Of a stretch of DNA of 64,000 nt, positions 1 through 64,000 are shown piece by piece. Made by a program: the position numbers and the translations under genes. Origin of the DNA: Treponema sp. (lineage in GTDB: Bacteria; Spirochaetota; Spirochaetia; Treponematales; Treponemataceae); NCBI GenBank assembly GCA_017470085.1, contig JAFUFE010000114.1, positions 1,721 to 65,720 on the forward strand, written 5' to 3'. The notes beneath the pieces were generated by a model that was given only the letters and a program-made list of their open reading frames with translations, searched no databases and was not told the origin of the DNA. How positions within the stretch are numbered: the first letter of the stretch is position 1; each line of letters begins with the position of its first letter.

Positions 1-373
1 CAACGGTTCCCATCCGTGTCCACGATGCCATTTTCTGTCTGCCGCCTTCTTCTTCAACCGCGCGCTTTAGCGTCGGAAAGATAATAATCGCCAGCTGCAT
101 GATGATCTGCGCAGAGATATACGGCATAACACCAAGCATAAAAACAGAGAAATTCGAAAAGGCACCCCCCACAAAAAAGTCCATATAACTCGCAAAAGAA
201 TTGCTGTTCTGCCGGGCAAGCTCCTCAAAATGCGCAAAAAGCACAGACGGATTAACGCCGGGTATGGTGATGACACTCCCTAATCGAAAAACAATAAGAA
301 CCAAAAATGTAAACAGCAATCGATCGCGTAGCTCTTTGATTCTCAACATATGTGCAATGTGCTTGCCTGCCAT
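1..373 (-). CDS. secY: Preprotein translocase SecY, N-terminal part (runs off window start)
   Basis: Manual minus-strand translation from ATG at 373 gives MAGKHIAHMLRIKELRDRLLFTFLVLIVFRLGSVITIPGVNPSV. It follows rplO as in spc operons. It is absent from the ORF track because there is no stop in the window. Confidence 0.85.
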   Translation of the reverse strand, partial: MAGKHIAHMLRIKELRDRLLFTFLVLIVFRLGSVITIPGVNPSVLFAHFEELARQNSNSFASYMDFFVGGAFSNFSVFMLGVMPYISAQIIMQLAIIIFPTLKRAVEEEGGRQKMASWTRMGTV

Positions 374-387
374 CGTCTACTCCGCGA

Positions 388-861
388 TTACTGTTTCTTT
401 TCTTCGGTGACCGTTACGACGCCGCCGGCTTTTTCAATTTTTTCCTTTGCCGACGCAGAAATTTTATCGACCTGCACCGTCAATTTCTGGGAGACGTCTC
501 CATTGCCCAGTATTTTTACGAGCGCTTTAGATTTTTTAGAAAAAAATCCTTTGGCTGCAAGCGTCTCCCGATTGACGGTTTCCCCGTCTGCAAATTTGGC
601 TGCCACATCACCGACATTCACACATTCATACTGCTTTTTAAAGACGGCATTGGAAAATCCGCGCTGTGCAATGCGGCGATAGAGCGGCATCTGCCCGCCT
701 TCAAATCCAACATACGGCAACCGCTTCCCCGAACGAGACTGCTGCCCTTTGTTACCGCGTCCCGCGGTCGTTCCCAACCCGGATGATGAGCCGCGACCGA
801 CACGCTTACGCTTTCTATTTGCGCCTGTTGGCGCAATAAGCACCGGATTATAGTCTGACAT
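388..861 (-). CDS. rplO: 50S ribosomal protein L15
   Basis: 157-aa ORF with RVGRGSSSGLGTTAGRGNKGQ motif; sits at the spc operon position. Confidence 0.95.
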   Translation of the reverse strand: MSDYNPVLIAPTGANRKRKRVGRGSSSGLGTTAGRGNKGQQSRSGKRLPYVGFEGGQMPLYRRIAQRGFSNAVFKKQYECVNVGDVAAKFADGETVNRETLAAKGFFSKKSKALVKILGNGDVSQKLTVQVDKISASAKEKIEKAGGVVTVTEEKKQ

Positions 862-863
862 CG

Positions 864-1046
864 TTATACCTCTTCAACCTTGATGACGTGAGCAACACGC
901 CGGCACATACCGCGAATAGACGGTGTATCTTCCTGTTCAACGCAAGAATTGAGCTTTCGGAGCCCTAAACTGCGCACTGTCGCCTTTACGTCTTGCTTTT
1001 GCCGAATCGTACTTTTTTTCAGCGTAATCTTCAGTTTGCCCGCCAT
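864..1046 (-). CDS. rpmD: 50S ribosomal protein L30
   Basis: 60-aa ORF KLKITLKKSTIRQKQDVKATVRSLGLRK, between S5 and L15. Confidence 0.93.
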   Translation of the reverse strand: MAGKLKITLKKSTIRQKQDVKATVRSLGLRKLNSCVEQEDTPSIRGMCRRVAHVIKVEEV

Positions 1047-1049
1047 TGA

Positions 1050-1670
1050 TTACCCCCACAACTCATTCAGCGTTTTACCGCGCGCCTGTGCAATCGCTTT
1101 CGCATCGAGGATGTGCGCAATTGCATCAAACGTTGCACGAACAACGTTGACATTCGTTCGAGAACCGAGCGATTTCGAAATAATATCGGTTGCACCGGCC
1201 GCATCCATAATTGCACGGACCGCGCCGCCGGCGATAATGCCCGTACCGGGGCGAGCCGGCTTGAGCATGACCGAAGAGCTTTTATAGTTGCCGATCATAT
1301 CGTGCGGCACCGTACCGTGAATCATCGGAAGCGTCACCAGATTGCGTTTTGCCCGATCAATGCTTTTTCTGATGGCCTCGGTAACATCGTTCGCCTTACC
1401 GAACCCAAAACCGACATGCCCTTTTTTGTCTCCCACAACGGTCAGCGCTGCAAACGAAAAACGGCGGCCGCCTTTTACCACTTTTGCCGTACGGTTCAAT
1501 TCAACGAGTTTCTCAACAAAATCATCGTCACGCTCCCGTCCGCGATTTTCACGTCCACCCCGACGCTCGCGCGGAGCCCGCCCTTCAAACCGCGATTCTG
1601 TTGCTTTGGCATCCACGGTAACAGTTGTTTTTTCTGCTATCTCATTATCAGTCGTTTTCTGTTCTTCCAT
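1050..1670 (-). CDS. rpsE: 30S ribosomal protein S5 (charged N-terminal extension of about 45 aa)
   Basis: 206-aa ORF with core VVKGGRRFSFAALTVVGDKKGHVGFGFGKA; operon order. Confidence 0.95.
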   Translation of the reverse strand: MEEQKTTDNEIAEKTTVTVDAKATESRFEGRAPRERRGGRENRGRERDDDFVEKLVELNRTAKVVKGGRRFSFAALTVVGDKKGHVGFGFGKANDVTEAIRKSIDRAKRNLVTLPMIHGTVPHDMIGNYKSSSVMLKPARPGTGIIAGGAVRAIMDAAGATDIISKSLGSRTNVNVVRATFDAIAHILDAKAIAQARGKTLNELWG

Positions 1671-1678
1671 ACTGGCTC

Positions 1679-2041
1679 CTAAAACTCAATTCCAGCTTTG
1701 CGGGTTCCGTCCGCGAGCGCCTTGACGACGCCGTGGTATAAATAGCCATTTCTGTCAAAGACGACAGTCGTAATATTACGGTCTTTCAAGCGCGCACCAA
1801 ACGCTTCTCCCAGCTTTTCAGCGTTTATAACGGTCGGCCGCATATCCGCATATTCCTTTTCGAGCGTAGAGATTGCAGCAAGCGTCTTTCCTTCATCATC
1901 ATTGATTGCCTGCATATACAAGTGCCGATTACTCCGGGTCACCGTCAAACGCGGACGAACTGCTGTGCCGTACACCCGTTTCCGGATGTGAATTTTCCGA
2001 TGCAGCCGTTTTCGTTGCTTGTTGCTCATCTTCTTAATCAT
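1679..2041 (-). CDS. rplR: 50S ribosomal protein L18
   Basis: 120-aa ORF ending in [26 protein letters not shown]. Confidence 0.95.
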
Positions 2042-2053
2042 ATGCGCATCCCC

Positions 2054-2596
2054 TTATTTTACGCCAGTCTTGCCGACTTTGCGCCTAATAACTTCAGTTT
2101 CGTAGCGAATCCCTTTGCCCTTATACGGTTCAGGCTTACGGAGACTGCGAATCTCGGCACAGAATTGACCGACTCGCTGCTTATCGTTGCCGCTTACAGT
2201 TACCTTGCCGTTTGCGTCGGCAGTCACCGTCAAGCCATCAGGAATGAGAGCAATAAAATCATTGGAATAGCCCAAATTCATAACGAGCTCATTTCCCTTC
2301 ACTTCAGCACGATAACCGACGCCCGTAATAATCAGCGATTTTGAAAATCCAGCGGATACACCCGTCACCATATTATTGATGAGACTGCGATACAGTCCGT
2401 GGTCTGCATTCGCCTGTTTGGACGCAACGATCGGTTTCACCGTCACCGCATCGTTTTCAATCTTTACCTCAATCGTCGTGCTGTTGTAACGCTGCGACAG
2501 TTCGCCCTTTGGCCCTTTTACTGTAATCACGCTCTCGGCCACCGTTGCCGTGACACCCGCAGGAAGGGCAACCGGAAGCTTTCCCAATTTCGACAT
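2054..2596 (-). CDS. rplF: 50S ribosomal protein L6
   Basis: The ORF track starts at a GTG at 2635. ATG at 2596 (MSKLGKLPV) is the typical L6 N-terminus and avoids overlap with rpsH. Confidence 0.93.
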
Positions 2597-2606
2597 GCCG
2601 TTCTCC

Positions 2607-3005
2607 TTACCACACGCTACAGAGCAATTCGCCACCGACCATTTTTTCAGTTGCCTTTTTGCCAGTCGTTACGCCCGCGGACGTTGAAACGATAATCGTA
2701 CCGTAGCCGTTATACACACGCGGCAGCTCTTTGAATCCGGAATAGACGCGACGTCCCGGCGTTGAAATACGCTTTAACCCGTGAATCACCGAATTGTTCT
2801 GATCGTCATATTTCAAGAAAATGCGGATAATATTTTTTCCACCTTCTTGAACTTTCTTAAAGTTCTTTATGTAGCCTTCCGTCTTTAAAATCTTTATGAT
2901 TTCCAGCTTCAGTTTTGATGCAGGGATATCGACCTTTTCGTGACGGACGGCAACCGCATTACGGACTTTCGTCAGCATATCTGCTACAGGATCTGATACA
3001 CTCAT
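2607..3005 (-). CDS. rpsH: 30S ribosomal protein S8
   Basis: 132-aa [20 protein letters not shown], canonical S8 N-terminus. Confidence 0.95.
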
Positions 3006-3020
3006 TGTCTCTCCCTCCTG

Positions 3021-3206
3021 TTACCAACTTGATTTGGTGACGCCCGGCAACAGACCTTCACTTGCCAATTTACGGAAGCAACAGCGGCACATTTTGAACT
3101 TCCGTAAATATCCACGCGGACGCCCGCAAATCTGACAACGATTGTATTCACGCGTCGGATATTTCTGTTTGCGGGCAGCTTTAATGATCATTGATTTTTT
3201 AGCCAT
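3021..3206 (-). CDS. rpsN: 30S ribosomal protein S14, short zinc-ribbon type
   Basis: 61-aa ORF with CQICGRP...CRCCFR (two CxxC pairs) and C-terminal SSW. Confidence 0.93.
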
Positions 3207-3217
3207 GGACTTCCTCG

Positions 3218-3772
3218 CTACTGCTTCCTAAACGGCATATTGAACTTGGCAAGCAAAGCATACGCTTCTTTGTCAGTTTTTGCACTCGTCACGATTGCAA
3301 TGTTCATACCGGCTATCTGGGTGATTTTATCAAAATCGATTTCCGGAAAAATAATCTGTTCCGTAATGCCAAGAGAAAAATTGCCGTGCCCGTCAAATCC
3401 CGTTGATTTGATACCACGAAAATCTTTCACGCGAGGCAATGCTACATTGATAAGCCGGTCCAAAAACTCATACATCATGGCACCGCGCAACGTTACCATT
3501 GCACCGATTTCATTTCCTTCCCGAAGCTTGAAATTAGCGATGCTCTTTTTTGCCTTTGTCTTAACGGCATGCTGGCCGGTAATCTGCGTCAACTCCGAAA
3601 CGGCGGCGTCAAGAAGCTTTTTGTTCGTCAACGCTTCGCCAACGCCCATGCTCACCACAATCTTTTTGAGCTGCGGTACCTGCATCGGTGTTGTATAGCC
3701 AAACTCCTTTGTCAATTCAGGAGCGATGGTTTCTCTGTAGACTTTTTTCAGCCGAGGTACGTAATTTTCCAT
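3218..3772 (-). CDS. rplE: 50S ribosomal protein L5
   Basis: ATG at 3772 ([10 protein letters not shown]) overlaps the rplX stop as TAATG. The ORF track extends to 3790. Confidence 0.93.
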
Positions 3773-4089
3773 TACAGCGCTTCTCCACATCTACGGCAGA
3801 TACGTATTTTTTTATCGCCGTCAATTTTATATCCAATCTTTACGGGGCGTCCGCATTTTTTACACACGATGCCGACATTTGAAACGTGAATCGGTGCCTC
3901 TATTTCAGCGATGCCCCCCTGTTCCTGCTCACTCCGCCGCTTCATCGCCTTTTTAACAATATTGACGCCGGAGACGATCACCGCATCTTTTTTTGGCACA
4001 ATGCGCACAACTGTTCCACGCTTGCCTCTGTCTTTTCCGGTAAGCACTTGCACGGTATCATCCCGTTTTATTCTAAACTTCTTCTGCAT
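3772..4089 (-). CDS. rplX: 50S ribosomal protein L24
   Basis: 105-aa ORF with KOW-like [20 protein letters not shown]. Confidence 0.94.
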
Positions 4090-4100
4090 GCCTTACTCCT

Positions 4101-4469
4101 CTATAGCACTTCCGGCGCTAACGAGATAATCTTCATATAATCCATATCACGCAGCTCACGAGCCACCGGACCAAACACCCGTTTGCCTTTGGGATTCTTG
4201 TTATCGTCGATAATAACGCACGCATTGTCATCAAACCGGATGTATGTGCCGTCGGGACGGCGATACTCTTTTGCCTGCCGCACGATGACTGCCTTTTCAA
4301 CGGAACCCTTTTTTATAGTAGATGTCGGGATGGCATCTTTTACCGCCACCACAATCACGTCACCGATACGTGCATACCGCCGATGCGTACCGCCGAGTAC
4401 TTTGATACACTGGACGACCTTTGCACCTGAGTTATCGGCTACGGTCAGATTTGTCTGCATCTGAATCAT
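4101..4469 (-). CDS. rplN: 50S ribosomal protein L14
   Basis: 122-aa [20 protein letters not shown]. Confidence 0.96.
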
Positions 4470-4486
4470 ACTGCATCCTCCCCGCG

Positions 4487-4765
4487 CTATTTCGCCCGCT
4501 CAACAATCTCGACCAGCCGCCACTGTTTTGTTTTGCTCAACGGCCGGCTTTCTATAATTCGTACCGTATCCCCCATATGGGCACTGTTCTCTTCATCGTG
4601 CGCGTGATACTTCTTTGTCCGCGTTACATATTTTTTATACAGCCGGTCCATCTTCTTCGTAGAAACAGTGACAACAATAGTCTTTTCCATTTTATCACTC
4701 GTAACGATTCCGACAAAAGAACGCTTATGCGGCTTCCGTGCGGCCTGAACAGTATTTTCTTCCAT
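4487..4765 (-). CDS. rpsQ: 30S ribosomal protein S17
   Basis: 92-aa ORF with [14 protein letters not shown]...KKYHAHDE. Confidence 0.94.
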
Positions 4766-4775
4766 CGTTCAGCTC

Positions 4776-5006
4776 CTACTTTTGTACTTCGCCAGAGGGC
4801 TTCGCTTTTTCAGCGAGTTCTTTCTGATGAATAAACGTATTCAAACGGGCAATTTCGCGACGCATAGTACGTTTTTCCAACGGATTATCTACATGAGAGA
4901 TCACCATCCGAAAACGGAGATCCATGTATTTTCGTTTCAAATCATCACGCTTGGCCACCAATTCGGCGTACGACAATTCACTGTCCTTTATCTTCTTTCC
5001 TGCCAT
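4776..5006 (-). CDS. rpmC: 50S ribosomal protein L29
   Basis: 76-aa ORF between L16 and S17 with L29-like helical sequence LRFRMVISHVDNPLEKR. Confidence 0.9.
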   Translation of the reverse strand: MAGKKIKDSELSYAELVAKRDDLKRKYMDLRFRMVISHVDNPLEKRTMRREIARLNTFIHQKELAEKAKPSGEVQK

Positions 5007-5017
5007 GCCAATTCTCC

Positions 5018-5437
5018 TTAATCCTGCGTCGGCTTATAGGCAATTTTTGTCAGGATTGGCAATTTGCTCTGTGCGAGTTCAAGCGCACGATGTGCCAGCT
5101 TGAGGTCAATACCGCCAATTTCAAACAGGATATTCCCCGGCTTAACAACCGCCGCCCAAAATTCAGGCGCGCCTTTCCCTTTTCCCATGCGGACTTCCGC
5201 CGGCTTTTTAGAGACCGGTTTGTCGGGGAACACTCGGATCCACACATCGCCTTTGCGGCTCAGCTGCCGGTTGATAACCACACGACACGCCTCTATAACG
5301 CGTGCATTTAGCCACGTAGGCTCAAGTGCCACTAACGCGATTTCACCAAAGTCTATATAATTGCCACGCGTCGCGTTTCCTTTTTCTCTTCCGCGCTGTA
5401 CCTTGCGGTATTTAACTCGTTTTGGACTCAAAGGCAT
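5018..5437 (-). CDS. rplP: 50S ribosomal protein L16
   Basis: 139-aa [20 protein letters not shown]. Confidence 0.96.
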
Positions 5438-5440
5438 ACA

Positions 5441-6178
5441 TTAACTCCTTGTCGATTTTGCAGCGTCCATCGTTCTCTCTCCTTGAGGAGTACGTTCACG
5501 GCGCGGCTTCCGCACAGAACGGGTAGCATCATCAGGGTGTTCATTGCCATAGTTCATACCGTTGTATACCCACACCTTCACCCCGATTTTTCCGTAAGTG
5601 GTCTGTGCCTCATGCGTACCGTAATCGATGTCGGCACGTAACGTGTGCAGCGGAACACGCCCTTCTTTGTGCTCTTCCGAACGCTTCATGTCCGCGCCGC
5701 CAAGTCGCCCGGACAAACGGATTTTAATGCCCTGCGCTCCGGCACGCATCGCGTTGTTAACCGCTTGTTTCAGCGCTTTGCGGTACGAACCGCGTCCTGC
5801 AAGTTGCCGGCCAACATTCTGCGCAATGAGATTGGCATTCAAATCAGCGCGTTTAATTTCCTTAATCTTAATCTGTACCTTATTCGTCAGCTTGCTCTGG
5901 ATATCGGCGCTGATTTTTTCAATCGTAGCACCTTTTACCCCGATAATCACGCCCGGACGCGCCGTATGGATGACAATCGTAACGCGTTGTGGATGACGGA
6001 TAATTTCTATCTCCGCGATATCCGCATTTTTACACTCTGGAAGACCGGTTACCATCTTTCGGATTTTCAAATCCTCAAGTACCAAATCCGCATACGTCCG
6101 CGGAGATGCATACCAGCGCGACTGCCATGTTTTGTTTATACCCAGACGCAAACCAATCGGATTAACTTTCTGTCCCAT
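5441..6178 (-). CDS. rpsC: 30S ribosomal protein S3
   Basis: 245-aa [27 protein letters not shown]. Confidence 0.96.
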
Positions 6179-6180
6179 CG

Positions 6181-6537
6181 TTATTTACCCGCCTTTTCGT
6201 CCACGACGACCGTAATGTGACACATGCGCTTCAACTGACGGTCAGCACGACCGCGTCCGCGAAACCACACACGCTTGAGCCGCGGCCCTTCATCGATGCG
6301 AATCTCTTTAATATACAGCATGTCTTCATCAAGCTTGTTGTTTGCATAAAGCGCGTTTGCCACTGCCGACTTAAGCGTTGCACTGATAAGTCGCGCGCCT
6401 TTTTGCGGCATATGCGCCAAAATTGCGCTCGCCGCAGAGCAGCTTTTCTGATTTACCACGTGTGCAACCGGGCGAACCTTTGTAGGAGATGCAATAAGAA
6501 ATTTTGAAACGGCACTGTATCCTGTTTTTTGATCCAT
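6181..6537 (-). CDS. rplV: 50S ribosomal protein L22
   Basis: 118-aa ORF at the operon position, ending HITVVVDEK. Confidence 0.93.
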
Positions 6538-6549
6538 AACCTATCACCT

Positions 6550-6831
6550 CTATTTTTTGTTCGCCGTCTTATCCGAACCGGCGTGTCCACGGAACACACG
6601 AGTCGGAGAAAACTCGCCGAGCTTATGTCCAACAAGGTTTTCAGTGATATACACCGGAATCCAAGATTTACCGTTATAGACAGAAATCGTGTTACCGACC
6701 ATTTCAGGAATAATCGTCGAGCAGCGGGAATACGTTTTTATCATCTTCCTGTCAGACTCTTTGTTCATCGCTAAAACTTTTTTGTACAGCGACTTTTCCA
6801 CGAACGGTCCTTTTTTAACAGATCTTGACAC
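6550..6831 (-). CDS. rpsS: 30S ribosomal protein S19
   Basis: 93-aa [14 protein letters not shown]...[24 protein letters not shown]. Confidence 0.96.
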
Positions 6832-6848
6832 AACTCTCTCCTCTGCAC

Positions 6849-7673
6849 CTATTTATGACGACGCGAGACAATAAAGCGGCTCGACGTCTTGCGTTTATTG
6901 CGCGTCTTGTAGCCTTTGCACGGCTGCCCCCACGGTGTTACCGGATTGCGGCCCTTGCCAGCGCCTTCACCGCCACCGAGCGGGTGATCAACTGGATTCA
7001 TCGCCATGCCGCGTACCGTCGGACGCCGTCCAAGCCACCGGCTGTGCCCCGCTTTGCCAAGGCGCACGTTCATATGCTCTTCATTGCCAACCACTCCGAT
7101 AGTGGCGTAACATTTACAGTGCACACGGCGCATTTCACTTGACGGGAGCCGCACTGTTACATAGTCACCGTCTTTGGCCACAATCATCGCACCCGCTCCT
7201 GCAGAGCGCACCATCTGTCCACCGCGGCCGAGCGTCAGCTCAATGTTGTGCACCGTGAACCCTACTGGAATCACGCCGAGCGGCAGCGCGTTGCCAACTG
7301 TCGGCGGTGCATGTTCACCTGCCAGAATTTTCTGCCCGACCTGTAGTCCTTTCGGTGCGATGATATAGCGTTTATCGCCATCCGCATAAAAAATCAAAGC
7401 GATATTTGCGCTGCGGTTCGGATCGTATTCAATCGTCTTTACCGTTCCTGGAATGCCATGTTTATTGCGTTTAAAATCAATATCACGGTAACGACGTTTG
7501 TGCCCGCCGCCTTTGTGACGCACAGAGATACGCCCGTTCGCGTCGCGCCCGGCATGCGCTTTTTTCCCTGACGTCAAACCTTTGAACGGTTTGTCCGTGG
7601 TCAATTCCGTGCGCTTCAAACCAACACGACCACGCAAACCCGGAGTTATCGGCTTATATACTTTTAGAGCCAT
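6849..7673 (-). CDS. rplB: 50S ribosomal protein L2
   Basis: 274-aa ORF with GRNPVTPWG and HPLGGGEG motifs. Confidence 0.96.
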
Positions 7674-7691
7674 ATGTATTCCCCTTCGCTA

Positions 7692-7976
7692 TCAAATACC
7701 TTCAAATGCCTGAATGGTTTCGCCATCAGCCACTCGCACGATAGCTTTTTTATATGAAGCAGTGCGTCCCGGCTTACCTCGCAGCCGCTTCATTTTTCCC
7801 ATGATGTTCATCGTGGTACATTTTACCACATGCACATTGAACAGACGGCGCACTGCCTCTTTAATCTGAAACTTGTTCGCATCAGGATGTACAATAAACA
7901 CATACTTATTTTGTTCGCGGAGCAAGTTCGCTTTTTCAGAGATGACCGGCTTAATCAGTACGTCCTCATATACCAT
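7692..7976 (-). CDS. rplW: 50S ribosomal protein L23
   Basis: 94-aa ORF at the operon position with KFQIKEAVRRLFNVHV. Confidence 0.93.
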   Translation of the reverse strand: MVYEDVLIKPVISEKANLLREQNKYVFIVHPDANKFQIKEAVRRLFNVHVVKCTTMNIMGKMKRLRGKPGRTASYKKAIVRVADGETIQAFEGI

Positions 7977-8626
7977 CAGACTGCCTCCTTATCTTCCAAC
8001 GCACGATAAAAGTCCGACAGATTTTTGACCGCCGTTTCAAGCGCAATGATTTTACGCCCGTAATACAAATCATGCGCGCGCAACCGGTTGTACGACAGAA
8101 ACGATACCGTTGGAATATTGCGGCCGGCGCGTTTCAGCAGGGCGTCATCGTCTTTCAATATAATGACGGTGCGTTCCCCCTGCGTAAAATGATTTAGAAT
8201 CTTTACCAAATCCTTTGTTTTGCCGCTTTCAACAGTAAAATCTTCAATCACCGTAAAGCGGTCGCTCTGTGCTTGCATGCTCAAAATGGTCTTCAGGGCA
8301 AGCCGCTTTTCTTTTTTGGGAAGTTTATAGCTATAGTCGCGCGGTTTCGGCCCGAACACCGTACCGCCACCTACCAGCAACGGAGACTTTTTGTCACCGC
8401 GGCGCGCATTGCCGGTGCCCTTCTGTTTATATGGCTTTGCATTGCTGCCGTGTACCTCACTCCGCGTTTTAGTACACGCAGTGCCGACCCGCTTATTCGC
8501 CAATTCATTCGTAATCGCGTAATAGATGACGCCATCGTTCACCGGAAGTCCAAATACGCTGTCGTCAAGCGTGACGGTACGAAGTTCTTTGCCATCTATT
8601 GAATAGACTGTCTTTTCCATATTCAC
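7976..8626 (-). CDS. rplD: 50S ribosomal protein L4
   Basis: 216-aa ORF with KQKGTGNARRGD motif. Confidence 0.95.
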   Translation of the reverse strand: MNMEKTVYSIDGKELRTVTLDDSVFGLPVNDGVIYYAITNELANKRVGTACTKTRSEVHGSNAKPYKQKGTGNARRGDKKSPLLVGGGTVFGPKPRDYSYKLPKKEKRLALKTILSMQAQSDRFTVIEDFTVESGKTKDLVKILNHFTQGERTVIILKDDDALLKRAGRNIPTVSFLSYNRLRAHDLYYGRKIIALETAVKNLSDFYRALEDKEAV

Positions 8627-8632
8627 GCTCCA

Positions 8633-9259
8633 CTATTTTTTTACCGCAGATTTGACAATCAGCATGCTGTCCTTATTACCGGGAACAGCGCCGCGAACCA
8701 AGATAACTTTCAAATTAGAATCAATCTGCACGATTTTAAGGTTTTGAACCGTCACGCGTTTATTTCCCATACGGCCGGGCAATTTCGTACCTTTAAACAG
8801 ATGCCCCGGCGTGGTGGAATGCCCGGTGCCACCCGGCTCGCGGTGAAACTTTGAACCGTGCCCGGCTGGACCGCCGTGAAATCCCCATCGCTTCATAACA
8901 CCCTGAAATCCTTTGCCCTTTGAAATCGCCGTCACATCAAGAAACCGCGTGTCATCAAATAATTCAAGCCCAACGACGTCTCCAACGGCGACATCCCGGC
9001 CAAAATCACGGAATTCTTTTAAATGCCGCTTAGGTGATATTGTTTCAGGAAACTGCCCCTTATACGGCTTGGTCACCTTACTCGGCTTCATATCGTCAAC
9101 ACCTAAAACTACCGCGTCATAACCGTGCTTTTCTTTCGTCTTCATAGCAATAACCGTATTCGGTTCGACGCGGATCACGGTAACCGGCGTCAGGTTGCCG
9201 CTTTCGTCAAAAACTTGAGTCATTCCTACTTTTCGTGCCATCAGGCCTTTCATGCTCAT
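8633..9259 (-). CDS. rplC: 50S ribosomal protein L3
   Basis: 208-aa ORF with GLMARKVGMTQVF and KGKGFQGVMKRWGF. Confidence 0.96.
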   Translation of the reverse strand: MSMKGLMARKVGMTQVFDESGNLTPVTVIRVEPNTVIAMKTKEKHGYDAVVLGVDDMKPSKVTKPYKGQFPETISPKRHLKEFRDFGRDVAVGDVVGLELFDDTRFLDVTAISKGKGFQGVMKRWGFHGGPAGHGSKFHREPGGTGHSTTPGHLFKGTKLPGRMGNKRVTVQNLKIVQIDSNLKVILVRGAVPGNKDSMLIVKSAVKK

Positions 9260-9375
9260 ATTCTCCCTAACTGCATTGTTCTAAAAATTGCTTTGTCTTC
9301 CGCTTTTTTATAGAACAACCCCTACAGCCGTCGTCCCAGATCCGCGGGACCGTACTGTTTTTCTGTACGCAGCCG

Positions 9376-9684
9376 TTACTGCTTAATTTCCACATCAACG
9401 CCCGCAGGCAATTCCAACTTCATCAACGAATCCATAACGTCAGCCGTTGGATTCAAGATGTCGATAAGTCGCTTGTGCGTCCGCATTTCAAACTGCTCGC
9501 GCGATTTTTTATTGACGTGCGGAGAGCGCAACACCGTAACTTTATTGATCCTCGTTGGCAGCGGAATGGGACCAGACACCTTTGCCCCTGCCTTTTGCGC
9601 TGTCTGCACGATAGCTTTTGAACTCTGATCGATCAGCTCCACGTCGTACGCATGCAGCTTGACACGAATCTTTCCGTTAGCCAT
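9376..9684 (-). CDS. rpsJ: 30S ribosomal protein S10
   Basis: 102-aa [12 protein letters not shown]...VSGPIPLPT. An unusual 116-nt gap separates it from rplC. Confidence 0.96.
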
Positions 9685-9748
9685 TTTTCCTCCACCATGG
9701 AAGAAAACAGAACCCGCCGAAACAACCGGCAGGTTCCATTCTCAAAAA

Positions 9749-10936
9749 CTATTCAATAATTTTAGTAACCTGACCCGAGGCAATCGTACGACCACCTTCA
9801 CGGATAGCAAGTTTCAAGCCTTCATCCATAGCAATCGGGTGAATGAGCGTTCCGATAATCTTGGTGTTGTCGCCCGGCTTCACCATGTCGGTTCCCGCCG
9901 CCAACTCAATGGTTCCTGTAATGTCGGTTGTGCGGAAATAAAACTGCGGACGATATCCCGTAAAGAACGGACTATGACGACCGCCTTCCTCTTTTGACAG
10001 CACGTAAATTTGCGCCTCGAATTTGGTGTGCGGATGGATTGAGCCCGGTTTGGCAAGCACCTGTCCACGTTCCACCTCTTTCTTTTCAATGCCGCGGAGC
10101 AAAATACCGACGTTGTCTCCTGCGATACCTTTATCGAGCAATTTATTGAACATTTCGATGCCCGTCACCGTAGAATTCTGCGTGGGGCGAATGCCGACGA
10201 TTTCTACCGGATCGTTCATATTGACGACGCCGCGCTCGATACGACCAGTAACAACGGTGCCGCGGCCGGAAATCGTAAAGATGTCTTCAATCGGCATCAA
10301 GAATGGCTTATCTTCATCGCGCACTGGATCATCGAACCACGTGTCCATGGCGGTCAGCAGTTCTTCAATGCACTGCGTGTTCGCCGGATCGCTGTCTTCG
10401 TTGAGCGCTTTAAACGCGGAGCCTTTGATAATAGGCGTATCTTCGGAGAAGCCGTATTCCTTCAGTGTGTCTTTGACTTCTTCCACGACCAGTTCCAACA
10501 GATCAGGGTCGTCAACCTGATCAACTTTATTCAGGAATACGATAATTTTCGGAACACCGACCTGACGGGCAAGCAACAGGTGTTCGCGAGTCTGCGGCAT
10601 AACCGAGTCCGGAGCAGAAACAACCAGCACGGAGCCGTCCATCTGCGCCGCACCGGTAATCATGTTTTTGATGTAGTCGGCATGACCGGGACAGTCGATG
10701 TGCGCATAGTGGCGCTTGTCGGACTGATACTCAAGATGCCGCGTGTTAATGGTAATACCGCGTTCTTTTTCTTCAGGCGCGTTATCGATTTCATCGTACT
10801 TGAGCGCCTTGTCACCGTATTTTTTGGCACAATATTGGGTGATGGCAGCAGACAAAGTAGTTTTACCATGGTCAACGTGACCGATGGTTCCAACGTTCAT
10901 GTGGGGTTTCGTTCTTTCGAACTTTTCCTTAGCCAT
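9749..10936 (-). CDS. tuf: Elongation factor Tu
   Basis: ATG at 10936 gives [27 protein letters not shown], with DCPGH and NKVD motifs. The ORF track extends 12 codons further upstream. Confidence 0.97.
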
Positions 10937-11550
10937 GATGCTCTCCTTGCCGGCTTCCTCACGCGCCGGCATTCTTTTTATATGTGATGCACTTTAAGCC
11001 AGAATACGTCATTCCCTAAAAGACAACGCCGCATTCGCATACACACTCAAAACTGACAGTACGCGCAGGTTTGATGACACGAGATGAATTACGGACAAGA
11101 ACGATACATTCCTTACCGACGCTTTATCAATTCAAAGCGTCGCCGGCCAGTACCACCGATCATCATCAAACGCTGCGTTTGACAACTGGTTTGGCATGCA
11201 AAGCCATTCGCTCAAAAATCGAGCCGGCAGATACCCGCGGTGCCATACCAGTCATACATCCGTTGCCGACGGCAACAGATAGCACCACGAAGCTGTATAA
11301 TCTGAATGCCAACATCGGCAAACTTTACGGTTATACCAGAGGAAATATCCTCTGCCTGCCTTTATACAGGGAACGTGCACACCAGATGCACGCCAATTAC
11401 ACGCGTTGGGAAAAATCACTTTTTCTCCACCGGTGTAAACACTTTTTCGCCCGCTCTATAAAGAAGCGTGACGTTCTTTATACACTTTTTAAGAAATAAA
11501 TGCAAGAGCCCCGGCATAAAAAATGTAAAAAAATAGCGCACATTTTCCGG

Positions 11551-12351
11551 TCAGTGGGCGTTCCCTTCCTGAATACCGTTATCTGTATTTTTGACAGGCT
11601 GCGAAACCTTCTTTATATAGAAAAGCGCATACCCTATGTAGAGCACGGTAATAATAAAACGCACAAGCCAATGCAGCGGTACATTGAAAAGTCCCAACAC
11701 CGTTTTAAGAACAGCACCGGGAAAGTGTGCCAATACAGCTATAGCGAACAGACTTTTTACTGAAATCGTACTACCCGCTATTTTTGCCAGTATCGTTCCT
11801 GTTACCACGTGAACAGCGCCCCAGAAGAGCGGCAGCACATACGCTCCAGCCACAATCACTACAGAAAAAAGTATCAGCACCAGCGGATATTTTCGAACAA
11901 ATCGCTCTGCAACTGCACTATTTATATCGAAAGATATGTTTTTATTGAACGGTATTATCCGTAGTTCGCCAGTACTTTTCACGCTGATTATTCCGTCTTT
12001 AAATAGGGCTATTATTTGGTCACTATCGCGACGCTCTGAATAGATGCTCAGAGCAGGATCAATGACGGCAATTTTTATTCCGGTGCGGCTTTCAAGCACC
12101 ACCCGTTCATCGTTTTTCACGGATAGCACGCCGTCCTGTATTCGCATGTCAGGAATCTGTTCCACGAGTGGATACACTTCATCTTTTACAAATGCAGAAA
12201 AAGAGATGCCGGTCTGCACTACTGAAGGAATTGAAACAATCGCCGCACACAAAAGCAATACGACAAAGATAGTATGCTCACCTTTTGCAACGGAGTAGTA
12301 TGCACTACCGTCAAAGAAACTTCTATACAGAATCGTTAATTTTCCTTTCAT
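11551..12351 (-). CDS. Polytopic membrane protein, DUF1189-like (family recalled from memory)
   Basis: ATG at 12351 is preceded by AGGAGA. The N-terminal loop-TM-extracytoplasmic segment followed by C-terminal TM helices resembles the YvdJ/DUF1189 architecture. Confidence 0.6.
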   Translation of the reverse strand: MKGKLTILYRSFFDGSAYYSVAKGEHTIFVVLLLCAAIVSIPSVVQTGISFSAFVKDEVYPLVEQIPDMRIQDGVLSVKNDERVVLESRTGIKIAVIDPALSIYSERRDSDQIIALFKDGIISVKSTGELRIIPFNKNISFDINSAVAERFVRKYPLVLILFSVVIVAGAYVLPLFWGAVHVVTGTILAKIAGSTISVKSLFAIAVLAHFPGAVLKTVLGLFNVPLHWLVRFIITVLYIGYALFYIKKVSQPVKNTDNGIQEGNAH

Positions 12352-12455
12352 TTCGCTCTCCTGATGCCGCATGACGGACTGTTCACATCACTATAAGTCG
12401 TCCGCGCAGATTTTGTCAACGTTCGTTGTGAGTATTTGTATGGACTACAATTTTG

Positions 12456-12484
12456 TTGATTTATATCTGCACATCTGTTATAAT
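12456..12484 (+). promoter_or_regulatory. Sigma-70-type promoter TTGATT-N17-TATAAT upstream of the chemoreceptor gene
   Basis: TTGATT at 12456-12461 and TATAAT at 12479-12484, preceded by TGT; lies 42 nt before the ATG. Confidence 0.55.
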
Positions 12485-12525
12485 TTATTTATAAAATTTT
12501 ATCCACACCCAGGAGGCACACCTCT

Positions 12526-14655
12526 ATGCCCACGCTCCCCAAGAACGCTCTGTCACAGAAACGGACAAATTCAATAACACGAAAATTGTTGCTACCGGTC
12601 ATTATTTTGGTACTGACGTTGTATGTGGTGCTGTTTTTCAATAATTGGTGGAGCATAAACAGTTTTTCAAAAAAGCAGGTGCAGTCGCTTGCAGACCTCA
12701 AACACATGATAGTTGTGAACACAATCAACAATTACACCGCAACGAGCACTATGCTCTTGGATTTCGTCCTGAACAACGAAGACATTGTACAGGCGTTCGC
12801 CGCGCAGGACAGGCAGGCATTGCTGGCGGCATCTTCCCCGCTTTGGAATATGATGCACCAAAAATACAATATTTCGCAATTTCATTTTCATACGCCCGAT
12901 TCGTTTTCGTACCTGCGCGTACAAAAGCCTGCCCAATATGGAGACGATTTGAGTTCGTTCCGTGCGACCGTTGTAGCGGCGAACAGGCAGCGTAAACGCA
13001 TCACAGGGCTTGAAGTTGGCGTCAGCGATTTAGGGTTCCGTGTGGTAACACCGGTGACCACAGCGAACGGTATTCACGCAGGAACAGTAGAAGTAGGGAT
13101 CGGCATCGGTGATACATTTATCGCTGAAGTCGCTGCAACGGCGCCGGCAGAAGCGCTCGACGGCGGCTTGAACATCGCCATTGCGGTACGCACCCTTTCC
13201 GGTGAATATAAAACTATGGGCAGTAATTTTTCCCGCGAACAGAATAACGACCACGAAACAATCATGCAGCAGCTGGCCGGAAAAAGTTCCTTCATTCATA
13301 CGGACAAGGACACCGTGTCCGCATATTATCCGCTCATCGATTTTTCCGACAACACCATCGGATATATACAATTCGGCTTCTCTATTGCGGCAATCAGGAC
13401 GGAACAGCTGACTTTCTTTGCGCGATTGCTCATCATTTATATCCTGACGCTGTTTCTATTCGTGCTGGTCATCAGCATGGTTTCACACCGCGTGCTCACC
13501 CGTCCGATTACGCAGACGGTTGCCGCGCTCAAAGACATCGCGCAGGGCGAGGGCGATTTGACGGTGCGACTGCCGGTTACGGGCAACGATGAAATCACCG
13601 ACCTGTCGTCGTACTTCAATCTGACGATAGAAAAAATCGGCAATCTGATTAAAGCGGTTGCCGCGAATACGGAAAGCATGCAGTCTATCGGGCATGAACT
13701 CTCAAGCAATACGACACAGACGGCGAGTGCGATACACGAAATAAACGCCAACATAAACGGTGTAAAGCGGCAAGCCGTTACGCAAGCGGCGAGCGTGACC
13801 GAGACAGCCGCCACGGTTGAAGAAATCATCCGCACTATCAGGCAGTTGAACGGAAACATCGAATCGCAAGCAGCAAGCGTGGAAGAATCGCTCGCATCAG
13901 TGGAGCAGATGGCAGCCAACATAAATGCAGTAACGGCGATGCTGCGGAAAAACAGCCTGCTGATTAAGGAAGTGTACGAGCAAACAGCAAACGGTAAGAA
14001 TGGCGCACGGACAACGAACGAATCGGTGAGCGAGCTCGCGGAGAAATCGGATTCGCTGTTTGAGGCGAGCAAAGTGATTCAGAACATTGCGGAGCAGACG
14101 AATTTACTCGCGATGAATGCGGCAATCGAGGCGGCGCATGCGGGGGAAAGCGGTAAAGGCTTTGCTGTGGTCGCCGACGAAATCAGAAAGCTTGCGGAAG
14201 AATCGAACATGCAGGGCAAGCAGATAGGCGGTGTTATAAACGAATCGCTACAGGTGATACGGCATATAACAGAAGCGGGGAATGGAGCAGAACAGACGTT
14301 TATCCATGTGTACGACCTTATGAGCGAACTGTCCGCGCAGGAGGAGCGGATACTGAACGCAATGCAAGAGCAAGAACACGGCAGTACGGAGATGTTGCAA
14401 GCAATCAGGGAAATAAACACGGTGACGGTGCAGGTACGGGACGGTTCAGCACAGATGCTCGCGGGCGGCGAGAATGTTGCAGTGGAGATGCACCGGCTCG
14501 ATGAGCTAACGCGCGTCATTACCGACAGCATGAACGAAATGTCTGTGGGAGCAGTACAAATTGACAACTCGGTGCAGGACATAAATACAATCGCCGCAAA
14601 AAACAAAAAGAGCACCGATGATCTTGCCGCGGAGATGAAAAAGTTCAAGGTGTAA
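12526..14655 (+). CDS. Methyl-accepting chemotaxis protein (periplasmic Cache-like sensor, HAMP, MA signalling domain)
   Basis: 709 aa with two TM segments flanking a ~270-aa sensor. HAMP-like segment is [24 protein letters not shown]; the conserved hairpin is [41 protein letters not shown] is AGGAGG. Confidence 0.92.
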
Positions 14656-14848
14656 CGTGTGTGCGGTTTTACGCGAAACGTGCTATCGTTTTCTCACATT
14701 TTAAACACCGGAAAATGTTTCTTAATTTTGAATCGTGAACGATGTTTCAAAATCGAAAGCTGTTCCAAACCGCGCGGTCACTTGAAGCGACGCTGCAAAA
14801 CGCACTGAAATGAGAACGTGCAATGAACGCTCCCGATGCAGAGTGTTC

Positions 14849-14879
14849 GGTGTGGTGGTGGTGTGTGTGTGGGGGGGGG
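14849..14879. repeat. Composite microsatellite: GT/GGT-rich run followed by G9
   Basis: Reads ggtgtggtggtggtgtgtgtgt then nine G (14871-14879). A near-identical (GT)4-G8 lies at 62836-62851. Confidence 0.9.
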
Positions 14880-14944
14880 ATCGCTCGTTCTCATACGATA
14901 TCGCAGTCGAGCATATCCCCTTATCTCGCCGCACGCATCGGGAC

Positions 14945-15205
14945 ATACGCCAGCCGCGTGGGCGGCGAGTGAAATAATTTCTACTCATGCAAACAGAGCG
15001 AAGCGACGTATACGCCAGTCGCGCAAGCGACGAGTTAGATAACTTCCTTACAGTAAACGACACGAAGTGGCGTATGCACCAGCCGCGCGAGCGGCGAGTC
15101 AAATAACTTTCATTCATGCAAACAGAGCGAAGCGACGTATACACAAGTCGCTCTGCCTGTCGCTAGCCGGTCAGTCGCGCACGCGAAAATTCATATAACT
15201 TTCTT
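14945..15205. repeat. Tandem array of ~64-65-bp repeats (3 good units plus a degenerate fourth)
   Basis: Units start at 14945, 15010, 15074 and 15139. Units 1 and 3 are near-identical, including CATGCAAACAGAGCGAAGCGACGTATAC. A related inverted copy lies at 39001-39135. Confidence 0.85.
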
Positions 15206-15419
15206 CTCTTTCGTGTCAAAATCATCTGCTTGTACCACAGAGTATATAGAACCAATTTTGATTTTCCATACGATGATGCACGTGCAGGCGCTGTTTTTCA
15301 ACAACGCCGTTTCAACTACACGAACACGGCGCTCCCGTCAAATGGGGTGACACACCGAAAGCTCGTTTTCACCCCAAACTGACCGACAGCGGATGCAGCG
15401 CCTGCGTCCATGCAGCAAC

Positions 15420-16370
15420 TTATACAGACGGTATTTCCCAGTTGAAAAATTTCCAATATGGGGCACCGACACGCTGTTTAAAATCCGTCATATCCTTTTG
15501 GCTCCAGTCATACACACCTTTCCCCGTTTTGACGCCCAGATTACTTTCTTCTACCAGCCTACTGACCAATGCCGGAACACCGGTCTCATTTGAGAGCGTC
15601 GGAAAAATCGTCTTGCTCACATTGTAGTTCAAATCCAGACCGCCATTGTCCATGTGCTCAAACAGGCCGATATGAGAATAACGCGGACAAAAGCTGTACA
15701 GCAAACAGGTATCTACATCTTCCGGACGCGCGATGCCTTGCTCCACAATGTTAACCGCTTCACGCCACAGCGCAAACTGCAATCGATTACCGATAAAGCC
15801 TGGTGCGCTTTTTTTCATAATGACCGGCTTTCGATCCAAATCTTCAAGCAATGTTTTGGCAAACGTCTTGACCGACTCATCTGTAGCGCTTCCGCCTGCA
15901 ATTTCAAAATACGGTACCAGATGTGGCGGGAAAAATGGATGTGTTACCACCAGACGGTCTTTATACTTTGTCATCTTTTCTGCCATAACATCCACTTCTA
16001 ACGCAGAAGACACCGAACAGATTGCGCGAACATTTGGACACGATGCTTCTATTTTTTGGAGTACCTCATGCTTGACGTCTACCTTTTCGACGACCGCCTC
16101 AAATATGACATCGCACGCCGCAAGCGCACTGTACTCCAACGAATATGATAGCTGCTGTTTGCAATAAGCAATCTGTCCCTCGTTGATACATGCCTGATCT
16201 TTTAAATCGTCAAGATATTTATCGTATTGCTTTTCGCTTGTCTGACGGAGTTCCTCATTCACTGCAAGAACGACGGTATCAAATCCGTGGCTGGTCGTCA
16301 AAACAGCAACACTTGTTCCAATCATTCCGGTACCAATAATGCCGATTTTTTTTACATTTTCACGATTCAT
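15420..16370 (-). CDS. NAD-dependent 3-hydroxyacyl(-CoA) dehydrogenase family protein (L-carnitine-dehydrogenase-like)
   Basis: ATG at 16370 follows GAGGAGG. Rossmann motif is KKIGIIGTGMIGTSVA; the 3HCDH C-terminal domain carries PGFIGNRLQFALWREA. Confidence 0.85.
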   Translation of the reverse strand: MNRENVKKIGIIGTGMIGTSVAVLTTSHGFDTVVLAVNEELRQTSEKQYDKYLDDLKDQACINEGQIAYCKQQLSYSLEYSALAACDVIFEAVVEKVDVKHEVLQKIEASCPNVRAICSVSSALEVDVMAEKMTKYKDRLVVTHPFFPPHLVPYFEIAGGSATDESVKTFAKTLLEDLDRKPVIMKKSAPGFIGNRLQFALWREAVNIVEQGIARPEDVDTCLLYSFCPRYSHIGLFEHMDNGGLDLNYNVSKTIFPTLSNETGVPALVSRLVEESNLGVKTGKGVYDWSQKDMTDFKQRVGAPYWKFFNWEIPSV

Positions 16371-16432
16371 ACAAACCTCCTCAAAAATGCAGCAACGCAG
16401 GCGGAGCACATGGGGTGCCGCCGTGCACGGTA

Positions 16433-17725
16433 TCACATATATCCCATAATTTTAAACAGTAGCAGTAAGATAATCATTGAAACCAACGACATAACCGGCA
16501 CCGTTAAGAACATCAAGAAGTATGATTTTTTATGCGTGGAGCCAGCAGCGGTAATCGCTGAATTGACGACGCTGTTATTGGGCAACGTGAAAATCATTGT
16601 TGACAACGCAATACCTCTGGTCAGCGCCTCAACGTTGGCACCCATCGGCACAAAGTATTCGTTAATGATTGGCAACGCCATACCTTCGCCGCCAGTTCCA
16701 GAGCCGCAGACACCCGCCAAAACCGCGACAATTACCACGGAAATAATAACGGGATTGCCGTTCATTCCAACAACTGCCTGTATCATGTTTTGAAACGCTT
16801 CGGTTGACTGCACAACGCCGCCAAATCCTACCGCAGAACAAGTGGCAACGAGCGCCGTCGTTCCGCCAACCACACCCATTTGGAGTTTCTGCCACATGCC
16901 GTCTTTCCAGGGCAAATACTTCGCGTAGAAAATGAGGGCTGCCACAATGCCGATTGTCATACCGACTGCAGCGTGTGCTTTTATAAAACCTAACGCGCAG
17001 ATTAAAATCGCCATTGGAATAATAGCAAGCAAAAAGCTGGGAGCGTTTTTGCGCTCTGCCGATTTTTCAGGTGCACCTGCCACATGGGGTTCATCCCAGC
17101 CGAGTCCCTTTTTCTTCGTATAATTCACGTACCACGAGCAAAGCACAATCTCAAGTATGATCTGTATACCGCCTGCGATAAATCCCGGGACGGCTGCTGC
17201 AAAGGTTGTCGTACCGAGCGCTTGAGCCGGAACCAGCAGCTGTATCGCTGGAGAGCCGGGCATCCACACCGTAAAGGAGCCTGCCGCCGCAACATAGATA
17301 CCGGGCGCTAACGTTGAAGATATATTCGCTTTTTTGAACAAAGAAAACATGAGCGGATACAACGTAAACATACCGATAAAGACGGAGATGCCTCCATAGC
17401 CCATAATGCCGCCTGCCAAAATAATCGCCGGCACGATTGCCTTTTCGCCGAGTTTGTCCACCACAAAATTAGCGATAGAATCCGCGGCTCCTGACAATTC
17501 AAGAATTTTTCCAAAAATTGCACCGAGCAAAAAAACTAAAAAATTACTCTGCACAAATCCGGCGAATGCTCCGGCAAAAGTTCCCGTTATGCCGCCCACC
17601 ACATCCATGTGTGCTGTTAGAAGAACAAAAACACTGGTGATGATTGCGCCAAAAAAAATCGGCACACCGCGGATACACAGAATCGTAATCAATATGATTG
17701 CTAAAATAAGAAATACTGTCTGCAT
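16433..17725 (-). CDS. GntP-family (gluconate/hydroxy-acid:H+) permease
   Basis: 430-aa polytopic protein with GntP-like N-terminus and G-rich TM segments; lies between the BKACE and dehydrogenase genes. Confidence 0.8.
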   Translation of the reverse strand: MQTVFLILAIILITILCIRGVPIFFGAIITSVFVLLTAHMDVVGGITGTFAGAFAGFVQSNFLVFLLGAIFGKILELSGAADSIANFVVDKLGEKAIVPAIILAGGIMGYGGISVFIGMFTLYPLMFSLFKKANISSTLAPGIYVAAAGSFTVWMPGSPAIQLLVPAQALGTTTFAAAVPGFIAGGIQIILEIVLCSWYVNYTKKKGLGWDEPHVAGAPEKSAERKNAPSFLLAIIPMAILICALGFIKAHAAVGMTIGIVAALIFYAKYLPWKDGMWQKLQMGVVGGTTALVATCSAVGFGGVVQSTEAFQNMIQAVVGMNGNPVIISVVIVAVLAGVCGSGTGGEGMALPIINEYFVPMGANVEALTRGIALSTMIFTLPNNSVVNSAITAAGSTHKKSYFLMFLTVPVMSLVSMIILLLLFKIMGYM

Positions 17726-17743
17726 GTATCTCCTCCGTACCGA

Positions 17744-18625
17744 TTATGCACTGTGCGGTATGTGCAAAATGTCACGCGCTTCATCAGGCGTTGCAACTTC
17801 CAACCCGAGCTCGTGGATAATCCGCACCGCACGCTCAACCATCTCGGCGTTGCTCTTCAAAAGCCGTCCCGGCGCATAGTAAATATTGTCTTCCATACCG
17901 ACGCGCGCGCCGCCACCTTTGAGGATCGTCATCGCCATACCCGGCACGTGATTTTTTGCACCGATGGAAATCGTAGAGAAATTCACAAATCGATCCCGCG
18001 GCAACTTTTTAATCATAAAGTCAAGATTCTCTTCAGAAAATGAAATGGCGCCCTGGCTGATTTTATCCATGCCCATAACAAATGAAAGCGAAACCGGATC
18101 AGAGAGACAGCCGGCCGGCTCCAGAACGTTGAATACATCTTCCACCGATGTCGGATCAAAACATTCAAGCTCCGGCTTAATGCCCATGTCTTTCATCATC
18201 TGCGCATATTTAATGAGGAACGGACGGTACCATTCATACACAAACGTGCGGTCTGCCCAGCTTGTCCCGATGAGCGAACAGTCAAGCGAACACATCTCTG
18301 GCTTCACCAAATCTTTATAGTACAGCAGCTGCATGCCGTCTTCCGCCGTCGTTCCGGCTTTATTTGCCGGCGCCGTTGAATACTGCAAGATGACGTTGCA
18401 TTTAGCCCGAATCCGCGAACCGATATCGCTGTATACGACGGGGTCATTCGTTGACTTCCCCGCTGTGTCACGTGCGTGAATGTGCACAATTGCCGCGCCT
18501 GCGTTATAGCAGTCATACGCCGATTGCGCAATCTCCTCCGGCTGCAGCGGAATATTCGGGTTCGCCTCTTTGCCGTGGAACGCGCCAGTCTGTGCCACCG
18601 TAATGATTACTTTCCTTGTCGCCAT
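17744..18625 (-). CDS. Beta-keto acid cleavage enzyme (BKACE / DUF849, 3-keto-5-aminohexanoate cleavage enzyme family)
   Basis: 293 aa. VIITVAQTGAFHGKEANPNIPLQPEEIAQSAYDCYNAGAAIVHIHARD is the typical BKACE N-terminus with metal-binding HxH. RBS is GGAGGT. Confidence 0.85.
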   Translation of the reverse strand: MATRKVIITVAQTGAFHGKEANPNIPLQPEEIAQSAYDCYNAGAAIVHIHARDTAGKSTNDPVVYSDIGSRIRAKCNVILQYSTAPANKAGTTAEDGMQLLYYKDLVKPEMCSLDCSLIGTSWADRTFVYEWYRPFLIKYAQMMKDMGIKPELECFDPTSVEDVFNVLEPAGCLSDPVSLSFVMGMDKISQGAISFSEENLDFMIKKLPRDRFVNFSTISIGAKNHVPGMAMTILKGGGARVGMEDNIYYAPGRLLKSNAEMVERAVRIIHELGLEVATPDEARDILHIPHSA

Positions 18626-18683
18626 AGTAATATACCTCCGTTTCGATTTGACAGTAAGAACTGCCTTTGCCGTTTATCACCGT

Positions 18684-18699
18684 AGCAAATTACATGCCA
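18684..18699 (-). promoter_or_regulatory. Sigma-54 (-24/-12) promoter of the BKACE operon
   Basis: Minus strand reads TGGCAT-GTAAT-TTGCT with exact GG-N10-GC spacing. The -12 element lies 58 nt upstream of the BKACE ATG. Confidence 0.8.
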
Positions 18700-18941
18700 A
18701 AAAATCAGTTTGTGGAGAAATATCGCCAAAATGCACTTTTTTGGCTCATTTCTGACACGATGTGGCACAAAATACACAAAAACTCCGGCTTACAGCACAG
18801 CATTCCCCGGATATTTTATGCATATCTGCATATGCATATATTCTCTTTTCTCCCAAAATATGCTATAATTGCTCACTGTATGCAGCAACTTGACAAAACC
18901 GTGGCTGCAGCATCGAGTCCCCAGGGAAACGGAAACACCGA

Positions 18942-20384
18942 ATGAGCGAGCCCCAAACAACCGTATTTCAAGACTCTACTTTGATGCGTTCTATTCTGGA
19001 CACGTCATTTGACGGCATTACCTATACCGACCGCACCGGTGTCATCATTTACAATAATCCGGCCTATTATAAAATCACCGGGCTGAACGAATCCGAACTG
19101 CTCGGAGAAAGTATCTTTTCCCTGGCAAGGAAAGGCTATCCCATATCGCGTATGGCACAGAAGGTTTTTCAGTCTCAAGAAACGTTGTCTCGAACAATCC
19201 GTTATCGCCCGGATTCCAATACGGAAGTTCTCGTTACCGTTGTACCGCGGTTTGATGATACTGGCACATTTAGCGGCATTATCGCCAACGTGCGCGACAT
19301 CACCATGTTGAACAGTCTCCGTAATCAAATGGACACCATCCATGCCACATATTCTGCAAAACTCCAGCGGCGCAAAGATGAAATAAAGCAGTTGAAAGAA
19401 CAAATTGCCCGCATACAGTTTAATCTTGACGATTACAATTTGGTCGGAAGAAGCCCAGAGATGCAGCAGCTGGTCGAGCTGGCACAGCGGATTGCACAGG
19501 TAGACAGCACCGTGCTTATTTTAGGCGAATCCGGCGTCGGCAAAGATGTATTTTGCAAGATGATAGGAAAATTTGCCGGCAAAGAAAACTACACAAAAAT
19601 TTCCTGTGGCGCGATCCCCGAAAGCCTATTGGAATCAGAGCTATTCGGCTATGAGGCGGGCTCCTTTACCGGAGCAAGCAAAACCGGTAAACCGGGCATA
19701 TTTTCTATAGCAGGGGACGGCATTGTGTTTTTAGACGAAATCGGAGAGTTGCCGCTTGCCATGCAGGTCAAATTGCTTACGGTGCTGCAGGATCGCCAGT
19801 TTTTTGCCATCGGTGGGAAAAAGCCGCTTCCCATGCGCGCACGCATTATTTCTGCAACGCACCGCGACTTAAAAACATTGGTTGCAGACGGCACATTCAG
19901 AGAAGATTTATACTACCGGTTGAACGTAATTCCGGTGCACATTCCTCCGCTCCGGGAACGCAAAGAAGATATTATGCCGATTGCCTGCCATCTGCTGGAA
20001 CGACTGAAGAAAAAATACAACCAGCAAAAAATAATCAGCAACGACTTAGCGAGTCTCCTCACTGCATACAACTGGCCGGGAAATATCCGCGAACTGCATA
20101 ATATATTGGAACGGATGTTCGTACTGTCTCCCCACATGACGCTGACGGCGCGGGACTTCCCCTGTGAATTGAACATCACAGGAGCAACAACCGGGCATGT
20201 CCCAGAAGCCCACAACTGTACGCTCAAAGAAATAACCGCGGCAACTGAAAAAGAGGCCATTACCGCCCGAATCCACCAAACAACAAATCTGCACGATGCG
20301 GCACAGAGTCTCGGTATCAACCTGTCTACGCTCGTCCGCAAGATGCAAAATATCATCTTTCTGCACGAGAACTCAAAAAAATAA
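18942..20384 (+). CDS. Sigma-54-dependent transcriptional activator (PAS sensor, AAA+ domain, Fis-type HTH)
   Basis: 480 aa. N-terminal PAS (ILDTSFDGITYTDRTGVIIYNNPAY), Walker A GESGVGKD, sigma-54 contact loop ESELFGYEAGSFTGA, C-terminal HTH LHDAAQSLGINLSTLVRKM. No receiver domain. Confidence 0.92.
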   Translation: MSEPQTTVFQDSTLMRSILDTSFDGITYTDRTGVIIYNNPAYYKITGLNESELLGESIFSLARKGYPISRMAQKVFQSQETLSRTIRYRPDSNTEVLVTVVPRFDDTGTFSGIIANVRDITMLNSLRNQMDTIHATYSAKLQRRKDEIKQLKEQIARIQFNLDDYNLVGRSPEMQQLVELAQRIAQVDSTVLILGESGVGKDVFCKMIGKFAGKENYTKISCGAIPESLLESELFGYEAGSFTGASKTGKPGIFSIAGDGIVFLDEIGELPLAMQVKLLTVLQDRQFFAIGGKKPLPMRARIISATHRDLKTLVADGTFREDLYYRLNVIPVHIPPLRERKEDIMPIACHLLERLKKKYNQQKIISNDLASLLTAYNWPGNIRELHNILERMFVLSPHMTLTARDFPCELNITGATTGHVPEAHNCTLKEITAATEKEAITARIHQTTNLHDAAQSLGINLSTLVRKMQNIIFLHENSKK

Positions 20385-20388
20385 ACGG

Positions 20389-22062
20389 CTACAGCGCACT
20401 ACAGAACGGGCGTTGGCGCTTTCTTCTGCACGATACATCGCCGTATATAATGAATCGTGCGCCGTTAAATACGGTATGCTGCACTTGGCCGTATGCTTTT
20501 GAACGGGAAAATTCCCCTCTACAAAAATCTGCCAACAGCATCGAACTGCCGTACGCAACAAGGTGCAGGCTGTCCTCTCCGCAGTGAACAGCCAACAGCA
20601 CGGCACATGCCAGATTATAGCCGATAAGTCCAATAATCACGGGAGAGACAATGCACATAATCAAACCGTACAGATACACCTTTTTGCTGTTACTGTATTC
20701 ATCGCCGTGCAACATTGCGATGCACCCGAATGACGACGGTAACAGGTATGCTGCCGCGCCGGCCATCGATGTACACAGGGCGATTGCCGCCGGATTGATA
20801 CGTCCACCGCTTGCAAGCCCGATGCTCACTCCCACCGTCGTCATCACCGTTATCGTTAACACATTCGACGCAAAGTTGGTCAAAAAAACGCTCACCATTG
20901 TAATAATCAGAACGACTACCAGCGGAGAAACGCGGTCAAGTACCGGTGTAATTTTTTCTGTAATAAAAACTGGGATGCCCGTTGCATCATTCGCCATAGC
21001 AGAACCAAGAAATACGCCGATAGAAATAAAAATCAGGATCCCCCAGTTTACATGGTGATTGACAATATCCTTTAAATCGATGATCGGTTTTTCATTTGTG
21101 CTTATAATCGACATCACCACGACTGCACAAATCGCCCAAAACGTAATGCCGTAACTGTTGATTGTGCCGACCCAGGGAGCATCGGTAAACATTCCCGCCA
21201 CGCCCGGCAGCATCCACATAATAACTGTTCCAAAGAACACAATAACCGTAATGAGTTCTTTTACCTGCATCGGCCCGCGATGTGCAAGCACTTTCTGTAC
21301 ATCAAAATCTTTGAACCGGCTCATGTCGGGATGCGCGGCAAAGCGCATAATAAGTGTCAGCGCCACAAACAGCACCAATCCTGTCGGCACGCCGACCACT
21401 AGATACGTAAACAGGCTAATCGGTACCCCCGTCGCTCCTTCATAAATCGCCATTCCAAGAATCGCAAGCGAATGAGAAATCGGTGTCATTAAACCGCCGA
21501 TGATAACTCCGTATACCACCATGATATTCGCAACATGCGGATACGCATCTTGCTCTGTATACCCCAGCTCCTGATACACCCGCCGCGAAAACATAAGCAT
21601 AAACGCAGTTGCAGGAATCTGGTCAATAAAGCTTGCGAGAATCAAACCGATGACTGCCATTGCCACGGTAAATGTCCACGGGCTTTTTGATACAAGCCGC
21701 ATGCTCATAAACCGGGCAACCAGTCGGTCGGTAAACCCTGACTCGTTGAGCGCATGCGTCATCACAAAGCTCATCAAAACAAAAAAGACAATCCAGCTGC
21801 CCATCGTCCCGCCGATGGCACCATTTAACGACGTTACACCGGTCCGGGACAGCAACACAATCGCAAGCACTGCCGGCCATACCGTGTCAACCAGTGAAAG
21901 CAATAGAATTGTCCCTATAAAGACACCCAACACCCGCATGCCAATAACGGTCATCGGCGGCGCTGGCGGAATAAACCAAAACGCCAGTATGACGGCAAAA
22001 CATATCACCGTTGTGATAATCGTCGGTTTTTTAAATTGGATTCGCTCTTTGCTGCTTTCCAT
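20389..22062 (-). CDS. DASS/SLC13-like (ArsB/NhaD superfamily) anion:cation symporter
   Basis: 557-aa polytopic protein with an FASNV hairpin-type motif. The last ~65 aa are non-hydrophobic and may be a read-through tail. Confidence 0.75.
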   Translation of the reverse strand: MESSKERIQFKKPTIITTVICFAVILAFWFIPPAPPMTVIGMRVLGVFIGTILLLSLVDTVWPAVLAIVLLSRTGVTSLNGAIGGTMGSWIVFFVLMSFVMTHALNESGFTDRLVARFMSMRLVSKSPWTFTVAMAVIGLILASFIDQIPATAFMLMFSRRVYQELGYTEQDAYPHVANIMVVYGVIIGGLMTPISHSLAILGMAIYEGATGVPISLFTYLVVGVPTGLVLFVALTLIMRFAAHPDMSRFKDFDVQKVLAHRGPMQVKELITVIVFFGTVIMWMLPGVAGMFTDAPWVGTINSYGITFWAICAVVVMSIISTNEKPIIDLKDIVNHHVNWGILIFISIGVFLGSAMANDATGIPVFITEKITPVLDRVSPLVVVLIITMVSVFLTNFASNVLTITVMTTVGVSIGLASGGRINPAAIALCTSMAGAAAYLLPSSFGCIAMLHGDEYSNSKKVYLYGLIMCIVSPVIIGLIGYNLACAVLLAVHCGEDSLHLVAYGSSMLLADFCRGEFSRSKAYGQVQHTVFNGARFIIYGDVSCRRKRQRPFCSAL

Positions 22063-22090
22063 AACGGTACCCCCTTGTCACCAATGCTTT

Positions 22091-22106
22091 TGCAAGAAAC
22101 GTGCCA
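22091..22106 (-). promoter_or_regulatory. Sigma-54 (-24/-12) promoter of the DASS permease gene
   Basis: Minus strand reads TGGCACG-TTTC-TTGCA, a full consensus. It lies 28 nt upstream of the ATG at 22062, with AAGGGGG as RBS. Confidence 0.82.
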
Positions 22107-22556
22107 AGTGCCAAACGGGGTAAAACGGATGTTTTATATGCAAATTTAGGCATTATTGGCTTTTGTATATATGCAATAATGCATATATACAACGTGCGAT
22201 GACTGCATGAGCCACGTGTGCCGCCCTGTTTACAAAAAGGAAAAATATAAATTCCCGCAAACTGCATTGTCCGCGTGAACTTAAAGGCGGCTGCCCCGCT
22301 CTTATGCTGACGGACAGCGTACACGCGCTCATCGTCCCCGCCGGCGGCACACTCGCGCGCGTCAGACAACATAATTTCTGATCGCATGGTGAGCCGCATA
22401 TCGTTGGGCACAGCGTGCGGCTATCTGCTGGTAAGACAGCTTGCGCGCAGTACAGCTGCCGCTTATACGTAACGATGTGTGCCCGCCACGTCCGGGGCAA
22501 ACTATCGGAAAAAATGCCCCTGCCAGAAGACACAGCCGGCCGAATTTTCGTATAGT

Positions 22557-22572
22557 TGGCACACAATTTGCT
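22557..22572 (+). promoter_or_regulatory. Sigma-54 (-24/-12) promoter of the CoA-transferase gene
   Basis: Plus strand reads TGGCAC-ACAAT-TTGCT; 121 nt upstream of the ATG at 22694. Confidence 0.8.
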
Positions 22573-22693
22573 AATATATTGATATACGCTCGCCGCTTTC
22601 TTTTTGAAATCGTCGGCTATACGATAAGCTCATTGTACTACACGGCATGCCCGTACAAAGCGGTAGCGCCGATCAGAATGGAGGATGTATTTT

Positions 22694-24256
22694 ATGAAAA
22701 TTATCACTGCACCAGAAGCCGCAGCGCTGCTGCAAGACAACACGACCGTTGCATTCGGCGGCTTCGGTTCATACAACGGTCCTGACGAACTGCTCCAAGC
22801 GGTTGCCGACCGATTTGCCCAGGAAGCACACCCAAAAGGATTGACCGCTGTCTGCGGCGTCAGTCCTGGAGACAACAGCAAAACGACACAACAAGGCTTA
22901 AACCGCATTGCGCGAACAGGACTGCTCGATACCGTTATTGCTGGACACCTTGCAAACCCGCCGTTGATTGCGGAACTCATCGGTACGAACCAAATCGCCG
23001 GATACGCAATACCGATCGGCGTCATGGTACACCTGTGGCGCGCAATCGCAGGTCATAAACCTGCCGTTATCACGCCGGTTGGACTTGAAACGTACGCTGA
23101 CCCCCGTATTGAAGGATGCAAGGCAAATCAAAAAGCAAGTGAGCAGAACCGAGACATCGTCAGCGTCATTACATTGGACGGAAACGAATACCTGAGCTAC
23201 AAGACCTTTCCCATACACGCCTGCATGATTCGTGCCACCTACGCAGATGAGGACGGAAATATTTCCATGGAGCAAGAAGGAACCGGCGACTATGCGTATG
23301 AAATAGCGGCTGCAACGCACAACAGCGGCGGCACGGTCATTGTACAAGTGAAAGAGATTGTTAAGCGCGGTACACTCAATCCAAAATCAGTGCGCATTCA
23401 CCACCCGATGGTTGATTACGTTGTTAAAAATACTGACCCAGCGCTCCATATGCAAAGTTACGCGTTCCATTATCGCCCCGAAGTCTCTGGTCAAGTGCAA
23501 GTGCCGCTCACGTCACTGCCGCCCATGCCACTGACCAACCGGAAAATCATTGCGCGCAGAAGTGCGCTGGAACTCACAAGCGGCTGCCTGATAAATCTCG
23601 GCATTGGTATGCCGTCTGGCATCAGCAGCGTTGCAAACGAAGAGGGGCTTGCCCACCACATGACGCTGTCCGTCGAGTCTGGGCCACAGGGGGGCGTTCC
23701 CATAGAAGGCATGGGGTTTAGCGGCGCCGTAAATCCTGAAATCATTTACAACATGGGTGATGTATTCGACATGTACGACGGCGGCATTTTAGACATGACG
23801 TTTTTAGGCGCCGCAGAAATCGACCAATACGGAAACGTCAATGTCTCCAAATTCGGCACGCGCTGCACCGGTCCTGGTGGATTCATCAATATTTCACAGA
23901 ATACAAAACAAATATTTTTTGTTGGCACTTTCACCGCAGGCGGGCTGGAAGAAAAAATCGAAGACGGGAAGCTTATTATCGTACACGAGGGGACCAGCAA
24001 AAAGTTCATCAACCGTGTGCAGCAAATTACATTTTCCGGACACTATGCGCGCACCCACAACCAGCAGGTTACCTTTATCACCGAACGCGCAGTTTTTAAA
24101 CTGACAGACAACGGATTACTGCTAACTGAAATAGCACCGCACATCGATGTCCAAAAAGACATTCTTGATCACATGGAATTTATACCAGCCATAGCGGACA
24201 ATCTACGATTCATGGACGAACGCATATTCCGCCCAGAAAAAATGGGACTTGCGTAA
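22694..24256 (+). CDS. Acyl-CoA:carboxylate CoA-transferase (propionate/acetate CoA-transferase, YdiF/Pct family)
   Basis: About 520 aa. MKIITAPEAAALLQDNTTVAFGGFG and the later SVESGPQGG / GPGGFINI segments are typical of the fused family I CoA-transferases. GGAGGA lies 9 nt before the ATG. Confidence 0.85.
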   Translation: MKIITAPEAAALLQDNTTVAFGGFGSYNGPDELLQAVADRFAQEAHPKGLTAVCGVSPGDNSKTTQQGLNRIARTGLLDTVIAGHLANPPLIAELIGTNQIAGYAIPIGVMVHLWRAIAGHKPAVITPVGLETYADPRIEGCKANQKASEQNRDIVSVITLDGNEYLSYKTFPIHACMIRATYADEDGNISMEQEGTGDYAYEIAAATHNSGGTVIVQVKEIVKRGTLNPKSVRIHHPMVDYVVKNTDPALHMQSYAFHYRPEVSGQVQVPLTSLPPMPLTNRKIIARRSALELTSGCLINLGIGMPSGISSVANEEGLAHHMTLSVESGPQGGVPIEGMGFSGAVNPEIIYNMGDVFDMYDGGILDMTFLGAAEIDQYGNVNVSKFGTRCTGPGGFINISQNTKQIFFVGTFTAGGLEEKIEDGKLIIVHEGTSKKFINRVQQITFSGHYARTHNQQVTFITERAVFKLTDNGLLLTEIAPHIDVQKDILDHMEFIPAIADNLRFMDERIFRPEKMGLA

Positions 24257-24319
24257 CAGGTAACAGGCGGCGGTGTACTCCGCGCCTACGCGCAGAATGC
24301 GCACAAGTGAATAGCTCGA

Positions 24320-24368
24320 ATAACGCACGAGCCCCTGAACGCTTTGCGTTCAGGGGCTCGTGCGTTAT
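24320..24368. terminator. Perfect 23-bp stem / 3-nt loop hairpin between convergent genes (likely bidirectional terminator)
   Basis: ATAACGCACGAGCCCCTGAACGC-TTT-GCGTTCAGGGGCTCGTGCGTTAT; lies between the CoA-transferase stop and the rpsG stop. No clear U-tract on either side. Confidence 0.6.
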
Positions 24369-24401
24369 AGCTTGTATTATACCCGTTTTGATGCCGAACG
24401 C

Positions 24402-24872
24402 TTACCACCGGTAATGCGCAAACGCCTTGTTCGCTTCGGCCATCTTGTGGGTATCTTCCTTTTTCTTGAACGCCGTCCCCGTGCTGTTGTACGCATCGAG
24501 CAGTTCGGATGCAAGCGTATCCGCCATGCCGTGGCCGTTCCGGTTTCGGGCAGCGGTGATGAGCCAGCGCATTGCAAGCGCTTCGCGGCGCGCATCTCGG
24601 ATCTCTATCGGCACCTGATACGTCGCTCCGCCAACACGGCGCGCCTTTACCTCAACCACCGGCTTAACGTTATCGATCGCCTTTAAGAAAACTTCAAGCG
24701 GATCTTTGTCAGTCTTGGCTTTTAATTTATCCATCGCCTGATAGACAATTTTTTTACAGACATCTTTTTTACCGGCAAGCATCATCCGCGTGACGAATTT
24801 CGACACTACCTTGCTGTTGTATTTTGCGTCGGGCACTACCGGCCGATCAATGGATTTTTTATGTCGTCCCAT
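24402..24872 (-). CDS. rpsG: 30S ribosomal protein S7
   Basis: 156-aa ORF with [14 protein letters not shown] and a C-terminal HYRW. Confidence 0.96.
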
Positions 24873-24883
24873 CGTGTTCCCCC

Positions 24884-25258
24884 TTACGCCTTCGGCCGTT
24901 TTGCGCCGTACTTCGAGCGGCCGCGTTTACGTCCTTCAACACCGAGCGTGTCTTTGGTCCCGCGGATAATGTGATAGCGCACGCCCGGCAGATCCTTCAC
25001 ACGACCACCGCGTACCAGTACCACCGAGTGCTCCTGAAGATTGTGTCCAATCCCCGGAATATACGCCGTCACTTCCGTACCGTTGCTCAACTTCACACGG
25101 GCAATTTTCCGGAGTGCTGAATTCGGCTTTTTGGGAGTCATCGTCATCACGCGCGTGCATACGCCCCGTTTCTGCGGGCAGGAATCAAGCGCCGGCGCTT
25201 TGGTTCTGTTTGCGGCAGATTTTCGCCGCTGATGAATCAACTGATTAATTGTAGGCAT
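24884..25258 (-). CDS. rpsL: 30S ribosomal protein S12
   Basis: ATG at 25258 gives MPTINQLI...; KKPNSALRK motif present. The ORF track extends 18 codons upstream. Confidence 0.96.
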
Positions 25259-25328
25259 TGCCCTCTCCTCTTCTTCACATGCATTTCCAGTCAGCACCCT
25301 GGACACCCGCATAACAGGCGGGAAATTA

Positions 25329-25358
25329 ATTTTACCGTAATCTCGGTGTCTCCGTCAA
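25329..25358 (-). promoter_or_regulatory. Candidate sigma-70 promoter TTGACG-N18-TAAAAT for rpsL-rpsG
   Basis: Minus-strand TTGACG at 25358-25353 and TAAAAT at 25334-25329; about 70 nt upstream of the rpsL ATG. Confidence 0.45.
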
Positions 25359-25687
25359 GAACACACCAAACACTCATTCGGGAGCATCCTGTTCGGCAAA
25401 CCGCCCTTTCAGGATTCCGTTTGTCACTGCATTCCCACCGGACTAATAGCCCGGCGGGAACGCCGTGCTGCCCGACCGATCTGCCGCCAGCCTGACGGCT
25501 GTCAAGACAGGCAGGACGGCAGCCGGCGTCCTTACAGGGCGGGCTCAACGGGTACCCACATCCGCTGTACCATTGGCAAGACACATCGGCATGTTTTCAG
25601 TACACGCACACATCCAAAAGTTGCCTTACGAAGCGCTCCGTCATGCCCCTTTCAGGGAACGCACCGCGCCCGGAAACACCACTGCCG

Positions 25688-28600
25688 TTAGTCTGCATCC
25701 TCCACATCAACATCAAAGCTCGGCTCTTCAATCTGTGCCAAAAGCTCTTTTTCTTCGGCAGCGCGACGTGCCAAAATTTCTTCCATCTGCACGTCAAGGT
25801 TGTTATTGCTTTCGTCGAACAATTTCATACCGCGGTAATTCTTTATGCCTGTTCCGGCGGGAATCATATGCCCGATTGCCACGTTTTCCTTGATGCCGTG
25901 CAAACCGTCAACCGCACCCGCAATTGCCGCGTTGGTCAGCACGCGTGTAGTTTCTTGGAACGACGCGGCAGAGATAAACGAATCCACTCCGAGCGACGCC
26001 TTTGTGATTCCTTGGAACATCGGGCGGCCGATCGCCGGTTGCCCCCCCTCTTTAATCACGCGACGGTTTTCCTCGTGGAACTTGTATTTGTCTACCTGCT
26101 GTCCAAAGATAAAGCGCGTATCGCCCACCGCAATGATTTCTACTTTACGGAGCATCTGCCGCACGATGATACCGATGTGTTTGTCGTTGATGCCAACGTC
26201 CTGTGCACGGTACACCTGTTGAATTTCATCCATGAGATATTCTTGCAGCGCGTTTTCACCGAGAATATTGAGCACATCGTGCGGGCTCGGACTGCCGTCG
26301 CACAGCGGCTCTCCTGCCTTTACTTTGTCTCCGTCGCGCACCAACATACGGCGTGCCGTCGGAACATTGTGCGTAAACTGATTGTTGAATTCGTCTTCAA
26401 CAATAACGACGCGTTTTCCTTTGATGATATTTTTAATTTTAACCGTACCAGCAATGCTCGCCAGCACACACGGAATTTTCGGCTTACGCGCTTCGAACAG
26501 TTCGGACACACGCGGCAGTCCTCCGGTGATGTCGTTTGTCTTTGCGGCTTGTTTTGGCATCTTTGCCAAAAGCGTCCCCGCTTTGACTTTCTTTTTGTCA
26601 TCAACTTGCAGTACTGCACCGGCCGGTAAATGATAGCTGCCGAATTCATTTCCTGCTTCGTCGGTAATCAAAATACGCGGCTGCTTCACGTCAAGATGAA
26701 CATCCGTAATCATGCGTTCAACAGAGCCCGTTGCAACATGTACCTTTTCTTCAAGCGTTGAACCAACGATGATGTCCTCATAGTGAATGTAGCCGTCGCT
26801 TTCAGCTATAATCGGCTCGCTGTACGGGTCAAACGTTCCAATCGGCTCATCTGCCGCAACAATGTCACCAGCCTGTGCGGTGATTGTCGAACCAGTCGTA
26901 ATGTCAACGGCGATGTCTTTGCCAAGCACCAGCAGTTCACCACCTTGTATCATGACGCGGCCGGTCGCTGCCGCAACAACTGGAGCATCCGCCGCTTTAA
27001 TCAAAACGGTACCGCTCATCACCATATCGCCGTCCTTGACCGCCGTCTTTTCACCCTTGGCAAGCGGATGCCGTTCGAGCACGCGCACCGCAGTCAGCAC
27101 GCCTTTCCGCGTAAACAGACGGTTGCCCTTCTGTTCAACCGACGTACCACTCATATCTTTGATGAGCACCGGATACTTCAGGACAATCTTGTCTTCTTTT
27201 GTTGTCGTCTCCGCGGTACCACCGGAATGGAACGTGCGGAGCGTCAGCTGCGTTCCCGGCTGACCGATGGACTGGGCAGCAACAATGCCAACCGCTTCTC
27301 CGATTTCCACGATTTTGTTGCGCGCCAAATTCTGACCATAACACTTGATGCAGATACCGTGCTGTGCTTCACAGGTTAGCACGGTGCGCAGCTTTACTTT
27401 TTCTACGCCGGCATCTTCAATTTTTTTTGCCATATCCTCATCGATGTAGGCGTTTACATCGCAGAGCAATTCACCCGTAATCGGATGAAGCACGCGTTCA
27501 ATCGTAAAATGCCCAACGATACGCGTTGAAAGCGGCACGATGATTTCATCTCCGTTTTTAATTGCCGCATAGTCGATGCCGTTGATTGTGCCACAGTCTT
27601 CTTCGTTTATAACAACATCCTGCGCCACGTCAACAAGGCGACGCGTCATATAGCCGGCATCCGCTGTCTTCAGCGCTGTGTCGGAAAGACCTTTGCGCGC
27701 GCCGTTCGTCGAAATAAAAAACTCCAACACGGACAGCCCTTCCTTAAAGTTCGACCGCACAGGAAGCTCAATCAAATCGCCGTTCGGCTTCGTCATCAGA
27801 CCGCGCATTGCAGCTAGCTGCGAAATTTGCTTTTTCGAGCCACGTGCGCCGGAATCAGCCATCATGTAAATCGTATTGAAGCCGTCTTTGTGCGCTTTGA
27901 AGTTGTCCATCATGATATTGGTCAAATCGTTTGTTGCGCGCGTCCACACGTCGGTTACGCGGTTTTTACGTTCGCCGCCAGAAATCTGCCCTTTATTGTA
28001 CTGACCGATGATGTCTTCCACTTCTTTGTTCGCTTTATCAACGATGCCTTTCTTCTCTTTCGGAATAATGATGTCATCCATGGAGAGCGTTGCACCGTAG
28101 AACGTTGCGTTTTTGTAGCCAACTGCCTTGATTGCATCGAGCATCTGAATCGTGAGCCATGCCCCCTGTACATGGTACACGTCTTCTATCATACCGCGCA
28201 ATTTTTTGTCGTTCATCTGTTCGTTGTAAAATTCAACGGCGTCGGGCATCGCTTCATTGAATGCAAGCCGCCCCGCAGATGTTACGATATACGGATTGTC
28301 CGGCTCTGGATCCGCATGCACCATTTTGCCGAGCACGTCTTTACGCAGTTTGACTTCTGCCTGCCATTCAATGCTCCCGATTTCTGCGGCCATGCGCACT
28401 TCATCCGGCGTACTGAAAAATTTGCCGGCACCTTTTGCGTTCGGCTTGAGCGCCGTCATATAATAGATGCCGAGCACCATGTCCTGCGATGGATAGACAA
28501 TCGTGTTGCCGTTTGCCGGATCAAGCAAGTTGCGCGCAGAGAGCATAAGTGTCCAACATTCCATCTGCGCGGCTTGCGTAAGCGGCACGTGCACCGCCAT

Positions 28601-29962
28601 CTGGTCGCCGTCAAAGTCCGCATTGAACGACTTACACGTCAGCGGATGCAGCCGTATCGCTTTGCCTTCTACAAGTACCGGTTCAAACGCCATGATGCCA
28701 AGACGGTGGAGCGTCGGTGCACGGTTCAGCAAAACGGGGTGCTCGCGCACCACTTCATCGAGGATCGCAAATACTTCCGGCGCCTCCGACTCAATAAGCG
28801 TCTTCGCTTTTTTGATGTTGCCGACCACGCCTTTATCAACGAGCTTTTTCATGATGAACGGCTTGAACAACTCAAGCGCCATTTTGGTCGGCAGCCCGCA
28901 CTGCCACAGTTTCAGCTCCGGTCCCACAACAATAACCGACCGCCCCGAATAGTCGACGCGCTTTCCGAGCAGGTTTTGGCGGAACCGCCCCTGTTTGCCT
29001 TTGAGCATATCACTGATCGACTTAAGTGGACGATTTGATGCCCCTTTTACAACGCGTTTGCGTTTAGAATTGTCAAAGAGCGCGTCGACCGCTTCTTGCA
29101 ACATGCGTTTTTCGTTCCGGATGATAATGTCCGGCGCGTTGAGCTGCAAAAGACGACGGAGCCGGCTGTTCCGGTTGATGACGCGGCGATACAAATCGTT
29201 TAAATCGCTCGTGGCAAACCGCCCGCCGTCAAGCTGCACCATGGGGCGCAACTCCGGTGGAATGACGGGAATCACGTCAAGAATCATCCACGACGGCTTG
29301 TTGCCCGACGTCCGGAAATGCTCGACAATTTCAATGCGCTTTAAAAGCCGCTTGTCACTTTTGGCGCCTTTTTCAATCATTTTGGCGCGAAGCTCAGCGG
29401 CGAGCGCATCAAGATCAAGATTTTCAAGCAAGGTTTTAATCGCTTCCGCGCCCATGTCCGCAGTAAACGAACCACCAGAACGCTCCTGCGCTTCAAGATA
29501 TTCGTCCTCCGTCAAAAGCTGCATCTTCTTGAGTTCGGTGTCGCCCGGATCGATGACGATATATTTTTCATAATACAATACCGAACGGAGCGCATTCACC
29601 TGTAAATCAAGCAGCAGTCCCATGCGGCTCGGCACCGATCGGTAGTACCAGATGTGGCTGACGGGAGCGGCAAGCTCAATGTGCCCTGTACGCTCGCGGC
29701 GCACGGTAAAGTCGGTCACCTCAACTCCGCACCGGTCGCAGATTACCCCTTTATACCGCACCGACTTAAATTTACCGCAATAGCATTCCCACTGTTTGGT
29801 CGTGCCGAAAATGCGCTCGCAGAACAGGCCGTCGCGCTCAGGACGCAGCGTCCGGTAGTTGATGGTCTCCGCTTTTTTCACCTCGCCGTATGACCACTTA
29901 CGGATCGTATCCGGTGAAGCAAGCTGTATTTTCAATCTGTCAAAATCTTGAATATCACGCAT
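25688..29962 (-). CDS. rpoC: DNA-directed RNA polymerase subunit beta'
   Basis: 1424-aa ORF with NADFDGDQM catalytic motif and a zinc-binding CxCGK...C..C N-terminus. Confidence 0.98.
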
Positions 29963-30061
29963 AATAACTCCCTCTCAAAAATGCCAGTCATCTAATGCAG
30001 GCACGCCGAGCGTTCTGCAAACGGCACCGATACTGCCCCCGCCTACTGACACAAACAGCCG

Positions 30062-33000
30062 TTACACCGTCTCCTTGTCAAATCCGGAAGCGGCTTTATC
30101 TATCAATTCCTGATCGCGTTCAGTGAGCGCAATGCGTTTACCTCGCGCATCGTAAATCGTAAAGTCGAGCGCAAGCCCACGCAGCTCTTGCACCAGAACG
30201 TTGAACGACTCGGGAACACCCGCCGGCGACGATGGGTCGCCCTTAACGATTGACTGATAAATATTTGCGCGTCCGTTCATGTCGTCCGATTTAATCGTCA
30301 TCATCTCTTGCAGCGTGTTTGCAGCGCCATATGCCTCAAGCGCCCACACTTCCATTTCACCGAGGCGTTGACCGCCAAATTGCGCTTTGCCGCCGAGTGG
30401 CTGTTGCGTAACGAGTGAATACGGTCCGGTCGAACGCGCGTGCATTTTGTCGTCAACCAGATGGTGCAGCTTCATAAAGTAAATCACCCCGACAAAAATC
30501 GGATTAACGAACGGCTCGCCCGTGCGTCCGTCGCGGACAATCTGTTTGCAATCAGGGGACAACCCTGCTTCTTTCAGTTTGTCCGCAATCATTTCCTGAG
30601 ACGGCGTCTGGAACGCCGGACATTCAAAATACTGCTGTAAGTATTTACCCGCAATGCCGAGCTCCGATTCCATAATCTGCCCGATGTTCATACGCGACGG
30701 TACGCCGAGCGGGTTTAGGCAGACATCGAGTGGCGTACCGTCTTCCAGATACGGCATGTCCTCAACCGGCAGGATGCGCGCCACAACGCCTTTGTTGCCG
30801 TGCCTGCCGGCCATTTTGTCGCCTTCGCACAGCTTGCGTTTGTTCGCAATGAGTACCTTGACCACCTCGTCAACGCCGGGGTTCAAATCGTCGCCCGCTT
30901 TGCGACTCAATCGCTGTACATCGATGACAACGCCTTCAATGCCGTGCGGCACACGGAGCGATGTATTGCGGACATCCTTTGCCTTTTCACCGAAAATCGA
31001 ATTGAGCAGCTTGAACTCCGGCGTCGTTTCCGTTTCGCTTTTCGGCGTAATTTTACCGACGAGGATGTCGCCACTACGCACTTTTGCACCGACGCGGACG
31101 ATGCCTTCTGCGCTCAAGTTTTCAAGCATCGCCTCTGCCGTTTCAGGAACTTCACGCGTGATTTTTTCCGGCCCGAGTTTTGTCTCACGGATTTCAACGG
31201 AAAACTCTTTGATGTGAATCGACGTATACATGTCCTCGCGCACGACGCGCTGAGAGATGAGCACCGCGTCCTCGTAGTTATAGCCGTTCCACGGCACAAA
31301 ACCGACAAGGATGTTGCGGCCGAGCGCAAGCTCTCCGTTGAACGTGGCAGGACCATCTGCAATGACGTCTCCCGCCCGTACCTTTTGCCCCAACTCCACC
31401 GTCGGACGCTGATGATAGCACGTGTCTTGATTCGTGCGTTGATATTTTAATAGATGATACTCTTCCACTTCGAGCTTGCGCGAGCCACTTCCCGTCGGCT
31501 TCACCTTGATGCAGTCGCTCGACACATAGACAACCTCGCCGTCGTGTTTTGCTTTCACGAGTACGCCCGAATCATACGCGCATTTCTGCTCCATGCCGGT
31601 GCCAACATACGGCGGTTCAGGAAACAGCAACGGCACTGCCTGGCGCTGCATGTTGCAACCCATAAGCGCACGGTTTGCGTCATCGTGCTCAAGAAACGGA
31701 ACCAGAGATGCAGACACCGAAATGACCTGCCGCGGCGACACGTCCATGTACTGCACGTCTTTCGGCGCGCGCTGCGTGTAGTCACCGAGGCGACGGCACG
31801 AAATCAAATCGGTTGCAAATGAGCCGTCATTCTTAATGCCTTCGTTTACCGGGCTGATATAGTACCGGTCTTCTTCCATTGCCGAAAGGTATTCAACGTC
31901 GTCAGTCACTTTGCCGTTTGCCACCTTACGGTACGGTGCTTCCAAAAAGCCGTACTCATTGATACGCGTAAAAATAGCGAGCGACACGATGAGCCCGATG
32001 TTTGGCCCTTCAGGTGTTTCAATCGGGCACATGCGACCGTAGTGTGAATAGTGTACGTCGCGCACTTCAAAACTCGCGCGATCACGTGACAGACCACCCG
32101 GCCCGAGCGCATTCAAACGCCGTTTATGCGTCAGCTCTGCAAGCGGGTTCACCTGATCCATAAATTGAGACAGCTGGGATGAGCCAAAAAATTCCTTAAT
32201 CGACGCCACAATCGGTTTGATAGAAATCAAATCCTGCGGCTTCATCGTTTCAATCTCTTTTTGTCCCATGCGCTCCTTTGCGATGCGCTCCATACGGCTA
32301 AACGCTGTTTTGAGCTGGTTCGTCATCAGCTCGCCCACAGAACGGATGCGGCGGTTTCCCAAGTGGTCAATGTCGTCAGTCTGTTCATCGCCGATATACA
32401 CCTTGATCAGAAACTTCATCGTTTCGATGATATCGTCTTTTACCAGTGTTACATCTTTAATGTCTTCACGGTAACCGAATTTCTTGTTTACTTTGTAACG
32501 CCCAACGCGTCCCAGATCATAGCGACGCTCCGTAAAGAACATGCCCGCCAGATCTTTTTCTGCGGCCTCAACGGTAATCGGTTCACCCGGCTTGAGCACC
32601 TGATAGACCACGGAGAGCGCCTCTTCTTTTGTCGGCTCCATATCAGACGAATCATCCGGTACGTATCGCACTTCCTCGCGGTCAAAGCAGTTGATGATTA
32701 TCTGCGAATTCAACGATTCGTTGTCGCTGTCTTTATTGTTCGGATTGGCGCGCGTATCGAATTTGATAACCTTGATTTTTTTGACATTGTTTGCAATCAA
32801 ATCGTCAATATCGTGGGGATGCAGCCGCGTACCCGCATTAAAAAGGCGTTTTTTTTCGCCTGCGTCGGTGATGATAACTGCCTCCGCAAGCACGTGGTTT
32901 TCAAGCGCAGCACGGCCATCCGCATCACCTTCAACGGCAACGGTTTCCGTCACATAAAAGCAGTTGATAATCTCTTCGCGCGTGCTGTATCCAAGCGCCC

Positions 33001-33610
33001 GCAAAAACATCGTACCGAGAATCTTTTTCTTGCGATCTATTTTTGCATAAATCAATTCCTTCTTTTGGTCAATCTCAAACTCAAGCCACGAACCACGGTA
33101 CGGAATGATGCGACTCGAATACACGCCTTTTTCATGATTGAAGATGACGCCCGGCGAACGGTGGATTTGAGACACCACGACGCGCTCCGCTCCGTTAATA
33201 ATGAACGTACCGCGATCAGTCATCAGCGGGATATCGCCCATGTAGATATCTTTTTGCAAAATTGCGCCGGTCTGCAAGTTATTCAAACTGATGCGCGCTT
33301 TTAGCGGCACCGCATAGGTAATGCCCTTTTGCTTACACTCAAATTCTTTGAATTTAATGTTGTCGTATTCAAGATCGTAAAACTCAAAATCAAGCGACAT
33401 ATCGCCGTCAGGACTTTCAATGGGAAACGTTGAAGCAAACACTTCCTGTAGCCCGTGATTTTCAGGCGTCTCCTTGTTCCGTACCTTTTCTGACTGCAAA
33501 AAACTTTCATACGATGAGGTTTGGATAGAAATCAGATCGGGCACATCCATGAACGGCTTGATATTTTTCCCGTAATACGACCGATTGATGGTCTGTGACT
33601 TTGCGTACAT
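30062..33610 (-). CDS. rpoB: DNA-directed RNA polymerase subunit beta
   Basis: ATG at 33610 (MYAKSQ) has AAGAGGA 5 nt upstream. The ORF track starts at a GTG at 33682. Conserved [13 protein letters not shown] and NYEDA segments present. Confidence 0.97.
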
Positions 33611-34125
33611 GACAGTCCTCTTGTCTTGTGAGCTCTTGGCGTTTTGAAACACCGCTACATACAGGAAACTCCTGTACAGCACGATGTTTCCGCCACGGTA
33701 TTCTTACGCAAAAACGCAGCAGCATGAAGACACCCTGCGCTTTGTATTTTTTTATAATCCGAAACAGCTATTCTTGGTCCCCCAGCCAGGCACCGAAAGC
33801 AGCCATCCCGCTCTGATAAAACAGCCATAGTACAGACAGGCGCACACCTGCTCGTAGGAACGCTGTTTTCAGACGCGCAGCTTTACAGCGGACGCACTGT
33901 TTTCCCCCACAAAATAGACTGCCGTATCATCACGACGGTTCGACATGCACTCTGACGCACACCGGTGACCGCGCGGCACACGAAAACACCAGTCGATACG
34001 CCCACCCAGCATTACTGATCGGCGCATCATGCCGGCACGATTACGCCACAGCAAAACTGCGCGTTCACCGCACCGGCTACATCAGCGGCCGGGAGCGGTG
34101 CGTTCTATCGGCTGACGGATGGCGC

Positions 34126-34506
34126 TTATTTCTTTGAAGCGGTGCCGCCCGCTTCGGCGATCTCCGCAATCATCTTGTCAGCATCCGCTTTGCTCACGCC
34201 TTCTTTGAGCACTTTTGGAGCGCCTTCAACAAGCGCCTTCGCTTCACCGAGCCCCAGCCCCGTAATGGTGCGGACAACTTTGATAACGGGAATCTTCTTT
34301 GCCGGATCTATCGAATCGAGCGTAACGGTGAATTCTGTCTGTTCTTCCGCTGCGGCTGCACCAACGTCACCAGCTGGAGCTGCTGCCACCGCGACCGCCG
34401 CAGTGACACCAAATTTTTCTTCCATTGCCTTGACCAGCTCAGAAGCCTCAAGAACCGTCATGCTTGCAATCGCGTCAAGGATCTGTTCATTTGTTAAAGC
34501 TGCCAT
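34126..34506 (-). CDS. rplL: 50S ribosomal protein L7/L12
   Basis: ATG at 34506 ([20 protein letters not shown]) follows AGGAGA. Ala-rich hinge and C-terminal [19 protein letters not shown]. Confidence 0.96.
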
Positions 34507-34642
34507 ATTGTCTTCTCCTATTCGTTTGTACAAAATCATCTCCATATGGAGATGTTCCGGTCATCGCTCCATACGGGCGATTCCGAAAAATACCACGCGC
34601 GGACAGTCGACAGCTTACGAAGCCTGACCGCGCCTTATTGTG

Positions 34643-35362
34643 CTATGCATCTGTGGGCGGTGCATCCGGTGCAGCCTGCTCAGCCGGCGCTGCCGCTTCA
34701 GTCGGAGCCGCGGCAGCAGCTGGAGCCGCTTCTGCTTCCTGCTGCGTTTCGGCTCCAGCCGCCGCTACAGGTGAGCCTACTGTATCTGCCGTCGGGGCGT
34801 CAGACGGTGGAGCAGAGTCCGCCGCAGCTGCGGATTGTGGTGCGGTGGCTGCCGGCCCTTCTTTTTCCAGTTTTTCCGCATACGCTTTGATCGTGGCGGC
34901 AAGCTGACGCGCCGGCCCATTGATGGCGGACATGAGCATAGAAATAAGTTGCTTTTTGCCCGGCACCTTTGAAAACGCTTCTATCTTTGCGCCATCGTAA
35001 ATTTCTTTTTCGATGATGCCGCCCTTGACTGTCAGCGCCGGCGCGTCTTTGGCAAAATCAAACAGAATTTTTGCAATTTCGTTTGAATCTTCTTTTGCCA
35101 TAGCGATCGCCGTCGGCCCGGTCAAATAGTCGCCCACTGCATCGATGCTCATGCTTTCAAATGCGATGCGCGCAAAATTGTTTTTGACCACTTTCAGCGC
35201 CGAATTTTTTTCGCGCAGTTTGCCGCGTAGCCGCGTAATCTGTTCCATCGTCAGACCGCGGTAATCGGTAAAAATAAAGTCGTTGTATTCAGCAAATGTT
35301 TTTTTTGCCGCTTCGATGGCAGCCGTCTTTGCCGGCTGTACTTTCTTTGCCCTCATCGCCAT
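34643..35362 (-). CDS. rplJ: 50S ribosomal protein L10 with ~70-aa Ala/Pro/Glu-rich C-terminal extension
   Basis: 239-aa ORF. The N-terminal ~165 aa are L10-like (FTDYRGLTMEQITRLRGKLRE). The tail is GPAATAPQSAAAADSAPPSDAP...APDAPPTDA. Confidence 0.93.
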   Translation of the reverse strand: MAMRAKKVQPAKTAAIEAAKKTFAEYNDFIFTDYRGLTMEQITRLRGKLREKNSALKVVKNNFARIAFESMSIDAVGDYLTGPTAIAMAKEDSNEIAKILFDFAKDAPALTVKGGIIEKEIYDGAKIEAFSKVPGKKQLISMLMSAINGPARQLAATIKAYAEKLEKEGPAATAPQSAAAADSAPPSDAPTADTVGSPVAAAGAETQQEAEAAPAAAAAPTEAAAPAEQAAPDAPPTDA

Positions 35363-35364
35363 GA

Positions 35365-36042
35365 TTATTCACCTTCCTTAAATTGCACCCAGACGCCCGG
35401 CCCCATAGTTGAACTGACAGAAACACTGGAAATAAAGTTTGCGGTGTTGCCGGTTTTTTTGCGTTCAACTTCGGTAAGCAATGTCCTGATGTTTTCAGCG
35501 ACTTTATCCGCGTCCATTGAACACTTGCCGACAGCGATGTGCACCACGCCGCCTTTGTCTGCGCGGAATTCGGTGCGCCCTTTTTTGAGCGCCGCAACCG
35601 CACCGGCGATATCCGGCGTAACCGTGCCCGTCTTCGGATTTGGCATGAGCCCTTTGCGTCCGAGCACCATACCCAAACGACCGACGTCTTTCATCATGTC
35701 CGGCGTAGCGACAGCGATATCAAAATCGAGCCAGCCGCCTTTCACCTTTTCAACGTACTCATCAGCACCAGCATAGGTTGCGCCGGCGTCCAGCGCCTCT
35801 TTTACGCGGTCTTCCTTACAGAATACGAGCACCTTTTTTTCTGCTGTAAACTGATGCGGAAACACGAGCGTGTCACGGACGCTTTCATTTTTGCCGAGTT
35901 TCAGGCACACGTGCGCTTCAACCGTTTCGTCAAATCGTGCAAACTTCATATCCTGTACCATTTTACAGGCAGAAACGATATCGTATTTTTTTGTCAAATC
36001 GTATTTTGCCGCAGCAGCGCGGTAATTTTTTCCGTGTTTCAT
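35365..36042 (-). CDS. rplA: 50S ribosomal protein L1
   Basis: 225-aa ORF with MKHGKNYRAAAAKYD and TPDMMKDVGRLGMVLGRKGLMPNPK. Confidence 0.96.
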   Translation of the reverse strand: MKHGKNYRAAAAKYDLTKKYDIVSACKMVQDMKFARFDETVEAHVCLKLGKNESVRDTLVFPHQFTAEKKVLVFCKEDRVKEALDAGATYAGADEYVEKVKGGWLDFDIAVATPDMMKDVGRLGMVLGRKGLMPNPKTGTVTPDIAGAVAALKKGRTEFRADKGGVVHIAVGKCSMDADKVAENIRTLLTEVERKKTGNTANFISSVSVSSTMGPGVWVQFKEGE

Positions 36043-36043
36043 A

Positions 36044-36475
36044 TCAGTGCTCCACCTCTACGCCCATGCTCCGCGCGGTTCCCGCGATAATGCGTTTTGC
36101 CGCCTCAAGGTCATGCGCATTGACATCGGGCATCTTTGTCTGTGCGATTTCCTCAAGGTCTTTCTGTGACAGCGTCCCCACTTTGTCACGCAACGGATTA
36201 CCGGAACCTTTTTCAATTTTGAGCGCCTTTTTAATCAAAACGGCAGCCGGCGGCGTTTTTAAGATGAACGTGTAGGATTTGTCCTGATAGACGGTGATAA
36301 CGACTGGGATAATCAATCCCTTTTCCATATTCTTGGTGCGGTCGTTGAATTCCTGGACAAATTTCGGCGCGCTCACACCGTGCGGACCCAAAGCCGGGCC
36401 AATCGGCGGTGCAGGCGTTGCAGCTCCTGCAGGACACTGCAGTTTAATGACGGCAGAAACTTTTTTTCCAGCCAT
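36044..36475 (-). CDS. rplK: 50S ribosomal protein L11
   Basis: 143-aa ORF with [21 protein letters not shown]. Confidence 0.96.
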
Positions 36476-36631
36476 AGAGAACTCCTTTTGTTGGTGTCTG
36501 TCGGACGTACCGCATTATTGCAGCATACCGGCCGGCAGTAGCGAGGCGCGTTTGTCCGACGGACCGGCGTCTCTCCCAAAATAAGGCTTGCAGCGCGCTC
36601 AATGCTCGCCACAATACTTTTCAAAACAACA

Positions 36632-37189
36632 TCACACTTTTTCAGCCTGTGTCAGGCTTACCTCGACGGGCGTTTCACGTCCAAAAATCTGGACAGTTAC
36701 CCGCAGCCGGTCTTTTTCAACGTTGACGTCGTCAACCTTTCCGGTAAACGTTGCGAACGGCCCATCGGTGATACGCACCGCATCGCCCACCGCAAACGAC
36801 TGCCTGACATGTACCGGACGCTCGCCTTTAATCACGCCCGATTTCTGCAGCAGATTTTTAGCCTCATCAGCGGTAATTGGGCGCGGCCGTTCACTGGGAC
36901 TAGTGCCGACAAACCCCGTTACCCCCTGGACACTTCGGATTTTGGTGCACGTCTCTTTCCAGCCTATCTCCGGCAAGTCCAGCTCTATCATAATATAGCT
37001 GGGCAAAAACTTATTTTTACGGGTACGCCGTTTGCCGTCCTTTACCTCGTCAATCTCTTCAATCGGAACTTTGACATCCGTTACCACCGTCGCATCGAGC
37101 TCTTTGTGCTCAAGCATACGGCGGAGCTTGCGCTCAATCTGCGCTTCGTATCCGGTGTAGGTGTGCACAATATACCAATTCTTTGCCAT
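36632..37189 (-). CDS. nusG: Transcription termination/antitermination factor NusG
   Basis: ATG at 37189 gives MAKNWYIVHTYTGYE. KOW segment is FAVGDAVRITDGPFATFTGKV. The ORF track extends 46 codons upstream. Confidence 0.95.
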   Translation of the reverse strand: MAKNWYIVHTYTGYEAQIERKLRRMLEHKELDATVVTDVKVPIEEIDEVKDGKRRTRKNKFLPSYIMIELDLPEIGWKETCTKIRSVQGVTGFVGTSPSERPRPITADEAKNLLQKSGVIKGERPVHVRQSFAVGDAVRITDGPFATFTGKVDDVNVEKDRLRVTVQIFGRETPVEVSLTQAEKV

Positions 37190-37200
37190 ACCGTCTTTCT

Positions 37201-37383
37201 CTATCGCATCAAAGCACGGAACGCTTCCGTAAAGCCCCAGTCCAACAGCCCCAGTATAATGGAGACAACAATAGTCATAACGATGACTACCTGCACCGAC
37301 GAGACCACTTCCGCCCCTGTCGGCCAAACGACTTTTTTGAGCTCTGCTTTGCTTTCACGGAAAAACTGGACAATCTTGGACAT
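37201..37383 (-). CDS. secE: Preprotein translocase subunit SecE
   Basis: 60-aa ORF with FFRESKAELKKVVWPT followed by a single TM helix. Confidence 0.93.
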   Translation of the reverse strand: MSKIVQFFRESKAELKKVVWPTGAEVVSSVQVVIVMTIVVSIILGLLDWGFTEAFRALMR

Positions 37384-37403
37384 AGCACCTCCGAATCAAA
37401 TGA

Positions 37404-37476
37404 CAGGCCAGGCAGGATTCGAACCCACGACAGGCGGTTTTGGAGACCGCAACTCTACCAGCTGAGCTACTGGCCT
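37404..37476 (-). tRNA. trnW: tRNA-Trp (anticodon CCA)
   Basis: Manual cloverleaf: acceptor AGGCCAG/CTGGCCT, anticodon arm GCGGT-CTCCAAA-ACCGC, T-loop TTCGAAT. Classic position between rpmG and secE. Confidence 0.9.
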
Positions 37477-37503
37477 ATGAAAACGCCGACTTTCAGACCA
37501 GCG

Positions 37504-37680
37504 CTATTTGACTTTTGTCTCCTTATGAACCGTATGTTTGCGGTCAAACGGACAATACTTTTTCAGCTCAAGCTTTCCTTGTAAATTCTTGCGGTTTTTA
37601 TACGTCGTATAATTTCTTCGCTTGCACTCCGTACACTGCAATGCGATAATTTCAACGGCACCTTTTTTCTTGCTGGCCAT
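37504..37680 (-). CDS. rpmG: 50S ribosomal protein L33
   Basis: Manual translation gives [58 protein letters not shown]. At 58 aa it falls below the ORF-track length cut-off. Confidence 0.9.
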
Positions 37681-37834
37681 ATATCCTCCTCAAGATAGAA
37701 TTCCCTGCTGCCCTTTGCCGCGGACAGCGCTACCGCAAACGGCACCGGTTACAACGTCAAAACGATAGAACACGCCACAATCCGCCGGAACAACCGAAAC
37801 GGACAGATCCGGCAAAGCGCCTTGAAAATCGTTG

Positions 37835-37907
37835 AGCCCCCGTGCAGAATCGAACTGCAGACCTCAACCTTACCATGGTTGCGCTCTACCGACTGAGCTA
37901 CAAGGGC
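37835..37907 (-). tRNA. trnT: tRNA-Thr (anticodon GGT)
   Basis: Manual cloverleaf: acceptor GCCCTTG/CGGGGGC (two G-U pairs), anticodon arm CAACC-ATGGTAA-GGTTG, T-arm TGCAG-TTCGATT-CTGCA. Confidence 0.88.
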
Positions 37908-37935
37908 GGAACGCGCAGAGTATAAGCGCCTTATT

Positions 37936-37964
37936 ATTATAGAGAAGCCGTATCAGAATGTCAA
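37936..37964 (-). promoter_or_regulatory. Perfect consensus sigma-70 promoter TTGACA-N17-TATAAT upstream of tRNA-Thr
   Basis: Minus-strand TTGACA at 37964-37959 and TATAAT at 37941-37936. The -10 element ends 28 nt before the tRNA 5' end. Confidence 0.75.
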
Positions 37965-38321
37965 TGACTTGTACACGGGTATTGACAACAGGCGAAAAAG
38001 TAGTCACGGTGCAGATGAAAACGGGCAACTGATTTTTGCCGTATTGGTGAGCTGCCTGTTTCGGCACGGGCGGCTAACAACTTCCCGTAAACAAGACCGC
38101 AACGAATAACGCAATCTCCGAAGCGGTCTTGTTATAAGGTGCGAAATAGTATTTTTTACGGTATTTAAAGAATCCACCCGGAACGACTGTCTTTAAACAC
38201 CATCAGAAAAGACGCCGCACGGTCTGCCCGCAAAGCACAGAGCCATACTCGTTCAGCAGGCGCGACTTGAGATGCAGAAATACCAGCGGCACCAGTAAAG
38301 CGGTAAAACGCACCAGCACGA

Positions 38322-38753
38322 TTAATAGGAAAAACGGTAATCATAATCTTGCCCGCGGACACAGGGTATCGTTATTTTTTGTTTAACGAGGAGTATTGTA
38401 CACTGTGTGTTACCGGTAAAAACAAGCTCCACATGTGTTGACGGATTTTTTGTATCTTCTCCCAGCCAATAACAAGCGGCGCGCCACGTTTTGCCATCAT
38501 TGGTATAGTTTATTTTATGATATTCACCGTAATTTTCAACATCGTCGTGGATAACGACTGCATTTTTTTTCACCTCAACGCAGATGTCTTTCCCTTCATT
38601 CCAGTACGTACCGTAGAGTTCTTCCTGTAGCACAATGGGAATCACCCCCCCCCTACCGAACTTTCTATCGCACTGGCAGCCACACCGGCATTCGGGCATC
38701 CGGTTACCATAAATCCTGCCAGCAGTAACAGCACGCTATATAAACTGTTCATT
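38322..38753 (-). CDS. Small hypothetical protein with hydrophobic N-terminus and an internal G9 tract
   Basis: The ORF track gives 38322..38699. By my reading the frame stays open upstream through in-frame ATGs at 38711 and 38753 (MNSLYSVLLLLAGFMVTG...). A C9 run on the plus strand at 38645-38653 lies inside the coding region. Confidence 0.5.
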
Positions 38754-39000
38754 GCTCTCCTCAAAATTATGGATAATACTCCTTGGCGCACTGCACCAAG
38801 ACCAACGCAACCATGCTATTCACTGAAAACAGCACCCTTTCAAACGCACTTGAATTTGCCAAAAGCAAATCCATCTGCTAACGACATGTTTTAATTTTAT
38901 CAATTAAAATTAGCATACACTAACTTTAAAACGGTATCCTGTCAATATATTTTCCCTGATAACGCTGATCGATTTTATAAAATAGTGCTGAATCCGGCTG

Positions 39001-39135
39001 GTGCATACGACCTATGGTCGTTTGCATGAGTGGAAGTTATCTCACTCGTCACTTACGCGGCGTGCGCATACGTCGCTTCGCCGTTTTCTGCATGAAAATT
39101 ATTCAATTCGTCGCTTACACGATTGGCGAATACTT
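39001..39135. repeat. Two units of the same ~65-bp repeat family as 14945-15205, in inverted orientation
   Basis: GTTTGCATGAGTGGAAGTTATCTCACTCG and ACGTCGCTTCGCCGTTTTCTGCATGAAAATTATTCAATTCGTCGC align to the reverse complement of units at 14945-15138. Confidence 0.8.
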
Positions 39136-39307
39136 GTGCAGGGGGCCGGCGTGTTTCCCGCCCAAAAGTGCTTATACATAACGGCTCTCTACCCTTGTCA
39201 AGAAACAGGAACTATGGCATTGTTATAGAATGTGCAGCAGAAATTGACGCAACGGAGTATCGACTGGAGCTCAAGCAGAACGCGCTGCAGGATTCAGAGG
39301 AGAAACC

Positions 39308-40171
39308 ATGAATACAGACGCACTCATTGACGGCATACTCGCCTCGTATGACCGCTACGGCGGCGTCAATCGGACGGGGACGGAAAACTTTCCAAACCGG
39401 CAGAATGTGGTGTCCGCTTTATTTGACCTGCAAAGCTTGATTTTTCCTGGTTTTCGTTTTGCAGAAGAAATAAATCTCAAAAATGTGCGATATGTTACCG
39501 GTATGCACGTTAACCGTACCGCTGCGCTTTTGACCAAAGAAATTCAAAAGGCACTCGTTTACACCGTCAGCCGAGAACGCGGCAATGCAGACAATATAGA
39601 AGAATCTCACTGCTTTCAGCTTGCCGAAACGGCCGTGTCCGCGTTGCTTGCAGCGGTTCCTGAAATTCGGCGGTTGCTTTTACTTGACGTAGCGGCTGCA
39701 TTTGCCGGAGATCCTGCCGCACAGAACAATGAAGAAGTCATCCTGTCGTATCCGGGCGTACAGGCGATTGTAGTGCACCGGCTAGCACATTTTTTGTTTA
39801 CAAAGGGCATTCCCATCGTGCCGCGTATTATGAGTGAATACGTGCACGGCAAAACGGGAATCGACATTCATCCGGGGGCGACTATCGGCGAGTCGTTTTT
39901 CATTGATCACGGAACGGGCGTCGTCATTGGGGAGACAACGATTATTGGCAACGCCGTCAAACTGTATCAAGGCGTAACGATTGGCGCGCTCAGTGTTGAA
40001 AAACGTCTGATGAACGTAAAGCGCCACCCAACGATAGAAGACAACGTAACGATTTATGCAAATGCCACAATTTTAGGCGGTGAAACGGTTATTGGGCACG
40101 ACAGCACAATCGGCGGGAATTCGTGGATCACGCATTCGATTCCGCCGCACAGTACGTGTTCAATAGAATAA
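39308..40171 (+). CDS. cysE: Serine O-acetyltransferase (long form)
   Basis: 287 aa. Has a SATase N-terminal helical domain and hexapeptide repeats IDIHPGATIGESFFIDHGTGVVIGETTIIGNAVKLYQGVTIGA. Confidence 0.88.
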   Translation: MNTDALIDGILASYDRYGGVNRTGTENFPNRQNVVSALFDLQSLIFPGFRFAEEINLKNVRYVTGMHVNRTAALLTKEIQKALVYTVSRERGNADNIEESHCFQLAETAVSALLAAVPEIRRLLLLDVAAAFAGDPAAQNNEEVILSYPGVQAIVVHRLAHFLFTKGIPIVPRIMSEYVHGKTGIDIHPGATIGESFFIDHGTGVVIGETTIIGNAVKLYQGVTIGALSVEKRLMNVKRHPTIEDNVTIYANATILGGETVIGHDSTIGGNSWITHSIPPHSTCSIE

Positions 40172-40528
40172 ATGCTCGTGCCGTATCGTACGGAAAAGCA
40201 CTGCGCACGGAAGCGTTTTGCAATTATTCTTTTGTAAACTCACAAATCATTAAAATTGTCAAAAAAAATCTTGACATATGGGAATTGTAGTATATCATTT
40301 ATTATTATACATATTTATATATCTACTTAAGGAGGTGTGGCCTATACGTATAGAATACGGTACTGCCGTTGAAATGACGGCGTTTTGCTGTGTGTGTCGC
40401 TCGTGTGGACACGATGTATCCAGACTGTACCGACGAATAGACCGCACCGCAACACCTGCAACTTTTGGGTATACGTGAAGCATTCGAAAACAACGTTTCA
40501 AACAGCAGTAATTTTACAGGAGGTTTTT

Positions 40529-41860
40529 ATGAGTTTATTTGGTATTATTGCGGGGCTTGCTGTACTTGTCATTCTGACGTACAAAAATATGTCTATCCTC
40601 TGGGTAGCACCGATTGCAGCATTGGTTGTCGCAATTTTAGGTAAATTAAATCTGCTTGATGCGTATTTAGTTAACTACATGACCGGATTCGGCAATTATG
40701 CAAAATCGTGGTTTCCTATCTTCATGCTCGGTGCTATCTTCGGAAAATTGATGGACATCACGGGGGCAGCACGCGCTATCGGGAAATGGCTTTCCAGCTT
40801 TATGGGACCAAAACTCGCTATCGCAGCAGTTGTCATCACATGTGGTTTGCTTACCCTCGGTGGCATCTCGCTCTTTGTCGTTGTCTTCGTTATGTACCCG
40901 CTCGGCATAGAGCTTTTCCGCGAGGCAAACATCAGCCGCCGTCTGCTTCCGGGCGCTATTGCAGCAGGTGCGTTTACATTCTCCATGACTGCTATACCGG
41001 GCTCTCCGCAGCTGACAAACATCATCCCGACCCAGTACTTCGGAACAACCGCTACGGCAGCGCCGATTATCGGTAGCGTGTGCGCCATCATCATGGCGGC
41101 GTGCAGCATTCTCTGGTTGCAGTACCGCGCAAAGAAATTTGCCGCACGGGGCGAAGTATTTACAGAGCCCACAAATTTGAAGGCGGTTGACCCGAACGAA
41201 ACGCTGCCGGCATGGTTCCTTGCGTTGATCCCGCCGGTAGTAACAATCATACTGTACAACGTCATCAACCACATTCCTCGATTAGGTTTGAATACCACGC
41301 AGTCACTCGTTATCGGCCTGTTGGTTGGCATTGTGCTGTTGCTTGCGCTCTTTTTCAAACGGCTTGGCTCATTCAAAGATTTTGTTAGTACAATCAATGA
41401 AGGTGCGCACGGCTCTATGGCGGCTATTTTGAACACATCGGCAGGCGTTGGCTTTGGCGCAGTTGTTCAGGCAGTTCCCGGCTTCCAGACACTTGCTGGC
41501 ATTATGACCGGTGCCACAGGTATGCCGCCGCTCCTGGCAGAAGCAATCGGCATCAACGTGTTGGCAGGTGCAACGGGTTCTTCTTCGGGCGGTCTTTCAA
41601 TCGGGCTTTCTGCACTGCAAGACCAGCTCCTTGCGGCATCTGCTTCTTCGGGCATCTCTGTAGAAGCGTTCCACCGCGTTGCATCTATTGCAGCAGGCGG
41701 TCTCGATTCGCTCCCACAGTGCGGCGCAGTCATCACGTTGCTCGCTGTGTGCGGCCTCACAAACAAGGATTCGTACGCGGACATCGGCATGTGCTGCTGT
41801 GTGTTCCCGATTTTTGCTTGTATCGTCGCTATCATACTCGGCTCTATCGGTATTGTGTGA
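40529..41860 (+). CDS. GntP-family permease (second copy in window)
   Basis: ATG at 40529 follows AGGAGG. The polytopic 443-aa protein is MSLFGIIAGLAVLVILTYKN...; the ORF track extends 48 codons upstream. Confidence 0.8.
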   Translation: MSLFGIIAGLAVLVILTYKNMSILWVAPIAALVVAILGKLNLLDAYLVNYMTGFGNYAKSWFPIFMLGAIFGKLMDITGAARAIGKWLSSFMGPKLAIAAVVITCGLLTLGGISLFVVVFVMYPLGIELFREANISRRLLPGAIAAGAFTFSMTAIPGSPQLTNIIPTQYFGTTATAAPIIGSVCAIIMAACSILWLQYRAKKFAARGEVFTEPTNLKAVDPNETLPAWFLALIPPVVTIILYNVINHIPRLGLNTTQSLVIGLLVGIVLLLALFFKRLGSFKDFVSTINEGAHGSMAAILNTSAGVGFGAVVQAVPGFQTLAGIMTGATGMPPLLAEAIGINVLAGATGSSSGGLSIGLSALQDQLLAASASSGISVEAFHRVASIAAGGLDSLPQCGAVITLLAVCGLTNKDSYADIGMCCCVFPIFACIVAIILGSIGIV

Positions 41861-41886
41861 TTCAACTGATTTGTAATCACTGATCA

Positions 41887-41912
41887 GGCCTGCGGTATCG
41901 CAGGCCGTTTTC
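41887..41912 (+). terminator. Intrinsic terminator after the GntP permease gene
   Basis: GGCCTGCG-GTAT-CGCAGGCC followed by GTTTTC. Confidence 0.7.
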
Positions 41913-41992
41913 ATTCATCGCTCTCGTGGTGCGAAACTTTATTTTTTGACGAGGCAGATGCACCACCGTCAGGTGCACCATCGAGCGCGCGT

Positions 41993-42571
41993 TTACGCTT
42001 CCGTTCCCAAAAGCCCGATTTCCTGCGCATAGGGTTTCATGCCGTCGATGCAGATCTGCGCGACTTCCTCCACTGTCATATTGAGCAGAGCACAGCCGCG
42101 TTCGATCACCGCACGGTCACATTTTTCGGCAAACTTTTTATTCTTAAACTTTTTCATAACACTTGAGACCGCAAGATCGGTGATACCATGCGGACGCATA
42201 CGTGCCGTTGCACTGATAATACCGGTTAACTCATCGACCGCGTACAGACTTTTCTCCATAAGCGTGCGCGGCTCGATGTCATTTTCAAGCCCGTAGCCGT
42301 GGCTCATGATGGCGCGCACATCCTCCGCAGGAACGCCGGCAGCTAAAAGCGGCGCTTCGGTGTGCTGGAGATGTTCCGTCGGATATTTTTCATAGTCGTA
42401 ATCGTGCAGATAGCCAACCGCCTGCCACCGCTCCTCATCCTCACCAAAATGCCGCGCCATTGCGCCCATGGCCGCCATCACGTTCGTTGCGTGAATGATC
42501 AGATGCTCATCAGACACCATCGTGGCATTCAATTCTTTTGCTCGTGCAAGCGTCAATCGTTCCATAGTCAT
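41993..42571 (-). CDS. HD-domain metal-dependent phosphohydrolase
   Basis: 192 aa. H at IIHATNV and HD at YLHDYDYEKYP are typical of a small HD hydrolase (COG2316-like, from memory). Confidence 0.8.
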   Translation of the reverse strand: MTMERLTLARAKELNATMVSDEHLIIHATNVMAAMGAMARHFGEDEERWQAVGYLHDYDYEKYPTEHLQHTEAPLLAAGVPAEDVRAIMSHGYGLENDIEPRTLMEKSLYAVDELTGIISATARMRPHGITDLAVSSVMKKFKNKKFAEKCDRAVIERGCALLNMTVEEVAQICIDGMKPYAQEIGLLGTEA

Positions 42572-42676
42572 CCCCCTACGTAAAAAAATATCTGCACTGC
42601 CGCCATCGCCGGAGCCGCGCGCAGGGGAACGTATCTAAAATAGACGCTCCCCACCACCAGCAAACCGATGCCGCGA

Positions 42677-44848
42677 TCAACTGCTGATTGCTCCGAATAC
42701 CCGTTCTAAATCGGCATTAAATGTTTCAGTGCGCTCACGGAGGCCAGAAAGGAATTCATTGTCATCGATCGTGCCGAGTACTGCCGTCATCTCTGCCTGA
42801 TTACGATAGGTGATGGCGCGAAAATAATCGGTGAAGTCTTTTGAACGTGAGTCGACGGAATCAGTATATAAATCATTTGAAACAACGAGCACATCTGCAA
42901 TGATATCCCGATACAGTTCCGCGGTAAAGTCACCTATAGGACGGGAGTACAACTGCTCAAGCAGATAAAGCGCATACCGTGCTTTATGGGTTTGATACTC
43001 CGCATGGCATGCATCGTAAAATGCATGAACGGCATCCCACGTCGTAATCGAATTATTTTTTATGAGCATAAAAAGTTCGGCAATTTTTTCTTCGGGAATA
43101 ATCTGACCGCCAACGTTGAGCCAGCGCGTATAGAGCGGCAGCGATTGTATGTCGGCGAGCACTGGCGCTGTGAGCGTCTTTACCGAATGTGCGGCACAGT
43201 ATTCAATAATCGTGCGTGCTGCAAAGTATTTTACGATTTTACGGTACTCTCGATACGCCGCGATTGGTTTCAGAATGACTGCGCCGTACTTTTTCTGACA
43301 CTGCATATCGATGAGCGTACAGGAAGCATCAGCGTTCTGGTGCAAAAAATCCTTGGCGCGCTGATGTAACGCAGATGCATCCTGTGCAGCAAGCGCATCG
43401 GCATCCAGCACAGACAGCAGATAACTTTCCGTCAGCGTAATAATCCGCTCAAGCGCATTGATAATTTCCTGCATCGTGTCGGGAGCGAGTGGATCGGTTT
43501 CAATGTGCTGCACTTTTTTACTGCGGGTGTCTCGTTTTTTGAATTTGTAATTATTGCGCGCAATCGCAAACATGTTGAATAAAAACCAATACGCCGGAAT
43601 GATGTGCACCGGCGCGTCAGTTCCCCCGGAGGCAACCAACGAAAACGGATACGTGATATTTAGCTCATACTGATACGAGCCTTTCGCCACCAGCACGAAC
43701 GCAGCAAAACGGCTGTTATGTTTAAAGTCAGATGACAGGCCCGGCCAAAATCCGCGCTCGGCAACGATTTCTCCATCCGGGCTCCGCGAATTGTGGTTAC
43801 TGCCTATCGTCGCGCCAGCAGCGATGTTCGATTGTCCCATGACGGTGGTAGCTATCAAAAATGATGAATTGTGGTGTTGTTCATGAAAGGGAAAAATCAA
43901 ATTGTTCAAAAGCTCACAGCACGACACCGTGGAATTGTCGCCGAGCACGGAGTGTATGAGACGCGCGCCGTATTTGAGCTGACAGTTCCGCCCGATCACA
44001 AATCTGACGGCAACTGCTTGATAGAAGACGCGGCTTCCGTAGCCCATAATGCCGTTGACCATCTCTACGCCCTCACCGATTTGAGATGCTTCTTCTGACG
44101 ACGACAGAACGGTGATGTTCTTTAATTTAAACGCACCTTTGATGTACGTGCACTCCCCTATCCGTGCGTCTTTTATGAGCGTGGTATTTTTGATGACGGC
44201 GTTATCTCCAACGTGACCATATGTATCGTGCGCGCCTGAGTTTTCCGCTTCTGTCAGCGCAATGAATCGGCGCATCAGTACTTCGTCATCCCGATACCGT
44301 GACCACAGATAGGCGTCGGCGGGAATCATGCGTTCAAACGGCAGCACGGCGCGATTGCCGTTTTCATTTCCGACGCCGATCCAGATGCGGTTTTCTTCCG
44401 GCTCACCTGATTTTAAAATGCCGTTGCCAAATTTAGCGTGGGTAGTGCAGCTCATCTCCTGAATATTGAACAGCATTACCCGGTTGCCGATGCGGTAGTT
44501 CACCAGATATGCCACGTTGTGAACAGCGACATCATCGCCAAAGACGACATTTTCAATGTGTGCGTTGTACAGCCCAGTTCTGAGTTCCAAATCATGATAT
44601 TTCAACACCGCAGGTTGCAGCTGCCCCACAATTACGACGCCCGAAAACTCACAGCGGTGAATCTGATGTACATCAAACGACTGCGGCACCGCACAGACAA
44701 AGACATTCTGCCAGCGCCGGTCACTCGACGTGTTGCCATTTTTTTCAAGCACTGCAATCTCATCAGCAGTGAGCCGCCGCGTACCGGCGGGCGGTTCTTG
44801 CGGGATCGACTGTTCTGCCGCCGAATCCAGCACCGTCAACTGTACCAT
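42677..44848 (-). CDS. Large left-handed beta-helix-type protein, DUF4954-like (family recalled from memory)
   Basis: 723 aa from the ATG at 44848; the ORF track uses a GTG at 44875. Repeated hexapeptide-like I/V-G-x-x-x-x segments sit in the N-terminal two-thirds, with a helical C-terminus. Confidence 0.6.
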   Translation of the reverse strand: MVQLTVLDSAAEQSIPQEPPAGTRRLTADEIAVLEKNGNTSSDRRWQNVFVCAVPQSFDVHQIHRCEFSGVVIVGQLQPAVLKYHDLELRTGLYNAHIENVVFGDDVAVHNVAYLVNYRIGNRVMLFNIQEMSCTTHAKFGNGILKSGEPEENRIWIGVGNENGNRAVLPFERMIPADAYLWSRYRDDEVLMRRFIALTEAENSGAHDTYGHVGDNAVIKNTTLIKDARIGECTYIKGAFKLKNITVLSSSEEASQIGEGVEMVNGIMGYGSRVFYQAVAVRFVIGRNCQLKYGARLIHSVLGDNSTVSCCELLNNLIFPFHEQHHNSSFLIATTVMGQSNIAAGATIGSNHNSRSPDGEIVAERGFWPGLSSDFKHNSRFAAFVLVAKGSYQYELNITYPFSLVASGGTDAPVHIIPAYWFLFNMFAIARNNYKFKKRDTRSKKVQHIETDPLAPDTMQEIINALERIITLTESYLLSVLDADALAAQDASALHQRAKDFLHQNADASCTLIDMQCQKKYGAVILKPIAAYREYRKIVKYFAARTIIEYCAAHSVKTLTAPVLADIQSLPLYTRWLNVGGQIIPEEKIAELFMLIKNNSITTWDAVHAFYDACHAEYQTHKARYALYLLEQLYSRPIGDFTAELYRDIIADVLVVSNDLYTDSVDSRSKDFTDYFRAITYRNQAEMTAVLGTIDDNEFLSGLRERTETFNADLERVFGAISS

Positions 44849-44940
44849 ACCTATACGATAATGTGTTTGAACCACAATTTCAAGACGGAAACGCAGCAGA
44901 CGAAAAGATCGCCGCTACCCACTCTGCATCCCCCGGATAT

Positions 44941-46512
44941 TTACGGAAGTTCTCCTGTATCCAAACAGTCAAAGCCCGTAAGCAACGCTTTCACACGCGC
45001 AAGGATTTCTGCACACGAGCCGGCACGGAGACCTTCTACATTCAACGGCATCACTGGATCGTGGAGCGACAGACGCAACAACATCCAGCCGCGGACGTCT
45101 GCTTCATCAAACGAAAGGCGCACGCCCTCATATGATTCTGCAACCGTGTATCCGTTTTCACGAGCACGGCGTTCAAAAGCAGCGAGCACCGCATTGCCGT
45201 ATGGCAAAAAATCGTCCGCAGTGATTTTAAGGCGATATTCGTGTTCCTCACCGGGAAGCGCCGGAGGAAAATCGGCCAGCAGCTGTTCAATCGTCTGCCC
45301 TGACCGACGCGCAGCGGTGAGCGCGATGACAAACTCCACCGCCAAAAACGCGCCATCGTCCAAATACCAGTTGTCTTTGAGCGCACCGTGCCCGGACGTT
45401 TCCATGGCAAGCGGTGAGACCGTACCGTGGGCATTCAATTCCTTGCATTTGTTGATGACGTTTTTATAGCCGCGCTTATACCGCAGGTGCTTTACCTGTA
45501 AGCATTGCTCCAAAAAATACGTCAGCCGGTCTGAAGTGACCGAATCCGTTACGATAGTACTGCCAGGGTATCGCGGCGCAAGAATAGCTGCGGTCAGTGC
45601 GATGACGGCATCACGGTTTATCTCTGTCCCGTCCGCACATACCGCTGCCATACGGTCAACATCGGTGTCAAAAATAAAGCCAAAATCAGCCCGGCTCCGC
45701 ACAACCGCATTACGGAGCGCTGCCATGGCGGCCGCATTTTCAGGATTGGGAATGTGATGGGGGAACCGTCCGTCAGGTTCTAAAAAAACGCTCCCCGAAA
45801 TGTTCGCACCGAGCGGCGCCAATACGTCGGTTGCAAAAAAACCGCCCGCGCCGTTTCCCGCATCGACCACAAAGTGTATGCCTGAAAGCGGCCGGTCTGA
45901 TTCCGATACACCGAGCCCCGTACAGATAGCGTGCCGCAGATGCGCAGCGTAGCGGGGAAGCAACGCATACGCTGTACAGCGGTGATCAGAACTGGGCGAC
46001 ACGCTGCCATCCTGTAACCGTTCTGCGGCAGGCAGAGCACCGTCATCTTCCGGCTGAGGCGCAACACGCGCGGCAGCAGTCAAAAGGGCAGAAATATCAC
46101 TGTGCTCCAACCCACCGTTCCGGTCAAAAAATTTCATGCCGTTCCGATTATATGGCAAATGACTTGCGGTAAGCATAATCGCGCCGTCGAACTGCGTTTC
46201 AGGAAACACCGTCGCCATGAACAGCGCCGGTGTCGTCGCCATGCCGCAGTCAACCGCTTGCGCACCGCCCGCTGTTATACCGTCCACTGCGGCAGCAGAA
46301 AGCGCTTCCCCTGATATACGAGAATCGCGCCCGACCCCGATAACAAGCTCCGCTGCGGATGTGCCGCACTTTTCTGAAAGCCAAAAAACAAATGCCTGTG
46401 CAATAGACCGGCATGCGGACGGCGGAAACGTCACCGGCTCTCCGTTCACGCCGAAGACTGCCACGCCGCGGACATCGCTCCCATTCTGTAATTTCTGATA
46501 ATCAACTGCCAT
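44941..46512 (-). CDS. Phosphoglucomutase/phosphomannomutase family protein
   Basis: ATG at 46512 (MAVDYQKLQNGSDVRGVAV). Active-site loop is MLTASHLPYNRNGMKFF; metal loop is FDTDVDR. Confidence 0.9.
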   Translation of the reverse strand: MAVDYQKLQNGSDVRGVAVFGVNGEPVTFPPSACRSIAQAFVFWLSEKCGTSAAELVIGVGRDSRISGEALSAAAVDGITAGGAQAVDCGMATTPALFMATVFPETQFDGAIMLTASHLPYNRNGMKFFDRNGGLEHSDISALLTAAARVAPQPEDDGALPAAERLQDGSVSPSSDHRCTAYALLPRYAAHLRHAICTGLGVSESDRPLSGIHFVVDAGNGAGGFFATDVLAPLGANISGSVFLEPDGRFPHHIPNPENAAAMAALRNAVVRSRADFGFIFDTDVDRMAAVCADGTEINRDAVIALTAAILAPRYPGSTIVTDSVTSDRLTYFLEQCLQVKHLRYKRGYKNVINKCKELNAHGTVSPLAMETSGHGALKDNWYLDDGAFLAVEFVIALTAARRSGQTIEQLLADFPPALPGEEHEYRLKITADDFLPYGNAVLAAFERRARENGYTVAESYEGVRLSFDEADVRGWMLLRLSLHDPVMPLNVEGLRAGSCAEILARVKALLTGFDCLDTGELP

Positions 46513-46623
46513 AGCGCGTAGTATACTGCATCCACCGTGATTTGTCAGTGTGGTGTTCACCCTAAGCACTGCTGCCGTATCATGGCGTCAGGGCAATCGA
46601 TGTGTGTCACACAGCGTTACCCA

Positions 46624-47376
46624 CTATATACTGTAGTCCATAGGAATCAGCATGCGTTTAAGGAACTGGCGAGTGCGCTCCATCTGCGGATTGCAGAAGA
46701 ACGATGTGGGGTCGCCTTCTTCTACCACTACGCCGCCATCCATAAAGATGATGTGATTTGCTACGTCCTGCGCAAACGACATTTCGTGGGTCACAATAAT
46801 CATTGTGGTGCCTTCCTTGGCGAGCATTTTCATAACTGAAAGCACCTCGTCAATCAGTTCTGGGTCAAGCGCACTCGTCGGCTCGTCAAACAGAATGACG
46901 TCAGGATTCACGGCGATGGCGCGCGCAATGCCCACACGCTGTTGCTGCCCGCCGCTCAAACTGGACGGATAGTAATCGTAGCGATGCGACAGTCCCACTT
47001 TGTCCAACGCCTTTTTGGCAATCGTTTCGGCTTCTGCTTTGGGAATTTTGCGCGCGATTACCAAGCCTTCCATCACGTTTTCTAGCGCGGTCTTGTTGTT
47101 GAACAGATTATAGTCCTGAAACACAAATGCGGTCTTTTTGCGCACGGCGGCAATCGTTTTTTTTGACGCATGGGCAAGCGACGTGTGAATGTCATCAAAG
47201 TCCATGGTGCCTTCGTCCGCCGTTTCCAAAAAATTTAAGCACCGCAGCAACGTCGTTTTACCCGCGCCACTCGGACCGAGCACCGCTACCACGTCGCCTT
47301 TGTTCACGGTCACATCCACGCCGTTCAGTATCTTGTTTTTCTGAAACGATTTATGCACATTACGCACTTGCAACAT
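46624..47376 (-). CDS. Polar amino-acid ABC transporter ATP-binding protein
   Basis: ATG at 47376 ([11 protein letters not shown]). Walker [10 protein letters not shown], signature LSGGQQQRV, Walker [12 protein letters not shown]. Confidence 0.93.
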
Positions 47377-47392
47377 ACGTATCTCCTGTACA

Positions 47393-48145
47393 TTACCCGC
47401 GTGCAAACAGCACCATGATGTGTGCAAACAGCCGTTTTTTCTGTCCACCAGTTGTGCTATTGCGTAACTGTTTTTCGATGAAATGGAACAAAAGTTGCAC
47501 CACCGAACACACGATGATGTACACCACAAACACGTCCAAATACGCTTCCACGTAATTATAGCCAAACGACGCTTCAATTTTTGCCACGGCGGTAATATCC
47601 TTTACCGCCATCATAAACGCAAGCGACGTATTTTTTATCAGCGTGACGGTGAGCGTACACAGATTGGGCACGGCAGACACCAACGCTTGCGGAATCACAA
47701 TGCGGCGGTACGACTGAAACGACGACAAGCCGATGCTCAACGCTGCCTCGTGCTGCCCTTTGTTCACCGTCTGGAGCGCAGAGCGGAACACCTCGCTCAT
47801 CGTGGCAATCGTGTTGAGCGTAAAGACCACGTAGGCGTACACAATCGGGTTTACGTCAAACACTTTGATGTTCAGATTCAGCTTGGTAAAAATCATGTTC
47901 AGAAAGCTGGGAAGTAGGCTGTACATCACCAAAATCTGCAAGACCATCGGCGTTCCGCGCATAATGGAAACATAGACCGTCCCCGGATACGCAATCGCCT
48001 TGATTTTTTTAAGCCGCGCAAACGCAATCGCAAACGCGGGCAAAACCGCAAGCAAAAACGAAACGACCGTGATGTTCAGCGTGACAGGAATCGCTTTGAG
48101 CGTAATGAAAAACGTCCGTACAAAAAATTCAGTGTTAATGCCCAT
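47393..48145 (-). CDS. Amino-acid ABC transporter permease
   Basis: ATG at 48145 (MGINTEFF). His/Glu/Gln/Arg-type permease with an [22 protein letters not shown] loop. Confidence 0.88.
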
Positions 48146-48842
48146 TTCGTATTCCGTTTGAGTGCACGTTTTCCAACTGCGCAAACGCTTTTTCAATGAT
48201 GAACGTAAGCATCCAATAGATAATCGCAAGCGCGAGGTACGTTTCAAGCGCATAGCCGCCGTAGTTGAGCGAAATCATGATGTTGCCCGCACCCATACTA
48301 TCAATCAGCCCGATGGTATACGCAAGCGAACCTTCTTTGAGGAGCGAAATGAGCGAGTTTCCGAGGTTTGGCAGCGCAATGACGAATGCCTGCGGCGCCA
48401 CAATGCGATACAGCGCCTGAAAACGAGAAAGACCGATGCTGACCGCCGCTTCGTACTGCCCTTTGTTCACCGAAAGATACGCGGAACGGATAATTTCGGC
48501 AAGCGAAGACGCATACAAAAGCGACAGCGCCGTAATGACCGCGACCGCTTTCGGCAAAAAATTGATGTTTATACCAAAGGCAGTCAAGAGCAGCTTAGGT
48601 ACACCGTAAAACACGATGAACAAAAGCACGATTGCCGGCGTACACCGCATTATCGCTATATAGCCGAACGCCAGCACTCTCGGTAGTTTTCTCTTACTCA
48701 CTGTTCCCTTTACGAGCAGCAGTGCGATAAGCAATCCACAAACGATAACGCCCACCATGATGCCAATGGTCACGCCAAGGTACGGAATAATTTTAGCGAA
48801 CGCTTTTAAAATCCACACCGGAGAAAACGTCCGATTCATCAA
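48135..48842 (-). CDS. Amino-acid ABC transporter permease
   Basis: 235 aa with an EAAVSIGLSRFQALYRIVAPQA loop; overlaps the next permease gene by 11 nt. Confidence 0.9.
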   Translation of the reverse strand: MMNRTFSPVWILKAFAKIIPYLGVTIGIMVGVIVCGLLIALLLVKGTVSKRKLPRVLAFGYIAIMRCTPAIVLLFIVFYGVPKLLLTAFGININFLPKAVAVITALSLLYASSLAEIIRSAYLSVNKGQYEAAVSIGLSRFQALYRIVAPQAFVIALPNLGNSLISLLKEGSLAYTIGLIDSMGAGNIMISLNYGGYALETYLALAIIYWMLTFIIEKAFAQLENVHSNGIRNGH

Positions 48843-48843
48843 C

Positions 48844-49689
48844 TTAGTCCGTTACAAAATTGAAAACATCCTCTCCAAAATATTTAAGAGAGAGCGCAGC
48901 AATCGTGCCATTATCCTGCAAAGTTTTGAGCGCCGTGTCATATGCATCCGCCAATTCCTGTTCGTTCTTGTTGAACAATGGCCACGTCGGAATACCACGA
49001 TACGGAACATAGGCCAAACGGCTGGCAAAACTGTGGTACGGTGCGCCATCTTTTTCCACGTTGTTCTGATACGACAGCTTGATATCGAAGAATGCATCGT
49101 AGCGACCTTCCAATACCCATGTATAGGCATCCGTTATGATAAATATTTCTGATGGCAGCAACTGAATCTGTGTGTCGGGATGCGTGTTATTAAAATCGAC
49201 CACCACATCGTACTGCGCACTCTGCGGTGCAATCGGCACGAGTTTTCCACTGAACTGGGCAAAGCTCACCAAGTCGTGAATCTGGTCAGCGTTTTCTCTG
49301 CGGAACGTAATGCCAATAATACTCGCACCAATTGGCTGTTTCGGGAAAATGTATTTTTTTGCGCGTTCCGCCGTTTTCCAAATACCTTTCGTTCCCAGCT
49401 GATATTTTCCAGATTCCACACCGATCAGCAAGTCATCATCAGATGTTGGATGGTATGCAAACTCATATTGTGGCAGCAGCCGGTCAATTTCTTTTAAAAC
49501 GGCAACCTCAAATCCATCCGATTTACCGGCATCGTTCACATAGCCATAGGGGGCATAGCTATATGTATGTGCACACGCAATTTTCCGAACGCCGGTTGCA
49601 GATGTCGCGTTGTTTTTCTTTGCGCACCCGCTCAACGCTATTGCTCCAATCAAAACCGTTGTTGATGCAACCAAAACTAATCTTTTCAT
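48844..49689 (-). CDS. Amino-acid ABC transporter substrate-binding lipoprotein
   Basis: 281 aa. Signal peptide with lipobox LSGC. Type-3 periplasmic binding-protein-like sequence. Confidence 0.85.
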   Translation of the reverse strand: MKRLVLVASTTVLIGAIALSGCAKKNNATSATGVRKIACAHTYSYAPYGYVNDAGKSDGFEVAVLKEIDRLLPQYEFAYHPTSDDDLLIGVESGKYQLGTKGIWKTAERAKKYIFPKQPIGASIIGITFRRENADQIHDLVSFAQFSGKLVPIAPQSAQYDVVVDFNNTHPDTQIQLLPSEIFIITDAYTWVLEGRYDAFFDIKLSYQNNVEKDGAPYHSFASRLAYVPYRGIPTWPLFNKNEQELADAYDTALKTLQDNGTIAALSLKYFGEDVFNFVTD

Positions 49690-49908
49690 ATATGTACCTC
49701 CTCTCTTTTAGAGACTCCATTAAGGGCGTTTTCTTTTACAGTCCCGCGCACCCACTCAAAGCGCGTCCAATCACTATCGTACGGTACAGTACAGGCCGCG
49801 CCCAAAATCAAGCCACCGCGGCCGGCTTTCCAAGAGCCGCTTTGTTTCTGTCATAGTGCACACCTGTTATGCTAACACAATTACCTAGTATTCACATAGG
49901 TATAAAAT

Positions 49909-49937
49909 ATTATATACCTAATTTCCCGCTCTATCAA
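49909..49937 (-). promoter_or_regulatory. Sigma-70 promoter TTGATA-N17-TATAAT for the amino-acid ABC operon
   Basis: Minus-strand TTGATA at 49937-49932 and TATAAT at 49914-49909; implies a 5' leader of about 210 nt. Confidence 0.6.
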
Positions 49938-49971
49938 TAGTGTGTCAGTTTTTATCTTTTTTGCATTTTTA

Positions 49972-50775
49972 TTATTGTAGCAGCATATCATCATTCGTTA
50001 TATTTTTTATCGCACGGAAGCGGGCAAACAGTTCGTCCATAGTGAGCCGCGACTTTTCTTCCGCGCCGATGTCCAGCAGAATGCTACCTGAGTCCATCAT
50101 CAAAAGGCGGTTTCCAACGTCGAGCGCGTGTTGCATATTGTGCGTGACCATCATCACGGTTAAGCCGTACTCGCGGGCAAAGCGCAGGGTTAGGTTCATC
50201 ACAATTTCGGCATTGGCGGGGTCGAGCGCGGCGGTGTGCTCGTCAAGCAAAAGCAGGTCGGGCTTACTCATTACCGCCATCAGCAGCGTGAGTGCTTGCC
50301 GTTGCCCGCCGCTGAATTGGTCTACGTTGTCGCGCAGGCGGTCTTCCAGCCCCATGTTCAGCACGGCAAGTTGCGAACGAAAGTAGTCGCGCATTTTGTT
50401 GTTCAGACTGATTCGTAAGCCTTTCGCGCCTTTTTTGGAGCAAATCATCATATTGTCTTCCAGGCTCATTTTGCCCGCCGTTCCCAACAGCGGATTCTGA
50501 AAAATGCGTCCGATGTACCGAGCGCGTTTGTATTCCGCGTCCTTGGTGATGTCCTGTGCGTCGCCGTTTTCCGCGCGGTCAAGCAGAATGCGCCCCGTGG
50601 TTGGCTGGAGCGTGCCCGCAATCACATTGTACAGTGTGGATTTTCCTGCACCGTTAGAGCCAATCACCGTAATAAAATCGCCCCGCTTGATTTGCACGTT
50701 GATGTCTTTGAGCGCATTATTTTCGTCGGGCGTGTGCGGGTTAAAGGTGATTCCAATATGTTCAAGCGTTAGCAT
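49972..50775 (-). CDS. ABC transporter ATP-binding protein (COG1101-type, partner of PF04392 binding protein)
   Basis: 267 aa. Walker A GSNGAGKST, signature FSGGQRQAL, Walker B LLLDEHTAALD. Confidence 0.9.
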   Translation of the reverse strand: MLTLEHIGITFNPHTPDENNALKDINVQIKRGDFITVIGSNGAGKSTLYNVIAGTLQPTTGRILLDRAENGDAQDITKDAEYKRARYIGRIFQNPLLGTAGKMSLEDNMMICSKKGAKGLRISLNNKMRDYFRSQLAVLNMGLEDRLRDNVDQFSGGQRQALTLLMAVMSKPDLLLLDEHTAALDPANAEIVMNLTLRFAREYGLTVMMVTHNMQHALDVGNRLLMMDSGSILLDIGAEEKSRLTMDELFARFRAIKNITNDDMLLQ

Positions 50776-51722
50776 GAGCGGACTCCTTTTTGGTCTGTAG
50801 GCGCAGATGAGCTATCGTTTGGCCTACGCAAATGCTCCTTGAACCACCCTGCCACGTCGGTTTGGCTTATAATCAGGCAGACGATAATCAGCAAGCCCGT
50901 AATCAGTTTGAGGTCGTTACTGTTCATGCCGATGGTGTAGCCGTAGCGACGGGAAAGGAACATGAGCGCGCGGTACAGGATTGAGCCGAGCAACACACGG
51001 AGCGTCTGCACGGCGATTTTGTTGGACTTTACGATGAACTCGCCGAGCATAAGCGACGCAAGCCCCGAAACGACTACGCCCGTGCCGCTTCCCACATCGG
51101 CAAAGCCCTGGTACATGGCGAACAATGCGCCGCTCAGTGCCGCAAGTCCGTCGCCAAAGCAGATGCCCACGCCGCGCACAAAACGCGCGTCCACGCCCTG
51201 GCTCGTGACCATCTGCGGATTTGCGCCGAGCGCGCCCATCGTTAAGCCAAAGTCGGTGCTGAAAAACAGGTTCAGCAGAATGGTGAGTGCGCCCACAAAT
51301 AGCACCAAAAAGATGACAACCGTCCAGTCGCCGCTCAGTCCGTTTGCGCCCGCCCAGGCGGTCAGGTTGGAAAAAATGGTGGGAATGCGCAAAAACGAAA
51401 TATTTGCGTGGTTGGACATAACGCGCAGATTGACGGAATAGAGCATCGTCATCATCAGAATGCCCGCAAGCAGGTCGGGAATACGCAGTTTGGTGTAGAT
51501 GAGCGTGGTGCAAAAGCCCGCAATGCAGCCCGCCACAAATGCGATGATAAGCGCGGCGGCGGGCGCGATGCCGTGCGTCAGACACGCCGCAAGCACACAC
51601 GCGCCCAGCGGAAACGAGCCGTCCACTGTCATATCGCAGAAGTTCAGCACGCGGAACGTCATAAACACGCCCAGCACCATAATGCCGTAAATCAAGCCTT
51701 CAATCAGGATTCCCGAAATCAT
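50769..51722 (-). CDS. ABC transporter permease (COG4120-type)
   Basis: 317-aa polytopic protein between the binding-protein and ATPase genes; overlaps the ATPase start by 7 nt. Confidence 0.85.
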   Translation of the reverse strand: MISGILIEGLIYGIMVLGVFMTFRVLNFCDMTVDGSFPLGACVLAACLTHGIAPAAALIIAFVAGCIAGFCTTLIYTKLRIPDLLAGILMMTMLYSVNLRVMSNHANISFLRIPTIFSNLTAWAGANGLSGDWTVVIFLVLFVGALTILLNLFFSTDFGLTMGALGANPQMVTSQGVDARFVRGVGICFGDGLAALSGALFAMYQGFADVGSGTGVVVSGLASLMLGEFIVKSNKIAVQTLRVLLGSILYRALMFLSRRYGYTIGMNSNDLKLITGLLIIVCLIISQTDVAGWFKEHLRRPNDSSSAPTDQKGVRSC

Positions 51723-51774
51723 ACTTTTTCCTTTGGGGTCTCAACATTCCCGCGCACATGCACGGGAATAACAC

Positions 51775-52767
51775 TTATTTCGTTGTCAACGCGCCGTTTT
51801 CAAAAATCATATTCGCTTGCGCAAGCAGTTCGTTGCTAAAGGTGATGCCACAGTTTTTTGCCGCGTCCAAGTCCAAAAGTAAGTCGCTGTCGCTCGGCTC
51901 GGTCATAAAGCGCACGGGAAGGTCTGCGGGGCTTGCGCCGTTTAGAATCTGCACGCACATTTCGCCCGTGGCGCGTCCAGCCTTGTAGTAGTTAAAGCCA
52001 CTTGCCATCAGAATGCCGCCCGCCTGTGCGCCCGTTACGTCCGCGCTGAAAATCGGCTTCTTTGCGTTGCCGAACACCTGCACCAACGCCGCAAGCGCGC
52101 TGAACACCGTGTTGTCCGTGGTCAGGTAGATGCCGTCCACGCGGTCAACAATCGCTTCTGCGGCGGCCTTTACCTCGGATGAATTGGTAATCGCCTGTGG
52201 AACAAGCCGCAAGCCCAAATGTGCGCACGCTTTTTCCACCAAATCAAGCGAGCTGATTGAATTTGCTTCATTGCTCGTGTAGATGTAGCCAAGCGTCTTG
52301 ATTCCCGTCACTTCCTGAAAAAACGCAAGGTGTGCACCTGTGTCCACGTAGTCGCTCATACCCGTTACGTTGCCTTCACCGTGGTCGAGCGTGGTCACAA
52401 GCCCTGCGCTCAGCGGGTCAGTCACTGTGCCAAACACCACGGGAATGTCCTTAATCGCATTTGCCAACGCAAGCGCAACGGGAGTCGCAATGCCCACCGC
52501 CAAATCCACGCGCTCGTCCTTGTACTTGTTTGCAATCTGCGCCGCCGTGTTCACGTCGCCATTTGCATTCTGCAAGTCGTACTCGGCCTTGATGCCGGAC
52601 TCATTAATCACGTCGATGATGCCGCGCTCCACGTCATCCAGAGCCACGTGCTGCACGATTTTTGCGATGCCGATTTTTTTTGTGCTTGCGCTAGTCGCCT
52701 TTTTGTTACAACCCGCAAGCGAGCCAATCAGAGCCACTGCCACCAATGCAGAAACCAGTCTCTTCAT
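51775..52767 (-). CDS. ABC transporter substrate-binding lipoprotein (ABC_sub_bind / PF04392-like)
   Basis: 330 aa. Lipobox LAGC; KKIGIAKIVQHVALDDVERG is typical of this family (from memory). Confidence 0.8.
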   Translation of the reverse strand: MKRLVSALVAVALIGSLAGCNKKATSASTKKIGIAKIVQHVALDDVERGIIDVINESGIKAEYDLQNANGDVNTAAQIANKYKDERVDLAVGIATPVALALANAIKDIPVVFGTVTDPLSAGLVTTLDHGEGNVTGMSDYVDTGAHLAFFQEVTGIKTLGYIYTSNEANSISSLDLVEKACAHLGLRLVPQAITNSSEVKAAAEAIVDRVDGIYLTTDNTVFSALAALVQVFGNAKKPIFSADVTGAQAGGILMASGFNYYKAGRATGEMCVQILNGASPADLPVRFMTEPSDSDLLLDLDAAKNCGITFSNELLAQANMIFENGALTTK

Positions 52768-52910
52768 AGGAAATCTCCTTAGTTACAATTTCTACAATGC
52801 ATGTTACCATTTATAGAAACATTTGACAAGAGAATAAAATGCTCTTTTTTCATTTTTAAATGCGTGATGAGCATTCGTACTCACACACGCCATGGCTATA
52901 GCCAAACTGT

Positions 52911-52950
52911 ACAGCAGCAAGCAGATGCTATCCACCCTGTTTGCTGCTGT
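52911..52950 (-). terminator. Hairpin after metY (10-bp stem ACAGCAGCAA/TTGCTGCTGT)
   Basis: Inverted repeat at 52911-52920 and 52941-52950, immediately downstream of the metY stop on the minus strand. The U-tract is weak. Confidence 0.45.
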
Positions 52951-52960
52951 CAGCCGTGCT

Positions 52961-54259
52961 CTATGCACCTTTGAATGCCTGCTCCAAATCCGCAATGATG
53001 TCGTCGGCGGTTTCCGTGCCGATTGACAGGCGAATGGTGTTGGGCTTAATGCCCTGGTCAAGCAGTTCTTCTTCCGTCAGCTGTGAATGCGTGGTACTTG
53101 CCGGGTGAATGACGAGCGATTTAACGTCCGCCACATTTGCAAGCAGGCTAAAAATCTGCAAGCGGTCAATAAACGCCTGTGCTTCCTGTGCTCCGCCTTT
53201 GATTTCAAACGTAAAGATTGAGCCGCCGCCGTTGGGATAATACTTTTGGTACAACTTGTGGTCGGGATGGTCTTTAATCGCAGGGTGATTGACGTGCTCT
53301 ACATACAGACTTTTTTCCAAGTATGCAAGCACTTTTTTGGTGTTTTCCACATGGCGTTCTACGCGGAGCGAGAGCGTTTCCAAACCCTGCAACAGCAAAA
53401 ATGCATTGAACGGAGAAAGCGTCGCGCCCGTGTCGCGGAGCAAAATCGCGCGGATTTTGGTGACGAACGCTGCAGGTCCAATCGCCTTTGCAAATGAAAT
53501 GCCGTGGTAGCTGGGGTTGGGGTCTACGAGTGCGGGGAATTTTCCGCTTGCAACCCAGTCGAATTTGCCACTGTCCACAATTACGCCGCCGAGCGTTGTT
53601 CCGTGACCGCCGATAAACTTTGTTGCCGAATGCACCACGATGTCCGCACCGTGCTCAATCGGGCGAAACAAGTACGGCGTTGCAAAGGTTGAGTCCACCA
53701 CGAGCGGAATCTTGTTTTCGTGCGCGATTTTTGCAAGCGCGTCAAAGTCGGGAATGTCGCTGTTGGGATTTCCGAGCGATTCGGTAAAAATCGCCTTTGT
53801 GTCAGGCGTGATTGCCTTTTGTACGTCGTCAAGGTTGTGAATGTCCACAAAGGTAGTCGTAATGCCGTACTGCACCAGCGTGTGCGCAAGCAGGTTGTAC
53901 GTGCCGCCGTAGATAGTCTTTTGGCTTACGATGTGCCCGCCGCCTTCGGCAAGGTTCAGAATCGTGTAGTTGATGGCAGCCGCGCCGCTTGCCACTGCCA
54001 GAGCCGCAACACCGCCTTCTAGCGCGGCAATGCGTTTTTCAAACACGTCTTCGGTACTGTTGGTCAGGCGACCGTAGATATTGCCCGGGTCGCGCAAGCC
54101 AAAGCGGTCTGCCGCATGCTGCGAGTTGTGGAACACGTAGCTCGTCGTCTGATAAATCGGCACGGCGCGCGCATCTGTCGCGGGGTCTGCCTCTTCTTGC
54201 CCAATGTGGAGCTGTTTGGTTTCAAAGCCCCATTTTGAAGTGTCCGTAATCTTTGCCAT
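52961..54259 (-). CDS. metY: O-acetylhomoserine sulfhydrylase (PLP-dependent Cys/Met metabolism family)
   Basis: 432 aa with [11 protein letters not shown], the PLP-lysine region [14 protein letters not shown], and the C-terminal RLSIGTE. Confidence 0.92.
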
Positions 54260-54451
54260 AAAATCCTCCTGTTATTGGGCGCCCCCCATAGGGCGCCGCT
54301 GTGGTGCACCACTGCAGAGCACTGAAAGCCACTGCTTCGCTGCACCAATTACTGCCGGCACGATTCATAACGCTGTATCATCAGCGCGAATTCTCACCCA
54401 TCCATAGTACATTTAATATAGTAGTTATTTCCTGCACCCAGCGGGCTGTTT

Positions 54452-54541
54452 CTTACTTTCCCCGGTAAGGAAACCGCATCCGCCCATTGCGCCAGTTGTG
54501 AAGGACATATGCACGAAAATATCTGATACATTCGGTATTCA
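54452..54541 (-). CDS. Candidate leader sORF (29 aa) in the metY 5' region
   Basis: GAGGAGG sits 7 nt upstream of the ATG at 54541. It encodes MNTECIRYFRAYVLHNWRNGRMRFPYRGK; its stop lies inside a 9-10-bp hairpin. No homology known to me. Confidence 0.3.
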
Positions 54542-54626
54542 TGTATTGTCCTCCTCAATTCCGTTGAGCTATCCTCGCTAACTCGTGTCAACGTTATTTA
54601 TATTTCATATATGAATAATATGAAAT

Positions 54627-54655
54627 AATGATACCGCATTCTGCACCCTTTGTCA
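54627..54655 (-). promoter_or_regulatory. Sigma-70 promoter TTGACA-N17-TATCAT upstream of metY leader
   Basis: Minus-strand TTGACA at 54655-54650 and TATCAT at 54632-54627; implies a leader of about 360 nt. Confidence 0.6.
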
Positions 54656-54673
54656 ATACATTCACGCATATAT

Positions 54674-54994
54674 TTAGCGGGGCATCGTTTTTACCGCTTT
54701 TCCTTGTCGCGCAAGCGGCATGAGGGCGGCAAGGTTCTCCGCCTCTTCTTTTCGCTCCTTTGCGTACGCAGTAGTTACGCTCCCTCCGCTGTACGAGCTG
54801 TATAGCGCGCGCATCCCCGAAGCGTTCACCTTTGCCGCCGCCTGCTTCCCGCCGTCCGTGCCGACATACTCCCGCGCGTAGTCGCGCCGTATGCCCGTCT
54901 GGCGGCAGAACTCGCGCGCCTGTTTTTGCCGCCCAGATGCATCCGAGCGGCAGTCAAAACACCGCGGCAGCCGCTTGACGGCTGACCGCGGCAT
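54674..54994 (-). CDS. Hypothetical small basic protein (uncertain; GC-rich region)
   Basis: The ORF track gives 54674..55000 from a TTG start; the first ATG is at 54994. There is no recognisable motif. It could be a chance ORF in GC-rich DNA. Confidence 0.25.
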   Translation of the reverse strand: MPRSAVKRLPRCFDCRSDASGRQKQAREFCRQTGIRRDYAREYVGTDGGKQAAAKVNASGMRALYSSYSGGSVTTAYAKERKEEAENLAALMPLARQGKAVKTMPR

Positions 54995-55003
54995 TTGCAA
55001 ATG

Positions 55004-56524
55004 CTACGATACGTCCGCCACCGTCTCGCCGCCCGACATTTTCTTTTCGAGCTTCGTCATCAAAAGCGGGCTTAAGATGCCGAACACGCAGAGCGCAATG
55101 AGCACCCAGCACACTGGCGATGAAAAGAATATCGCGGGGCTGCCGCCTGAAAGCAAAAGCGAGCGGCGCAAGCCTTTTTCGCCGAGCGGTCCCAGAATGA
55201 GCGCGAGCACGATTGCCGCATTGTTGAGTTCAAACTTGCGCACCAGATAACCGAGCACGCCAAAAATCATCATGATTACTACGTCGGCGTAGATTTTGCG
55301 GATGGCGAACGAGCCGACAATGCACAGCACAATGATGCACGGAATCAAAATCGCGTCAGAGAGCTTGGCGATTTTTGCAAAGCCTTTGCAGCCGAGTAAG
55401 CCTATGCCGAGCATAAAAAACTGCACGAGCACAAATCCTGCAAAAAACGTGTACGTCATCGGCGCGTATTTGGTGAACAAGTCCGCGCCTGGCTGCAATC
55501 CTTGAATAATCAAGCCGCCCATCAAAATCGCCGTGACAGATTCGCCGGGAATGCCGAGCGTGAGCATGGGGATGAGCGAGCCGCCGGTGACCGCGTTGTT
55601 CGCAGATTCGCTTGCAGCAACTCCTTCGATTGAGCCGGTGCCGAATTCGCTGCCATGCTTTGAAAGCTGCTTGTTCGTGTTGTAGCTCATAAAGCACGCG
55701 ATTGACGCGCCTGCGCCCGGCAGTATGCCGATGATGTTGCCGATAATCCAGCCGCGCAAAATCGTGGGCGTAATCTGCTTCACCTCTGTGCCGGAGATGA
55801 CCATGCGGTCTTTTACTTTTGTTGCGTCCTGCCGCTTTACAATCGCTTTTTCCGCAAGAATGAGCGCCTGCGACATCGAGAACAAACCGATGAGCGCGCA
55901 CGTCACGTTGATGCCCTCATAGAGCGAATCCTGTCCGAACATAAAGCGCGGCACGCCGTTCATCGGATCCATGCCGATTGTCGAAATCAAAAGACCGAGC
56001 GCGCCGCTCATCAATCCTTTGAGCATGCTCTTTGTTGAAACGCCCGCGATAATCGTAAGGCCGAAAATCGAGAGCCAAAAATATTCGGGCTGGCGAAATT
56101 TCATGGCGAGCTGCGCAAGGAGCGGTGCGAAAAAGTAGAGCGAAACGCAGCTTAAAAGTCCGCCGCAGAACGACGAAAAACATGAGACTGCGAGCGCCTT
56201 TCCCGCCTTGCCCTGCTTTGTCAGCTCGTAGCCGTCAAGTGCGGTTGCAGCGGACGCGGGCGTTCCCGGCGTGTGGATGAGGATTGCGGAAATCGAACCG
56301 CCGAAGATTGCGCCGCAGTAAATGCCGCCGAGCACGATAAGCCCGGTAGACGCGTCCATCGAAAACGTCATCGGCAGCAGGAGCGCGACGCCCATCGCGG
56401 CAGAAAGCCCCGGCAGGCAGCCGATGACAATGCCGAGCGCAGTGCTCAACGCCATGGCAAGAAGGTTGCCTGGCGAAAGTGCGTTGATAAAGCCCGCGCC
56501 CATTAAAGATATAGTTTCCAGCAT
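55004..56524 (-). CDS. tctA: Tripartite tricarboxylate transporter large permease TctA
   Basis: 506-aa polytopic protein with the N-terminus MLETISLMGAGFINALSPGNLLAMALSTALGIVIGCLPGLS, typical of TctA. Confidence 0.88.
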   Translation of the reverse strand: MLETISLMGAGFINALSPGNLLAMALSTALGIVIGCLPGLSAAMGVALLLPMTFSMDASTGLIVLGGIYCGAIFGGSISAILIHTPGTPASAATALDGYELTKQGKAGKALAVSCFSSFCGGLLSCVSLYFFAPLLAQLAMKFRQPEYFWLSIFGLTIIAGVSTKSMLKGLMSGALGLLISTIGMDPMNGVPRFMFGQDSLYEGINVTCALIGLFSMSQALILAEKAIVKRQDATKVKDRMVISGTEVKQITPTILRGWIIGNIIGILPGAGASIACFMSYNTNKQLSKHGSEFGTGSIEGVAASESANNAVTGGSLIPMLTLGIPGESVTAILMGGLIIQGLQPGADLFTKYAPMTYTFFAGFVLVQFFMLGIGLLGCKGFAKIAKLSDAILIPCIIVLCIVGSFAIRKIYADVVIMMIFGVLGYLVRKFELNNAAIVLALILGPLGEKGLRRSLLLSGGSPAIFFSSPVCWVLIALCVFGILSPLLMTKLEKKMSGGETVADVS

Positions 56525-56533
56525 AGCGTTCTC

Positions 56534-56989
56534 CTACAAAAGCAATTCGAACACCAGCCCTTTCATCAGGCTGACTTTCAGAATCACGTTAAAGGTAACG
56601 AACACGAGCGCAAGAATTGACGCTGTGGTGATGGCAATGGTGAGCGGCTTTATGCGCAGCGATATGAGCACAGCAATCATAAAGATGACGGTGGCGGGAT
56701 AAAAGCCGATGAGGTACAGCGCAGCAAGATAGCCGAGCGCCGAGCCGAGCACAGTAAAAAACTGACGCGGCAAAAATCCTTTGAACAGCTCCGCAAGACC
56801 GCTCGTAACTCCCGCCTTTTTTGCCGTCACGACCATCTTGGCAACATACATGGTGGTGAGCAGCGCAAGAATGACGATGATGAGGCGCGGATAAATCTGC
56901 GCGTCGGCAGGCAGCGTGCGGTTCATGAGCGTAAACCATACGCACACGCCGTACATGAACGCAACAATACCGATGTCTGTCTTTTTCAT
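56534..56989 (-). CDS. tctB: Tripartite tricarboxylate transporter small subunit TctB
   Basis: ATG at 56989 (MKKTDIGIVAFMYG). About 150 aa with four TM helices, directly upstream of tctA. Confidence 0.75.
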   Translation of the reverse strand: MKKTDIGIVAFMYGVCVWFTLMNRTLPADAQIYPRLIIVILALLTTMYVAKMVVTAKKAGVTSGLAELFKGFLPRQFFTVLGSALGYLAALYLIGFYPATVIFMIAVLISLRIKPLTIAITTASILALVFVTFNVILKVSLMKGLVFELLL

Positions 56990-57170
56990 AGAAACTCCAA
57001 AAATGAAACCACACGCAGGTTGAACTGCCGTATTTGATAAACCTCTGAACGGCACACCGGTAAAACGATTGTGCTATTTTGAATAGTACCACACTATTTA
57101 AAAATAATCTATGTAAATATTTGGAGCAGATGATTCGGAAAGCCGGCTGCTTCAGGTTCGGTCACCCTCA

Positions 57171-57200
57171 TTGCCGCACGGGAGTTCTCCCGTGCGGCAA
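57171..57200. repeat. Perfect 14-bp inverted repeat hairpin (TTGCCGCACGGGAG-TT-CTCCCGTGCGGCAA)
   Basis: Read directly from the sequence. It is nested in a longer imperfect inverted repeat at 57141-57223, between the GNAT gene end and the tctB start. Confidence 0.85.
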
Positions 57201-57339
57201 CTGGCGCCCTCCGCAGCCGGGCTAAGACGCTGCGCAGTACGTACAGAACACTATAAAACATGCCCTCTGTCAGCTGGCCTTGTCAGTTCCCATGTCCTGC
57301 CCCTTGTGCACTTTTTTCGTCATTTTTAGCTATTATTCC

Positions 57340-57609
57340 TTACTGCTCTATATGGTTCTTTTTAGCCCATGCACCAACAAAGCTACATTCGTATTTAAAC
57401 GCATGGTGATGTTCAGCTGCATAATCGTACGCGGCCTGTGCAAGCAGAGCGCCGTAACCGCGCCCACCGAGCGCTGGCGGTACAACGGTATGCAGAACGA
57501 CAAGATTGCCGTTATCCATGCTGTAGTCAAGATATGCTTCTCCCTCCGGCTGCGTAATTTTAAACATCATTGCGGCAGCATCGTGGGTAATGGTGACGTT
57601 ATTCGACAT
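57340..57609 (-). CDS. Small GNAT-like acetyltransferase (YjdJ-type)
   Basis: ATG at 57609 follows GGAGGAGG. About 89 aa with VVPPALGGRGYGALLAQAAYDYAAEH. Confidence 0.75.
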   Translation of the reverse strand: MSNNVTITHDAAAMMFKITQPEGEAYLDYSMDNGNLVVLHTVVPPALGGRGYGALLAQAAYDYAAEHHHAFKYECSFVGAWAKKNHIEQ

Positions 57610-57699
57610 TGTAGTTACCTCCTCCGTTGTCTTTTTTGAGCGCAAGAAAACGGTGCCCCATTCTAGACACAAAATGCCGTTTTATGCTATAGTATATTC

Positions 57700-57771
57700 G
57701 GCGTCGTATCCAAGTGGTAAGGAGCGGGTCTGCAAAACCCTTATGCAGCGGTTCGATTCCGCTCGACGCCT
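57700..57771 (+). tRNA. trnC: tRNA-Cys (anticodon GCA)
   Basis: Manual cloverleaf: acceptor GGCGTCG/CGACGCC, anticodon loop CTGCAAA, T-arm AGCGG-TTCGATT-CCGCT. TAGACA-N18-TATAGT lies upstream and a T6 run downstream. Confidence 0.88.
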
Positions 57772-58043
57772 TTTTTAGTTCCTTAATTTATAAAGATAGC
57801 AATGGGTAACCCATCAGTGTGAGAAACGGTCACCGCGGTGCCTTCACAATGAAATGCAGCTGCGTTCTCTGCTGTACGCGTGCGTCATAAGAACTCGCAT
57901 CGACAATGTGCACGCTGCTCTGATGCATATCCTAACCCGGCGTATTCTGTGCACACATTGTTTTTTGTATATCATATCGTCAGCGGAACCGTTTTGTGGC
58001 GCTGGGGCGTCTGTTTGTTTTCGTCCGGCAGCACTAATAGAAA

Positions 58044-59981
58044 CTATCGTTTTTTATACGCTGCCTTTATGGTCTCTGCAAATAGTTTGTTCTGGTCGTT
58101 TCTGACCTCGGTAGAAAACTGCGGCTTTCCGTCATCAAGTGACACGCGATAGATGTCCATCGGATCAGACGAATACGCCGGACTTGATGGATTGTTTATC
58201 CACCAGTCGAGCACCGCTATAATACACAGCGTATATTTCAGCAGATTTGCATTCGTGGCATTGGTGGACTGCCCGGTATTTTGTGCACCGAGCAAAACGT
58301 CAAACCGTTTTGAAATTTCGTTCGGGATATCAAAGTGATAGTGCTCCCATGGATTTTTAAGCAAGGTTACCGGACGCCGTGCGTGTGCTGCTTGATCGCA
58401 TTCGCGCATGGCTTCAGTTAAAAATTTTCGGGCAAAGCTGGTACGCACAAAAAGCGGCGGATATTTATTTTCTCCCACCGGATGTTCAAGCGTCAACTGT
58501 TCAAATGTAAAGTGCGGCAAAAAGTGATTGCGCATCTGCCACAGCAGTGAATCAAGCGTTTTTTTGCCGACCGGCGAATGCGCAAATTCCGGTTTTACAT
58601 AGATTTCGTTTACAAAATTGATAAGCGGCTCACAGTACGATTTTTCAAAGAGGTGTTCCCAGTAGGCGTTCCAGTCGTCAATTATTTTGTTCATGCTGTC
58701 GGAACTGTCCTTGCCGCTTTCATCAGGATTGGGTGCCGAAAACGTAATAGTGCGGGAGCCGCGGAAACAGTCTTCAATGATTCGGACAAGCACAATGGTT
58801 ACTTGGAGCGGATTCTGTGGAGAAAGCACATTGAATCCTTCGGCAAATTGATACAGCGGCTGAAAGTAGGAAAACAGATCGGGGTGCGTGTCAAGCTGTT
58901 TAAACCCCGCTTGCGGAAATAATTGATCAAGCAGCGCAATCCCTGTATTGACTACCTCATCGCGCTCTCCCCGTGTTTCCCGCACCGGCGCCGGTTTTTC
59001 CGCGGGCTTTGTTTCAGCCTTTGGTTTTTCCGGCAGCAGAAGGTCAAACTTGTGCAGACCAACAAATTTTAAAATATCCGCGATGTTCGTTGTAAAGAAC
59101 GCAGGATATTCTTCATACGTGCTGGTGCTCATGCGCATCAAAAGTGGATACAGCTTGTGGATGATTTCCGTACTGATGTACAGCCACTGCGTAATCGATT
59201 CTTTTGCCAAATCGGAAAGCCGCTCTTTCGATGCGTCAGGATAGACGAGCTGGTCTGCATAGATTTCTTTGATAAGCTTGGGGATTTTGTTTTCGCCGTA
59301 ATAATAAATCGAAACGAGCGGACGATAGATCGCGCGTACAAACGGAATAAGGTCTGCCGTAATCGGCGGCTCTTTGAGTGCCGTCAAATTGATGTAGCTA
59401 AGCTTGATGGATTGCATGGTCCACTCTGCCACCATTCGTAAGAATTTGAATTTTGGTTCTTGCGATGCGACAATTTTTGCCTTGTATGTATTCGGCGCAA
59501 TCTGTATGAGCGTTTTAATATCGGTGATAAACGCTTCCATATTGCTCATGTGCTGTTTAAGTGTTACTTCAACGAATTCGGGCATGACGCACTCAGTGCC
59601 GTTCTTTTTAAACCTGCGGATAAAATTGAACAGACCGTAATCGCGCTTGATTCTATATTCCGAAGACATCATCAGTTTATCGATAAGGTTGTTTACCTGA
59701 TGGGTAATGGGAGGTAATTCTTCCCGTCTGATTGTTTTTGGAGTAAGGAGTTCCGATGATGACGTCGTACTGTTTGCAGTAGGCCGCCGAATCGGTCCCC
59801 TGCGGCTTTTGGACTGTGCCGCGGTATGTGTATGTGAGCGTTCACGCATAATTTCTCCGCCGAGCGTATGCACCATTTTTTTTGCTTCTGCATCATCAAT
59901 ACGCCCGATATTTTTTCTTGTTTTGTCAAGTGTGCCGGGCTCCCAGTTCGCAGTCTTTGGTGGTACGTAATCGTTGCCCAT
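58044..59981 (-). CDS. Hypothetical protein (645 aa), no recognisable domain
   Basis: ATG at 59981 follows GAGGAA; the ORF track starts at a TTG at 60029. Basic, low-complexity N-terminus followed by a long alpha-helical-looking body. Confidence 0.7.
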   Translation of the reverse strand: MGNDYVPPKTANWEPGTLDKTRKNIGRIDDAEAKKMVHTLGGEIMRERSHTHTAAQSKSRRGPIRRPTANSTTSSSELLTPKTIRREELPPITHQVNNLIDKLMMSSEYRIKRDYGLFNFIRRFKKNGTECVMPEFVEVTLKQHMSNMEAFITDIKTLIQIAPNTYKAKIVASQEPKFKFLRMVAEWTMQSIKLSYINLTALKEPPITADLIPFVRAIYRPLVSIYYYGENKIPKLIKEIYADQLVYPDASKERLSDLAKESITQWLYISTEIIHKLYPLLMRMSTSTYEEYPAFFTTNIADILKFVGLHKFDLLLPEKPKAETKPAEKPAPVRETRGERDEVVNTGIALLDQLFPQAGFKQLDTHPDLFSYFQPLYQFAEGFNVLSPQNPLQVTIVLVRIIEDCFRGSRTITFSAPNPDESGKDSSDSMNKIIDDWNAYWEHLFEKSYCEPLINFVNEIYVKPEFAHSPVGKKTLDSLLWQMRNHFLPHFTFEQLTLEHPVGENKYPPLFVRTSFARKFLTEAMRECDQAAHARRPVTLLKNPWEHYHFDIPNEISKRFDVLLGAQNTGQSTNATNANLLKYTLCIIAVLDWWINNPSSPAYSSDPMDIYRVSLDDGKPQFSTEVRNDQNKLFAETIKAAYKKR

Positions 59982-60000
59982 GTTCTTCCTCGTTATACTA

Positions 60001-61071
60001 CTATATACGCATGGTGTTGCTTGTGACAATGCCGGGAAAATCTTTCAGCACAATTTTTTCTCCGGTACGTGTCAGCAAAAAACCGTTGAACAGTCCATAC
60101 ACTGCATCATATACTGTATGAAAAAAGAAAATGTGAAAAAGTCGGCGATTTATTGAAATAGGGGTAAACGTAAGATCCACCATGCTCTCTGTATCTTGCA
60201 CAACCCAATTTTTATTGCCACCGAATGGACGGGTAATCATGACCGGCGGCATGAGCGTGGCGTCTCCGTCAACCGTCAGCAGGTTGTCATTATACGTGTC
60301 GGAATCGACGGCATCGGCAGTAGTATTTGCAAATCGGAATATAACGGCACGCTCATCAATCGTGCCGAGCCCACAGGCAGCGTTGCGCGTGGTGTGCGTC
60401 TTGTAAAACATGCGATTCAGCACCATGCAGGAAAGCGCTGGGCTGTCTGCCATGGTGCTACCCGGTTGCCGCTTATCTTTTTTTATAGTGATACAGCCAT
60501 GTGATGGTGTAGACACGATCCATGTTGCAGAGCAGCGACTTGTAGTCGGTGCCGGTGTTACCGAAACGAATTCTTTTAAGTGCGGATTGTCGAATGAAGC
60601 GTGCAGATGCCCGCTGACAGACGGATAGGAGCTGTTGCCCCGCATGTTGAACGTAAGCGTAATGCGGTTCCGGGCACGGTTCCAGGAAATACGGATGTAT
60701 CGTGAGCGACGGAAACTTGTTGTGGCGCTGACGCCGGTGCTGATCGGGATAAAGCGCCGCCGCCCGGTCATAAAACGATGGAAAAAATATTTTTTTCCGG
60801 TGTCGCGGTTCCAAAACAGCACATCCGCCAGTCCGAAAATTTTGTCGTCGAATATTTCAACAAAGCCGATGTACGGTCCAACAGCAAACATATATTTCAT
60901 CCGGCTTTTGATGCGGAAATTGGTAACAATTGACGGCAACGGCAACCCCGCAAATGGCGCTATAATACCCCGGATATCTAGCCGCGCGGGAACGGGAGAA
61001 AAGGTGCCAAAACACGCTGTTCCGTTTCGTACGATGCTTTCAGGTGGCGGTGAAATCGTCCGTGAATACAC
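60001..61071 (-). CDS. Hypothetical protein (356 aa), possibly DUF2804-like (weak recollection)
   Basis: GTG start at 61071 with GAGG 6 nt upstream. The sequence looks beta-rich. Its stop lies 20 nt before the next gene's ATG. Confidence 0.6.
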   Translation of the reverse strand: MYSRTISPPPESIVRNGTACFGTFSPVPARLDIRGIIAPFAGLPLPSIVTNFRIKSRMKYMFAVGPYIGFVEIFDDKIFGLADVLFWNRDTGKKYFFHRFMTGRRRFIPISTGVSATTSFRRSRYIRISWNRARNRITLTFNMRGNSSYPSVSGHLHASFDNPHLKEFVSVTPAPTTSRCSATWIVSTPSHGCITIKKDKRQPGSTMADSPALSCMVLNRMFYKTHTTRNAACGLGTIDERAVIFRFANTTADAVDSDTYNDNLLTVDGDATLMPPVMITRPFGGNKNWVVQDTESMVDLTFTPISINRRLFHIFFFHTVYDAVYGLFNGFLLTRTGEKIVLKDFPGIVTSNTMRI

Positions 61072-61209
61072 ACTATACCTCGAATCCTTTTTAATTAAGG
61101 TGATACGATTATACCCGATGTATCATCATATTGCAAATGGGGTACACTCAGGCGACGCAGCTTACGCCGGGCTGGAGTACCGCCTGAGTGCCGAAGGCAC
61201 GCAGCGCGT

Positions 61210-61251
61210 CCATGGCGAACGGTGTGCCTGCAGGCACACCGTTCGCCATGG
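61210..61251. repeat. Perfect 42-bp palindrome (21-bp arms, no spacer)
   Basis: CCATGGCGAACGGTGTGCCTG / CAGGCACACCGTTCGCCATGG, checked base by base. Lies in the divergent intergenic region. Confidence 0.9.
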
Positions 61252-61376
61252 ATGAGGGCACACCCGAAGTACGGAAGGCCGGATTGCCGCTCGAACTCCG
61301 TTCAAAAAAAAGGCTTGCCGTACTGAAAAAATAGATTTATGATAGATGCCGTTAACGATTACTGGAGAACAACGCT

Positions 61377-62828
61377 ATGGGAATAATCTTGTATTCATTG
61401 GGTGCAGCGGAGGAAGTGACCGGATCGAAACATATTTTTGAAATCGACGGACGTCCGTTCATGGTTGACTGCGGCGCATTTCAGGGAAAACGTCGCGAAG
61501 CTGACGAAAAAAATCGCAGTTTTTCAATTACGGTAGACAAACTTGAGGCGGTTATTTTGACGCACGCGCACTACGATCACTGCGGATTGTTGCCGGTGCT
61601 CGCTAAAAACGGCTACACCGGTAATATTTATGCGACGCCTGCTTCTCGCGATATCGCAAACCTTGTTATGATGGACAGCGCACGTATTCAGGCGCACGAT
61701 GCGGAGTTTCTGCGAAAACGGGCGGCGCGGAAAGGCGAAAAGTTTTCATGGCAGCCGCTGTTTACCGAGCACGATTGTGTTGCTACGGCGAATCAGATTG
61801 TTTCGGTTTCATACAATCGCAAAATGTATATTGCGCCGGATGTGGAGCTTGAATTTTTTGATGCGGGACATATCCTTGGTTCCGCGATGGCGAGCGTAAC
61901 GATTAAAGGTATCCACAGCCGGTTTGCCGCGCCGCATCCCGGCAAGTGCGGTGTCGACGAGCTTTGCATTCTGTACAGCGGTGACCTTGGACGGAAAAAT
62001 CAGCCGATTATACGATCGCCTGCCACAAATATGCCACCGCCTGATTATCTTTTCCTGGAAAGCACGTACGGCAACCGGAAGCACAACGACCGTGCGTTCG
62101 CTATGCACGAGTTGGAACGCATTGTGAACGCGGCAGCAAAGAAAGGAGGGAAGATAATCATTCCGTCGTTTGCGATTGAACGCGCGCAGGAGCTGGTGTT
62201 TTATCTGCATCTATTGGTTGATCAGAAAAAAATTCCGAACATTCCGATTTATGTTGATTCCCCCATGGCAACAAACGCGACTGCGGTTTTCCGCGTGCAT
62301 CAAGAATGTTATGATGATGAAGTGCACGAAGCGTTTTTGAAACATCATAAGAATCCGTTTGGATTCGGTGAACTTCGTTTTACGGCGAGCGTCGATGAGT
62401 CAAAAGCGCTCAACGCGCTTCCCGGTCCGATGATTATCATCAGTGCAGACGGCATGTGTGAGGCAGGCCGCGTGCTCCACCACTTGGCAAATAACATCAG
62501 CAACCCAGATAATACTGTTTTGATTGTCGGCTATATGGCAGAGAACACGCTCGGCCGCCGTATTCGCGACGGTGAAAAAGACGTAAAGATAATGGGCGAC
62601 TGGTACAAAGTCAATGCAACCGTTGAACAGATCGATGCGTTCAGTGCACACGCCGATTACACTGAAATGGCGGAATGGCTCAGCGCCGTTGATACTTCAC
62701 GGTTGAAACAGATTTTTTTAGTGCACGGAGAAAAGGATGCGCAAGCGGCATTTCAGACGTATCTGTCGGAACGCGGCTATAATAACGTAACGATTGTCAA
62801 ATACGGCGAGACGTATGAAATCGGTTAA
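61377..62828 (+). CDS. MBL-fold beta-CASP family hydrolase (RNA-metabolising nuclease-like)
   Basis: 483 aa with HAHYDHCG (HxHxDH), beta-CASP-type segments, and FSAHADYTEMAEWL near the C-terminus. Confidence 0.88.
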   Translation: MGIILYSLGAAEEVTGSKHIFEIDGRPFMVDCGAFQGKRREADEKNRSFSITVDKLEAVILTHAHYDHCGLLPVLAKNGYTGNIYATPASRDIANLVMMDSARIQAHDAEFLRKRAARKGEKFSWQPLFTEHDCVATANQIVSVSYNRKMYIAPDVELEFFDAGHILGSAMASVTIKGIHSRFAAPHPGKCGVDELCILYSGDLGRKNQPIIRSPATNMPPPDYLFLESTYGNRKHNDRAFAMHELERIVNAAAKKGGKIIIPSFAIERAQELVFYLHLLVDQKKIPNIPIYVDSPMATNATAVFRVHQECYDDEVHEAFLKHHKNPFGFGELRFTASVDESKALNALPGPMIIISADGMCEAGRVLHHLANNISNPDNTVLIVGYMAENTLGRRIRDGEKDVKIMGDWYKVNATVEQIDAFSAHADYTEMAEWLSAVDTSRLKQIFLVHGEKDAQAAFQTYLSERGYNNVTIVKYGETYEIG

Positions 62829-62871
62829 CGGCTCCGTGTGTGTGGGGGGGGTACTGACACAGGGGAATGGA

Positions 62872-63091
62872 ATGAGCAAATACAATGCACTGTGGGAATA
62901 TGTGCGCAATAACGACGATACATCGTTTTCGGTGACGTTTGCCGAAATCAAAAAAAATTGCGGGGGTGCCCATCGACCATTCTTTTGTGCGATACAAAAA
63001 GGAACTGACCGAATACGGTTGGTGTGTTGACACAATTTCGATGAAAGCACAGACGGTTACGTTTTCCAAAATCGAAGCAAGCAGCGGGTAA
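62872..63091 (+). pseudogene. Small conserved hypothetical gene interrupted by a +1 frameshift in an A8 run
   Basis: MSKYNALWEYVRNNDDTSFSVTFAEIKK reads into A8 (62950-62957). With A7 the frame continues as IAGVPIDHSFVRYKKELTEYGWCVDTISMKAQTVTFSKIEASSG to the TAA at 63089-63091. Confidence 0.7.
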
Positions 63092-63237
63092 CAGCGGCAC
63101 GGTGCCCAGTGTAAAATTGTGTATTGGTCAAACAAAATCGCATGATTTGAAGTGGTCAATAGACAACTGGCAACGGGAAAACCTGTCAGCATATCTGTAT
63201 TGCTAAAAATCGGCAGCATCACAACGAAAACAGTGCA

Positions 63238-63852
63238 TCACCGTGCTGTTAGGAGCGCCTCCAGTTCGATGTGTGCTGCTTCATACGCGGTAAATATAAT
63301 GCCGCGAATTCCCAGTGCTTCCGCAGCTGCAATATTTTCCGTACGGTCATCGATGAACACACATTCTTTGGCAGAAAGTCGGTAGGTATCCAGCAGCTGT
63401 TGATATATTGCAGAATCGGGTTTGATGCACTGTACATATGCAGAAACAATTTTTCCGTCAACAAAAGGCAAAAAGGTAAAGACCGTTGTGGCGTGCAGCT
63501 CAAAAAAACTCCGCGGATAATTTGACAGCAGATAGATTTTATAGCCGCGGCCGCGTAATGTTTTGAGCCACTGTGCAGCGTACGGAAACTCCCGCACCAA
63601 ATCTTTTCGACCGCACGCAAAAAAGCGGTCGAACGCATCGCGATAGTGCGCCGGAGTTTCGGCACGCATTGCAGCGATGACATCAGCTTCTGGAATGATC
63701 CCGCGATCGAGTTCTTGCCACCGTTCGCTTTGAAACGTTGTCCGCGAAATCGCCGCTGTTGTTTCCACATCTATGCCCATGTGTTCCATTACCCATTGCG
63801 GGCGAAATTCCACGAGCACGCTGCCAATATCAAAGATGATGTTTCGTATCAC
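63238..63852 (-). CDS. HAD-superfamily hydrolase (subfamily IA-like)
   Basis: 204 aa from a GTG start. Motif I-like IIFDIGSVLV; late motif VFIDDRTENI. Confidence 0.8.
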   Translation of the reverse strand: MIRNIIFDIGSVLVEFRPQWVMEHMGIDVETTAAISRTTFQSERWQELDRGIIPEADVIAAMRAETPAHYRDAFDRFFACGRKDLVREFPYAAQWLKTLRGRGYKIYLLSNYPRSFFELHATTVFTFLPFVDGKIVSAYVQCIKPDSAIYQQLLDTYRLSAKECVFIDDRTENIAAAEALGIRGIIFTAYEAAHIELEALLTAR

Positions 63853-63867
63853 TGCCGTTCCTTCATG

Positions 63868-64000
63868 TTATTGCTTATCGCGCCGTGTGGTACGGGCAGC
63901 TTTCCTTTCCGCAATGCTCTCCGCAATACGGGCGCGCATCAAAGAAAGCGCTTCTTTATAATTAACACTTGACGCTTCCGGGAACAAACGCAGTAAACGT
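63868..64000 (-). CDS. C-terminal fragment of an unidentified gene (runs off window end)
   Basis: Open minus-strand frame ...NYKEALSLMRARIAESIAERKAARTTRRDKQ with TAA at 63868-63870. Confidence 0.4.
   Translation of the reverse strand, partial: RLLRLFPEASSVNYKEALSLMRARIAESIAERKAARTTRRDKQ

Follow-up and report, generated by a model that had tools for sequence, protein, structure and literature searches.

A putative sigma-54-controlled module for beta-keto-acid cleavage in a Treponema genome

The window analysed here is a 64 kb stretch of DNA from a Treponema genome, in keeping with the spirochaete host that the initial annotation had guessed. It carries a three-gene operon on the minus strand, in which a promoter is followed by the genes for BKACE (an enzyme that cleaves beta-keto acids), a permease and a dehydrogenase, and around the operon lie the genes for an activator, an anion transporter and a CoA-transferase (Table 1). 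The three co-directional reading frames have the order and positions originally given for them, and HMM matches recover both neighbours that were named along with them. The gaps are 18 nt between BKACE and the permease and 62 nt between the permease and the dehydrogenase, each gene is preceded by a Shine-Dalgarno sequence, no terminator-like site is found between the three genes, and they are presumably co-transcribed. The dehydrogenase frame contains both 3HCDH domains, as annotated, but its start has to be moved: in the frame as first called (15420-16436, 338 aa) homology begins only at residue 23, and a GAGGAGG ribosome-binding site lies 6 nt upstream of the ATG at 16370, so the gene is taken to span 15420-16370. 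For the CoA-transferase the best start has GGAGG 9 nt upstream. The region downstream of the dehydrogenase folds with -69.9 kcal/mol (z = -4.9 against 200 shuffles), has no clear U tract, and could be a terminator or a 3' stabiliser.

Table 1. Features of the module and their positions in the window
Feature	Position	Strand	Remarks
BKACE gene	17744-18625	-	293 aa, clade A; PF05853 match
Distant GntP-family permease gene	16433-17725	-	430 aa; PF02447 match
3HCDH-family dehydrogenase gene	15420-16370	-	316 aa; start corrected from GTG 16436
Sigma-54 (-24/-12) promoter TGGCATGTAATTTGCT	18684-18699	-	58 nt upstream of BKACE ATG
Structured 3' region	15270-15419	-	directly after dehydrogenase stop; RNA fold
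PAS-AAA+-HTH sigma-54 enhancer-binding protein gene	18942-20384	+	divergent from operon
DASS-family anion transporter gene	20389-22062	-	own sigma-54 promoter
Sigma-54 promoter, DASS gene	22091-22106		exact consensus match
Sigma-54 promoter, CoA-transferase gene, TGGCACACAATTTGCT	22557-22572	+	exact consensus match
Fused alpha/beta family-I CoA-transferase gene, YdiF/Pct/FadX type	22694-24256	+	520 aa

BKACE enzymes break free beta-keto acids using CoA borrowed from acetyl-CoA, and few of their physiological substrates are known. The 293-aa protein is the BKACE/DUF849 member it was said to be, since HMM, alignment and fold agree. It matches PF05853 with 266.7 bits (cut-off 24.8) over profile positions 1-273 of 274, and its AF2 model (pLDDT 92.7) has a TIM barrel of the Kce/BKACE15 type, with Foldseek TM scores of 0.84-0.89 to Kce 2y7d, 3lot and 8rio. 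Residues H48, H50, E152, E154, R241, E245 and D246 are invariant across an alignment of 39 homologues. All of these except E152 align to the zinc ligands and catalytic residues of Kce, which we take to be His46, His48 and Glu230 for zinc and Glu143, Arg226 and Asp231 for catalysis, roles that were reportedly assigned by Bellinzoni in 2011. The predicted catalytic set is complete; the role of the catalytic Glu in BKACE has been described (PMC11961710).

Placed with our own tree and with NCBIfam equivalog models, the protein sits in a separate clade of gut and anaerobe Bacillota, here called clade A, and scores under every equivalog cut-off. Identity with Kce (NF052387, 235.5 bits vs 382) is rejected, Phe16 standing where Kce has Glu14 and lysine-pathway neighbours being absent: the window holds no kam, kdd or kal genes. 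TAL (NF053538, 163.9 vs 430) is likewise rejected, having Trp in place of Phe16 and belonging to a separate clade; identity to a cyclase-flanked TAL-type paralogue of Flavonifractor sp. is 38.6%, no phloroglucinol reductase or cyclase gene is found in the window, and no cyclase-family (DPGC) gene in the whole Treponema genome. The score against 3-oxoadipate:acetyl-CoA acetyltransferase (NF053568, 169 bits vs 350) discards that identity too, a result still compatible with the same substrate being used in another lineage. A carnitine-type BKACE, reportedly the dehydrocarnitine-cleaving group G5 of Bastard et al. in 2014, is ruled out on model scores and gene context. Clade A differs from its sister, clade B, at Y82/N, R126/L, K207/L, K224/gap and H226/Q, positions that the predicted model puts on the barrel's catalytic face; R126 may simply be the hairpin partner of E131, and an Arg is also found near the K224 site in Kce.

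The dehydrogenase matches the Pfam domains 3HCDH_N (125.8 bits) and 3HCDH (70.7 bits) and keeps the catalytic residues Ser122, His144 and Asn195. Its Cys61 and Cys228 stand for the CoA-contacting Lys56 and Asn221 of Clostridium butyricum Hbd, residues that are missing in 40 of 41 orthologues, and its closest solved relative is the free-acid enzyme 4om8. With both CoA contacts gone, the enzyme should act on a free 3-hydroxy acid and not on a CoA ester, a predicted signature that suits the role of hydroxy-acid oxidiser first given to it. The same loss marked CsTfD as a free-acid enzyme (PMC10470551). L-carnitine dehydrogenase is rejected on its models (NF005471, 99.4 vs 414; NF005716, 121.3 vs 592).

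HMM searches return a family for each of the operon and neighbour proteins, the permease being a distant match. It reaches 43.7 bits against PF02447 GntP_permease (gathering 22.5) and 32.8 vs 292.75 against TIGR00791, low scores that make it a distant GntP/ion-transporter member, and it is 70% identical to an Aminipila butyrica permease encoded between the CoA-transferase and dehydrogenase genes of a BKACE operon. The second carrier matches Na_sulph_symp, CitMHS and TIGR00785; such DASS transporters usually carry di- or tricarboxylates. The CoA-transferase, with both CoA_trans halves, scores 395.9 bits to E. coli YdiF (2ahu) over residues 3-519, and its 408 bits against the FadX equivalog NF052271 stay under the cut-off of 750. 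Its orthologues are 58-68% identical beside clade-A BKACE genes and 45-55% beside clade-B genes.

Relatives of the module fall into two patterns. In clade A, BKACE directly follows the DASS gene, which accompanies 13 of the 16 BKACE genes (0 of 45 in clade B), and the usual partners are the DASS transporter, the CoA-transferase and a sigma-54 activator. The dehydrogenase occurs in only one of these 16 loci, and five clade-A genomes have no orthologue anywhere (best match 35% identity). Clade B pairs BKACE with the dehydrogenase and a CoA-transferase, the former being adjacent in 24 and the latter present in 20 of the 25 loci flanked by 3 kb or more on each side. The window joins both partner sets, as do a few clostridial loci. 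Locus L136 has the same six genes (BKACE 86%, CoA-transferase 68%, permease 61% and dehydrogenase 60% identical) and gives the permease-dehydrogenase pair its own sigma-54 promoter; L039 has five of the six and no CoA-transferase; L016 has BKACE, dehydrogenase, CoA-transferase, activator and a distant permease. Aminipila butyrica has the order BKACE, CoA-transferase A/B, permease and dehydrogenase, adjoining ptb/buk and a PAS activator, and in L018 and L131 thiolase and ptb/buk also belong to the cluster. L137 consists of LysR, CoA-transferase A-B, thiolase, DASS, permease (64%) and dehydrogenase (58%) genes with no BKACE, so the dehydrogenase product can be handled without it. NCBIfam typing of the relatives' split CoA-transferases and thiolases does not separate PcaIJF-like from AtoDAB-like enzymes. 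Flavonifractor and Intestinimonas carry true Kce genes alongside, as distinct paralogues. BKACE, the DASS transporter and the CoA-transferase make up the core conserved in the nearest clade, in agreement with the initial annotation's choice of the last two as module partners; the permease and dehydrogenase form an accessory feeder branch, most similar to the Aminipila-type cluster.

The module reads as a sigma-54 regulon with an adjacent PAS-AAA+ activator. A search of the 64 kb for TGGCAYN5TTGCW gives three exact -24/-12 matches against 0.28 expected (0 of 100 shuffles gave three), and each lies upstream of one module unit. The activator combines Sigma54_activat (202 bits), PAS and HTH_8 domains in Pfam, and rpoN is found in the Treponema genome. 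Activator homologues are found beside the module in 10 of the 16 clade-A loci, and activator-bearing relatives have the same motif before the BKACE, DASS, CoA-transferase and permease-dehydrogenase units; it is absent from LysR-type clusters among the relatives. A published study of Clostridiales sigma-54 regulons mentions none of the module genes.

BKACE is 86-90% identical to Oscillospiraceae proteins, its best 120 database matches are all at least 83% identical, and it is absent from 10 genomes of the genus Treponema. Metagenomes from gut and rumen often contain its clade, which is also present in cultured butyrate producers. For the permease and dehydrogenase the nearest relatives are found in clusters of the Aminipila/L039 type, in which BKACE identity drops to 62%. 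Judged by these sequence relationships, the whole block is foreign to Treponema and was acquired horizontally from clostridia, and the BKACE clade has moved into spirochaetes at least twice. The operon is a mosaic of a clade-A BKACE with an Aminipila-type permease and dehydrogenase, and we therefore infer their coupling in the Treponema genome from gene adjacency and a few loci of similar make-up.

The module quite probably takes up a 3-hydroxy or 3-keto acid for oxidation and acetyl-CoA-dependent cleavage, and gene identities, predicted active sites, conserved synteny and shared regulation agree with the beta-keto-acid catabolic module originally proposed. The GntP-like permease would import the 3-hydroxy acid, which the dehydrogenase would oxidise to the beta-keto acid with NAD(P)+. 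Through the DASS transporter the keto form may enter directly, or be exchanged for the product acid. BKACE, a zinc enzyme, would transfer the acyl part to CoA using acetyl-CoA, yielding acetoacetate and an acyl-CoA, and the YdiF-type CoA-transferase would then make acetoacetyl-CoA from acetoacetate, the acyl-CoA being the probable CoA donor. The host's thiolases and Hbd (two thiolase genes and a single Hbd-like one occur in its genome) could then take acetoacetyl-CoA to acetyl-CoA or butyrate and ATP. The PAS activator would sense the substrate or an intermediate and fire the three sigma-54 promoters.

Together the genes extend a known enzyme system by an uncharacterised branch and do not amount to a system of a new kind. 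TfD and TAL of anaerobic phloroglucinol degradation in Clostridium scatologenes (PMC10470551) resemble it in three respects: (i) the dehydrogenase, of the 3HCDH family, has lost the Lys/Asn pair that binds CoA and oxidises an (S)-3-hydroxy acid in its free form, (ii) a BKACE cleaves the keto acid with acetyl-CoA into acetoacetate and an acyl-CoA, followed by CoA-transferase and thiolase, (iii) an aromatic residue occupies the Kce Glu14 position (here Phe16, in TAL Trp16). The window module differs in its DASS and GntP carriers, its sigma-54 control and the clade of its BKACE. Kce of lysine fermentation shares the fold, zinc site and catalytic residues, but its Glu14, the binder of the 5-amino group, is Phe here, and there are no kamA, kamDE, kdd or kal neighbours. 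The carnitine system, L-carnitine dehydrogenase with the dehydrocarnitine cleavage enzyme of BKACE group G5 (Bastard et al. 2014, summarised in 10.1101/2023.02.15.528638), likewise has a 3HCDH-type free-acid dehydrogenase acting before a BKACE; the carriers in the window are anion carriers and not betaine/carnitine carriers. In the oxidative 2-deoxy-D-ribonate pathway of Pseudomonas simiae (10.1101/205583), oxidation at C3 of a hydroxy acid taken up by the cell is followed by BKACE cleavage to acetoacetate and glyceryl-CoA, with a Pct-type CoA-transferase in the Klebsiella variant. Its dehydrogenase, however, is an SDR enzyme, its carriers are MFS proteins, and glycerate kinase, essential there, accompanies the module in none of the loci examined. 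P. putida PP_3073-3075 and E. coli AtoC-atoDAEB share the layout of an enhancer-binding protein and a sigma-54 promoter over permease, dehydrogenase and acetoacetate CoA-transferase genes, but have no BKACE, an SDR dehydrogenase and another type of activator sensor.

This last comparison leads to the use of ketone bodies, an unlikely reading but one to be reckoned with, in which 3-hydroxybutyrate enters by the permease and is oxidised by the dehydrogenase, the DASS transporter imports acetoacetate, and CoA-transferase and thiolase finish the route. BKACE would then widen the range (3-oxopentanoate, 3-oxohexanoate) or be dispensable, and L137 without it amounts to a complete ato-like route. The split CoA-transferases of the relatives fit AtoD-type models best, and P. 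putida has neighbouring genes for a sigma-54 regulator, a D-beta-hydroxybutyrate permease and a 3-hydroxybutyrate dehydrogenase, which it needs to grow via 3-hydroxybutyrate (10.1101/2020.07.04.188060). Set against this, BKACE acting on acetoacetate and acetyl-CoA is a null reaction, yet its gene is promoter-proximal, the most conserved of the module (86-90%) and follows DASS in clade A. DASS carriers are not known to transport monocarboxylates, and CsTfD, the sole characterised relative of the dehydrogenase type, has 0.02% activity on acetoacetate. It is improbable that the locus is a recent horizontal assembly of uncoupled parts, with BKACE serving a keto acid of the DASS transporter and CoA-transferase and the permease-dehydrogenase pair an unrelated hydroxy acid. 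Such an origin would account for the differing nearest relatives, the near absence of the dehydrogenase from clade-A loci and the separate promoter of the L136 pair. That pair nevertheless stays inside the same activator-linked cluster, the window genes share one promoter across their two gaps, and BKACE-dehydrogenase adjacency is near-universal in clade B and found in Aminipila.

Two further readings carry very little probability. One takes the dehydrogenase for an ordinary 3-hydroxyacyl-CoA enzyme and the operon for part of butyrate formation or beta-oxidation on CoA esters, which its top NCBIfam matches, named 3-hydroxybutyryl-CoA dehydrogenase, favour, though all of them lie far below the cut-offs. 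The equivalents of Lys56 and Asn221 are missing, the best structural relative is a free-acid enzyme, a canonical Hbd-type gene lies elsewhere in the genome, and BKACE enzymes take free beta-keto acids (PMC11961710; PMC10470551). The other, just as remote, runs the module in the condensing direction, from acyl-CoA and acetoacetate to a longer beta-keto acid, whose reduced form would leave the cell as a product or electron sink. In vitro, BKACE reactions can run both ways, but activators that sense a substrate, carriers of the importer type and ptb/buk and thiolase genes nearby typically go with catabolism, and a search for biosynthetic partner genes found none.

For the catabolic module, the initial annotation held that the sequence does not reveal the substrate, and we concur, offering candidates only. 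A 3-oxo/3-hydroxy-dicarboxylate such as 3-oxoadipate is the tentative first choice, and a C5+ 3-oxo/3-hydroxyalkanoate, 'ketone-body-like', a possible second. A compound outside the classes named here ranks third and is unlikely, a triacetate/3-hydroxy-5-oxohexanoate-like acid is rather doubtful, and a deoxy-sugar acid is the least probable. In the predicted model the clade-A-specific residues hint, as a weak lead, at a more anionic substrate, in agreement with the DASS link. Among the neighbours, the DASS gene suggests a di- or tricarboxylate whereas ptb/buk suggest simple acyl-CoAs, hints that point in opposite directions.

More speculatively, and with a low probability, the clade-A module may be an undescribed widespread route by which host-associated anaerobes scavenge a beta-keto or beta-hydroxy acid of host or diet, with no ATP spent on activation. 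Its carriers may include Flavonifractor, Intestinimonas, Lachnospiraceae, Brachyspira and Treponema, and its candidates 3-oxoadipate/3-hydroxyadipate or C5 ketone bodies, the released acid perhaps being exchanged via DASS. If true, this would newly connect the host's ketone or dicarboxylate metabolism with the formation of butyrate and acetate in the gut. Naming the clade-A substrate would give a function to many plainly wrong 'Kce-like' annotations and could reveal a nutrient niche common to distant gut anaerobes. Since there are carriers in culture (Aminipila butyrica, Flavonifractor plautii ATCC 29863, Intestinimonas aquisgranensis, Brachyspira catarrhinii and Sporobacter termitidis), the substrate question is directly testable.

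The module in this Treponema stretch follows the known dehydrogenase-BKACE-CoA-transferase design, of which it is an uncharacterised member under sigma-54 control; it is not a new kind of system. [quoted passage not shown] The dehydrogenase start is set at the ATG at 16370, because homologues align only from residue 23 of the listed ORF onwards and a GAGGAGG ribosome-binding site precedes this ATG. The permease scores far under the gluconate-permease model TIGR00791 and is, judged by sequence, probably a distant member of the GntP carrier family. The RNA fold beyond the dehydrogenase gene has nested helices without a clear U tract.

Features of the module and its surroundings
Feature	Position	Strand	Details
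tuf	9749-10972		
Chemoreceptor gene	12526-14655	+	dCache_3-HAMP-MCP; in the same rpsG-tuf insert
140-aa ORF	14722-15144		in MCP-operon interval; no family match
Tandem repeats	14780-15205		~65 bp; between MCP gene and operon
C9 run, then (AC)n	14849-14879	-	
Stable RNA structure	15270-15419	-	3' of dehydrogenase stop; -69.9 kcal/mol, z = -4.9 vs shuffles
3HCDH-family dehydrogenase	15420-16370	-	316 aa; both 3-hydroxyacyl-CoA-dehydrogenase domains
Distant GntP-family permease	16433-17725	-	GntP_permease (Pfam) 43.7 bits, modestly above threshold
BKACE	17744-18625	-	PF05853 full-length, 266.7 bits vs cut-off 24.8
Sigma-54 site of BKACE	18684-18699	-	58 nt before BKACE ATG
PAS-AAA+-HTH activator	18942-20384	+	
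DASS transporter	20389-22062	-	
Sigma-54 site of DASS gene	22091-22106	-	28 nt before DASS ATG
Sigma-54 site of CoA-transferase gene	22557-22572	+	upstream of CoA-transferase gene
Fused CoA-transferase	22694-24256	+	
rpsG	24402-24872		

The module lies between tuf and rpsG and was acquired horizontally. EF-Tu of the window is 92-94% identical to Treponema proteins; the BKACE shares 86-90% identity with proteins of Oscillospiraceae. Searches of 10 genomes of the same genus gave no BKACE, and 120 genomes of the family yielded only one, at 35% identity. Brachyspira loci L013 and L015 carry a clade-A BKACE 82-83% identical to that of the window, in the order DUF6198 - DASS - split CoA-transferase - BKACE - MarR and with no sigma-54 activator. 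These copies form a separate branch in a quick tree, so spirochaetes gained BKACE at least twice. In L013 a 170-aa GntP-permease fragment precedes the BKACE gene.

BKACE membership, put forward initially as a refutable claim, is upheld by HMM, conserved residues and fold. H48, H50, E152, E154, R241, E245 and D246 are invariant in an alignment of 39 homologues and match the residues that bind zinc or act in catalysis in Kce, the lysine-fermentation BKACE; work on BKACE15 documents the role of the catalytic glutamate (PMC11961710). The AlphaFold model made from the homologue alignment (pLDDT 92.7) gives TM-scores of 0.84-0.89 to Kce, 3lot and BKACE15. NCBIfam equivalog models for Kce (235.5 bits vs a cut-off of 382), the 3-oxoadipate enzyme (169 vs 350) and the dioxohexanoate enzyme (164 vs 430) reject these identities, and none of the equivalog models is reached. 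Kce Glu14, which binds the substrate amino group, corresponds to Trp16 in the phloroglucinol-pathway enzyme TAL (PMC10470551) and to Phe16 in the window protein. A quick maximum-likelihood tree nests the window BKACE in clade A (17 rows, support 99) and unites clade A, clade B and locus L039 in one group (support 99) with Kce and TAL outside. Flavonifractor and Intestinimonas genomes with a clade-A BKACE also encode a true Kce and a cyclase-flanked TAL-type gene as separate paralogues, only 35-39% identical to the window protein, which is none of the characterised BKACE enzymes. Flavonifractor plautii ATCC 29863 has an unusually large repertoire of nine BKACE paralogues, two above the Kce cut-off and several adjoining 3HCDH-type dehydrogenases.

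Aligned with 4kug, the 3-hydroxybutyryl-CoA dehydrogenase (Hbd) of C. butyricum, the window dehydrogenase retains the catalytic Ser117, His138 and Asn188 as Ser122, His144 and Asn195, and has Cys61 and Cys228 at the CoA-contacting Lys56 and Asn221, a pattern of kept triad and lost contacts found in 40/41 orthologues. Loss of these two residues is how CsTfD of Clostridium scatologenes was recognised as a free-acid dehydrogenase (PMC10470551); the closest solved relative, 4om8, is another free-acid enzyme. A canonical Hbd-type gene is encoded separately in the genome.

The exact consensus TGGCAYN5TTGCW occurs three times in the 64-kb window, vs 0.28 expected; 0 of 100 shuffles reached three. The activator gene is situated between the three sites, and rpoN is present in the genome. 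Activator-bearing relatives have the same -24/-12 motif before BKACE, DASS and CoA-transferase, and in locus L136 also before the permease-dehydrogenase unit; among the relatives' loci compared, it is absent from LysR-type and Brachyspira clusters.

Across 80 species-representative loci and metagenome contigs, clade A (at least 74% BKACE identity to the window) occurs in Flavonifractor, Intestinimonas, other Oscillospiraceae, Lachnospiraceae and Brachyspira, with DASS in 13/16 loci, CoA-transferase in at least 10/16, the activator in 10/16 and the dehydrogenase in only 1/16; five clade-A genomes have no dehydrogenase orthologue anywhere (best 35% identity). Clade B (54-66%) occurs in Sporobacter, Papillibacter, Actinomycetota MAGs and termite and rumen Oscillospiraceae, in the order LysR - BKACE - dehydrogenase - 153-aa protein - CoA-transferase; the dehydrogenase adjoins BKACE in 24 of the 25 loci flanked on each side by 3 kb or more, and no clade-B locus has DASS. 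The 153-aa protein is conserved in L029:11927-12388 and 23 other clade-B loci and has no Pfam match; its nearest Atlas clusters are unnamed, with Cupin_2 in a few at low share. A third type, in Aminipila butyrica, reads activator <- buk <- ptb / BKACE - CoA-transferase A - CoA-transferase B - permease - dehydrogenase, its permease and dehydrogenase 70% and 69% identical to those of the window and its BKACE only 62%. L136 holds all six window genes (BKACE 86%, CoA-transferase 68%, permease 61%, dehydrogenase 60% identical), L039 five, without the CoA-transferase, and L016 BKACE, dehydrogenase, CoA-transferase and activator, with only a distant permease 3.5 kb off. From this comparative context, the window operon is therefore a mosaic of a clade-A BKACE and an Aminipila-type permease-dehydrogenase pair. 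In L137:4855-11252 (LysR / CoA-transferase A-B - thiolase - DASS - GntP-like permease - orthologous dehydrogenase, without BKACE) the same pair is wired to the classical CoA-transferase/thiolase route.

The initial reading of the operon as a hydroxy-acid/beta-keto-acid cleavage pathway is supported, and permease to dehydrogenase to BKACE to CoA-transferase to thiolase/Hbd is its best-supported form. The permease would import a 3-hydroxy acid, which the dehydrogenase would oxidise as the free acid with NAD(P); BKACE and acetyl-CoA would cleave the keto acid to acetoacetate and an acyl-CoA, and the YdiF-type enzyme would move CoA onto acetoacetate for entry into the genome's own thiolase/Hbd route. 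DASS may exchange the keto acid for the acid product or bring it in directly; direct import is what clade-A clusters without a dehydrogenase imply.

Hints to the substrate pull apart between a dicarboxylate, a short 3-oxoalkanoate and a triacetate-like acid. The exclusivity of DASS to clade A and the clade-specific basic residues R126, K224 and H226, at the catalytic face in alignment and model, favour a probable extra negative charge, as in 3-oxoadipate, whose cleavage would yield succinyl-CoA; CoA transfer from it would leave succinate that can be exported. Short 3-oxoalkanoates are favoured by L137, which lacks BKACE, by the ptb/buk genes nearby and by the 3-hydroxybutyrate system of P. putida as a precedent (10.1101/2020.07.04.188060). 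The clade-B loci of Sporobacter adjoin LpdBCD-type gallate decarboxylase genes, which, with the aromatic residue at position 16, may point to a triacetate-like acid.

At L130:526-16728 (uncultured Sporobacter; also L035, L028 and L038), the clade-B set BKACE - dehydrogenase - 153-aa protein - CoA-transferase is immediately preceded by genes for LpdD/UbiX/UbiD (gallate-decarboxylase type), a Mo/2Fe-2S enzyme of the xanthine-dehydrogenase type, a Zn-ADH and LysR, and is followed by a glycyl-radical enzyme. The L130 locus has no cyclase (DPGC) gene, and such sets may provide trihydroxybenzenes with a different lower pathway. L134:1409-7326 and L136:1-2561 carry a second activator-linked (sigma-54) set, fused CoA-transferase - 457-aa GntP permease - enoyl-CoA hydratase - MaoC dehydratase, adjoining paralogues or orthologues of the window permease; that of L136 additionally has an acyl-CoA dehydrogenase and a YczE/DUF6198 membrane protein, and a DUF6198 gene is likewise found beside the BKACE cluster of Brachyspira.

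Follow-up and report, generated by a model that had tools for sequence, protein, structure and literature searches.

A predicted catabolic regulon under one sigma-54 activator, inserted between rpsG and tuf in a gut Treponema

Three -24/-12 elements of the sigma-54 type surround a single activator gene in the Treponema DNA analysed here (the window, 64 kb in all), which raises the question of whether the enzyme and permease genes around it form one regulon, what that regulon would break down and how it came to lie in a spirochaete. We think it quite probable that the block is a self-contained catabolic regulon, acquired horizontally and controlled by this one activator. Its features are collected in Table 1.

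Table 1. Features of the inserted block, in window coordinates.
Feature	Position	Strand	Remarks
Insertion in rpsG-tuf spacer	11541-24401		about 12.9 kb; boundaries approximate; holds the regulon
DUF1189 gene	11551-12372	-	within the insertion
dCache_3-HAMP-MCP chemoreceptor	12526-14655	+	within the insertion
3HCDH-family dehydrogenase	15420-16370	-	start probably 16370, corrected from gene calls
GntP-family permease	16433-17725	-	430 aa; likely hydroxy-monocarboxylate importer
BKACE	17744-18625	-	family profile 267 bits; HxH and MED motifs conserved
BKACE-GntP-dehydrogenase operon promoter, sigma-54 -24/-12	18684-18699	-	TGGCATGTAATTTGCT; TTGGCAT-GTAAT-TTGCT
Candidate upstream activator site 1	18817-18838		TATGCA-TATC-TGCATA and an overlapping extra TGCATA half-site; 16-mer 18817-18832
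Extended -10 element, likely sigma-70-type promoter of the activator gene	18861-18869	+	TGcTATAAT; read from sequence, function predicted
Sigma-54 enhancer-binding protein	18942-20384	+	480 aa; PAS 14-122, AAA+ 167-332, lid, Fis-type HTH 435-469
DASS-family (Na_sulph_symp/CitMHS) anion permease	20389-22062	-	557 aa; domain matches
DASS permease promoter, sigma-54 -24/-12	22091-22106	-	TGGCACGTTTCTTGCA; TTGGCACG-TTTC-TTGCA
Candidate upstream activator site 2	22163-22192		perfect 13-nt inverted repeat, TTGTATATATGCA-ATAA-TGCATATATACAA
CoA-transferase promoter, sigma-54 -24/-12	22557-22572	+	TGGCACACAATTTGCT; TTGGCAC-ACAAT-TTGCT
Fused family-I CoA-transferase	22694-24256	+	520 aa; likely acetoacetate/acyl-CoA CoA-transferase

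In each of the three promoter elements a T stands before the pattern, making it TTGGCA, and the GG-GC spacing is that of the sigma-54 consensus. The first-pass annotation had placed them at these positions and strands and had seen no similar motif before the other operons it scanned in the window; all three sequences are present, and the exact pattern TGGCAY-N5-TTGCW occurs nowhere else in the 64 kb (3 matches against 0.28 expected, a number reached in 0 of 100 shuffles). Looser patterns are not enriched over chance in the window: TGGC-N7-TTGCW gives 4 matches against 2.4 expected, and TGGCAC-N5-TTGCW with one mismatch allowed gives 6 against 3.4. The promoters are confined to the two intergenic regions flanking the activator gene (together 938 bp), and each is directed into a gene. 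The BKACE promoter matches exactly the consensus TTGGCATNNNNNTTGCT, which is that of Clostridiales (PMC6615313). With the C of the GC element taken as -12, the inferred leaders are about 48 nt long for the BKACE operon, 18 nt for the DASS gene, where AAGGGGG stands ahead of the ATG at 22062, and 111 nt for the CoA-transferase gene, which probably starts at the ATG at 22694, with GGAGG at 22680-22684. The CoA-transferase leader had no match in an Rfam search and its fold is unremarkable (z = 0.42).

The activator had been described as the only regulator of the block, a PAS-AAA+-HTH protein without a receiver, and both the domain matches and the motifs agree with this. No receiver domain was found among profile matches to the protein, and Walker A (GESGVGKD), Walker B (VFLDEI) and the GSFTGA loop are intact, the last differing from the canonical GAFTGA in a way also seen in several homologues. 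The HTH_8 match is barely over the Pfam cut-off (22.4 against 22 bits), and the recognition helix STL[VIE]RK is kept among homologues. The best relatives, for the most part from Clostridia, are at most 53% identical (around 50%). The PAS domain represents a distinct conserved subfamily, with nine invariant positions in 22 sequences, and would sense a ligand. Neither a second activator nor a partner kinase or anti-activator is encoded inside the island. The extended -10 element ahead of the activator gene was missed by a two-hexamer scan because its -35 is poor; with a sigma-70-type promoter here, the activator would be expressed without sigma-54 and could repress its own gene from site 1, which adjoins the -35 region.

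The 16-bp palindrome TATGCA-N4-TGCATA is present in two copies in the window, against 0.00 expected. Site 1 has its centre about 127 bp before the GG of the BKACE promoter. The core of site 2, TATGCAATAATGCATA (22170-22185), precedes the DASS promoter by about 73 bp and the CoA-transferase promoter by about 380 bp, each measured to the GG, and may be accompanied by a degenerate second copy at about 22137-22155. Within 370 bp of the CoA-transferase promoter there is no TATGCA-N4-TGCATA palindrome, a distance greater than usual; the only nearer GC-rich palindrome, TGCGCGCA at 22442, has seven copies in the window and is probably a chance match. In Fusibacter ferrireducens, a 16-mer identical to the site 2 core is located between divergent sigma-54 promoters (locus L017, 3283-3298), another Fusibacter (L018) contains a near-identical copy, and high-GC relatives have TGCGCA-N4-TGCGCA with unchanged geometry. 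An upstream palindrome is common to the window and 8 of the 12 other locus groups; the core motif GCA-W4-TGC was not found in the remaining four (L009, L011, L012 and L021). The density of this core increases about 80-fold in the 300-bp stretches before the sigma-54 promoters of the family (13 hits in 5.7 kb, compared with 6 in 213 kb; Poisson 6e-21), a count made on the same loci from which the motif was drawn and raised, as such counts are, by AT-rich intergenic DNA. The AAATGCGCAAA 6-mers are enriched 7-8-fold upstream of the same promoters. Distances from site to promoter are 73-220 bp, within the range typical of Clostridiales (100-250 bp; PMC6615313). Together, the palindromes point to TnnGCA-N4-TGCnnA as the putative binding site of the activator.

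In Clostridia, genes for activators about 50% identical adjoin genes for BKACE, DASS permeases and CoA-transferases (or phosphotransacylase and kinase). An activator gene, BKACE, DASS and CoA-transferase or PTB/kinase genes and sigma-54 promoters are found at L005, L006, L007, L008/L014, L010, L017, L018, L019 and L021, while L003/L013 have the activator and a DASS gene behind a sigma-54 promoter, with no BKACE within reach. Equivalent promoters precede the BKACE gene in L005, L006, L007, L010, L012 and L019 and the CoA-transferase gene in L005, L006, L007, L008, L014, L019 and L021, and DASS genes follow a sigma-54 promoter in L003/L013, L010 and L021. These promoters often form divergent pairs about 300 bp apart (198-313 bp). 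Proteins of the window resemble those of the related clusters: the DASS permease is 59-64% identical to their DASS genes, the CoA-transferase 65-67% to those of L006, L008, L014 and L019, and a GntP permease accompanies the dehydrogenase in L006 and L010. The BKACE is 83-90% identical to hundreds of proteins from gut metagenomes and Oscillospiraceae. The gene sets, promoters and palindrome of the relatives thus lend comparative support to the local regulon first proposed, of two permeases, a CoA-transferase and a BKACE operon.

In related Treponema, rpsG lies directly beside tuf, so the block is an insertion. The rpsG-tuf distance is 0.55-0.64 kb in T. parvum and a sister MAG, and the ancestral spacer corresponds to window positions 10937 to about 11540. 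The regulon was apparently imported whole from Clostridia by horizontal transfer. Its GC content (0.48-0.51) is that of the host.

The earlier gene identities (BKACE, GntP permease, 3HCDH-family dehydrogenase, activator, DASS permease and fused CoA-transferase) were right, and none of the enzymes reaches an NCBIfam equivalog cut-off. For the BKACE, the best such match is Kce (235 against 382 bits), and scores for the triacetate enzyme (164 against 430) and the 3-oxoadipate enzyme (169 against 350) are also under the cut-offs. When it is aligned to Kce, the catalytic HxH and E-D motifs are kept, and the Glu of the Kce TGAE motif, which we take to contact the substrate amino group, corresponds to Phe (TGAF). 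In the alignment of the dehydrogenase, the CoA-contact residues of Hbd are missing, with Lys56 corresponding to Cys61 and Asn221 to Cys228, and its closest solved relative is a free-acid enzyme. Zhou et al. 2023 (PMC10470551) report the loss of such residues for the free-acid enzyme TfD. The substrate of the dehydrogenase is thus probably a free 3-hydroxy acid and not an acyl-CoA. Scores against carnitine dehydrogenase models are 99-121 bits, with cut-offs of 414-592. The enzymes would fit a route from a free beta-hydroxy acid to a beta-keto acid and on to cleavage by BKACE, with the order of reactions and the substrate class as predictions; the same logic of dehydrogenase, BKACE and acetoacetate activation is documented for the phloroglucinol and deoxyribonate pathways.

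In the mechanism that we propose, the activator gene would be transcribed from its own sigma-70-type promoter with the extended -10, and a dimer or oligomer of the activator would bind TnnGCA-N4-TGCnnA, here as TATGCA-N4-TGCATA, at 18817-18832 and 22170-22185. Upon a signal to the PAS domain, for which the pathway substrate or an intermediate is the most likely candidate, the AAA+ domain would spend ATP to open sigma-54 RNA polymerase complexes at the three promoters, switching on the BKACE-GntP-dehydrogenase operon, the DASS permease and the CoA-transferase. The 3HCDH-like enzyme would oxidise the imported beta-hydroxy acid in its free form, yielding a beta-keto acid, BKACE would convert this and acetyl-CoA to acetoacetate and a shortened acyl-CoA, and the CoA-transferase would load CoA onto acetoacetate or recycle it.

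The block could instead be a silent leftover from a Firmicute, in a Treponema that has no sigma-54 or is unable to use these promoters, the elements being remnants or the genes using other promoters. Its position as an insertion fits this, rpoN was not found among the genes of the 64-kb window, and a literature search gave no direct statement about Treponema rpoN. We nevertheless regard this as very improbable: the six ORFs are all intact, the three promoters and both palindromes are perfect or close to it, the activator retains every motif despite its divergence (about 51% identity to any relative), and the host-like GC content argues for long residence. Borrelia, Leptospira and other spirochaetes have established sigma-54, T. 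pallidum and T. denticola encode RpoN, and we infer that the host supplies the factor. It is also rather unlikely that the activator serves just two promoters, with that of the CoA-transferase under another activator, very weakly activated or non-functional. The long distance to site 2, the 340 bp of GC-rich DNA between, without a recognisable site, and the closer spacing of the relatives' divergent promoters would favour this. However, NtrC-type enhancer-binding proteins are able to work across longer distances, the island encodes no other activator, and in L005, L006, L007 and L019 the CoA-transferase promoter belongs to a divergent sigma-54 pair with one common upstream region, which makes co-regulation the ancestral state. 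The published table of sites also reaches -290 from the start codon (PMC6615313).

There is a low probability that the genes encode a BKACE pathway already described: lysine fermentation (Kce), the final part of anaerobic phloroglucinol breakdown (TfD and TAL, fed by ring-opened products of neighbours), or carnitine or deoxyribonate breakdown. Kce is the top NCBIfam match of the BKACE, the dehydrogenase and BKACE belong to the families of TfD and TAL and Flavonifractor degrades flavonoids and phloroglucinol (both PMC10470551), some related clusters contain UbiD/UbiX/BsdD- or LpdD-type phenolic-acid decarboxylase genes, and a sugar acid such as deoxyribonate would fit the GntP permease. Against this, nearby genes include no kamA, kamDE or kdd (lysine), no PGR or DPGC (phloroglucinol) and no glycerate kinase, the dehydrogenase is well under the carnitine dehydrogenase cut-offs, and the near-universal DASS permease suggests an anionic, possibly dicarboxylic substrate. 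We see a similarly small chance that the PAS domain, instead of binding the substrate, reads a general state (redox, oxygen or energy) via a cofactor, or a signal relayed from another protein. Redox and energy sensing are common for PAS domains, and Nie et al. raise it for Clostridial activators (PMC6615313); yet the activator is always found with the same catabolic genes and a conserved PAS domain, as is usual for substrate-specific inducers, and the island lacks a partner kinase or anti-activator.

The closest described systems are the Clostridiales activators of Nie, Dong & Yang 2019 (PMC6615313), among them AhcR (atoE-hbd-cotX), CrbR (cotX-gntT), XcgR, YctR and PrdR. Like the window protein, they have PAS, AAA+ and Fis-type HTH domains without a receiver; their target operons adjoin the activator gene, with TTGGCAT-N5-TTGCT-type promoters and palindromic sites about 100-250 bp upstream, and number one to six per regulon, including, as here, CoA-transferases and GntP-type permeases of acyl-CoA fermentation. 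A PAS domain is present in 357 of 387 one-component sigma-54 activators of Clostridiales (PMC6615313); this design being the commonest there, the activator is less unusual than the first-pass annotation implied. The differences are that the host here is a spirochaete and not a Clostridium, that the palindrome departs from the TGT-N10-12-ACA common to fifteen groups, and that PrdR, the activator's top NCBIfam match, scores only 383 bits (cut-off 795). BKACE, or the gene set of the window, is found in none of the 39 groups (PMC6615313), in line with the first-pass remark that the combination was not recognised as a described system.

In Escherichia coli, AtoSC-atoDAEB also places an acetoacetate CoA-transferase and a transporter under a sigma-54 activator. 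AtoC, as a response regulator, receives its phosphate from the AtoS kinase, whereas the window activator carries a PAS domain and lacks a receiver (278 bits against a cut-off of 714 for AtoC in NCBIfam), and acetoacetate is the imported substrate for AtoSC but the predicted BKACE product here. In Clostridium scatologenes (Zhou et al. 2023, PMC10470551), TfD, a free-acid 3HCDH without CoA-binding residues, is followed by the BKACE TAL, as in the window, after which a CoA-transferase activates acetoacetate or the acyl-CoA passes to phosphotransacylase and kinase; the available text mentions only a transcriptional regulator in the cluster and nothing on sigma-54. Unlike that cluster, the window has no phloroglucinol reductase or cyclohydrolase nearby, and its permeases suggest an imported acid. 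Kce shares fold, family and reaction type with the window BKACE (beta-keto acid and acetyl-CoA to acetoacetate and acyl-CoA), but lysine aminomutase and 3,5-diaminohexanoate dehydrogenase genes are lacking nearby. The oxidative deoxyribonate (Price et al., bioRxiv 10.1101/205583) and carnitine pathways likewise combine a transporter, a dehydrogenase forming a beta-keto acid, BKACE and acetoacetate activation, although the former, in Proteobacteria, relies on an SDR dehydrogenase and on MFS transporters. The combination of genes thus seems undescribed, within a regulon whose type is very common in Clostridia, and the gut Treponema would provide a new example of a well-known kind of switch.

The three −24/−12 elements proposed in the first-pass annotation were recovered by direct reading, each with the sequence, position and strand that had been assigned to it. 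Promoters were judged by a GG at −24 and a GC at −12 at fixed spacing (YTGGCACG-N4-TTGCW), and each of the three elements is immediately preceded by a T. The strict pattern TGGCAY-N5-TTGCW matches three times in the 64-kb window, where 0.28 matches are expected, and none of 100 shuffled sequences reaches three. Looser patterns do not rise above chance in the window (four matches against 2.4 expected, and six against 3.4). All three elements lie within the 938 bp of intergenic DNA that flank the activator gene, in which about 0.004 strict matches would be expected at the window-wide rate (computed from the pattern count), and each is directed into a gene. Since these are the sole strict matches in 64 kb, the other operons of the window are without the motif, as had been claimed. 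Neither a second GntP-family permease (40385–41860, plus strand) nor a TctA tricarboxylate transporter subunit (55004–56524, minus strand) has a sigma-54 motif. The 111-nt leader of promoter 3 shows no unusual fold (z = 0.42).

Features of the regulon and of the inserted DNA (positions in the window)
Feature	Coordinates	Strand	Basis or remark
3HCDH-family dehydrogenase	15420–16370	−	Pfam
GntP-family permease	16433–17725	−	Pfam
BKACE	17744–18625	−	Pfam
Predicted promoter 1, BKACE operon, TGGCATGTAATTTGCT	18699–18684	−	direct read
Activator (PAS, Sigma54_activat, AAA lid, HTH_8)	18942–20384	+	Pfam
DASS permease	20389–22062	−	Pfam
Predicted promoter 2, DASS permease, TGGCACGTTTCTTGCA	22106–22091	−	direct read
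Predicted promoter 3, CoA-transferase, TGGCACACAATTTGCT	22557–22572	+	direct read
Fused CoA-transferase	22694–24256	+	Pfam
DUF1189 gene	11551–12372	−	inside insertion
Chemoreceptor (dCache_3-HAMP-MCP)	12526–14655	+	inside insertion, convergent on BKACE operon

Pfam assignments confirm the gene set that had been proposed for the regulon (BKACE, two transporters, CoA-transferase and activator) and bear out the one-component design of the activator, with PAS, Walker A, GSFTGA and HTH present and no receiver domain in Pfam or NCBIfam. The three transcription units each terminate at a convergent gene, so that the regulon within the window comprises six genes, including the activator.

None of the regulon proteins reaches an NCBIfam equivalog cut-off. 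The BKACE protein matches PF05853 with 267 bits across the whole model, and its metal and catalytic motifs are conserved, HIH and MED aligning with the HLH and FED of Kce. As Kce of lysine fermentation (NF052387) it scores 235 bits against a cut-off of 382, and kam and kdd genes are lacking; as triacetate acetoacetate-lyase TAL (NF053538) it scores 164 bits against 430, and PGR/DPGC neighbours are absent. The lysine and phloroglucinol assignments thus fail, because the scores are below cut-off and the neighbouring genes are missing. The 3-oxoadipate type was rejected at 169 bits against 350, the CoA-transferase is not assigned to FadX (408 bits against 750), and the dehydrogenase stays below the curated cut-offs for carnitine dehydrogenase. 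In the dehydrogenase, the CoA-contacting residues Lys56 and Asn221 of C. butyricum Hbd are replaced by Cys61 and Cys228, respectively, in a pairwise alignment that is indicative only. In Zhou et al. (PMC10470551), the same CoA-residue criterion marked TfD as a dehydrogenase of free 3-hydroxy acids, and the best solved relative of our dehydrogenase likewise uses a free acid. A substrate would enter via the GntP permease, the DASS permease or both, and would be oxidised to a beta-keto acid; this would react with acetyl-CoA to give acetoacetate and an acyl-CoA, followed by CoA transfer. This order of import, oxidation, cleavage and CoA transfer is proposed because the same enzyme logic, from dehydrogenase to BKACE to activation of acetoacetate or use of the acyl-CoA, is documented for phloroglucinol (PMC10470551) and for deoxyribonate (Price et al., bioRxiv 10.1101/205583).

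The sigma-54 interaction domain of the activator (PF00158, residues 167–332) aligns over the full model with 202 bits against a cut-off of 20.2. It contains the Walker A motif GESGVGKD at residue 195, the Walker B motif VFLDEI and a GSFTGA loop at residue 240, an alanine-to-serine variant of GAFTGA that several homologues, among them P0002, P0009 and P0016, also carry. The match to HTH_8 is marginal, at 22.4 bits against a cut-off of 22. Two known activators were considered and rejected: PrdR (NF041552) gives 383 bits against a cut-off of 795, with no prd genes nearby, and AtoC gives 278 bits against 714, the match beginning only at model position 120, with the PAS domain in the place of the receiver. 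The nearest relatives are about 51% and at most 53% identical, and the named ones are mostly from Clostridia. A reference-genome scan with the whole activator returned no match; a scan seeded by an alignment of six PAS sequences worked, while an alignment of 22 PAS sequences was too diverse. The PAS domain would presumably be the part that senses a ligand. After the conserved recognition helix, the carboxy-terminus of the activator (20340–20384) ends in QNIIFLHENSKK, whereas a basic K(Y/H)xLPxRY(K/R) tail closes the protein in nine of its relatives; this difference could change DNA contacts.

An AT-rich palindrome, TATGCA-N4-TGCATA, is common to the two intergenic regions; the exact pattern occurs twice in the window (18817–18832 and 22170–22185, one copy per region), with 0.00 copies expected. 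At the second position it forms the centre of a longer, perfect inverted repeat with 13-nt arms (22163–22192). Measured to the GG, the centre of the first palindrome lies about 127 bp upstream of the BKACE promoter, and that of the second about 73 bp upstream of the DASS promoter. Promoter 3 has no copy nearby, its closest being the one at 22170, about 380 bp away. A nearer candidate for promoter 3, TGCGCGCA at 22442, to which a similar word exists in the Intestinimonas locus L019, was discarded as a chance match, being present seven times in the window. The activator would bind the palindrome and may also control promoter 3; transcription is predicted to start about 12 nt downstream of the GC elements. 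An extended −10 sequence, TGcTATAAT (18861–18869), precedes the activator gene, and its −35 region is abutted by the first palindrome, which suggests, as far as the sequence can tell, expression of the activator by sigma-70 and possible autorepression. In the loci L003 and L013 (Flavonifractor sp. AGMB03687) a strict −24/−12 element (L003 7933–7948, plus strand) points into the activator gene; its position suggests sigma-54-dependent positive autoregulation there, in contrast to the window, where the candidate promoter of the activator gene is of the sigma-70 type. The spacer between the DASS and CoA-transferase genes contains about 340 bp of GC-rich DNA (22200–22540, about 0.55 GC) without counterpart in the relatives, where the divergent promoters are about 300 bp apart; no Rfam family was found in it, nor any Pfam domain in its open reading frames.

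In the Firmicute loci retrieved for comparison, the 6-mers most enriched upstream of sigma-54 promoters (seven- to eight-fold) join into AAATGCGCAAA. Locus L005 contains TGCGCA-TAAA-TGCGCA, with the same 6-N4-6 geometry as in the window, and the low-GC loci hold the window-type version of the palindrome. In Fusibacter ferrireducens, the sequence of window positions 22170–22185 recurs unchanged as TATGCAATAATGCATA; this is the single copy in 14 kb and lies between the two promoters of that locus. Another Fusibacter has TATGCAAAAATGCATA. In the 5.7 kb upstream of promoters the inner core GCA-W4-TGC has 13 occurrences, compared with six in the remaining 213 kb (Poisson 6e-21), an enrichment that AT-rich spacers can inflate and for which the core was defined from the same loci. 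The core is absent from four locus groups (L009, L011, L012 and L021). The recognition helix of the HTH domain, STL[VIE]RK, is kept across the activator family (STLVRK in the window), which fits a common operator core.

The neighbourhoods of activator homologues repeatedly contain the same set of genes, in variable order. In L006, a dehydrogenase-GntP-BKACE operon is divergent from CoA-transferase-DASS-activator. In L007, L008/L014 (F. plautii ATCC 29863) and L019 (Intestinimonas), DASS-BKACE is divergent from CoA-transferase-DASS-activator, and in L005 the activator is followed by DASS-BKACE, divergent from the CoA-transferase. Both L003 and L005 also contain a glyoxalase, an ILVD_EDD dehydratase and a dehydrogenase module. 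In L017, L018 (Fusibacter) and L010 the place of the CoA-transferase is taken by an acyl-kinase homologue and a phosphotransacylase; the Acetate_kinase-family protein and PTA_PTB phosphotransacylase are located in an operon with a predicted sigma-54 promoter (L017 3375–6955; L010 2023–3105 and 6059–6949, low-GC). This exchange in low-GC relatives implies that ATP is gained from the acyl-CoA product. Decarboxylase genes of the UbiD, UbiX and BsdD or LpdD types are additionally found in L007, L008 and L021; those for UbiD, UbiX (Flavoprotein), EcdD/BsdD and LpdD-type phenolic-acid decarboxylase subunits are in or beside the clusters (L007 1–2059; L008 9632–10024; L021 629–2679 and 8990–10641). 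Their presence hints at a link with aromatic or polyphenol-derived acids. Strict −24/−12 matches precede these operons in all non-redundant locus groups, often as divergent pairs 294–313 bp apart (198 bp in L009). The local sigma-54 regulon read by the first-pass annotation is thus supported both by the elements in the window and by the conserved sets in relatives.

The BKACE itself is unusually well conserved: it is 83–90% identical to hundreds of gut-metagenome and Oscillospiraceae proteins across phyla (P0123–P0240), as against about 51% for the nearest relatives of the activator transferred with it, and the other four regulon proteins are 58–69% identical in the loci that carry these high-identity BKACEs. 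All these relatives are named only "3-keto-5-aminohexanoate cleavage protein", a generic lysine-pathway name that is probably wrong.

The window derives from a Treponema metagenome-assembled genome, filed under BioSample SAMN15829979 and ENA analysis ERZ28655743. The EF-Tu encoded in the window is 91–94% identical to Treponema proteins, those of T. parvum and T. ruminis among them. The gene order in T. parvum (L024) and a sister genome (L025) is rpoB-rpoC-rpsL-rpsG, a gap of 0.55–0.64 kb, and tuf-rpsJ. The same two genes, rpsG and tuf, are separated by 13.4 kb in the window. Because the ancestral spacer corresponds by alignment to positions 10937 to about 11540, the inserted DNA spans about 11541–24401 (approximately 12.9 kb), interrupting the conserved rpoBC/ribosomal-protein supercluster at the rpsG-tuf spacer. 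No integrase, tRNA or flanking repeat was seen for the insertion. It is evident from synteny; its GC content is not anomalous, giving no compositional sign of transfer, and it is therefore probably not recent. A perfect inverted repeat of 23 bp around a 3-nt loop (24320–24368), located between the CoA-transferase gene and rpsG, which converge, resembles a bidirectional terminator at the insertion edge. The chemoreceptor encoded in the insertion might sense the same compound as the regulon. Gene calling in the ENA assembly (L001) splits it into two open reading frames of 95 and 600 amino acids, and a frameshift in this gene may distinguish the two assemblies. RpoN occurs in T. pallidum and T. 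denticola. An rpoN gene is absent from the 64-kb window, two open reading frames of 483 and 491 amino acids considered for it being a beta-CASP RNase and a GntP permease; the literature search found no direct statement on rpoN in Treponema.

The reconstruction by Nie et al. (PMC6615313) distinguishes 39 activator groups in Clostridiales; 357 of 387 one-component activators contain PAS domains, adjacent operons are mostly the ones controlled, 35% of activators govern two to six operons, and activator sites are typically 100–250 bp upstream. None of the 39 groups includes BKACE, which is part of the regulon here, and the supplement of that study has no entry for BKACE, kce or TGCGCA. As no paper pairing BKACE with sigma-54 was found in the literature searched either, the regulon itself is undescribed, while the kind to which it belongs is well described. 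Its novelty is modest: the regulon, operator motif and host are new, and the sigma-54 design is standard. A tentative wider reading, to which we give a little short of even weight, is that the genes encode a widespread, uncharacterised fermentation route of gut anaerobes for a beta-hydroxy or beta-keto acid (possibly a dicarboxylate or polyphenol-derived); that the PAS sensor-activator and the operator TnnGCA-N4-TGCnnA make up a new activator group; and that the Treponema copy is a complete sigma-54 circuit of activator, operators, three promoters and targets, moved between phyla and still working.

The understanding of sigma-54 control is unchanged by this solid new instance, which brings no new principle but adds an activator group and a candidate binding motif to the Clostridial sigma-54 regulons already catalogued. 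With a single, predicted ligand-sensing activator driving the cluster, PAS binding or promoter induction would offer a practical way to the substrate. The interest lies in a very conserved BKACE pathway, probably misnamed and common in gut metagenomes, and in a clear case of cross-phylum transfer, which has put a whole predicted regulatory circuit into a spirochaete at the conserved rpsG-tuf junction.
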